From positions 1 to 17,777 of the forward strand of contig JALUTT010000016.1 of NCBI GenBank assembly GCA_027021705.1: a DNA stretch of 17,777 nucleotides, given 5' to 3'. The notes below the pieces were generated by a model. That model was not told the origin of the DNA, ran no database searches, and saw only the letters and a list, made by a program, of their open reading frames with translations. Positions within the stretch are counted from its first letter, which is position 1; each line of letters starts with the position of its first letter. Below, in pieces: positions 1-17,777 of the stretch. The position numbers were made by a program, and so were the translations under genes. Source of the DNA: Anaerolineae bacterium (GTDB lineage Bacteria > Chloroflexota > Anaerolineae > S140-20).

Positions 1-2
1 CC

Positions 3-1148
3 GCCGGCATCAGCACCTACGTGGACAACGTGGATTCCTGGCTGATCTACGGTCCATTGGACCTGAGCCAGGCCTTCGACGCGGAGCTTGTCTTTGACTG
101 GTGGCTGGATGCCGCGCCGATGGGCACTCTGGGCGGCAAGGGCTTCTTCAACGTCCTGGAGGCCAGCACCGTTCCCTCCAGCGGTGACTGGCTGGGGTGG
201 TGTGCCCTGACCGATCCCACTCGGCTGGAGGAGTGCCAGGGGACCTACGTCTCCGGCTCTACCGGTCGGTGGCTCAGCGGCACCCTCTCGCTGAAACCCT
301 ACACCGCCGCGATAAGCCCCACCCGGTCGGTCTGGATCGCCTTCCACTTCCACAGTGACGGGGACGGTCGTGTCGGACGGGGAGCCTTCCTGGACAACGT
401 GGTGCTGCGGGTGAACTTGGGATACCAGGTGTTGCTCCCCCTCATCCGCCGGGAACCGACACCAACGCCCTCGCCGACCCCAACCCCCACCCCCGTCGTC
501 GAGTACTACGACGACTTCACCGATGCCGGCAGTGGCTGGCCCAACGACAAAGGGCAGATCTGGTACGAGAAGAACCTGTGGGATGTCTGGTGGCGACGGG
601 GGTACGTGACCTCCCGGGGCGAGTACCGCATCGCCATTGACAACGGACCGGCTCCGGTCGTCTGGTTCTGGCAGCCTGATGCTCTGGCCCCTTACGTACC
701 TCCCAGCGACACCTACTGCGTGGAGACCGAAGCCCGCTTCGAGAAGCACGGCTGGTGGGCCAACGGGGGTCTTGTCTTCGGGGCCAATGACAAGAACACC
801 GACCTCTACATGCTCTGCCTGGGCGTCGGGGCCAACGAGTTGGGCTGGCACGTCACCCGCAATCCCAACTACGAGTTCCCCCGCAACGGCTGTGCCTACG
901 AGGATGGCGTCATCGCCCGGGGCGGCAAGGAGGGAACCAGTTGGGATGGATGGAACCGCCTGCAGGTCAGTGTCAACGGCGACTGGATCCGGGTCTACGT
1001 GGGCGGCCTGGATATGGGCAGCTACTATATGCCCGGCCTCGCCAGCACCACCCGGGTCGGCCTGGTCGGCGGCGACTACGAGGTCTCCGACGTAGACATC
1101 CGCTTCAAGTACTTCCGCGTGATTCCCAACGCCGCCTGCACCCCTTAA
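3..1148 (+). CDS. 5'-truncated probable secreted/surface protein: jelly-roll (MAM/immune-inhibitor-A-like) domain, LLPLI motif, Pro/Thr linker, concanavalin-like (DUF1080-like) domain
   Basis: The frame is open from the window edge (AGISTYVDNVDSWLIYGP...), so the listed GTG at 21 is probably internal. FHFHSDGDGRVGRGAFLDNV resembles a jelly-roll domain end. YQVLLPLIRR is followed by PTPTPSPTPTPTP, then YYDDFTDAGSGW...WNRLQVSVNGDWIRVYV. Domain names come from motif recall, not a search. Confidence 0.7.
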   Translation, partial: AGISTYVDNVDSWLIYGPLDLSQAFDAELVFDWWLDAAPMGTLGGKGFFNVLEASTVPSSGDWLGWCALTDPTRLEECQGTYVSGSTGRWLSGTLSLKPYTAAISPTRSVWIAFHFHSDGDGRVGRGAFLDNVVLRVNLGYQVLLPLIRREPTPTPSPTPTPTPVVEYYDDFTDAGSGWPNDKGQIWYEKNLWDVWWRRGYVTSRGEYRIAIDNGPAPVVWFWQPDALAPYVPPSDTYCVETEARFEKHGWWANGGLVFGANDKNTDLYMLCLGVGANELGWHVTRNPNYEFPRNGCAYEDGVIARGGKEGTSWDGWNRLQVSVNGDWIRVYVGGLDMGSYYMPGLASTTRVGLVGGDYEVSDVDIRFKYFRVIPNAACTP

Positions 1149-1163
1149 CGGGGGGACCTGGCT

Positions 1164-1258
1164 GGTGACTGCCCACGAGTCTCGCCGGCGGTCGGCCGCA
1201 TAGGGGCAATCTGACAAATTGCCTGCACCTTCCTGCCCCCAGGGTATGGGTAATCACC
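1164..1258. mobile_element. MITE-like small element with terminal inverted repeats (copy 1)
   Basis: Left end GGTGACTGCCCA (1164-1175) and right end TGGGTAATCACC (1247-1258) are 10/12 inverted. The right end TATGGGTAATCACC is the exact reverse complement of 8774-8787. Confidence 0.5.
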
Positions 1259-1334
1259 AAGGTTCCGAGGCTTGAGAGGGCAAGCGGGGATGTCCGGCAG
1301 GGGCATCCCCGCCCGCCTGTCCGTTGGACACGAT

Positions 1335-3356
1335 ATGATGCTCACCGGACGCAAAGGTCTGAAGCAACCCCTTGCCGAGCTGACCCTGCTGGGTGCGCTA
1401 CTGCTCCTGGCTGCTTGGCTGCGCCTCCACCGCCTGGATCAGGTGGAGTTCCTATGGGACCAGGCCGAGATCTCCAAATGGGCGCTGCGGATGGCCCGAG
1501 AGGGGGAGATCGCCTGGGTTGGCCCTCCCTCCTCTACGGGCGTCTACTCCTTCCTGGGGACCGTCTGGCTGATGGCGATCCCCTACGCCCTCTCCCCCAG
1601 CCCCATCCTCGCCACCGGCTTCGTCGCCTTCCTCAACGTTGTCGCCGTGCTGGGCTGCTACCTCCTGGCCCGCCGTTGGTTTGGCCGTCAGGCCGCGCTG
1701 GCCTCCACCCTTCTCTTCGCCGTCGCCCCCTGGGCAGTGATCTACTCGCGCAAAATCTGGCAGGTGGAGCTTCTGATCCCCTTCACCCTCCTCTACGCCG
1801 CCACCGGCTGGTGGGCCTTCGTGAAGGGGAAGGGCTGGGCAGTGCCGGCCCACGCCCTGGCCCTCGCCTGGCTGATCCAGGTCCATCTCTCGGCCATCGC
1901 CCTCGTCCCGCTGACCGGCCTCTGGACGCTCCTCTTCTGGCGGCGGCTGGCCTGGCGGTGGGTGCCCCCGGCGATCCTCCTGGCCGCCCTCCTCTTCGTT
2001 CCCTACCTCCTCTTCGACGCCCGCCACCAGTGGTTCAGCATCCGGCGCTTTCTGGAGGTGACGCAACATCCGGCTACTCTGGATGCCAGCGCCCTCCACG
2101 CCGTCTGGATCAACACGACCGGGCTGGACCTCCACTGGCTGACCGGCCCGGACCGCTACCCGGAGTTCACCGCCGCCACGCCCAACCTGCGCAGCCTCTT
2201 CGTCGTAGAAGGGGGCCTGGCCTTCGGCGCTGCCCTCCTGGCCCTGCTCCGGGCGGCCCGCCAGGCCCGCCGAGGGCTCGACGGGGAGACGGCAGCCGCC
2301 CTGATGGCGGCCACCTGGCTGGTGATGCCCATCCTCTTCTACACCCGTCACGTCGTGCCCATCGCGCCCCACTACGTCACGACCATCTTCCCCGCCCCCT
2401 ACCTCCTCATCGGCTGGCTGGTCCAGCGGGTGGCCTCCTGGGACCACCCCAGGGCACGGTCCTACGCCCTCGCCCTGGGGCTGCTGGTCGGGGCCATCGC
2501 CCTGGCCCAGCTCCGCGAGATCACCGGCCTGCTCCGCTTCGTCACCACCCACGATACGCTGCGGGGGTACGACACCCCCTTGGGCTACGACGTCCGGGCG
2601 GCCCAAACAGCCCTCCGACTGGGCCGGGCGATGGACGACGCCGAGGTGATCCTGCTCTCCGAAGGGGATGAGCCCCGTTCCTACGAGATGCCGGCCACCG
2701 CCGACGTGCTCCTCTACGGCTACCCCCACCGAGCCGTGGACATCCGCACCGCCCTCGTGCTGCCCGCCGGTCCGGCGGTCTACTGGGCCACTTACGCGAT
2801 GACGCCCGGCGAAGCCCTCCTCGCCACCTTCGCCCAGGAGGTCCCGGAGGCCCGCCTTCCCCTCCGTGAGGGCAAGCGGACCTACCGCTTCTACCGCTGG
2901 CCCGGCGGCTCCCCCACCATCCCCGACTTGCAACGGCTGCCCCGGCCCCTGCGCTGGGCCAACGGCGCCCAACTGATCGGCTACCGGATCGCCGGTGACC
3001 TCCGCCCCGGCGGCACCCTCCGCTGGACACTGGTCTGGCAGCCCGCCCGCACCCCCGATGAGGACGTCTACTACCACTGGTTCAACCACCTGCTGGACGA
3101 CCAGGGAACCTTTCGAGGGCAGCGGGATGGCCCCAGCCTGCTCCCCGCCTACTGGCGGGCCGGAGACACCATCCTGAACTGGTTCGAGATCGCCATCCCC
3201 GCCGACGCCCCTCCCGGCGACTACCGGATGCGGGTGGGGATGTACACCTATCCGGCCCTGGAGAACGTCCCGCTCCTGGACGAGGCCGGCCGACCGGCCG
3301 GGGAGTGGGCCGAGATCGGCCCCATCCCCATCGGACGAGGAAGCGCTGGCCGATGA
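1335..3356 (+). CDS. GT-C fold membrane glycosyltransferase (ArnT/PMT-like) with C-terminal beta-sandwich domain
   Basis: N-terminal TM with LRLHRLD..FLWDQAE acidic loop, about 10 further hydrophobic segments, LARRWFGRQAAL and APWAVIYSRKIW motifs. The C-terminal domain reads QLIGY..PGGTLRWTLVWQ..WFNHLLD..QRDG..PPGDYRMRVGMY. Start is uncertain (ATG 1335/1338 chosen over TTG 1272). Confidence 0.8.
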   Translation: MMLTGRKGLKQPLAELTLLGALLLLAAWLRLHRLDQVEFLWDQAEISKWALRMAREGEIAWVGPPSSTGVYSFLGTVWLMAIPYALSPSPILATGFVAFLNVVAVLGCYLLARRWFGRQAALASTLLFAVAPWAVIYSRKIWQVELLIPFTLLYAATGWWAFVKGKGWAVPAHALALAWLIQVHLSAIALVPLTGLWTLLFWRRLAWRWVPPAILLAALLFVPYLLFDARHQWFSIRRFLEVTQHPATLDASALHAVWINTTGLDLHWLTGPDRYPEFTAATPNLRSLFVVEGGLAFGAALLALLRAARQARRGLDGETAAALMAATWLVMPILFYTRHVVPIAPHYVTTIFPAPYLLIGWLVQRVASWDHPRARSYALALGLLVGAIALAQLREITGLLRFVTTHDTLRGYDTPLGYDVRAAQTALRLGRAMDDAEVILLSEGDEPRSYEMPATADVLLYGYPHRAVDIRTALVLPAGPAVYWATYAMTPGEALLATFAQEVPEARLPLREGKRTYRFYRWPGGSPTIPDLQRLPRPLRWANGAQLIGYRIAGDLRPGGTLRWTLVWQPARTPDEDVYYHWFNHLLDDQGTFRGQRDGPSLLPAYWRAGDTILNWFEIAIPADAPPGDYRMRVGMYTYPALENVPLLDEAGRPAGEWAEIGPIPIGRGSAGR

Positions 3357-5404
3357 GGGCGATGACGAAGCGCCGAGAATGGACTGCCCTGTTGCTCCTC
3401 TTCCTCCTGGCGGCCGGGCTCCGCTGGTGGGCCCCGTTGGCCGTCCCTCCCGGCCTGGAGATGGACGAGCTGATCGAGGCCCAGATCGCGGAGCAGGTGC
3501 TCCAGGGGGATTGGCGGCCCTTCTACGAGGCCGGTCAGGGGCGGGAAGGGCTCTACCACTACTGGCTGGCCGGCTGGCTGGCGATCCTGGGCCGGCGTCT
3601 CTTCACGCTGCGGGTCGCCTCCTCGATGCTGAGCCTGCTGGGGCTGGCCGCCGGCTACATCCTGACCCGCCGCCTCTTCGGCCCGGCGGTGGCGCTGGTC
3701 GCCCTGGCGGGCGGGGCAGCCTCCTTCTGGACCCTCTTCGCCGCCCGCTCCGGGCTGCGCTCCACCAGCCTCCCCCCGTTGGCCGCGCTGGCCGGCTACT
3801 TCTTCTGGCGGGGGCTCGCCCCTCGCGCCGTCCGCAGGGCCGGGGGGCGCTCCCGGCTGCTCCTGGCCGCTGCCGGCCTCTTCCTGGGCCTCACCTTTTA
3901 CGCCTACACGGCGGCCCGGGTGCTGCCGGCCGTCTTCCTCCTCTTCGCCCTCTACCTGGGGGCCTTCCACCGGGATTGGCTGGCCGGGCGGATGCAGGCG
4001 TTGTTCCTGGGGGGGCTCGTCGCCCTGCTGGTGATGCTCCCCCTGCTGCGCTACCTGCAAACCCATCCCGAGGCCGACCAGTTCGACTTCCTCGACTTCA
4101 ACCGCCCGCTGGCGGCGCTGGAGCAGGGCAATCCGGAGCCGGCGCTGCGGACCACGCTGGCGACCCTGGGGATGTTCACCTTCCGGGGGGATCCCCTCAT
4201 CTTCGACAACGTGCCCGGCCGGCCCGTCTTCGACCCCCTCAACGGCCTGCTCTTCCTGGCCGGCGTGGGGATCGCCCTGGCCCGCCTCCGCCGTCCCGCC
4301 TATGCCTTCGCCCTCCTCTGGCTCCTCGTCAGCCTGGTGCCGGGGATGCTCAGCCAGCCGGCGCCCAACTTCTACCGGACCGTCGGCGCTCAGGTCGTCG
4401 CCTTCGCCTTCCCCGGCCTGGCTCTCGTGGAGGTCGTCCGCCGCTGGCGACGCCGCCGGTCAGGATGGGCAGGGCGGCCGGCCCTGGTCGGCGGGGCGGC
4501 CCTCCTGCTGGCGGTCCACCTGGTCGGCAACGGGCGGGCCTACTTCGCCACCTGGCCCCGGGTGGAAGGGATCCGCTTCTTCTGGCAGAGTGGGCTGGCC
4601 GAGGCGGCCCGCTATCTGGACCGCACGCCCGACGACGGCCCCGTCGTCCTCTGCACCGTCCTCACCTACGAGCACGATCCCTGGTGGCGGCCCGCCTGGC
4701 AGAGCATGCCCTACCTCCTCCGCCGCACCGACCTGGCGATCCGCTACCACGACTGCCGGACGGCGCTGGTGCTCCCGGCGGGCCGGCCCGTGCGCTACCT
4801 CTTCCCCGAGGCCCCCGACCCCGCCGCCCTGGTCTCCGACGGGCTCTGGGGGCCGGTGCTGACGGCCGCGACGCTGGTCCCCGGGGCCTTCCCCTCGGGC
4901 CAGGGGGCGCTGCTCCGGCTGGACGGACCGCTCCCGGCGGTGGGGCCGACCTCGGGGGCCGTCCGGTGGGCGCCCGAGGCGGGGGGCGGCCCGGCCTCGC
5001 TGCCGGTCGCCTTCGGCCAGAGCCTGCGCCTCCTGGGCTACCGGCGCGCCCCGGCCCACCCCCGCCCCGGCGACCGACTGCGCCTGGTCACCGCCTGGGA
5101 GGTGCAGGCACCGCCGCCGCCACGCCTGGCCCTCTTCACCCACCTCCTCGCCGACCCCCAGACGCTGGTGGCCCAGCAGGACGGCCTGCCGCTGACCTCT
5201 CACAGCCTGCGTCCGGGAGATCGGTTCCTGGTGCTCCACGATCAGGTCCAACTTCCGGCGGAACTGCCCGCCGGCACCTACCTCCTCTCCATCGGCCTCT
5301 ACCGGAGCGACACGATGGAGCGGCTGCCCCTCCACGAGGGGGCCCGGCCACGAGGCGACCGCCTCTTCCTGGAGCCCGTCGTCGTCACCGAGGAGTCGCG
5401 ATGA
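3353..5404 (+). CDS. GT-C fold membrane glycosyltransferase (ArnT/PMT, GT39/GT83-like) with C-terminal beta-sandwich domain
   Basis: ATG 3353 overlaps the upstream stop (ATGA). Motifs LRWW..VPPGLEMDE (DE acidic pair), GREGLYHY, LTRRLFG and GLTFYAYTAAR, with many TM segments. C-terminal FGQSLRLLGY..FTHLL..QQDG..GTYLLSIGLY domain. Confidence 0.85.
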   Translation: MRAMTKRREWTALLLLFLLAAGLRWWAPLAVPPGLEMDELIEAQIAEQVLQGDWRPFYEAGQGREGLYHYWLAGWLAILGRRLFTLRVASSMLSLLGLAAGYILTRRLFGPAVALVALAGGAASFWTLFAARSGLRSTSLPPLAALAGYFFWRGLAPRAVRRAGGRSRLLLAAAGLFLGLTFYAYTAARVLPAVFLLFALYLGAFHRDWLAGRMQALFLGGLVALLVMLPLLRYLQTHPEADQFDFLDFNRPLAALEQGNPEPALRTTLATLGMFTFRGDPLIFDNVPGRPVFDPLNGLLFLAGVGIALARLRRPAYAFALLWLLVSLVPGMLSQPAPNFYRTVGAQVVAFAFPGLALVEVVRRWRRRRSGWAGRPALVGGAALLLAVHLVGNGRAYFATWPRVEGIRFFWQSGLAEAARYLDRTPDDGPVVLCTVLTYEHDPWWRPAWQSMPYLLRRTDLAIRYHDCRTALVLPAGRPVRYLFPEAPDPAALVSDGLWGPVLTAATLVPGAFPSGQGALLRLDGPLPAVGPTSGAVRWAPEAGGGPASLPVAFGQSLRLLGYRRAPAHPRPGDRLRLVTAWEVQAPPPPRLALFTHLLADPQTLVAQQDGLPLTSHSLRPGDRFLVLHDQVQLPAELPAGTYLLSIGLYRSDTMERLPLHEGARPRGDRLFLEPVVVTEESR

Positions 5405-5438
5405 GTCGCTGAGTCGAAGGATCCCTGAGTTCTAAGCG

Positions 5439-7670
5439 ATGCCGATACGCCGTGATCTTCCCGAACGATCCATACCCTGGCCCATCGCCGGCATCCTGCT
5501 GGCCTTCGTCCTCCTGGCCGGCGCGGTCAGCGTGGTGAACCCCCTCTTCGAGTCCACCGACGAGATCCGCCACTACCGCTACATCCGCCGTCTGGTCGTC
5601 GAGCACCGGCTGCCCGTCCAGGGGGCCGAGCGGGTCCGCTCTCAGAGCCACCACCCGCCCCTCTACTACCTGCTCAGCGCCCTCGCCAGCGGTTGGGTGC
5701 CCTCGCCCCACACGCCCGAGTACCAGCAGCCCATCAACCCCTTCTGGGGCTACCGGCTCTGGGAGGTGAGCGTGGACAACAAGCTCCAGTACTGGCACGG
5801 CCTGGCGGAGCGGTTCCCCTTTCGGGAGGGCTACCTGGCGGCGGTGATCCCCCGCTGGGTCAACGTCCTGCTGGGGGCCGTGACGGTCTGGCTGACCTAC
5901 CGGCTGGGGCGGCGGGTGTGGCGGGAGCACCCCGCCCTGGCCTGGGGGGCGGCGGCCCTGGTCGCCTTCAACCCCCAGTTCCTCTACCTGAGCGGGGCGA
6001 TGAACAACGACATCATCGCGGCGGCCACGGGCACGGCGGTGTTGCTGGTGAGCCTGGAGGTGGCCCAGGAGGGGTTGCAGCGGGACCGGCTGCTCCGGCT
6101 GGGGCTGGCCTACGGGCTGGCGCTCCTGGCCAAGTTCCACCTGGTCACCCTAGGGGGCATCATCGCCCTGGCCCTCGCCCTGGGGGTGGTCGGGTGGTCC
6201 GGTGGTCCGGTGGTCCGGTGGTCGGGTGGCCGGGCGTTGGGGCGCTGGCTGGGAGGGATGGGGGTCGTGCTGGGGGTGGCCGCCCTCCTCGCCGGATGGT
6301 GGTTCCTGCGCAACTGGTGGCTCTACGGCGACCCCACCGGCCTCAACAAGGTCAACGAGCTCTGGTTGGGCCGCCCGGCCGGGGGCAACTGGTGGGCCCT
6401 CTGGCAGGGACTGCCCTACCTCTGGAGCAGCCTCTGGGGGCGCTTCGGCTACGGCCAGATCCCCCTGCCCCAGCCCATCTACAGCGGCCTGCTCGCCTTC
6501 GTCCTCCTGGCGCTGGGGGGATACCTACGCCCCCGCCGCGCCGAATCCCCAACGCCGATCCTGGCCCTGGGCCTGCTCCTGACCACCGTCCTCGCCTTCA
6601 CCGCCGTCGTCTTCTACTACATCCTGATCCAGCCGGCGGGGCCGATGGGGCGCTTTCTCTTCCCCGCCCTGCCCGCCTTCGCCGTGCTCCTGGTGGGGGG
6701 GCTGCACCGCTGGCTGCGGCGGCCGGTCTGGACCGCCGGAGGGGTGGCCGTGGGGATGGGGCTCCTAGCCCTGGTGGCCCTGGGGGGGTACCTGGCCCCG
6801 GCCGTCCGCTACCCGCCTCCGGCCCCCTCCCCGCCCCCCGGTCGCCCGCTGGAGGTCCGCTTCGGCGACGTGGCCCGGCTGCTCGCCGTCGAGGTCCACC
6901 CCACCACCCTCCGCCCCGGCGAGCCCCTCTTCGTCACCGTCACCTGGGAGCCGCTGCGCCGGACCGAGCGCCCCTACACCGTCTACGTCCACCTGATAGA
7001 CGAGGCCGACGTGCTCATCGCCCAGCGGGATACCTGGCCGGGGCTGGGTCGGGCCCCGACGACGGGCTGGCAGCCGGGCCGTCCCTTCGTGGACACCTAT
7101 CGGGTGGACCTCCCCGAGACGGCCTACGCGCCGGACCGGGCCGCCGTGCGGGTGGGGCTCTACGAGGCGACCTCGGGCCGGCTCCCCGCCTTCGGCTCCG
7201 ACGGGGAGCCCCTGGGGGACGGCGTGGCCGTGGGGACGGTGACGGTGGAGCCCCGCCCCGGCCCCTGGCCCAACCCCCTGGAGGCCAACTTCGGGGACGA
7301 GATCGCCCTGGTGGGTTACCGGCTGGAGCCGCGCACGCTGCGGGCCGGTGAGACCTTCACGCTGACCCTCTACTGGAGGCCGCTGAAGGAGCCTCGGTAC
7401 GACTACCTGGTCTTCGCCCAGGTGATTGACCCGGCCTGGCAGGTGTGGGGCAGCCGGGATGGGGCCGGGCCGGGCTGGACGCCGGGGCAGGTCGTCGAGG
7501 ATGTGCGTCGGATCACGCTGCGGCCCGATGCGCCGCCGGGCAGCTACCCCATCCAGGTGGGGCTCTTCCACGGTGAGACGGGCCGCCTCCCCGTCCTGGC
7601 CCCCGACGGCCACCACAAGGACGAGCGGGTGCTGTTGGGGCCGGTTCGGGTGAGGGGGGAGGGGGAGTGA
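5439..7670 (+). CDS. GT-C fold membrane glycosyltransferase-like protein (DUF2142/PMT-like) with two C-terminal beta-sandwich repeats
   Basis: Motifs PLFESTDEIRHYRY, HHPPLYY, FNPQFLYLSGAMNND, GLALLAK, WWFLRNWWLYGDPTG, SLWGRFG and GRFLFPA. Two C-terminal repeats start at FGDVARLL and FGDEIALVGY. Confidence 0.8.
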   Translation: MPIRRDLPERSIPWPIAGILLAFVLLAGAVSVVNPLFESTDEIRHYRYIRRLVVEHRLPVQGAERVRSQSHHPPLYYLLSALASGWVPSPHTPEYQQPINPFWGYRLWEVSVDNKLQYWHGLAERFPFREGYLAAVIPRWVNVLLGAVTVWLTYRLGRRVWREHPALAWGAAALVAFNPQFLYLSGAMNNDIIAAATGTAVLLVSLEVAQEGLQRDRLLRLGLAYGLALLAKFHLVTLGGIIALALALGVVGWSGGPVVRWSGGRALGRWLGGMGVVLGVAALLAGWWFLRNWWLYGDPTGLNKVNELWLGRPAGGNWWALWQGLPYLWSSLWGRFGYGQIPLPQPIYSGLLAFVLLALGGYLRPRRAESPTPILALGLLLTTVLAFTAVVFYYILIQPAGPMGRFLFPALPAFAVLLVGGLHRWLRRPVWTAGGVAVGMGLLALVALGGYLAPAVRYPPPAPSPPPGRPLEVRFGDVARLLAVEVHPTTLRPGEPLFVTVTWEPLRRTERPYTVYVHLIDEADVLIAQRDTWPGLGRAPTTGWQPGRPFVDTYRVDLPETAYAPDRAAVRVGLYEATSGRLPAFGSDGEPLGDGVAVGTVTVEPRPGPWPNPLEANFGDEIALVGYRLEPRTLRAGETFTLTLYWRPLKEPRYDYLVFAQVIDPAWQVWGSRDGAGPGWTPGQVVEDVRRITLRPDAPPGSYPIQVGLFHGETGRLPVLAPDGHHKDERVLLGPVRVRGEGE
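6185..6232 (+). repeat. Intragenic octamer tandem repeat (GGTGGYCS)x6
   Basis: ggtggtcg ggtggtcc ggtggtcc ggtggtcc ggtggtcg ggtggccg; 48 bp, which keeps the reading frame. Confidence 0.9.
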
Positions 7671-7690
7671 GGTGGTGAGGGGGTGAGGCA

Positions 7691-8698
7691 ATGAGGGGAC
7701 GGGGCGATGAGGCAACGAGGGGGGGAGGGGGCGCGAGGCGCGTCATCGGCCGGCTGGGCCGGCGCCGGGGGGCCATCTTCCGCCTGCTGGTCAGCCTGGG
7801 GGTGCTGACCTTCGTGCTGACGACCATCGGCCTGGAGCGGATCGGGCAGGTCCTGCTGACCGCCTCGCCCGGTCCCATCCTCCTGGCCTTCCTGCTCTTC
7901 GTCGCCGGCATCGTGGTGCGGGCGGCCCGCTGGCGGGTCCTGCTCCGCGCCCTGGGGGTCCACGTGCCCTTCGGACGGCTGGTCCACCTTTACTTCGCCG
8001 GCACCTTCTTCAACGCCTTCCTGCCCTCCGGCTTCGGCGGGGATGTCGTCCGTGTCCTGGAGATCGCCCAGGAAGCCCGCGCGGCGGCGGCCTTGGGCAC
8101 CGTGGTGGTGGACCGGATGACGGGGCTGATGGTCCTCTTCGCGATGGCCCTGCTGGCCCTCCCCTTCAGCCGTCGGTTGCTGCCCTGGGAGGTCTGGCTG
8201 GCCATCGGGGGGATGGCGGCGGCCGGGCTGGTCGCCGGTGGACTGGTCCTGCACGGGCGCTGGCTGCGCCGGCTGGGAGACCGGCTGCCCGGCCCCTTCT
8301 CCCTGACCGGCAGCGGGGCGCTGGCCCGGGCCTACGATGCCGTCACCGCCTGTGGCTGGCGGGCCGTGGGGCAGGCGCTGGCCCTCTCCCTCGTCTTCAA
8401 CACCCTCCTCATCCTGGTCAACTACCTGACCGCCCTGGCGGTGGGGATGCGTCTCAGCCTCGTCTACTTCCTGCTCTTCGTGCCCGTCTTCTCCGTGATG
8501 CTGATCCTCCCCGTCTCCATCGGCGGGCTAGGGGTGCGGGAGGGGATGGCGGTGCTCCTCTTCACCCAGGTGGGCGTGGACCGGGCGGTGGCCGTCGCCG
8601 CCTCCCTGGCCGTCTACGCCGTCTCCCGGGCGACGGGGCTCCTGGGCGGGCTGCTCTACTTGGTCCAGAGCCTCCGGGCCCTGCGCTCTCCCCGATAG
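7691..8698 (+). CDS. Lysylphosphatidylglycerol synthase TM-region / UPF0104 flippase-like membrane protein
   Basis: Motifs RAARWRVLL, GTFFNAFLPSGFGGDVVR, VVVDRMTGL and LPVSIGGLGVREG are typical of this family, with about 8 TM segments. The exact start is uncertain. Confidence 0.88.
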   Translation: MRGRGDEATRGGGGARRVIGRLGRRRGAIFRLLVSLGVLTFVLTTIGLERIGQVLLTASPGPILLAFLLFVAGIVVRAARWRVLLRALGVHVPFGRLVHLYFAGTFFNAFLPSGFGGDVVRVLEIAQEARAAAALGTVVVDRMTGLMVLFAMALLALPFSRRLLPWEVWLAIGGMAAAGLVAGGLVLHGRWLRRLGDRLPGPFSLTGSGALARAYDAVTACGWRAVGQALALSLVFNTLLILVNYLTALAVGMRLSLVYFLLFVPVFSVMLILPVSIGGLGVREGMAVLLFTQVGVDRAVAVAASLAVYAVSRATGLLGGLLYLVQSLRALRSPR

Positions 8699-8773
8699 TC
8701 CGCAGCAACGGGCAGATGGAAGACGCGATTCATACGCAAGCTGCGATAAAGGGGAGTCACCACGAGCCCCGCC

Positions 8774-8862
8774 GGTGATTACCCATATCTTTGGAGATTT
8801 TGTGAGAAATTCGTGGACGGCTTGCTACGGACCACTCTCTCGCTCCCTTGTGGGTAATCACC
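8774..8862. mobile_element. MITE-like 89-bp element with perfect 12-bp terminal inverted repeats and flanking direct repeat (copy 2)
   Basis: GGTGATTACCCA (8774-8785) pairs with TGGGTAATCACC (8851-8862). Flanks ACGAGCCCCGCC (8762-8773) and ACGAGCCCCGCT (8863-8874) match 11/12. The interior is more AT-rich than the flanking genes. Confidence 0.6.
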
Positions 8863-8920
8863 ACGAGCCCCGCTCTTGCGTCGGAGCCGGGATGATGTTA
8901 CAATTCTTGGCAGCGCCGGC

Positions 8921-9175
8921 CGCAGTCCGCAGTCCGCTGTTTGGTCGGGTGGTCGCTTGGTCGCTTGGTCCGCAGTCCGCGGTCCGCAGTCCACAGTCCT
9001 CAGTCCGCTGCTAGGCCGCTAGATCGCTAGGTCGCCAGGCCGCTTGATCGGCGGTCGGCGGTCAGCCGTCGGCGGTCGTTGATCGGCGGTCGTATCCGGC
9101 CTCGGTCCGCCGCTAGGTCGCTAGGCCGCCAGGCCGCTTGCCCTCTGCCCCTTGCTCCTTGCCCCTTGTCCCTTG
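8921..9175. repeat. Patchwork of short (7-8 nt) tandem repeats
   Basis: Consecutive blocks of (CGCAGTC)n, (TTGGTCGC)n, (CTAGGYCG)n, (GGCGGTC)n and (CCCCTTG)n. Confidence 0.85.
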
Positions 9176-9360
9176 CGGCGGGGGTGGTGGGGCTGGTGCC
9201 CTTCGTGCCGCTGATGCGAGGGGCGGACGAGGGGGTGATCCGGCGGGGGGTGGAGGTGCTGCGGGAGCGGGGGGTGGGGGAGGAGGTCGAGGCGGCGCTG
9301 GCCTTGTTTGCCAGCTTCGTGATGGAGCCGGAGCAAGTGCGGCAGATTGTGAGGTGGGAT

Positions 9361-9681
9361 ATGGCGGTTCTGAAGGAATCACCCTGGTACAAGCGAATCC
9401 TGGAGGAGGGCCTCCAGCAGGGCCTCCAACAGGGGCTTCAGCAGGGCCTCCAGCAAGGGCTCCGGCAGGGGCTGCTGGAGGGCCGGCGGGAGGACATTCT
9501 GCACCTGCTGCGGGTGCGGTTTGACCCGACGGGGCCGGCGCTGGAGCCCATCGCCGAGAAGCTGGCCGAGATCGAGGAGGCCGGCCTGCTCCAGGACCTG
9601 CTGGTGGAGGCGATGCGGACGGAGAGCCTGGATACCTTCCAGCGGAGGCTATCGCTGCTGTCAGAGAACTCCTCGGAGTAG
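9361..9681 (+). CDS. Putative RpnS-like small protein (106 aa) from an internal start
   Basis: Shine-Dalgarno-like GAGGTG at 9351-9356 lies before in-frame ATG 9361. The product contains the GLQQ repeats and a helical tail. Confidence 0.5.
   Translation: MAVLKESPWYKRILEEGLQQGLQQGLQQGLQQGLRQGLLEGRREDILHLLRVRFDPTGPALEPIAEKLAEIEEAGLLQDLLVEAMRTESLDTFQRRLSLLSENSSE
9409..9480 (+). repeat. 12-bp coding repeat encoding (GLQQ)x4-GLRQ-GLLE
   Basis: ggcctccagcag ggcctccaacag gggcttcagcag ggcctccagcaa gggctccggcag gggctgctggag. Confidence 0.9.
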
Positions 9682-9727
9682 TCTTCTTTCTTAAACCGAC
9701 CCATCGTGGCCGCATCGCCTTATCGCC

Positions 9728-12040
9728 TTGCCACCCTACACCTTCAACCGCGTGTCGCAGAAATTGAGGAAACACAGCCCCATCCCGGTCCTGCTGGCCC
9801 TTTTCGTCCTGCTCCCCTTCTGGGACCTGCTCTGGACACCTGAGACCCAGGTTGTGGCCGGCAACGACCTGCTCTTTATGTTCCTCCCCTGGTGGCGCTT
9901 CGCCCAGGAAAGCCTGCGCCAGGGGGAGCTTCCCCTGTGGAACCCCTACCTCTTCTCCGGGGTGCCTTTCCTGGCCAACCCCCAACCGGCCCTCTTCTAC
10001 CCGCCCGTCTGGCTCATCGGTCTCCTGCCGCTCACCCGGGCGGCGGGCTTGCTCTTCTTCCTGCACCTCTGGCTGGCCGGCCTGGGCACCTATGGCTGGC
10101 TTCGCGCCGAGGGCGCGGACCGATGGGGGAGCCTCTTCGGCGCGGTCGCCTTCGCCTTCAACGGCTACTTCGCCGTGCGCATCTACGGCGGCCACTTGGG
10201 CGTGGTGATGACCCAGGCCTGGCTCCCCGTCGTGCTCTGGGCCGCCCGCCGGGCCATCGAGGGGAGATCGCTGCGCCGGGCGGTGCTGGGTGGCCTCCCC
10301 GTCGCCCTCTCCCTGCTGGCCGGCCACACCGCCTCTTTCCTGTACGTGGGGCTGGTCCTGGCCGCCTACGCCCTCTACCTGGCCTGGCGGGCTTGGCGGC
10401 AGGCCCCGACCCCTGCCTCGGGCTGGGCCTCGCTCCGGACCGGCCTCCTCCCCCTGCTCCTGACCGGCACGATGGTCCTGACCGGCCTGGGCCTGGCGGC
10501 GGTCCAACTGCTCCCCACCTGGGAACTGGTCCGCCACTCCGTCCGCCAGGAGGCCTCCTACGCCTTCGCCGCCCAGTACGCCTGGCCGCCGGGCTACCTG
10601 CTGACGCTGCTCGTCCCCAACTTCTTCGGCGAGCCGGTTCGGGCCGGCTACTGGGGCGTGGAGATCTACACCGAGTTCATCTTCTACACCGGCCTGCTGC
10701 CCCTCCTGCTGGCCTTGGCCTTGGGGAGCCGGCTGCGCCACCGGTTGGTCCCCTTCCTGCTCCTGCTGGCGGGGGCCGGGCTGCTGCTGGCGATGGGGCC
10801 GGCCACCATCCTGCACCGCCTGGCTTACGACTTCCTGCCCCTCTTCCGCTCAACGCGGGCGCCGGCCCGGGCCGGCTTCCTCTTCGCCTTCGCCGTCGCT
10901 GCCCTGAGCGGGCTGGCCCTCACCCGGATGCGCCAGAGGCCCGACGAAGCCCGGTCGGCCCTTCGGGGATGGGTTCAGGGACCGCTGCCCTGGCTGGTCG
11001 GCACCCTGGCCACCCTCGTCGCCCTGACCGGGTTCCTCCTCTTCGGCCTGCAGCGGGACAGCAACGCGCAGGTGGGCCGGCTCTGGCACGTCGCCAACTA
11101 CGTGGCCCTCTTCCTGCTCTTCTTCCTCCTGGCGGTGGGGCTGGTACGGGCCTGGCTGGCGGGACGGGTGACGGGCCGGCAGGGGGCCACCCTCGCCATC
11201 GGCCTGGTCCTGCTGGACCTGTGGAGCTTCGGACGCCCCCTGATCCAGACCGTCCCGGCAACGGAGAGCGGCTACTGGCGCACCGTCGCCCAGGTGGTGG
11301 GCGAGGCCGGGAAGACAGGACGTGTGCTCCCTTGGGGGCTGACCATCTTCGAGCACAACCAGGGGATGGTTCTGGGGCTGGAGAGCGTCTTCGGCTACGA
11401 CCCGCTGGAACTGGAGCGGTACTACCGCTTCACCACCGCCGTCTCGGACCCCCGGGCGCGGGCCTACGACCTCTTGGGAGCCCGCTACCTGGTGACCGGC
11501 CAGGAGATGACCTTTCCCGACGAGGTGGATGCCCCTCGGCTGCTCGCCCACCGGGGGGATCTCTGGGTCTACGAGCGCCCGACCGCCTTCCCGCCGGCCT
11601 GGCTGGTCCACCGGGCGGAGGTGCTGAGCGCCGAGGAGGTGCTGGCGCGGCTCAACGACCCGGCCTTCGACCCCCGGCAGGTGGCCCTGCTGGAGGCCGA
11701 TCCCCCCTGCACGCCGACCGGTGCCGAGGGGCCGGCCCCGGAGGGGGAAGCGGTGCGCTTCTCCCGGCAGGGGAACAATCGCCTCGAGGTTGAGGTCGAG
11801 GCGGCCTCGGAGGGCCTACTGGTGCTGGGCGAGGTCTTTTACCCCGGCTGGCGGGCGACGGTGGATGGGAAGCCAGCCCCCGTCCTGCGGGCCGACTACG
11901 CCCTGCGGGCCGTCTGTGTGCCGGCCGGAACCCACCGGATCACCCTCACCTTTGCCCCCCTCTCCTTCCGCCTCGGTGCCGGGATCAGCCTGCTCTCCCT
12001 CCTGCTCCTCGTCGTCGCGCTGTTCTGGGGGAGGCGGTGA
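9728..12040 (+). CDS. YfhO-family membrane protein (GT-C type glycosyltransferase)
   Basis: N-terminal GELPLWNPYLFSGVPFLANPQPALFYP, then GGHL, LLAGH, GLAAVQLLP and FRSTRAPAR. C-terminal GLLVLGEVFYPGWRATVDG..VLRADYALRAVCVPAGTHRI plus a terminal TM helix. The start may be GTG 9752 or TTG 9764. Confidence 0.85.
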   Translation: MPPYTFNRVSQKLRKHSPIPVLLALFVLLPFWDLLWTPETQVVAGNDLLFMFLPWWRFAQESLRQGELPLWNPYLFSGVPFLANPQPALFYPPVWLIGLLPLTRAAGLLFFLHLWLAGLGTYGWLRAEGADRWGSLFGAVAFAFNGYFAVRIYGGHLGVVMTQAWLPVVLWAARRAIEGRSLRRAVLGGLPVALSLLAGHTASFLYVGLVLAAYALYLAWRAWRQAPTPASGWASLRTGLLPLLLTGTMVLTGLGLAAVQLLPTWELVRHSVRQEASYAFAAQYAWPPGYLLTLLVPNFFGEPVRAGYWGVEIYTEFIFYTGLLPLLLALALGSRLRHRLVPFLLLLAGAGLLLAMGPATILHRLAYDFLPLFRSTRAPARAGFLFAFAVAALSGLALTRMRQRPDEARSALRGWVQGPLPWLVGTLATLVALTGFLLFGLQRDSNAQVGRLWHVANYVALFLLFFLLAVGLVRAWLAGRVTGRQGATLAIGLVLLDLWSFGRPLIQTVPATESGYWRTVAQVVGEAGKTGRVLPWGLTIFEHNQGMVLGLESVFGYDPLELERYYRFTTAVSDPRARAYDLLGARYLVTGQEMTFPDEVDAPRLLAHRGDLWVYERPTAFPPAWLVHRAEVLSAEEVLARLNDPAFDPRQVALLEADPPCTPTGAEGPAPEGEAVRFSRQGNNRLEVEVEAASEGLLVLGEVFYPGWRATVDGKPAPVLRADYALRAVCVPAGTHRITLTFAPLSFRLGAGISLLSLLLLVVALFWGRR

Positions 12041-12043
12041 GGT

Positions 12044-12163
12044 GCCGAGGGCCAAGGCACCGAGGACTGAGGACCAAGGACCAAGGACTACCTGACCACG
12101 GGACCACCCGGCCAAGGGACCACCCGACCAAGGGACCACGTGACCATCCGACCATCCGACCAC
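12044..12163. repeat. Intergenic heptamer (ACCAAGG-like) and octamer (NNGACCAH)x9 tandem repeats
   Basis: Heptamers at 12044-12090. Octamers at 12092-12163: ctgaccac gggaccac ccggccaa gggaccac ccgaccaa gggaccac gtgaccat ccgaccat ccgaccac. Confidence 0.88.
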
Positions 12164-12177
12164 AGCGTCAACCCTAG

Positions 12178-12206
12178 TTGTCCGTTTGATGAGGACGTGG
12201 TATAAT
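12178..12206 (+). promoter_or_regulatory. sigma70-type promoter of the toxin-antitoxin operon
   Basis: TTGTCC (12178-12183), 17-bp spacer, TATAAT (12201-12206), with an extended -10 TG at 12198-12199. Confidence 0.75.
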
Positions 12207-12277
12207 GGGGTGTTGCGGGGGCGTCCGATTGGTATGCACATAATGTTCTCCCTTGAGTGTCGCAAGGAGGTGCTGTA

Positions 12278-12544
12278 ATGAGGGATACGACCCGGGTCAC
12301 GGTGGTGCTTCCCGTCGCGCTCTGGGAAGAGGTGAAGGAAATGGTCCCTGCCGGCCAGCGCTCCCGGCTGGTCGCCGAGGCCCTGGAGGCGGAAATCCGC
12401 CGGCGGAAGCGTCTGGAGCAACTGGAGCGTCTACGGCGGTTCCAGGACTACCTCCTAGAAAAGTATGGGGAGATGCCCAGCAGCGTGGAGGATATCCGTC
12501 AGATGCGGGAGGAACGCGATGCCGAGATCACTGGTCTGCGTTGA
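12278..12544 (+). CDS. vapB: Ribbon-helix-helix type antitoxin (VapB-like)
   Basis: RBS AAGGAGG at 12264-12270 before ATG 12278. TRVTVVLP..LWEEVKEMVPAGQRSRLVAEAL fits an RHH pattern, the tail IRQMREERD is typical, and the gene overlaps the downstream PIN gene. Confidence 0.75.
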   Translation: MRDTTRVTVVLPVALWEEVKEMVPAGQRSRLVAEALEAEIRRRKRLEQLERLRRFQDYLLEKYGEMPSSVEDIRQMREERDAEITGLR

Positions 12545-12965
12545 TGCTAACATCGTCGTTGCCCTGGTCACGGTCGAACGGCTTAGCCGCCGAGCGCTCT
12601 CCCTCTGGCAGGAATGGTCCCAGGGAACCTGGCAGCCGATCGCACCGCTCCTCCTACGCTACGAAGTGACTTCTGCTCTACACCGCAAAGTCGTGCGGGG
12701 GATGATGGACGCGCAAGATGCCTATCAGGCGTTGCAAGAAGCGTTCGCTCTGGACATCCAGTATTTCGACCCGCCGGGGCTCTCGGAGCGGGCCTTCGAG
12801 CTGGCCGCCCGTTTCCAGCGGCCGGCCGCTTACGACGCCCACTACCTGGCCCTGGCCGAGCACCTGGACTGTGCCTTCTGGACGGCCGACGAGCGCCTCT
12901 ACAACGCCGTCCGCGCCGAGTTCCCCCTCATCCGCTGGTTGGGGGACTACCAACCCGATGACTGA
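12519..12965 (+). CDS. vapC: PIN-domain ribonuclease toxin (VapC-like)
   Basis: VCVDANIVV, YEVTSAL, AYDAHYLALAE and FWTADERL supply the conserved acidic PIN residues. ATG 12519 follows a GGAGGA RBS and overlaps the antitoxin gene. Confidence 0.9.
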   Translation: MPRSLVCVDANIVVALVTVERLSRRALSLWQEWSQGTWQPIAPLLLRYEVTSALHRKVVRGMMDAQDAYQALQEAFALDIQYFDPPGLSERAFELAARFQRPAAYDAHYLALAEHLDCAFWTADERLYNAVRAEFPLIRWLGDYQPDD

Positions 12966-12989
12966 GGAGCCTCTTTTCGTCCTCTTCTC

Positions 12990-13018
12990 TTGTCTATTCC
13001 CCCAACCTGGGGTACAAT
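12990..13018 (+). promoter_or_regulatory. sigma70-type promoter for the downstream operon/leader RNA
   Basis: TTGTCT (12990-12995), 17-bp spacer, TACAAT (13013-13018). Confidence 0.6.
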
Positions 13019-13028
13019 TCTTCGGGAT

Positions 13029-13057
13029 TCAGACCTCCGAGGTCTGACGGAGGTCTG
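13029..13057. repeat. Palindrome with an alternative hairpin (REP-like)
   Basis: TCAGACCTC-C-GAGGTCTGA is a perfect palindrome (13029-13047). CAGACCTCCG (13030-13039) can alternatively pair with CGGAGGTCTG (13048-13057). Confidence 0.75.
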
Positions 13058-13077
13058 CTGCAACAGGGTTTAGGTAC

Positions 13078-13193
13078 GCCCTTGGTGTCCAGACGCTCTC
13101 GCTGGATCGCCGATCCGGTGGAGCGGGCCGATCCCAGACCCGCCCGGAGCGGCAAAGGGCTCTCCGGGGTTTCCGGCCGTCGGGAAGCCTCGG
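13078..13193 (+). ncRNA. Candidate structured RNA in a long 5' leader (family unassigned)
   Basis: Closing stems GCCCTT/AAGGGC, TGTC/GGCA and GCTCT/GGAGC enclose two hairpins (13100-13120, 13123-13143), followed by an 11-bp hairpin at 13164-13193. Folded by eye only. Confidence 0.3.
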
Positions 13194-13248
13194 TGGGCTA
13201 CCGAAAGGCCGACCCTCTGGGGGCGGGCCGAATGAGGAGAAGGAGATC

Positions 13249-13572
13249 GTGTGGGAAGGAAGGGACGATAAGCGGGTCAAGCTGCTGATGCAATGGGACA
13301 TCCGTCCCGGCTATGAGGCTGCTTACTTCGAGTTCGTCGTGCGGGAGTTCGCCCCAGGGCTGATGCGGCTGGGACTGCAGCCGACGGACGTCTGGTACAC
13401 GGTCTACGGGGACCATCCCCAGATTCTGGCCGGCAGCATCGCCGAGGACCTGCCGACGATGCGGCGCATCCTGCAGAGCCCGGAGTGGGAGGCCCTGCTG
13501 GAGCGGCTCTTCCAATACGTGCAGAACTTCCAGAAGAAGATCGTCCCCGCCCGCGAGCGATTCCAGCTTTAA
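13249..13572 (+). CDS. Small hypothetical protein (possible NIPSNAP/dimeric alpha-beta barrel-like fold)
   Basis: Purine-rich RBS region GAGGAGAAGGAG just upstream and GC3-rich codons. VKLLMQWDIRPGYEAAYFEFVVREFAPGL looks like a real globular protein; the fold is an inference. Confidence 0.7.
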   Translation: MWEGRDDKRVKLLMQWDIRPGYEAAYFEFVVREFAPGLMRLGLQPTDVWYTVYGDHPQILAGSIAEDLPTMRRILQSPEWEALLERLFQYVQNFQKKIVPARERFQL

Positions 13573-13615
13573 CCTCGAGAGGATGGCTCGACGAGCCGAC
13601 GAAAGGAGTGAGAAT

Positions 13616-14983
13616 TTGCGCAAGTGGATCTGGCTTGGTATAGGATTGCTGGCAGCCCTGCTGCTGGCCGCATGCACCGGTGCCGGGACGGCGGAGAAGG
13701 CCACCGCTCCACCGGCCACCGAAGTTGCCGCTTCACCGACGGAAGGCACCCTTCCCTCCCCTACGCCGACCGAGGTCGCTGTCACACCGACCGAAGCCGC
13801 TGCCGAGGCCACACCGGCTGAGCCTCCTGTCTCGGCCGCAGACCTCCCGCTGGGCACAGGTCAGGATGCCTGTCGCCTCTTCCAGGGTGTCCAAGTGCCC
13901 CCTGCCTCCACGGAACCCCCGCCCTGGCAGATCCCCGAAGTGAGCGAGGAGGACTGGGTCCGGGGGGCCAAAGACCCGATCCTGACCATCGTCGAGTACG
14001 GCGATTTCCAGTGACCGTACTGCGCCTCTTTGGCACCAACTCTGGATGAGTTGGTTCAGAAACACGGTGACGAAATCCAGTTGGTCTACCGCCACTTCCC
14101 CCTCAACTCCATCCACGATAAGGCCCAGATCGCTGCCGAAGCTACCGAAGCCGCCGGTGCGCAGGGGGCTTTCTGGGAGATGCATGATCTCATCTTCGCC
14201 AACCAGCAAATGATGAACCAGCAGGACTTGGAGACCTACCGGGAAACGCTGGTGGGCTTTGCCGAGCAGCTAGGGCTGGACGTGGATCGCTTCCGCAAAG
14301 AGCTGGTGGACGGAACCTACAAGGACAAGGTGGAACAGGCGACCCAGGCGGCGATGGAATTGGGCCTGGGTGGTACTCCCGCCATCTTCATCAACGGGCA
14401 GTTCTGGCAGGGTCCCCGTGACCTCTACATCTTCGAGGCGATCCTGGAACTGGAGAAGCTGCGCAGCCGCCAGTACGCCGAAGCGCCCCCGGTGAAGATT
14501 GACCCCGAGAAGCAGTACGTGGCGACCTTCTACACCGATAAGGGGGAGATCGTCGCCCAGCTCTACGCCAAGCAGGCCCCCATCGCCGTCAACAGCTTCA
14601 TCTTCCTGGCCTGCCAGGGCTGGTTCGATGGCGTCACCTTCCACCGGGTGCTCCCCGGCTTCGTCGCCCAGACGGGCGACCCCACCGGGACCGGCTTCGG
14701 TGGTCCGGGCTACCGCTTTGGGAACGAGATAGACCCCCAGCTCACCTTCGATGGGCCGGGGGTCCTGGCGATGGCCAACGCCGGCCGTCCCAACACCAAC
14801 GGCAGTCAGTTCTTCTTCACCTACGACGCCCTGCCCGATCTGAACGGCAACTACACCATCTTCGGGCGGGTGATCCAGGGGATGGATGTGCTGGAGTCGC
14901 TGACGCCCCGAGATCCCCAGCAGGACCCCTCGGCCCCGCCAGGGGACCGGATCCAGTCCATCACGGTGGAGGAGTTGGAGTAG
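13616..14983 (+). CDS. Selenocysteine-containing DsbA-like (thioredoxin-fold, UxxC) / cyclophilin-type PPIase fusion lipoprotein, 455 aa, Sec at residue 133
   Basis: ORFs 13583..14014 and 14030..14983 share one frame and are separated only by TGA 14012-14014, giving IVEYGDFQ-U-PYCASLAP. The neighbouring paralog aligns as LIEYADFQ-C-LAC. A SECIS-like hairpin follows. AAGGAG (13603-13608) favours a TTG 13616 start, with signal peptide and lipobox LAAC. The DsbA part has YRHFPL and GGTPAIFING; the cyclophilin part has FHRVLPGFVAQTGD, AMANAG..TNGSQFF and YTIFG. Confidence 0.85.
14029..14060 (+). promoter_or_regulatory. Bacterial SECIS-like hairpin
   Basis: Perfect 8-bp stem ACCAACTC (14035-14042) / GAGTTGGT (14048-14055) with a 5-nt loop TGGAT. 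The loop has G at position 2 and starts 28 nt after the UGA. The stem extends by TTTGG/TCAGA with one bulged C. Confidence 0.75.
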
Positions 14984-14987
14984 CTCG

Positions 14988-16280
14988 GTGGGGCGGAGAG
15001 GTGCCCGGACGGGCCTGCTCATCCTGGTCCTGATCCTGGTCACAGGCTGGCTCCTCTGGCAGTGGTCTGTCCGGGCAAGCTTTCCCGCCCCATCGTTGCC
15101 TTCACCCTCGCCGACGCCGACGCTGCGTTCCAGCGCGACGCCCGTTCCCTCACCGACCCCTACCGCCAGTCCCGTCGCGCCCGTTGCGCTGCAGGACCCC
15201 CCTCCTCCCTCCCCGACACCTACGCCCACCCCAGGCCCTCCCCCCCTCTCCTCGTCCGACTGGGTGCGGGGGCCGGAGGAGGCAAAGGTCACGCTGATCG
15301 AGTACGCCGACTTCCAGTGCCTGGCCTGCGCGACGCTGGCCGGCTGGCTGACGCGCCTGTCCGATGAAGTGCCGGGGGGCGTGCGCTTGGTCTACCGCCA
15401 CTATCCCCTCCCTAAGCTCCACGACCGGGCCGTGGTAGCTGCTGAGGTCGCCGAAGCAGCGGGTGCCCAAGGCCGCTTCTGGGCGATGCACGACCTCCTA
15501 TACTGGCGTCAGGACGAGTGGACAAAGGTGCCCGAAGAGAACCTGCTCGACCTGTGGGTCGGTTACGCCCGGGAGCTGGGTCTGGACACGGACCGCTTCC
15601 GACGGGATCTGGAGAGCCGGCGCTATCGGCGTCGCGTCCTGGATGCCTACCAGGCTGCCGCGTCCATCCCCATGGCCGGCGTCCCCACCCTCTTCATCAA
15701 CGGCGTGCGCTATCGGGGGCCCCTGAACCGACAATCGCTGTCGGCGATGCTCCAGGTCGCCGCCCAGCGCCCTCTCTACCCCGCCCCTCCACCGATGACA
15801 CTGGACCTGACCCACACCTACACGGCCACGCTGGTCACCCGCCACGGCGAGATCGTCATCCGGCTGCACCCGGAGTGGGCCCCCCAGGCGGTGAACAGCT
15901 TCGTCTTCCTGGCCCGTCAAGGCTGGTACGATGGCCTCCCCTTCCACACCGTCCTGCCGGGCCGGCTGGCGGTCACCGGGGACCCCAGTGGGACCGGGTT
16001 GGGAGGGCCGGGATACTACCTGCCCGACGAGATCATCGCTGCACTGCGCTTCAACCGACCTGGGCGGGTCGCCCTGGCCAACGAGGGTTGGCCCAACACC
16101 GGCGGCAGTCAGTTCTTCATCACCGCGCAACCGGCTCCTGAGTTGGATGGCCGCTACACCATCTTCGGTCAGGTCGTGTCGGGCCTGGAGGTGCTGGATG
16201 CCCTCACCCCCAGCCGACCAGGCCCTGAGGGAGTCAGAGATGCGGATCTCCTGGAACGGGTTATCATCGAGGAGCGATAA
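14988..16280 (+). CDS. Membrane-anchored DsbA-like (CxxC) / cyclophilin-like fusion, Cys paralog of the upstream selenoprotein
   Basis: N-terminal TM helix, Pro/Thr/Ser linker, DWVRGP..IEYADFQCLAC, YRHYPL and GVPTLFING, then a cyclophilin-like domain (AVNSFVFLARQGWYDG, NTGGSQFF, YTIFG). It starts 4 nt after the upstream stop. Confidence 0.88.
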   Translation: MGRRGARTGLLILVLILVTGWLLWQWSVRASFPAPSLPSPSPTPTLRSSATPVPSPTPTASPVAPVALQDPPPPSPTPTPTPGPPPLSSSDWVRGPEEAKVTLIEYADFQCLACATLAGWLTRLSDEVPGGVRLVYRHYPLPKLHDRAVVAAEVAEAAGAQGRFWAMHDLLYWRQDEWTKVPEENLLDLWVGYARELGLDTDRFRRDLESRRYRRRVLDAYQAAASIPMAGVPTLFINGVRYRGPLNRQSLSAMLQVAAQRPLYPAPPPMTLDLTHTYTATLVTRHGEIVIRLHPEWAPQAVNSFVFLARQGWYDGLPFHTVLPGRLAVTGDPSGTGLGGPGYYLPDEIIAALRFNRPGRVALANEGWPNTGGSQFFITAQPAPELDGRYTIFGQVVSGLEVLDALTPSRPGPEGVRDADLLERVIIEER

Positions 16281-16284
16281 GCCT

Positions 16285-17604
16285 ATGGACACCTCCCCGC
16301 CGACGCTTCCCCAAGGGCAACCTGTCGAAGGCATAGGGGGGCAGCCGGTCTCCTCCCCACCTCCGCCCTCCCAGGCGCGCCAAGCCGGACTGGTCCTGCT
16401 GGTCCTCAGCGGATGTGGCGTGATGCTCTGCTTGGTTGGAACGGGGCTTCTGGTCCTCTTCGTGGGCCTGGCGGAGGGTGCCGGGGAGGCGGATTCCTGG
16501 TTCATCGCCGTGGGCCTCCTGGCTCTGGGGCTGGGCCTGGCCCTGCCCCTCACCTGGCAGGGCGGTGCGGCGCTGCTGAGACGCCCCTCGGCTCCTTTCA
16601 CTCCCCGACGCGCCTGGCCTTTGGCCCTCCTCTTCTTCGTCGCCTTGGCGGGCGGTCAGCTTGTGCTGATCCTGAAGTTGATGCCCGGGGTGGTGATGCC
16701 CTTCTTCCACCTCATCGCGACGGTAGTCCCGCCACTGCTCGTCGTCGCGCTGGTAGCCCGCCACCTGCACCGCAGGGCCGGCTTGCGCTTCAGCCGACGG
16801 GAGGTGATCTTCCACCTGGCAGCCGGAGCGCTGGGGGCCACCTTTCCCGCCCTGATCCTGGAGGGGATCGGTGCCCTCTTCCTGGTCCTCTTCCTCGCTG
16901 TGGGCATCCTCGTCCTGCCGGGCGGCGAAGCTTACCTGGAGGCCCTCCGACAACAGTTGGAGATGGTCGGCCAGTTACCCGACGCTGACCGGGCAATGGC
17001 TCTGCTCCGGCGGCCGGAAGCCATCCTCTTCCTGTTGCTCCTCTTCGCCGTCATCACCCCTCTGGTCGAGGAGTTCCTCAAGCCCTGGGCGGCTGTGCTC
17101 TTGAGCGGCCGCCGCCGTCCGCCTCCAGGACGGGTCTTCTTCTGGGGGGTTGTCGCGGGAGCAGGCTTCGCCATCGCCGAGGGCTTCTTCAACGTCGCCC
17201 TCTCCGTGGGGGTCTGGACGGCCACGGCCCTGCTGCGGGCGGTGACGGCCACGCTCCACAGCTTGGGGACGGGGGTGGTCGCGCTGGGGTGGGGCCGTTT
17301 CTGGACCGAGCGGCGAGCCGGTCCGCTGCTGGGAGGCTACCTGCTGGCCTTGGTCCTCCACGCCCTCTGGAACGGGGCCATCGTGGGGCTGCAGGTGGTC
17401 GGAGCCTTCCTGGCCTGGTCGGAAGGCGGTCAGGGGGCGGAGGCGCCGACCCCCTACCTGCCCGCGCTGATCCTCCTGGCAGTGCTGGCGATGAGCCTGT
17501 TGGGGATGCTGCTGGTGGCGGTGCCGGGCCTCTTAGCTGCCGTCACCCGGCGGGTGGCCGTCCAGGAGGCCTCCCGAGAGGCCGGCTCCTTGACCGACGG
17601 CTGA
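16285..17604 (+). CDS. PrsW-family intramembrane glutamic/metalloprotease
   Basis: Multi-TM protein with PLVEEFLK, GAGFAIAEG, ATLHS and LHALWN motifs. ATG 16285 lies 4 nt after the upstream stop with GAGGAG before it; the longer 15931 start is spurious. Confidence 0.85.
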   Translation: MDTSPPTLPQGQPVEGIGGQPVSSPPPPSQARQAGLVLLVLSGCGVMLCLVGTGLLVLFVGLAEGAGEADSWFIAVGLLALGLGLALPLTWQGGAALLRRPSAPFTPRRAWPLALLFFVALAGGQLVLILKLMPGVVMPFFHLIATVVPPLLVVALVARHLHRRAGLRFSRREVIFHLAAGALGATFPALILEGIGALFLVLFLAVGILVLPGGEAYLEALRQQLEMVGQLPDADRAMALLRRPEAILFLLLLFAVITPLVEEFLKPWAAVLLSGRRRPPPGRVFFWGVVAGAGFAIAEGFFNVALSVGVWTATALLRAVTATLHSLGTGVVALGWGRFWTERRAGPLLGGYLLALVLHALWNGAIVGLQVVGAFLAWSEGGQGAEAPTPYLPALILLAVLAMSLLGMLLVAVPGLLAAVTRRVAVQEASREAGSLTDG

Positions 17605-17635
17605 CTGCCGACCGCCGGCCTAGCGGCCTGGCGAC
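17594..17635. repeat. 42-bp repeat, inverted copy of 9031-9072
   Basis: 38/42 identity to the reverse complement of 9031-9072 by manual alignment. Confidence 0.8.
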
Positions 17636-17777
17636 TTAACGACTGGCGGCTTAGTACAGCTTTGCACAAGTTCGTTCCTAGTAAGGATGGGTAAGCGAAC
17701 CGGTGAGAGGCAGGCTCAGTGCAAACCGGCCACGCTTCCGACCTGCCTCAAGCGTCCACGGAAGGCACGATGGGAGC

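Follow-up and report, generated by a model that had tools for sequence, protein, structure and literature searches.

Positions 13616 to 14983 of the DNA analysed here (the window, 17,777 nucleotides from an Anaerolineae bacterium) very probably constitute one gene, which is predicted from its sequence to encode an exported selenocysteine (Sec) lipoprotein consisting of a DsbA-like domain and a cyclophilin domain, with an internal UGA recoded as Sec. The earlier note had already read the region as a UxxC DsbA-like Sec lipoprotein fused to a cyclophilin, and this core reading is supported by the conserved stop, a SECIS-type hairpin and the conserved lipobox Cys. The features are collected in Table 1.

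Table 1. Features of the proposed Sec gene and its neighbours in the window
Feature	Positions	Strand	Basis
Shine-Dalgarno-like GGAG, 7 nt 5' of the TTG start	13605..13608	+	Read in the sequence
Proposed read-through gene, 455 codons, putative Sec at codon 133, stop TAG 14981-14983	13616..14983	+	Frame and Pfam
Predicted lipoprotein signal peptide MRKWIWLGIGLLAALLLAAC, lipobox L-A-A-C, Cys codon 13673-13675	13616..13675	+	Sequence reading
Pro/Thr/Ala/Glu-rich linker from the lipid anchor to the catalytic domains	13676..13945	+	Translation; pLDDT
DsbA-like thioredoxin-fold domain (PF13462 / PF01323), TGA inside	13946..14449	+	Pfam, solved relatives, AlphaFold
In-frame TGA, proposed Sec codon (residue 133), motif U-P-Y-C	14012..14014	+	Translation, homolog alignment, relatives
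Candidate bacterial SECIS hairpin ACCAACUC-UGGAU-GAGUUGGU	14035..14055	+	Folding, recoding null, bSECIS model
Cyclophilin-type peptidyl-prolyl isomerase domain (PF00160)	14525..14965	+	Pfam E = 3.1e-40; solved cyclophilins
Tandem Cys paralog, same two domains, motif C-L-A-C (TGC 15318-15320)	14988..16280	+	Pfam, alignment
PrsW-family intramembrane metalloprotease gene, start codon uncertain	16336..17604	+	PF13367, E = 4.1e-10

Reading frame, domains and neighbours of the interrupted gene

Translation of the window revealed a single frame from TTG 13616 to TAG 14983 that is interrupted by the TGA alone. This TGA is in frame with the ORF that begins at TTG 13616 (14012-13616 = 396 = 132 codons) and also with the second ORF, 14030..14983. 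Reading the TGA as U gave a 455-aa product with the motif EYGDFQ-U-PYC, in which U is residue 133, while the alternative start ATG 13583 would yield a read-through product of 466 aa with U144. The TTG start is favoured because of the GGAG located just before it. The other 454 codons contain no further defect, and both domains score strongly in Pfam. We also found that TGA terminates 5 of the 10 ORFs checked in the window, indicating that this codon is not reassigned genome-wide. The earlier note had stated that the two ORFs are one frame split by a single TGA, that this TGA replaces the attacking Cys of the thioredoxin-fold motif, and that the adjacent paralog carries TGC at the matching codon. 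The first statement was confirmed when both were checked as mechanical ORFs, the homolog alignment places the first Cys of CxxC at this position, and the paralog indeed reads EYADFQ-C-LAC.

The N-terminus, examined by eye, displays the bacterial-lipoprotein pattern of a basic N-terminus, a hydrophobic stretch and a lipobox (MRKWIWLGIGLLAALL-LAAC), and lipidation is predicted. The lipobox consensus is [LVI][ASTVI][GAS]C, and the lipobox Cys (C31 counting from ATG 13583) is conserved at 90% or more among 53 homologs. In the linker, the AlphaFold pLDDT is below 50 over residues 39-78 in the same numbering.

One DSBA/Thioredoxin_4 Pfam match crosses the TGA (residues 122-289 from ATG 13583; E = 3.4e-20 for PF13462 and 1.1e-21 for PF01323), and the scores for PF01323 and PF13462, 78.0 and 73.3 bits, exceed the gathering cut-offs of 25.6 and 23.2. 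The best solved relative of the DsbA part is 4pwo_A, named 'DsbA' (1.3e-18), in which the first Cys of CPFC aligns with U. The AlphaFold model of the read-through product has a mean pLDDT of 87, rising to 94-99 in the DsbA domain, and places U144 between strand 1 (134-140) and helix 1 (145-161; ATG 13583 numbering). Since the break separates strand 1 from helix 1 in a single thioredoxin fold, neither half would hold the complete domain. The G-T-P loop, which we take to be the cis-Pro loop, is conserved in the 53-sequence alignment. The Pro_isomerase match extends over residues 315-461 from ATG 13583 and profile positions 3-158 of 159, with 138.5 bits against a threshold of 21.7. Solved cyclophilins, the best solved matches for the PF00160 part, align at the FHRV...Q...GSQFF segments, and catalysis is predicted. 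No solved structure spans both the DsbA and the cyclophilin domain (best query TM-score 0.31).

We propose that the signal peptide, with its LAAC lipobox, would direct export and anchoring to the outside of the membrane, and that the flexible Pro/Thr-rich linker would lead from the anchor to the DsbA-like domain, with the active site Sec133-Pro-Tyr-Cys136, and on to the cyclophilin domain. The UGA would be recoded by SelB/Sec-tRNA with actual insertion of Sec, as we infer, and the hairpin inside the coding sequence would guide the recoding. Replacing the attacking N-terminal Cys, Sec133 would bond to Cys136 as a selenenylsulfide when the protein exchanges thiols and disulfides with secreted proteins. 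On these clients, the cyclophilin part may catalyse prolyl isomerisation, which would make the protein a two-activity extracytoplasmic foldase. We infer both its redox direction (oxidase or isomerase) and the cooperation of the two domains.

The tandem Cys paralog carries an N-terminal hydrophobic anchor in place of the lipobox and shares 47% identity with the Sec gene over 341 aa, indicating that the duplication is old. A putative natural Sec/Cys pair lies side by side in the window and can be used for comparison. A Pfam scan of downstream ORFs found the PrsW family directly downstream in 17 of the 35 fusion loci tested, and the PrsW-like protein of the window itself had no tblastn match in the relatives' loci.

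The UGA position in homologs and relatives

Among the matches listed, 103 of 120 database homologs have the first Cys of CxxC aligned with the UGA codon, and the UGA position is an invariant column in the 53-sequence alignment. All six database N-terminal fragments (96, 84, 74, 37, 40 and 40% identity) stop exactly at EY[GS]DFQ, so that the stop is kept both in the lineage of the window and outside it. The closest relatives, P0123 (96%), P0124 (84%) and P0125 (74%), are known from protein sequences alone, so their stop codon is seen as the protein end; they come from contigs different from that of the window, and every one terminates at DFQ. P0003, a C-terminal ORF with 99% identity, starts just past the break. 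That standard pipelines would split the gene had been anticipated in the earlier note, and the database ORFs P0003 and P0123 bear this out.

We scanned 185,579 species genomes for the DNA motif E-Y-x-D-[FY]-[QE]-TGA-P-x-C and obtained at least 120 loci, with about 4 expected by chance if equal base frequencies are assumed. The source genome of the window lies outside these loci. DsbA-like translation was present on both sides of the TGA in 120 of 120 loci among the matches listed. Among those with full flanks, 41 of 80 contained the full DsbA-cyclophilin fusion, with the frame continuing for at least 295 codons and the cyclophilin aligned. The tree shows Sec and Cys forms intermingled, with at least 15 Sec/Cys switches. 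The earlier note had proposed looking for homologs with TGA or Cys at residue 133, and both kinds were found in these searches. On the recoding-gene test, the in-frame UGA matches the Cys of non-Sec homologs, and the coding sequence is conserved on both flanks.

The hairpin after the UGA and alternative explanations

The hairpin that follows the UGA in the window has 8 Watson-Crick pairs and a 5-nt loop beginning 28 nt past the UGA. Its energy is -11.1 kcal/mol (z = -4.38), which was equalled by none of 200 shuffles. A perfect stem of at least 8 bp occurred in 9 of 5000 synonymous recodings of the window (P = 0.0018) and at a frequency of about 0.009 in other 60-nt windows. The published bSECIS model specifies a loop of 3-9 nt, a stem of 4-16 bp, a G among the first two nucleotides of the loop, and a location 16-37 nt after the UGA with an MFE of -7.5 kcal/mol or lower (PMC13188914). 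The window hairpin agrees with all four published constraints of this model, whose specificity is low: the model also accepts 17.3% of 4053 ordinary codons in the window's genes (4.4% at -11.1 kcal/mol or lower), and it is permissive in the window DNA, which has 69% G+C.

The 60-nt stretch following the UGA had an MFE with z = -0.81 against synonymous recoding, where 22 of 100 nulls were as stable, and z = -1.96 when dinucleotides were shuffled; of 80 other windows in the gene, 30 were at least as stable. In the relatives' loci, the median z against synonymous recoding was -1.05 among the matches listed. Because this global MFE discriminates poorly in G+C-rich DNA, perfect-stem counts were used instead. 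A search of the whole window with Rfam (E <= 10) yielded neither a SECIS family nor any other credible RNA family. After the TGC of the Cys paralog, the longest perfect stem is 3 bp. Taken alone, the evidence from the window hairpin is modest.

The relatives provided further evidence on this element. A perfect stem of at least 7 bp followed the UGA in 60 of 119 loci among the matches listed, against a background of 1.4% in 5950 synonymous recodings and 2.8% in 3149 other windows of the same genes. Two hairpin types were distinguished: compensatory changes affect all 7 pairs of the first (40 sequences, 96.8% paired) and 5 of the 8 pairs of the second (26 sequences, 93.8% paired), the paired percentages being inflated because the two sets were chosen by eye by hairpin register. 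The observed covariation values of both types were reached by none of 500 shuffles. A covariance model of the second type (R1, 26 relatives), run with filters off, gave five weak matches in the window (E >= 1), none of them at 14035-14055, indicating that the window hairpin is not a sequence homolog of this type. When Cys-form control DNA was sought by a six-frame motif search of the 120 loci listed and the window, only the window's own paralog was recovered.

With regard to the Sec machinery, no tRNA (tRNA-Sec included) and no sel gene was detected within the 17.8-kb window, and no tRNA-Sec was detected near the relatives' genes in loci L001-L060. An ARAGORN tRNA-SeC call in locus L071 was rejected: Rfam gave nothing there at the gathering score or at E <= 1, and the call overlaps the end of a response-regulator ORF.

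The UGA might also be read through without Sec, by near-cognate Cys or Trp insertion or by a low-level leak, the Sec system having been lost or never present. Such read-through would be compatible with a window hairpin that lacks homology to those covarying in other clades, with the permissiveness of the bSECIS model in G+C-rich DNA and with a search for Sec machinery that covered the window. We nevertheless regard it as improbable, given that the family bears the standard selenoprotein signature of a UGA paired with Cys in homologs, that a structured element with G in the apical loop is kept at the proper distance by compensatory changes, that Sec and Cys were exchanged repeatedly on the tree, and that UxxC DsbA/DsbG-like selenoproteins are established families.

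It is very improbable that the gene is a pseudogene in which a nonsense mutation from TGC or TGT to TGA killed one duplicate while the Cys paralog kept the function. A single base change is indeed enough to turn a Cys codon into TGA, an intact Cys paralog sits directly downstream, and no Sec machinery was seen in the window. The stop, however, stands at the identical codon in all six fragment relatives, down to 37% identity, and in every one of the 120 loci among the matches listed; no second defect has accumulated in the remaining codons, both domains still score strongly, a discrete hairpin follows the UGA, and the low identity of the paralog speaks for an old duplication. Hardly credible is a sequencing or assembly error, or the presence of two real genes, one encoding a lipoprotein of 132 aa and the other a cyclophilin protein of 317 aa that lacks the thioredoxin part. 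The two halves are listed as separate database ORFs (P0123 and P0003), but the identical break at DFQ recurs in P0123, P0124 and P0125 on other contigs, and it divides one thioredoxin fold between strand 1 and helix 1. We therefore prefer Sec recoding within one gene.

Comparison with known selenoproteins and thiol oxidoreductases

Judged by profile comparison, the curated family nearest to the window protein contains lipoproteins with either Sec or Cys: NCBIfam NF041057 (Rcas_1661 family thioredoxin-like (seleno)lipoprotein, the DsbG-like selenoprotein). As predicted for the window protein, its members are lipoproteins; they share the Thioredoxin_4/DsbA-type fold and have UxxC or CxxC at the same place, and the family occurs in Chloroflexota. 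The profile aligns with the window protein over positions 3-245 of 247, whereas the C-terminal cyclophilin domain of the window protein is absent from the model. Scoring 102.6 bits where the curated cut-off is 190, the window protein is a relative rather than a member of NF041057. All 12 Sec loci sampled from the 80 with full flanks among the matches listed likewise scored under the cut-off (84.6-163.6 bits).

Public protein collections contain the products of the window gene and its relatives either in two pieces or with the N-terminus cut off (P0003, P0123, P0004, P0117). Since such genes are split or shortened and the NF041057 cut-off misses them, selenoprotein counts for Chloroflexota are likely too low; those for Rubrobacteria and Acidobacteriota are probably too low as well. 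If the proposed recoding is true, a large environmental phylum would use selenium chemistry for the oxidative folding of proteins beyond the cytoplasm. The understanding of Sec recoding and of DsbA chemistry is left unchanged by this gene. A broader idea, which we hold to be possible but rather doubtful, is that Sec-form DsbA-cyclophilin lipoproteins are a widespread extracytoplasmic subfamily of Chloroflexota missed by annotation, with many Sec/Cys switches and often coupled to PrsW, in which the window's Sec and Cys paralogs would serve as a selenium-dependent and selenium-independent backup pair for envelope folding, for which the Sec/Cys isoenzyme pairs of methanogens would offer a comparison.

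Catalogues have included UxxC DsbA-like and DsbG-like selenoproteins since 2004-2005, in agreement with the statement of the earlier note that UxxC DsbA-like selenoproteins occur in bacteria. The DsbG-like selenoprotein is given as a UxxC family 'predicted with high confidence' in the table of a 2026 review. DsbA-like selenoprotein form 1 (PF01323, UxxC), whose first report came from the Sargasso Sea metagenome, resembles the window protein in its Pfam family, its UxxC motif and a predicted SECIS right after the UGA. This form is described as a single-domain protein (COG2761), whereas the window protein is a two-domain fusion. The available text of the two form 1 survey papers mentions no cyclophilin fusion and no lipoprotein anchor, and the word 'cyclophilin' occurs 0 times in either paper.

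Cys-form DsbA-cyclophilin fusions of Anaerolineae and other Chloroflexota resemble the window protein in architecture, length, lipobox and linker (45-59% identity), but have CPxC where the window protein has UPYC. This Cys form is very common in Anaerolineae. Of the 8000 candidates scored, 5687 proteins reached E <= 0.001. JGI names such proteins 'cyclophilin family peptidyl-prolyl cis-trans isomerase/protein-disulfide isomerase'. The best solved relatives of the DsbA part are actinobacterial DsbA/MdbA-type oxidoreductases (4pwo, 7unn) and BdbD (3eu3), with E = 1.3e-18 to 1.3e-8; their active-site motif aligns with that of the window protein, but contains Cys rather than Sec, and they have no cyclophilin domain. 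The actinobacterial DsbA/MdbA-type oxidoreductases and BdbD are membrane-tethered outside the cytoplasm.

We found no description of a Sec-form DsbA-cyclophilin fusion in the literature, where the supplementary lists of the surveys might include such fusions. The novelty claimed in the earlier note was nonetheless overstated, since UxxC families are catalogued, NF041057 is curated, and Sec-form fusions are present in at least 41 species genomes. The Sec DsbA-cyclophilin gene is not categorically new; as a Sec-form fusion, it adds to the known UxxC DsbA-like selenoproteins.

Reading frame of the interrupted gene

We examined the reading frame around the TGA at 14012-14014. The two mechanically listed ORFs (Table) lie in one frame, and this TGA is their sole separator. 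When it was translated as selenocysteine (U), a single protein resulted (...LTIVEYGDFQ-U-PYCASLAP...), in which Pfam detected one DSBA/Thioredoxin_4 match crossing the TGA and, C-terminal to it, a cyclophilin domain. This confirmed the earlier note, which had described one frame broken by a single TGA at the first Cys of a CxxC motif, with TGC in the paralog. Given the single frame and the GGAG ahead of TTG 13616, the proposed start at this TTG, the length of 455 aa and the location of U at residue 133 are all consistent. TGA terminated 5 of the 10 window ORFs checked, indicating that UGA serves as a normal stop in this organism, with TGA 14012-14014 the only one that would be recoded. Neither a tRNA gene nor a recognisable sel gene was found in the 17.8-kb window.

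Table. Positions of the interrupted gene, its candidate hairpin and its neighbours
Feature	Position	Strand	Observation
Three consecutive large membrane-protein ORFs	1272-7670, 7691-8698, 9728-12040	+	Weak PMT_2-type glycosyltransferase matches, above the Pfam cut-off for the third ORF only
Small ORF ahead of the PIN gene	12257-12544	+	Very weak ribbon-helix-helix match, E = 0.07
PIN-domain protein	12465-12965	+	PF01850, E = 3.3e-8
First mechanical ORF	13583/13616..14014	+	
GGAG	13605-13608	+	7 nt ahead of TTG 13616
Second mechanical ORF	14030..14983	+	
Candidate hairpin	14035-14055	+	ACCAACUC-UGGAU-GAGUUGGU, 8 perfect pairs
Tandem Cys paralog	14988-16280	+	Same two domains (Pfam); EYADFQ-C-LAC, TGC 15318-15320
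PrsW-family intramembrane metalloprotease gene	16336-17604	+	PF13367, E = 4.1e-10; 3' of the Sec/Cys pair

Conservation of the stop codon and exchange with cysteine

The DsbA-cyclophilin fusion was very common in Anaerolineae and other Chloroflexota (at least 5687 proteins at E <= 0.001, with 8000 candidates scored). Among the best 120 matches, the aligned position was CxxC in 103, mostly CPYC; 12 were proteins of 620-664 aa whose Pfam domains were cyclophilin only, and two were fusion homologs with a single active-site Cys (P0087, SFEC; P0093, CPGS). P0003, 99% identical to the window protein, starts just past the motif, as do P0004 and P0117, both NCBI-derived. The latter two each carry two cyclophilin-like regions and, in view of these regions and their starts, probably represent additional Sec forms that gene callers have truncated.

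The stop could in principle be a sequencing error, or a defect caused by a recent nonsense mutation. A search with the 132-residue N-terminal piece returned six proteins with 96, 84, 74, 37, 40 and 40% identity, all of them lipoprotein-like and ending exactly at ...EY[GS]DFQ. That six of six relatives, diverged down to 37% identity, all stop at this codon argues against both explanations.

We then scanned a species-representative genome collection once with the DNA pattern E-Y-x-D-[F/Y]-[Q/E]-TGA-P-x-C. The scan revealed at least 120 loci, with about 4 chance matches expected under equal base frequencies, and translation was DsbA-like on both sides of the TGA in all 120 loci among the matches listed. 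The listed loci were mostly from Chloroflexota (Anaerolineae, Dehalococcoidia, Chloroflexia), and the remainder from Rubrobacteraceae, Acidobacteriota, Myxococcales and Phycisphaerae; the source genome of the window was absent from these 120. Full flanks were available for 80 loci: 41 extended at least 295 codons past the UGA and aligned to the window protein through the cyclophilin domain (E <= 2e-83, 35-57% identity), and the other 39 were single-domain or other forms. At three loci (L002, L020 and L053), the read-through ORF stopped at a second TGA, again after ...EFSDFQ, beyond which come P-x-C and another DsbA-like domain. Such loci probably encode tandem DsbA-like proteins with two Sec residues.

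No confirmed tRNA-Sec was found in the flanks of the 80 loci. At locus L071, ARAGORN called a 95-nt tRNA-SeC (14270-14364, minus strand, anticodon tca) 3.3 kb from the Sec fusion gene, which we rejected as a probable false positive because Rfam detects no tRNA-Sec there and the called region runs into the 3' end of a response-regulator ORF.

In a FastTree tree covering 42 Sec and 96 Cys fusions, no fewer than 15 Sec/Cys changes were required, of which well-supported branches forced at least 9; the sampling was biased (Sec rows from the TGA scan, Cys rows from the best matches to the window). The window protein stood alone on a long branch within a group that mixed 24 Sec with 20 Cys rows. The tree agrees with the view, found in the available text of PMC1794560, that redox-active Cys has been replaced by Sec many times in evolution. 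The tandem Cys paralog shares 47% identity with the Sec gene over 341 residues and has a hydrophobic N-terminal anchor without a lipobox; members of its own 90% cluster aside, its best match has 54% identity. No second Cys-form copy of this kind was present among the 120 loci listed.

Hairpins downstream of the UGA

Folded alone, the candidate hairpin of the window had an energy of -11.1 kcal/mol (z = -4.38). The bacterial SECIS model, as given in the available text of PMC13188914, has a loop of 3-9 nt, a stem of 4-16 bp, a G in the first two loop positions, a spacing of 16-37 nt and an MFE <= -7.5 kcal/mol. The hairpin, with a spacing of 28, agrees with all of these, under a model permissive enough here for 17.3% of 4053 ordinary codons to pass (4.4% if an energy of -11.1 kcal/mol or below is required). 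Perfect stems of 8 bp or longer occurred in 9 of 5000 synonymous recodings of the window sequence and in about 0.9% of other 60-nt windows on the contig; the longest perfect stem at the same place in the Cys paralog was 3 bp. The plain 60-nt folding energy after the UGA was unremarkable (z = -0.81 and z = -1.96).

We also scored perfect Watson-Crick stems in the 60 nt 3' of the UGA at the 119 listed loci with enough sequence. Stems of at least 6 bp were found at 86 of 119 Sec loci, compared with 6.9% of synonymous recodings (n = 5950) and 9.8% of other windows of the same genes (n = 3149); for at least 7 bp, the values were 60 of 119, 1.4% and 2.8%, respectively. Two recurrent hairpin types covaried. 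Type 1, represented by 40 sequences, has nt 20-26 paired to 33-39 around the loop CGUGUU, with both-sided changes in 7 of 7 pairs; type 2, represented by 26 sequences, has nt 34-41 paired to 45-52 around GGU, with double changes in 5 of 8 pairs. For either type, none of 500 shuffles reached the observed scores, and pairing collapsed when partner columns were slid. The sets were picked by eye on hairpin register, which inflates the proportion of paired cells (96.8% and 93.8%), and the compensatory changes are the informative part of the covariation. A covariance model built from type-2 hairpins gave no match at the window hairpin, nor did Rfam. These two negative searches, the permissiveness of the SECIS model and the unremarkable 60-nt energy weigh against the window hairpin, which still favours the Sec reading; the case itself is carried by the comparative evidence.

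Protein architecture, gene neighbourhood and known selenoproteins

The protein starts with a lipoprotein signal (MRKWIWLGIGLLAALL-LAAC) containing a lipobox, the Cys of which is at least 90% conserved in 53 homologs. An AlphaFold model built with the 53-homolog alignment (mean pLDDT 87) showed a signal helix, then a Pro/Thr-rich linker that is disordered, then a DsbA domain (pLDDT 94-99) with U between strand 134-140 and helix 145-161 (numbering from ATG 13583), and a cyclophilin barrel. Among solved structures, the DsbA part matched best to two actinobacterial 'DsbA' entries, 4pwo and 7unn (E about 1e-18), in which the first Cys of CPFC aligns with U. Many solved cyclophilins matched the cyclophilin part, and no solved structure spanned both domains (best query TM-score 0.31). 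The protein is most likely an extracytoplasmic membrane-tethered foldase, which would perform thiol-disulfide exchange through a Sec-Cys selenenylsulfide, as an oxidase or an isomerase, alongside prolyl isomerisation by a possibly cooperating cyclophilin domain.

A PrsW-family gene lay directly downstream of the Sec fusion at 17 of the 35 fusion loci (of 41) with a testable downstream ORF (L001, L005, L013, L015, L025, L030, L041, L043, L044, L046, L047, L050, L056, L060, L071, L078 and L080), and the two may form a conserved envelope folding and quality-control module. Elsewhere in the window, the three PMT_2-type ORFs are followed by an LPG_synthase_TM protein (E = 5.9e-42) and by one of the YfhO family; together, these genes resemble a cluster for envelope glycosylation and lipid modification, situated upstream of the foldase genes. 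The PIN gene and the small ORF ahead of it may be a VapBC-like toxin-antitoxin pair.

Taken together, TGA 14012-14014 is very probably a genuine Sec codon. The earlier reading of a Sec-containing DsbA-cyclophilin lipoprotein was largely right, and its expectation that standard pipelines split such genes was borne out; its suggestion of novelty was overstated, as UxxC DsbA-like and DsbG-like proteins are already catalogued. The practical value lies in annotation, since public protein sets carry such genes in split or truncated form and they escape the nearest curated model. That model, NF041057 (NCBI 'Rcas_1661 family thioredoxin-like (seleno)lipoprotein'), aligns over nearly its whole length with the window protein, which scored 102.6 bits (cut-off 190); all 12 sampled Sec loci also fell below the cut-off. 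By sequence score, the window protein is a relative of NF041057 and not a member.

In the literature searched, supplementary tables aside, no account of a DsbA-cyclophilin fusion with Sec came to light, and 'cyclophilin' does not occur in the available text of PMC13188914 and PMC1088965. UxxC 'DsbA-like' selenoproteins were reported from Sargasso Sea data (PMC1088965, available text) and from 41 organisms in a later survey (PMC5029168, available text), and a table in the available part of a 2026 review (PMC13188914) has both 'DsbA-like protein form 1, PF01323, UxxC' and 'DsbG-like protein, NF041057, UxxC'. The domain fusion is ordinary in its Cys form, and the Sec form belongs to a known kind.

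Follow-up and report, generated by a model that had tools for sequence, protein, structure and literature searches.

The window, by which we mean the whole 17,777-nt stretch of DNA analysed here, carries a gene for a two-domain protein whose reading frame is crossed by one UGA, with a hairpin in the codons that follow it and a tandem paralog that has cysteine at the homologous position. The features are as follows.

13583 to 14983, forward strand: putative selenoprotein gene of 466 codons with a single in-frame UGA (translated with TGA as U)
13673 to 13675, forward strand: codon of Cys31 in a lipobox-like L-A-A-C, read off the translation; putative lipidation site
14012 to 14014, forward strand: UGA, putative selenocysteine U144 of U-P-Y-C, aligned with cysteine in the paralog and homologs
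14021 to 14023, forward strand: TGC, resolving Cys147 of UxxC (sequence and translation)
14024 to 14034, forward strand: small, weak 3-bp hairpin GCC/GGC with loop UCUUU, present in minimum free energy (MFE) structures as an alternative to the lower-stem extension
14029 to 14033, forward strand: lower stem, 5' side, five pairs (two of them G-U), with a bulged C at 14034 (RNAfold)
14035 to 14042, forward strand: 5' arm of the 8-bp upper stem, ACCAACTC (sequence, RNAfold)
14043 to 14047, forward strand: apical loop UGGAU (second and third bases G), which SelB may contact
14048 to 14055, forward strand: 3' arm of the upper stem, GAGTTGGT (sequence, RNAfold)
14056 to 14060, forward strand: lower stem, 3' side (RNAfold)
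14988 to 16280, forward strand: tandem paralog with both a DsbA-like and a cyclophilin part; its motif at the homologous position is C-L-A-C, and the Cys codon starts at 15318

Translated with TGA as U, the frame of 13583 to 14983 contains one read-through, at the UGA at 14012; its true start may lie a few codons further downstream. The product consists, in order, of a lipoprotein signal with lipobox, a linker, a DsbA-like thioredoxin domain (residues 122–289) and a cyclophilin peptidyl-prolyl isomerase (PPIase) domain (residues 315–461). In Pfam searches PF01323 matches residues 135–285 (1.1e-21; 78 bits against a cutoff of 25.6), PF13462 also matches the protein (3.4e-20), and PF00160 matches residues 315–461 (3.1e-40; 138.5 bits against a gathering cutoff of 21.7); cyclophilins in the PDB match it down to 2.8e-33. 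Cys31 is presumably the site of lipidation by the lipobox rule, and the L-A-A-C motif is also found in the fragments P0122–P0125 of related proteins.

The putative selenocysteine opens the motif U144-P-Y-C147 and takes the first CxxC position within the PF01323 domain, which gives the UxxC arrangement. The pattern D-[FY]-x-C-x-x-C occurs in 101 of the 120 homologs listed, and their catalytic cysteine aligns with the window UGA. Since 5 of the 10 candidate open reading frames of the window end normally at a UGA, there is no global reassignment of this codon. Were the UGA a true stop here, the locus would be either a pseudogene or two genes, the second starting at an internal TTG, and the hairpin would be there by chance. 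Public gene calls do split the gene at this point (P0002 begins inside the hairpin, and P0122–P0124 end at the UGA), and hairpins this stable have a background rate of 3.8% in the window (see below). We nevertheless regard this explanation as extremely unlikely. N-terminal fragments of relatives at 95, 85, 73 and 37% identity (P0122–P0125) all stop at ...D-F-Q, the UGA position, which is kept along with the flanking DsbA residues in relatives as distant as 73% and 37%; the stop at this position is, as these sequences indicate, old. A protein started downstream would be left with neither signal peptide nor DsbA active site and would also miss that domain's first strand. At 122 of 125 related sites listed from elsewhere, the frame continues past the UGA for 141 codons or more, or to the end of the sequence, and the rare-codon use described below points to selection at the RNA level.

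An earlier note on this DNA had described a perfect 8-bp stem with a UGGAU loop starting 28 nt after the UGA, extendable by five pairs with a bulged C. The first part can be read directly from the sequence: eight Watson-Crick pairs join 14035–14042 to 14048–14055, exactly 28 nt (14015–14042) separate the UGA from the first loop base, and the stem begins 20 nt past the UGA. The extension was recovered by RNAfold, with 14029–14033 pairing with 14056–14060 and the C at 14034 bulged. The core hairpin (14035–14055) folds at -11.1 kcal/mol (z = -4.4) and the extended hairpin (14029–14060) at -14.1 kcal/mol (z = -4.0). In neither case did any of 200 dinucleotide shuffles fold as well, both segments having been picked post hoc. 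The whole segment 14012–14080 has a fold z-score of just -1.96, and the total MFE over the 66 nt that follow the UGA is ordinary, with 27% of synonymous recodings reaching an equally low value. The signal is a specific hairpin, not the total folding stability of the segment.

The bacterial SECIS model (the bSECISearch model), in the passages of PMC13188914 that set it out, has an apical loop of 3–9 nt, an upper stem of 4–16 bp, G at one or both of the first two loop positions, a spacing of 16–37 nt and a minimum free energy of at most -7.5 kcal/mol; the earlier note's version (a short loop with an early G, roughly 16–37 nt downstream of the UGA) agrees with the Fig. 2 legend of that paper. The window hairpin lies within each of these limits, with a loop of 5 nt, an upper stem of 8 bp, G at loop position 2 followed by another G, a spacing of 28 nt, and an energy of -11.1 (core) to -14.1 (extended) kcal/mol. 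In the loop pattern seen most often, the two end bases of the loop pair with each other; the ends of the window hairpin's loop, U 14043 and U 14047, form no such closing pair. The same source words this pattern as holding 'mostly', so it is not obligatory (PMC13188914).

The model is permissive. A perfect-stem hairpin that fits it at -7.5 kcal/mol or below follows 14.1% of the 35,374 window positions (both strands), and one at -11.1 kcal/mol or below follows 3.8% of them; among the 319 TGA triplets of the window, 35 have a fitting hairpin at the first threshold and 10 at the second. With a background of 3.8–14%, the hairpin alone is therefore modest evidence. Rfam gave no match at gathering scores over the whole window, and around the UGA site at E ≤ 10 it gave chance-level hits to 6C, WT1-AS_5 and sR28 and nothing SECIS-like; at the UGA of 20 related loci it likewise found no SECIS family. 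This silence is uninformative, because Rfam also misses the hairpins in those 20 loci. A looser SECIS scoring, using flanks and a single-hairpin filter, was dropped as not robust (97 of 125 real sites passed, but so did 258 of 621 controls); for the window it chose another, odd hairpin.

The codons that make up the hairpin were said in the earlier note to be unusually A/T-rich for this GC3-rich DNA, suggesting constraint on the RNA, and the codon bias is confirmed. The gene has a GC3 of 0.80 and the hairpin's eight codons have 3/8, a value as low as this being found in 1.5% of the gene's 8-codon windows. TCT, TTG, GCA, CCA, ACT, TTG and GTT each account for 3–6% of their amino acid in the window genes, so that seven of the ten codons at 14027–14056 are rare (at most 6% of their amino acid). 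When the peptide was recoded synonymously 5000 times, 0.22% of the recodings yielded a model-fitting hairpin as stable as the one present. Such use of rare codons points to selection on the RNA.

The paralog at 14988–16280 shares 47% identity over 341 aa with the product of 13583–14983. After its Cys codon there is no SECIS-like hairpin, the best model-fitting one reaching -3.9 kcal/mol; the fold z-score at this place is +1.0. A fitting hairpin is absent from all three Cys paralog sites (those of the window, L028 and L061), a sample too small for statistics, and in-gene positions were for that reason taken as controls. L028 and L047b had been considered cyclophilin fusions by their length; NCBIfam searches led us to reject this, as they are multi-DsbA proteins without a cyclophilin.

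Conservation of the stem among UGA-containing orthologs had been set beforehand as a check, and for the distant orthologs compared here the outcome was negative. In 17 UGA-bearing DsbA–cyclophilin orthologs from other genomes, 41–56% identical to the window in the DsbA-domain segment (BLAST), 35.4% of the cells of the window's stem are paired, vs 34.4% after shuffling, and 168 of 500 shuffles are as high. RNAalifold found no structure shared by the 17. As the stem columns are unpaired in these orthologs, there is no covariation evidence for the window's particular stem; these distant orthologs have different hairpins of their own. Two trees of the family were built, with FastTree (119 rows) and as an IQ-TREE quick tree (62 rows, for which 44 of 97 Cys rows were chosen and L028, L047b, P0003, P0116 and the window paralog were left out). 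Neither fixes the window's place, and neither tells selenocysteine gains from losses.

The wider family gives a clearer picture. Scanning for E-[YF]-x-D-[FY]-[QE]-UGA-P-x-C yielded at least 125 sites in at least 122 loci, from metagenome-assembled genomes labelled Chloroflexota, Acidobacteriota, Nitrospirota, Rubrobacteraceae, Rokubacteria, Myxococcota and others. Among the 125 UGA sites listed, 74 passed a strict SECIS test, vs 87 of 1208 in-gene controls. Without the loop rule a hairpin was found at 115 of the 125, of which 106 have a G in the first two loop bases; for the controls the corresponding figures are 524 of 1208 and 295 of 524. Fourteen of the 125 sites listed, vs 1 of 1208 controls, combine a 5-nt loop placed exactly 28 nt away with a stem of 6 bp or more. 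With a stem of at least 4 bp, 15 sites among the matches listed share this register (28 nt, 5-nt loop), 14 of them labelled Chloroflexota, in a class of 15 loci that was found by searching the window's own register; RNAalifold recovers its stem with compensatory changes, and all rows of the 16-row alignment have G at loop position 2. The UGA of this motif is thus, across the wider family, strongly accompanied by such hairpins, with covariation. The class has the same spacing, loop length and position-2 G as the window, in which all six stem columns are paired. Five of the six pairs, though, differ on both sides, and the host proteins are single-domain and distant from the window protein; any common descent of these hairpins and that of the window is accordingly conjectural. 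The earlier note's proposal that the hairpin supports recoding is therefore supported when the four SECIS criteria, the rare codons, the alignment of the UGA with a catalytic cysteine and this family enrichment are taken together, and is weakened where the hairpin is considered by itself, given its background of 3.8–14%.

These data bear on two further explanations. The UGA could encode selenocysteine with the SECIS elsewhere, in the hairpin at 14024–14034 or in a longer-range fold, the 8-bp hairpin then being incidental. The frequency with which fitting hairpins arise by chance in this GC-rich window (14.1% of positions), the other pairings contained in MFE folds of longer stretches, and the fact that distant orthologs do not share the exact stem would all be compatible with this. 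We judge it very unlikely all the same, as it is the 8-bp stem that is built from rare codons and that 0.22% of recodings reach, and that has the spacing and loop size of the recurrent Chloroflexota class, whereas the hairpin at 14024–14034 has just three pairs and a loop without G. Alternatively, the hairpin could act on the RNA in some way other than recoding, for instance by making the ribosome pause to allow folding or export, by affecting the stability of the mRNA or by attenuation; it is general knowledge that translation can be slowed by rare codons and local structure. Against this, the corresponding place in the Cys paralog shows no structure of this kind, and throughout the family the UGA is accompanied by hairpins with an early loop G. 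A terminator or promoter was rejected, there being no terminator-like or promoter-like site within 13300–15100. A non-recoding role is hardly credible on this evidence.

Pfam and NCBIfam profiles and a tRNA search detected no sel genes and no tRNA-Sec within the 17.8-kb window, and no tRNA-Sec was detected in 60 of the at least 122 related loci, each scanned whole. Nothing in the window separates selenocysteine from cysteine as the residue inserted, and the hairpin could in principle recruit a SelB-like factor while cysteine is inserted at the UGA by selC*, a tRNA-Cys that resembles tRNA-Sec, has the anticodon UCA and is described for some anaerobes. There is precedent: passages of PMC5389517 describe selC* tRNA-Cys(UCA) as translating an opal selenocysteine codon as cysteine, accompanied in some Deltaproteobacteria by a second selB copy. 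The phyla listed there for selC* are Firmicutes, Thermodesulfobacteria, Nitrospirae and Proteobacteria, with Chloroflexi not among them, and a tRNA-Sec form is mentioned for Chloroflexi (PMC5389517, same passages). Chloroflexota are also reported as selenocysteine users in a table of PMC1794560 and a passage of PMC13326102. Insertion of cysteine is on these grounds highly improbable.

DsbA-like UxxC selenoproteins are already known, and the window protein is a further example with a known mechanism. 'DsbA-like protein form 1' (PF01323) was reported in 2006 in Anaeromyxobacter, Desulfovibrio and Desulfotomaculum; like the window protein it belongs to PF01323, has selenocysteine in place of the first CxxC cysteine and has abundant Cys homologs. 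The window protein differs from it in adding a C-terminal cyclophilin PPIase and a lipobox. The best NCBIfam match (residues 22–289) is NF041057, 'Rcas_1661 family thioredoxin-like (seleno)lipoprotein'. This family of lipoproteins, with Sec or Cys, takes its name from a Chloroflexota locus tag, and the window protein, with its lipobox-like L-A-A-C, likewise resembles a lipoprotein. The model is without the cyclophilin part, however, and the score of 102.6 bits lies below the curated cutoff of 190, which by NCBI's rule places the protein outside the family; that cutoff is exceeded by 2 of 28 related proteins, both multi-domain. Our literature search, which included the main text of BSepDB, found no paper that names a DsbA–cyclophilin fusion as a selenoprotein, none that brings together selenocysteine, DsbA, cyclophilin and SECIS, and none on Rcas_1661. 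The experimentally characterised reference for such elements is the Escherichia coli fdhF SECIS. There, too, a hairpin in the coding sequence follows the UGA, and SelB binds its apical part; the loop sits closer to the UGA than in the window hairpin, and a U is bulged out of the stem.

We therefore favour, with a probability of roughly 0.85, the reading that the hairpin at 14029–14060 (core 14035–14055) is the bacterial SECIS of a selenoprotein gene and a putative signal for SelB. When the UGA enters the ribosomal A site, the upper stem, 20 nt downstream, would still be folded outside the mRNA channel. SelB with GTP and Sec-tRNA(Sec) could then bind the apical loop (G-G at 14044–14045) and the upper stem, and selenocysteine would be delivered at the UGA in competition with release factor 2. 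The predicted product, from a Chloroflexota-like bacterium, would be exported and probably anchored to lipid. It would join a thiol-disulfide oxidoreductase that has a Sec-x-x-Cys site to a peptidyl-prolyl isomerase, and may serve as an extracytoplasmic protein-folding catalyst.

What this adds is modest: a DsbA–cyclophilin selenoprotein architecture, a tandem Sec/Cys paralog pair, and several covarying SECIS classes in one family. It also means that the gene is mis-annotated, with public calls giving 132–150 aa N-terminal and 310 aa C-terminal pieces that hide the active-site selenocysteine and the entire exported oxidoreductase-isomerase, and the same error recurs widely (at least 125 UGA sites). 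A bolder idea, which we find possible but on balance doubtful, is that the window SECIS arose anew within its own lineage: the family's UGA would be served by no fewer than five unrelated hairpin designs, with loops 17–38 nt away, selenocysteine and cysteine would have been swapped at least seven times in the DsbA–cyclophilin branch alone, and the window's stem sequence, made from seven rare codons, would be unique. If true, the exported product would be a selenoprotein foldase of a sort not described before, combining disulfide chemistry with prolyl isomerisation, and the family would form a natural series for studying the birth of SECIS elements in coding sequence and the tolerance of SelB.

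The UGA proposed to encode selenocysteine (Sec, U) lies in one gene of the window, with a hairpin downstream of it; the parts are as follows.

14012-14014, forward strand: TGA, the single read-through in 13583-14983
14035-14042, forward strand: 5' arm of the hairpin, eight Watson-Crick pairs with the 3' arm
14043-14047, forward strand: loop UGGAU, with 28 nt between UGA and loop
14048-14055, forward strand: 3' arm of the hairpin, from the sequence
14988-16280, forward strand: paralog with the same two domains (DsbA-like and cyclophilin), from Pfam and alignment

With TGA read as U, 13583-14983 (+) is a single open frame of 466 residues with one read-through. Its product has a DsbA-like thioredoxin domain (PF01323, 1.1e-21, residues 135-285; PF13462, 3.4e-20) and a cyclophilin-type peptidyl-prolyl isomerase domain (PF00160, 3.1e-40, residues 315-461). 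The UGA is position 1 of U-P-Y-C, with E-Y-G-D-F-Q just before it, and the translated N-terminus has a hydrophobic stretch with L-A-A-C at its end, which we take to resemble a lipobox. Against the NCBIfam model 'Rcas_1661 family thioredoxin-like (seleno)lipoprotein' the protein scores 102.6 bits, below the cutoff of 190, and is therefore a relative of that family rather than a member. UGA is the normal stop in five of the ten candidate ORFs of the window, so there is no general reassignment of UGA.

The paralog, whose start lies 5 nt past the stop of the window gene, is 47% identical to its product over 341 residues and has C-L-A-C in place of U-P-Y-C, aligning Sec with Cys at the redox motif. 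Folding of the paralog region is no better than that of shuffles (z = +1.0), and no fitting hairpin was found at the three Cys paralog sites examined (best -2.6, none and -3.9). Adjacent Sec/Cys pairs are rare among the loci listed, being seen besides the window only in L028 and L061; in L028 the Cys-motif site lies within the same multi-DsbA ORF as the UGA site.

Homologs of the window protein with E <= 0.001 numbered 5687 among 8000 scored, and the source names of its relatives are Anaerolineae or Chloroflexi proteins. Among the 120 listed, 101 have D-[FY]-x-C-x-x-C, 12 are motif-free long cyclophilin proteins, two have another residue ahead of F-Q-C-P-Y-C, two have a degenerate motif, and three (P0002, at 99% identity, P0003 and P0116) start just 3' of the motif, as expected where gene calls restart after UGA. 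P0003 (488 aa) and P0116 (494 aa), which begin right after the CxxC position and have two cyclophilin domains in series, probably are such restarts. When the N-terminal 143 residues were used as query, four proteins (95, 85, 73 and 37% identity) were found that all end exactly at ...D-F-Q; the position of the UGA stop is thus ancient, and the residues ahead of it show conservation.

Genome contigs scanned with a degenerate form of the motif E-[YF]-x-D-[FY]-[QE]-UGA-P-x-C gave at least 123 stretches, of which at least 122 loci with at least 125 matches were analyzed; we estimate from information content that about ten matches would arise by chance. Among the matches listed, the frame stays open for at least 141 codons past UGA, or as far as the DNA extends, in 122 of 125. 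Some 150 codons past UGA correspond to single-domain DsbA-like proteins and 302-330 to 17 DsbA-cyclophilin fusions like that of the window, while L028 and L047b are multi-DsbA proteins. In L015, L031 and L056 the frame ends within the DsbA domain, 88-93 codons past UGA, which may reflect gene decay or an error of assembly. By title the hosts include Chloroflexota, Acidobacteriota, Nitrospirota, Rubrobacteraceae, Rokubacteria, Myxococcota, Desulfobacterota and others. The motif also occurs on short contigs binned as Anderseniella, Klebsiella or Enterobacteriaceae MAGs (L040, L044, L080, L110), labels that sit oddly with the remaining hosts and may come from mis-binning. Two UGA-containing DsbA-like domains or genes stand in tandem within ~700 nt in L008, L047, L051, L089/L090 and L096/L097, making Sec/Sec pairs unlike the window's Sec/Cys pair. 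A Chloroflexi MAG (L063:9494-10474, +) encodes a UGA-bearing DsbA-like protein with an N-terminal DnaJ J-domain (TIGR02349, 4.2e-19), an unexpected architecture of J-domain and thioredoxin-fold selenoprotein.

The hairpin itself is, by sequence and RNAfold, as the earlier note described it in every element (stem, UGGAU loop, 28-nt spacing, five further pairs and a bulged C). The extended form, 14029-14060, with the five extra pairs and the bulged C at 14034, folds at -14.1 kcal/mol (z = -4.0, matched by 0 of 200 shuffles) and the core by itself at -11.1 kcal/mol (z = -4.4), both z-scores referring to a segment chosen post hoc. For this reason we coded a strict test, in which the bare hairpin is scored by the published SECIS model with a perfect stem also required. 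The Fig. 2 legend of PMC13188914 sets a loop of 3-9 nt, an upper stem of 4-16 bp, a G in loop bases 1-2, a distance of 16-37 nt from UGA and an MFE <= -7.5. The hairpin fits this model, but 14.1% of 35,374 window positions on both strands also pass, 3.8% are followed by a hairpin of equal or greater stability, and of 319 TGA triplets in the window 35 pass and 10 have a hairpin as stable; the hairpin alone is thus modest evidence.

The codon evidence is stronger. GC3 is 3/8 in the eight hairpin codons against 0.80 for the window gene, a value as low in only 1.5% of the gene's 8-codon windows, and TCT, TTG, GCA, CCA, ACT, TTG and GTT each make up 3-6% of their own amino acid in the ten likely genes of the window, which bears out the earlier note's remark that the codons here are unusually A/T-rich. 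When the same peptide was recoded synonymously 5000 times with codons drawn from window usage, a model-fitting hairpin as stable arose in only 0.22%. The MFE of the 66-nt stretch as a whole was ordinary (27% of recodings as low); it is the specific hairpin, rather than general stability, that depends on the unusual codons. A hairpin of SECIS geometry is under codon-level constraint.

UGA and hairpin recur together across the family. The strict test is passed at 74 of 125 UGA sites among the matches listed against 87 of 1208 controls (in-frame positions inside the same genes), and without the loop rule a perfect hairpin at E <= -4 is found at 115 of 125 against 524 of 1208, with G in loop bases 1-2 in 106 of these 115 and 295 of the 524, the UGA sites being related by descent and so not independent trials. 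By spacing and loop, the hairpins of the matches listed form classes at 19 nt (GUC, 30 sites), 21 nt (CGUGA-like), 23 nt (CGUGNU), 28 nt (CG[G/U]NN) and 38 nt (GGU), and compensatory changes are seen inside classes. Across L001-L122, the DsbA-like UxxC family has five or more separate SECIS classes, 17-38 nt from UGA, each of which covaries internally and which mostly track clade and phylum (for example GUC in L008, L013 and L033; CGUGUU in L001 and L030; GGU in L021 and L039).

The earlier note held that lack of hairpin conservation among UGA orthologs would refute its reading, and taken literally the result is of that kind: in the 17 fusion orthologs with UGA, whose DsbA-domain segment shares 41-56% identity with that of the window protein by BLAST, 35.4% of cells in the window's stem columns are paired against 34.4% when shuffled (168 of 500 as high), and RNAalifold predicts no common structure. 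These orthologs each have their own hairpin class, so the conservation test calls for closer relatives. Among the matches listed, 15 sites, 14 of them labelled Chloroflexota, share with the window hairpin a loop of 5 nt placed exactly 28 nt from UGA, on a stem of 4 bp or more. Every row of the ungapped 16-row alignment of this class has G at loop position 2, and RNAalifold predicts a 6-bp stem with compensatory changes at 6 of 6 pairs, all six kept in the window hairpin and five differing on both sides. Because the rows were picked for pairing at that register, the pairing percentage of the alignment is biased, and the fair figure is the control frequency: with a stem of at least 6 bp, 14 sites listed against 1 of 1208 controls.

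Sec forms lie dispersed among the Cys forms in a FastTree tree (119 rows) and an IQ-TREE quick tree (62 rows: 18 Sec and 44 of 97 Cys rows, leaving out L028, L047b, P0003, P0116 and the window paralog). These need 11 and 9 Sec/Cys changes, of which at least 6 and at least 7, respectively, are required by branches with good support, and the window gene sits alone in both. This pattern fits the frequent Sec/Cys interchange described in PMC1794560, with gains and losses not separated by the trees. That source reported DsbA-like UxxC selenoproteins in 2006 and already counted Chloroflexi as Sec users; PMC13188914 places such proteins among prokaryotic selenoprotein families, and the BSepDB main text gives Dehalococcoidia with 46-49 selenoproteins. 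A DsbA-cyclophilin selenoprotein was not found named in the literature searched, although supplementary tables might list one.

Upstream of the two genes for the predicted exported foldases, a run of large membrane-protein genes (1272-12040, +) points to a cluster for envelope glycosylation or lipid modification.

1272-3356, 3305-5404 and 5439-7670, forward strand: PMT_2 glycosyltransferase, weak to moderate family matches
7691-8698, forward strand: LPG_synthase_TM gene
9728-12040, forward strand: YfhO-like gene
12465-12965, forward strand, beyond that run: PIN-domain protein (PF01850, 3.3e-08)

The PIN-domain protein may be the toxin in a pair of VapBC type; the ORF upstream of and overlapping its gene (12253-12669) matches no family, and its GC3 pattern is wrong. 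The long ORFs 3-1148 (+) and 15931-17604 (+) have no match in Pfam or NCBIfam and coding-like GC3 (0.85 and 0.82); the latter probably begins further downstream, given that it overlaps the 3' end of the paralog by ~350 nt.

Geometry, codon constraint, Sec/Cys alignment and recurrence across the family support the interpretation of the UGA as recoded through a SECIS, and the four alternatives (another structure as the real SECIS, decoding as Cys by a selC*-type tRNA as in PMC5389517, a true stop, an unrelated RNA role) are even jointly improbable. In the proposed mechanism, SelB with Sec-tRNA(Sec) would bind the upper stem and its loop when the UGA occupies the A site, and would outcompete release factor 2. 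Its predicted product joins a Sec-x-x-Cys oxidoreductase to a prolyl isomerase in one protein, which would be exported and lipid-anchored.

Follow-up and report, generated by a model that had tools for sequence, protein, structure and literature searches.

We identified, in a 17,777-nucleotide stretch of contig JALUTT010000016.1 from an Anaerolineae bacterium (hereafter, the window), a gene whose product is best explained overall as a 455-amino-acid selenocysteine (Sec) lipoprotein, a tethered envelope foldase with a disulfide site and a prolyl site (probability roughly 0.8). The apparent pair of broken genes is almost certainly a single gene with an internal stop that encodes Sec. The cyclophilin-fused UxxC architecture is uncatalogued and adds to the bacterial selenoproteome. 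No new mechanism is involved, as UxxC DsbA/DsbG-like selenoproteins and SelB recoding are already known.

One gene split by an in-frame TGA codon

The frame from 13616 to 14983 (+) comprises 455 codons and a sole TGA, codon 133, in the context EYGDFQ-U-PYC (Table 1). ORF calling with translation table 11 cuts the gene into 13583-14014 and 14030-14983. An earlier note on this DNA had proposed that the two ORFs are one frame broken by a single TGA, and the frame indeed reads through as 455 residues. The note had also anticipated that standard pipelines would report a pseudogene or two genes, and public protein sets do store the halves separately, with N-terminal proteins of 132 to 150 amino acids that stop at ...DFQ. 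A cluster of seven C-terminal halves, from several sources, held six proteins of 310 to 317 amino acids and one partial sequence. The 132-amino-acid products of relatives also begin at the TTG start codon. Named matches of the fusion protein were from Anaerolineae or Chloroflexi. In 46 of the 90 genes examined, roughly half of the family, gene callers would break the frame in two, a systematic mis-annotation that is corrected here.

Table 1. Coordinates of the probable Sec lipoprotein gene, its parts, and its downstream neighbors in the window.
Feature	Coordinates	Strand	Basis
Shine-Dalgarno-like AGGAG, 7 nt 5' of the TTG start	13604..13608	+	Sequence
Whole gene, probable 455-aa Sec lipoprotein: DsbA/DsbG-like domain and cyclophilin	13616..14983	+	Frame, Pfam, homologues, model
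Predicted signal peptide with lipobox LAAC; Cys20 = 13673-13675	13616..13675	+	Sequence, simple pattern
Pro/Thr/Ala-rich tether; Cys86 (13871-13873) near its end	13676..13930	+	Sequence, homologues
DsbA/DsbG-like thioredoxin-fold domain, residues 111-278; U133-P-Y-C136, Thr254-cisPro255	13946..14449	+	Pfam, structure match
In-frame TGA, inferred Sec133	14012..14014	+	Frame and homologue codons
SECIS-like hairpin: 8-bp stem, loop UGGAU, 28 nt after UGA, -11.1 kcal/mol	14035..14055	+	Folding, published-model scan
Cyclophilin domain, residues 304-450; Cys333 = 14612-14614	14525..14965	+	Pfam, alignment, structure match
Tandem paralogue, Cys form (CLAC)	14988..16280	+	Pfam, alignment, SECIS scan
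PrsW-like intramembrane protease gene, conserved downstream neighbor	16285..17604	+	Neighbor profile, BLASTP

The TGA codon in homologous genes

Of 401 genomes from the class, 90 contained the fusion (E≤1e-70), a tally that takes in the unpublished genome G388. G388 was excluded from all gene-level counts, which refer to 90 fused genes from 89 genomes. In a sample of the phylum, 29 of 301 genomes matched the fusion, and all 29 belonged to the same class. A pattern-based search of named genomes was set aside, having yielded a single fused homologue in 80 loci.

At the site of interest, 46 of the 90 fused homologues carry TGA, 36 carry TGC or TGT, and eight carry another sense codon; neither TAA nor TAG occurs at this column in any of the 90. 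These counts bear out the proposal that the TGA replaces the attacking Cys of the thioredoxin-fold motif and that relatives carry TGA or Cys aligned at residue 133. The adjacent paralogue, as the note had pointed out, reads TGC there (EYADFQ-C-LAC). The TGA is also not private to one genome, since the 46 TGA forms span nine of the 15 families. All 46 remain open for 302 to 338 codons beyond the TGA, in line with the claim that both flanks are intact. On a quick tree, unrooted except for a midpoint placement and so no guide to ancestral state or donor, 17 changes of the Sec label are required, and well-supported branches force at least 13 of them.

If the TGA were a genuine stop, a lesion in a pseudogene, or an error of assembly, this would agree with the two proteins annotated in databases and with the in-frame TTG that follows it at 14030. 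We nevertheless regard such an origin as highly improbable, given that 46 homologues of nine families all have TGA and never TAA or TAG, that the presence of a SECIS tracks the TGA (see below), and that the upstream half by itself stops within the thioredoxin fold. Sequencing error is unlikely because the N-terminal database proteins of three relatives, with 74 to 96% identity, terminate at the identical codon (...DFQ). The TGA is also covered by contigs from three further runs that belong to two other studies. None of the strain differences listed falls in the TGA, although its constancy across samples is not provable from that table of listed variants alone. Among those listed, 13 of 14 differences within the gene were synonymous, and they were located on both sides of the TGA. 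On this sequence evidence, purifying selection acts on both halves of the gene, which also argues against a lesion.

The SECIS-like hairpin and the Sec machinery

In the published SECIS model, as worded in the legend to Fig. 2 of PMC13188914, the loop has 3 to 9 nt with a G within its first two nucleotides, the stem has 4 to 16 bp, the spacing is 16 to 37 nt, and the energy is ≤-7.5. We applied these constraints to unbroken stems. The hairpin in the window falls within them (loop 5, stem 8, spacing 28, and -11.1 kcal/mol). The model also recovered a SECIS in 42 of 46 Sec genes, six of 36 Cys genes, and none of the eight genes with another codon, against a background of 107 of 1,000 Cys codons and 105 of 1,090 true TGA stops in this genome. 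The expectation of a SECIS downstream of the TGA was thus borne out for the window and for most Sec genes. None of 200 synonymous shuffles matched the window hairpin, under a rule written after the sequences were seen. The fold over 100 nt had a z of only -1.6, an equally stable hairpin was found at 29 of 1,000 background Cys codons, and two further genes of this genome that probably encode selenoproteins are not picked up by the strict SECIS rule.

Spacing varied among the 46 Sec genes. The hairpin lies at 38 nt in 32 genes, at 23 nt in 10, and at 28 to 29 nt in three others, including that of the window; one gene has none of these spacings. Many Sec genes also have a shorter-range hairpin at a spacing of 17. 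Five Cys genes retain the hairpin at a spacing of 38, which suggests recent Sec-to-Cys changes; SECIS remnants in Cys genes have been described earlier (PMC1794560). Two homologues of family f10 (L191 and L203) have a DsbA part similar to that of the stand-alone Sec DsbA proteins and a hairpin spacing of 29. In these two sequences, a swapped-in domain may have carried its SECIS along.

The genome encodes selA (E 1e-136), selB (over the cut-off), a selD that carries its own TGA, and a tRNA-Sec (72.5 bits, anticodon TCA), so that the whole set of Sec genes for which the earlier note had recommended a search was found. Two more DsbA-like genes of the genome have TGA at the same motif. Of the 46 Sec genes, 44 come from genomes with a selB match, as do 29 of the 36 Cys genes. 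This co-occurrence discriminates little, because 340 of the 401 genomes from the class have selB (a tally that takes in the unpublished G345). The genomes of the two Sec genes with no selB hit are 80 to 87% complete and have selA; tRNA-Sec gave no match in either at E≤1e-9. SelB, acting on the hairpin 28 nt downstream, would with near certainty decode UGA133 as Sec.

Architecture of the predicted protein

A lipobox was detected by a simple pattern in 83 of 90 homologues, in accord with the prediction of an exported lipoprotein; among those without it, four are found where a locus ends, and the paralogue is another. The precursor would very probably be lipidated at Cys20, with the Pro/Thr tether holding the protein on the membrane's outer face. 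Pfam domains were DSBA/Thioredoxin_4, which runs across the TGA (residues 111 to 278), and Pro_isomerase (residues 304 to 450). The match to PF01323 scored 78.1 bits against a cut-off of 25.6, with the UxxC present. The cis-Pro is invariant in 90 of 90 homologues and is preceded by Thr in 46 of 46 Sec forms. The cyclophilin domain (PF00160) scored 138.5 bits, over its cut-off. It keeps R344, F349, Q352, N388, and F400, which we take to be the catalytic Arg, Phe, Gln, Asn, and Phe of cyclophilin A numbering, and it has D408 and Y413 at the Trp and His positions. This retention of catalytic residues supports the prediction of a prolyl isomerase (PPIase) part.

A model of residues 77 to 455 had a pLDDT of 95.6 and a pTM of 0.89, which implies fixed packing of the two domains. 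Compared with known folds, it matched cyclophilins with Z 23.5 (1zkc, rmsd 2.1, 160 residues aligned) and BdbD, alpha-DsbA2, TsdA, and ScsC with Z 18 to 21. The best match of the DsbA domain was BdbD (Z 21.1, rmsd 2.4, 176 aligned). No PDB chain among the matches listed covered both domains. In 46 of 46 cases a Cys in the tether is matched by a single Cys in the C-terminal half, which lies at one of three places (29, 16, and 1 genes), and where the tether Cys is missing the number of C-terminal-half Cys residues is even in 44 of 44. This co-occurrence suggests a structural disulfide, here Cys86-Cys333, which would fit an oxidizing, extracytoplasmic location. The two domains may pack rigidly, braced by this bond.

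Of the 90 homologues, 58 have two active sites that look intact, 23 keep the redox site alone, nine keep the PPIase site alone, and none has lost both, counts in which kin are not independent. One site is thus degenerate in 32 of 90, never both. Dual catalysis is not universal, since the cyclophilin Arg/Gln pair is missing from 14 of 46 Sec forms. In family f36 (e.g., L031, L187, L192, and L194), eight homologues have Ala, Thr, Asp, or Ser in place of the attacking Cys; these eight keep the PPIase Arg and Gln, and six have a new Cys four residues upstream. In family f14 (e.g., L025, L139, and L143), all 13 homologues keep the redox motif (12 as Sec), lack the cyclophilin catalytic Arg, and have the PrsW-like neighbor described below. 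Further arrangements (L038 and proteins P0003 and P0005) include cyclophilin-DsbA-cyclophilin and triple-cyclophilin lipoproteins. A DsbA joined to two cyclophilins was also seen; it starts just after the motif and is possibly a cut Sec form.

Relation to known proteins

DsbG-like and DsbA-like UxxC selenoproteins are already catalogued among the 119 families in Table 1 of PMC13188914, which agrees with the earlier statement that such DsbA-like proteins occur in bacteria. A cyclophilin fusion is not among the families of that table. The terms "prolyl" and "cyclophilin" do not occur in the main texts of PMC13188914, PMC9312934, PMC13326102, and PMC13745706, in the supplements of PMC12013277, or in the searched part of the PMC13326102 supplement. 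That part, which is of the BSepDB supplement, lacks "DsbG" as well; fusion genes may stand in BSepDB under a DsbG/DsbA label. In the open literature, searched by titles, starts of abstracts, and term counts, we found no paper on the DsbA-cyclophilin fusion, and the impression that the fusion had not been described as a selenoprotein held to that extent.

The closest selenoprotein relative in layout is the DsbG-like selenolipoprotein (NF041057, Rcas_1661 family; PF13462), likewise a lipoprotein with a Pro/Thr tether, a Thioredoxin_4 domain, and UxxC. DsbG-like sequences of the deep-Sep supplement carry the same DFQUP(A/Y)C motif. The window protein, however, scored 102.7 bits against the NF041057 cut-off of 190 (103.4 for its N-terminal part alone) and adds a C-terminal cyclophilin to what the 247-position model covers; it would thus work like that family without being a member. 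It shares Sec at the first motif position with the DsbA-like protein form 1 selenoprotein (PF01323), for which PMC13188914 lists no cyclophilin fusion in the part consulted. The same architecture, at ~45 to 59% identity, is found in Cys-form Anaerolineae proteins named "cyclophilin family PPIase/protein-disulfide isomerase"; these names are automatic (JGI/NCBI), the Sec forms are stored split, and we found no characterization of the Cys-form proteins.

The monoderm-type DsbA-fold enzymes BdbD (3eu3), Corynebacterium TsdA (7unn), MdbA, and S. aureus DsbA, together with ScsC and alpha-DsbA2, resemble the window protein in fold (Z 16 to 21), and there is a sequence match to 4pwo/7unn (E 2e-18), but these proteins have neither Sec nor a cyclophilin. 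Against the equivalog model of E. coli-type DsbG (NF008657) the window protein scored 16 bits, with a cut-off of 124, and the structure model has no N-terminal dimerization domain of the DsbC/DsbG type. Francisella FipB/DsbA is a lipoprotein in which DsbA is joined to a domain derived from a PPIase family; that part is a noncatalytic FKBP N-terminal domain, lies before DsbA, and the protein has Cys only. A Francisella DsbA1 chain matched the model at Z 15.4. In its way of working, the window protein may be compared with ERp57 and cyclophilin B, a disulfide isomerase and a cyclophilin at one folding client, although these are separate eukaryotic proteins on a lectin scaffold, have no Sec, and share no family membership with it (PMC7687155).

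The paralogue, the PrsW-like gene, and other redox genes

The tandem paralogue has a hydrophobic N-terminal anchor instead of a lipobox. It has no SECIS, has Val before the cis-Pro, and lies on a long branch (0.88, quick midpoint-rooted tree). Its cyclophilin site is degenerate, with Thr, Arg, and Val at the Arg, Phe, and Gln positions. The gaps between the fusion gene, the paralogue, and the PrsW-like gene are 4 nt.

A profile of neighbor proteins matched the product of 16285-17604 at E 2.4e-76, and BLASTP linked it at E 8e-16 to a neighbor protein that matches PF13367. The product itself gave no direct match to PF13367; its homologue scores 45.9 bits. It keeps EE, FxxxE, H, and HxxWN-type motifs, which we take to be the PrsW set. 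The PrsW-like gene is the sole widely shared neighbor. In 36 of 88 other loci, which represent seven families, it comes immediately after the fusion gene, and in the window the paralogue stands between the two; at least 800 bp downstream was available in 83 of 89 loci. It was not seen in the other 52 loci, including three from genomes of the same family with flanks of only 1.5 to 4 kb.

Neither VKOR nor DsbB was among the recurring neighbors of the 89 loci. Elsewhere in the genome, on another contig, a CPHC DsbA adjoins the only VKOR found; DsbB had no match in this 95%-complete genome. Two DsbD_TM genes scored over the cut-off, and a weak DsbD-like match lies beside one Sec DsbA. We detected neither a sigma-70 promoter close to the gene nor a terminator where these genes end, an uninformative result.

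Proposed function and alternative explanations

By analogy with its families, the protein probably serves as an envelope foldase, in which UPYC would swap the disulfides of proteins just after their export, and the cyclophilin would isomerize prolyl bonds and bind the unfolded chain. Within that role, disulfide isomerization or repair, fed by a CcdA/DsbD-type carrier, has about an even chance of being the main task, and we slightly favor it over net oxidation through VKOR. It is favored because Thr-cisPro, common in DsbC/DsbG (PMC2665069), occurs in all Sec forms and because a separate oxidase pair, CPHC DsbA and VKOR, exists elsewhere in the genome; the DsbD_TM genes lend further support. The same selenoprotein could instead carry out net oxidation in the manner of BdbD, MdbA, or S. 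aureus DsbA, with VKOR to reoxidize it and the cyclophilin as a helper, which we hold to be somewhat less probable. The top structural matches of the model are a mixture of oxidases and isomerases, the best thioredoxin-fold match is the oxidase-type BdbD, with MdbA and S. aureus DsbA also matching, and the genome does have a VKOR. Thr-cisPro itself cuts both ways, as it raises the redox potential, making the site more oxidizing, and is native to the oxidase S. aureus DsbA (PMC2665069). The VKOR, however, already adjoins a Cys DsbA, and neither VKOR nor DsbB recurs beside the fusion genes. A selenenylsulfide is usually more stable than a disulfide, which would also disfavor net oxidation.

It is quite unlikely that the fusion is chiefly a chaperone or a scaffold for sensing stress that cooperates with the PrsW-like protease and can dispense with either catalytic site. 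The distribution of intact sites (58 both, 23 redox only, nine PPIase only) and the PrsW-like gene in 36 of 88 other loci and in the window would suit such a role. The gene was not seen in 52 of the 88, however (flanks of 1.5 to 4 kb for same-family genomes), and retention of a costly Sec with its SECIS points to catalysis.

The preferred reading, a Sec foldase engaged in isomerization or repair, could extend to the whole class. A single-chain Sec disulfide isomerase and cyclophilin would then form, with the PrsW-like protease, one envelope quality-control module, in which the SECIS has shifted (about 23, 28 to 29, or 38 nt) while the protein was conserved, with at least 13 Sec/Cys exchanges. 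We consider this extension rather doubtful; if true, it would provide natural Sec/Cys pairs for testing what selenium contributes to oxidative folding outside the cytoplasm. In any case, the family includes Sec and Cys forms, closely related to each other, of a putative extracytoplasmic folding catalyst, and its SECIS hairpins lie at differing distances within one conserved coding sequence.

Other features of the genome and the window

A codon-score selenoprotein scan, which missed the fusion gene itself and is no census, pointed to five further TGA candidates in this genome (G000): C2:39132(-), C92:71588(+), C5:46562(+), C152:54948(+), and C171:12358(-). They comprise YeeE-like, MvhD-like, rhodanese-like, and HMA-like proteins (all four labels given by eye) and an unnamed AAYURIC protein, and G-loop hairpins follow most of these TGA codons. 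The two stand-alone UxxC DsbA-like genes, C5:51442(+) and C171:27592(-), encode membrane-anchored proteins and have a SECIS spacing of 29; one follows a weak DsbD-like gene and the other a cytochrome c/TPR lipoprotein gene.

Just upstream of the fusion gene, on the same strand, 13249-13572 is an ORF of 107 amino acids with weak NIPSNAP similarity (E 0.09) that was not found in the other loci. At 12257-12965, a small RHH-like ORF (weak, E 0.07) is followed by a PIN-domain ORF (E 3e-8), a VapBC-like toxin-antitoxin pair that was not seen near homologues. An ORF at 9079-9681 has QQGL repeats near its C-terminus, presumably of the kind seen in Rpn/transposase-like proteins. A run of large membrane proteins, glycosyltransferase-like by eye, occupies 1272-12040 and closes with a YfhO-domain protein (9728-12040).
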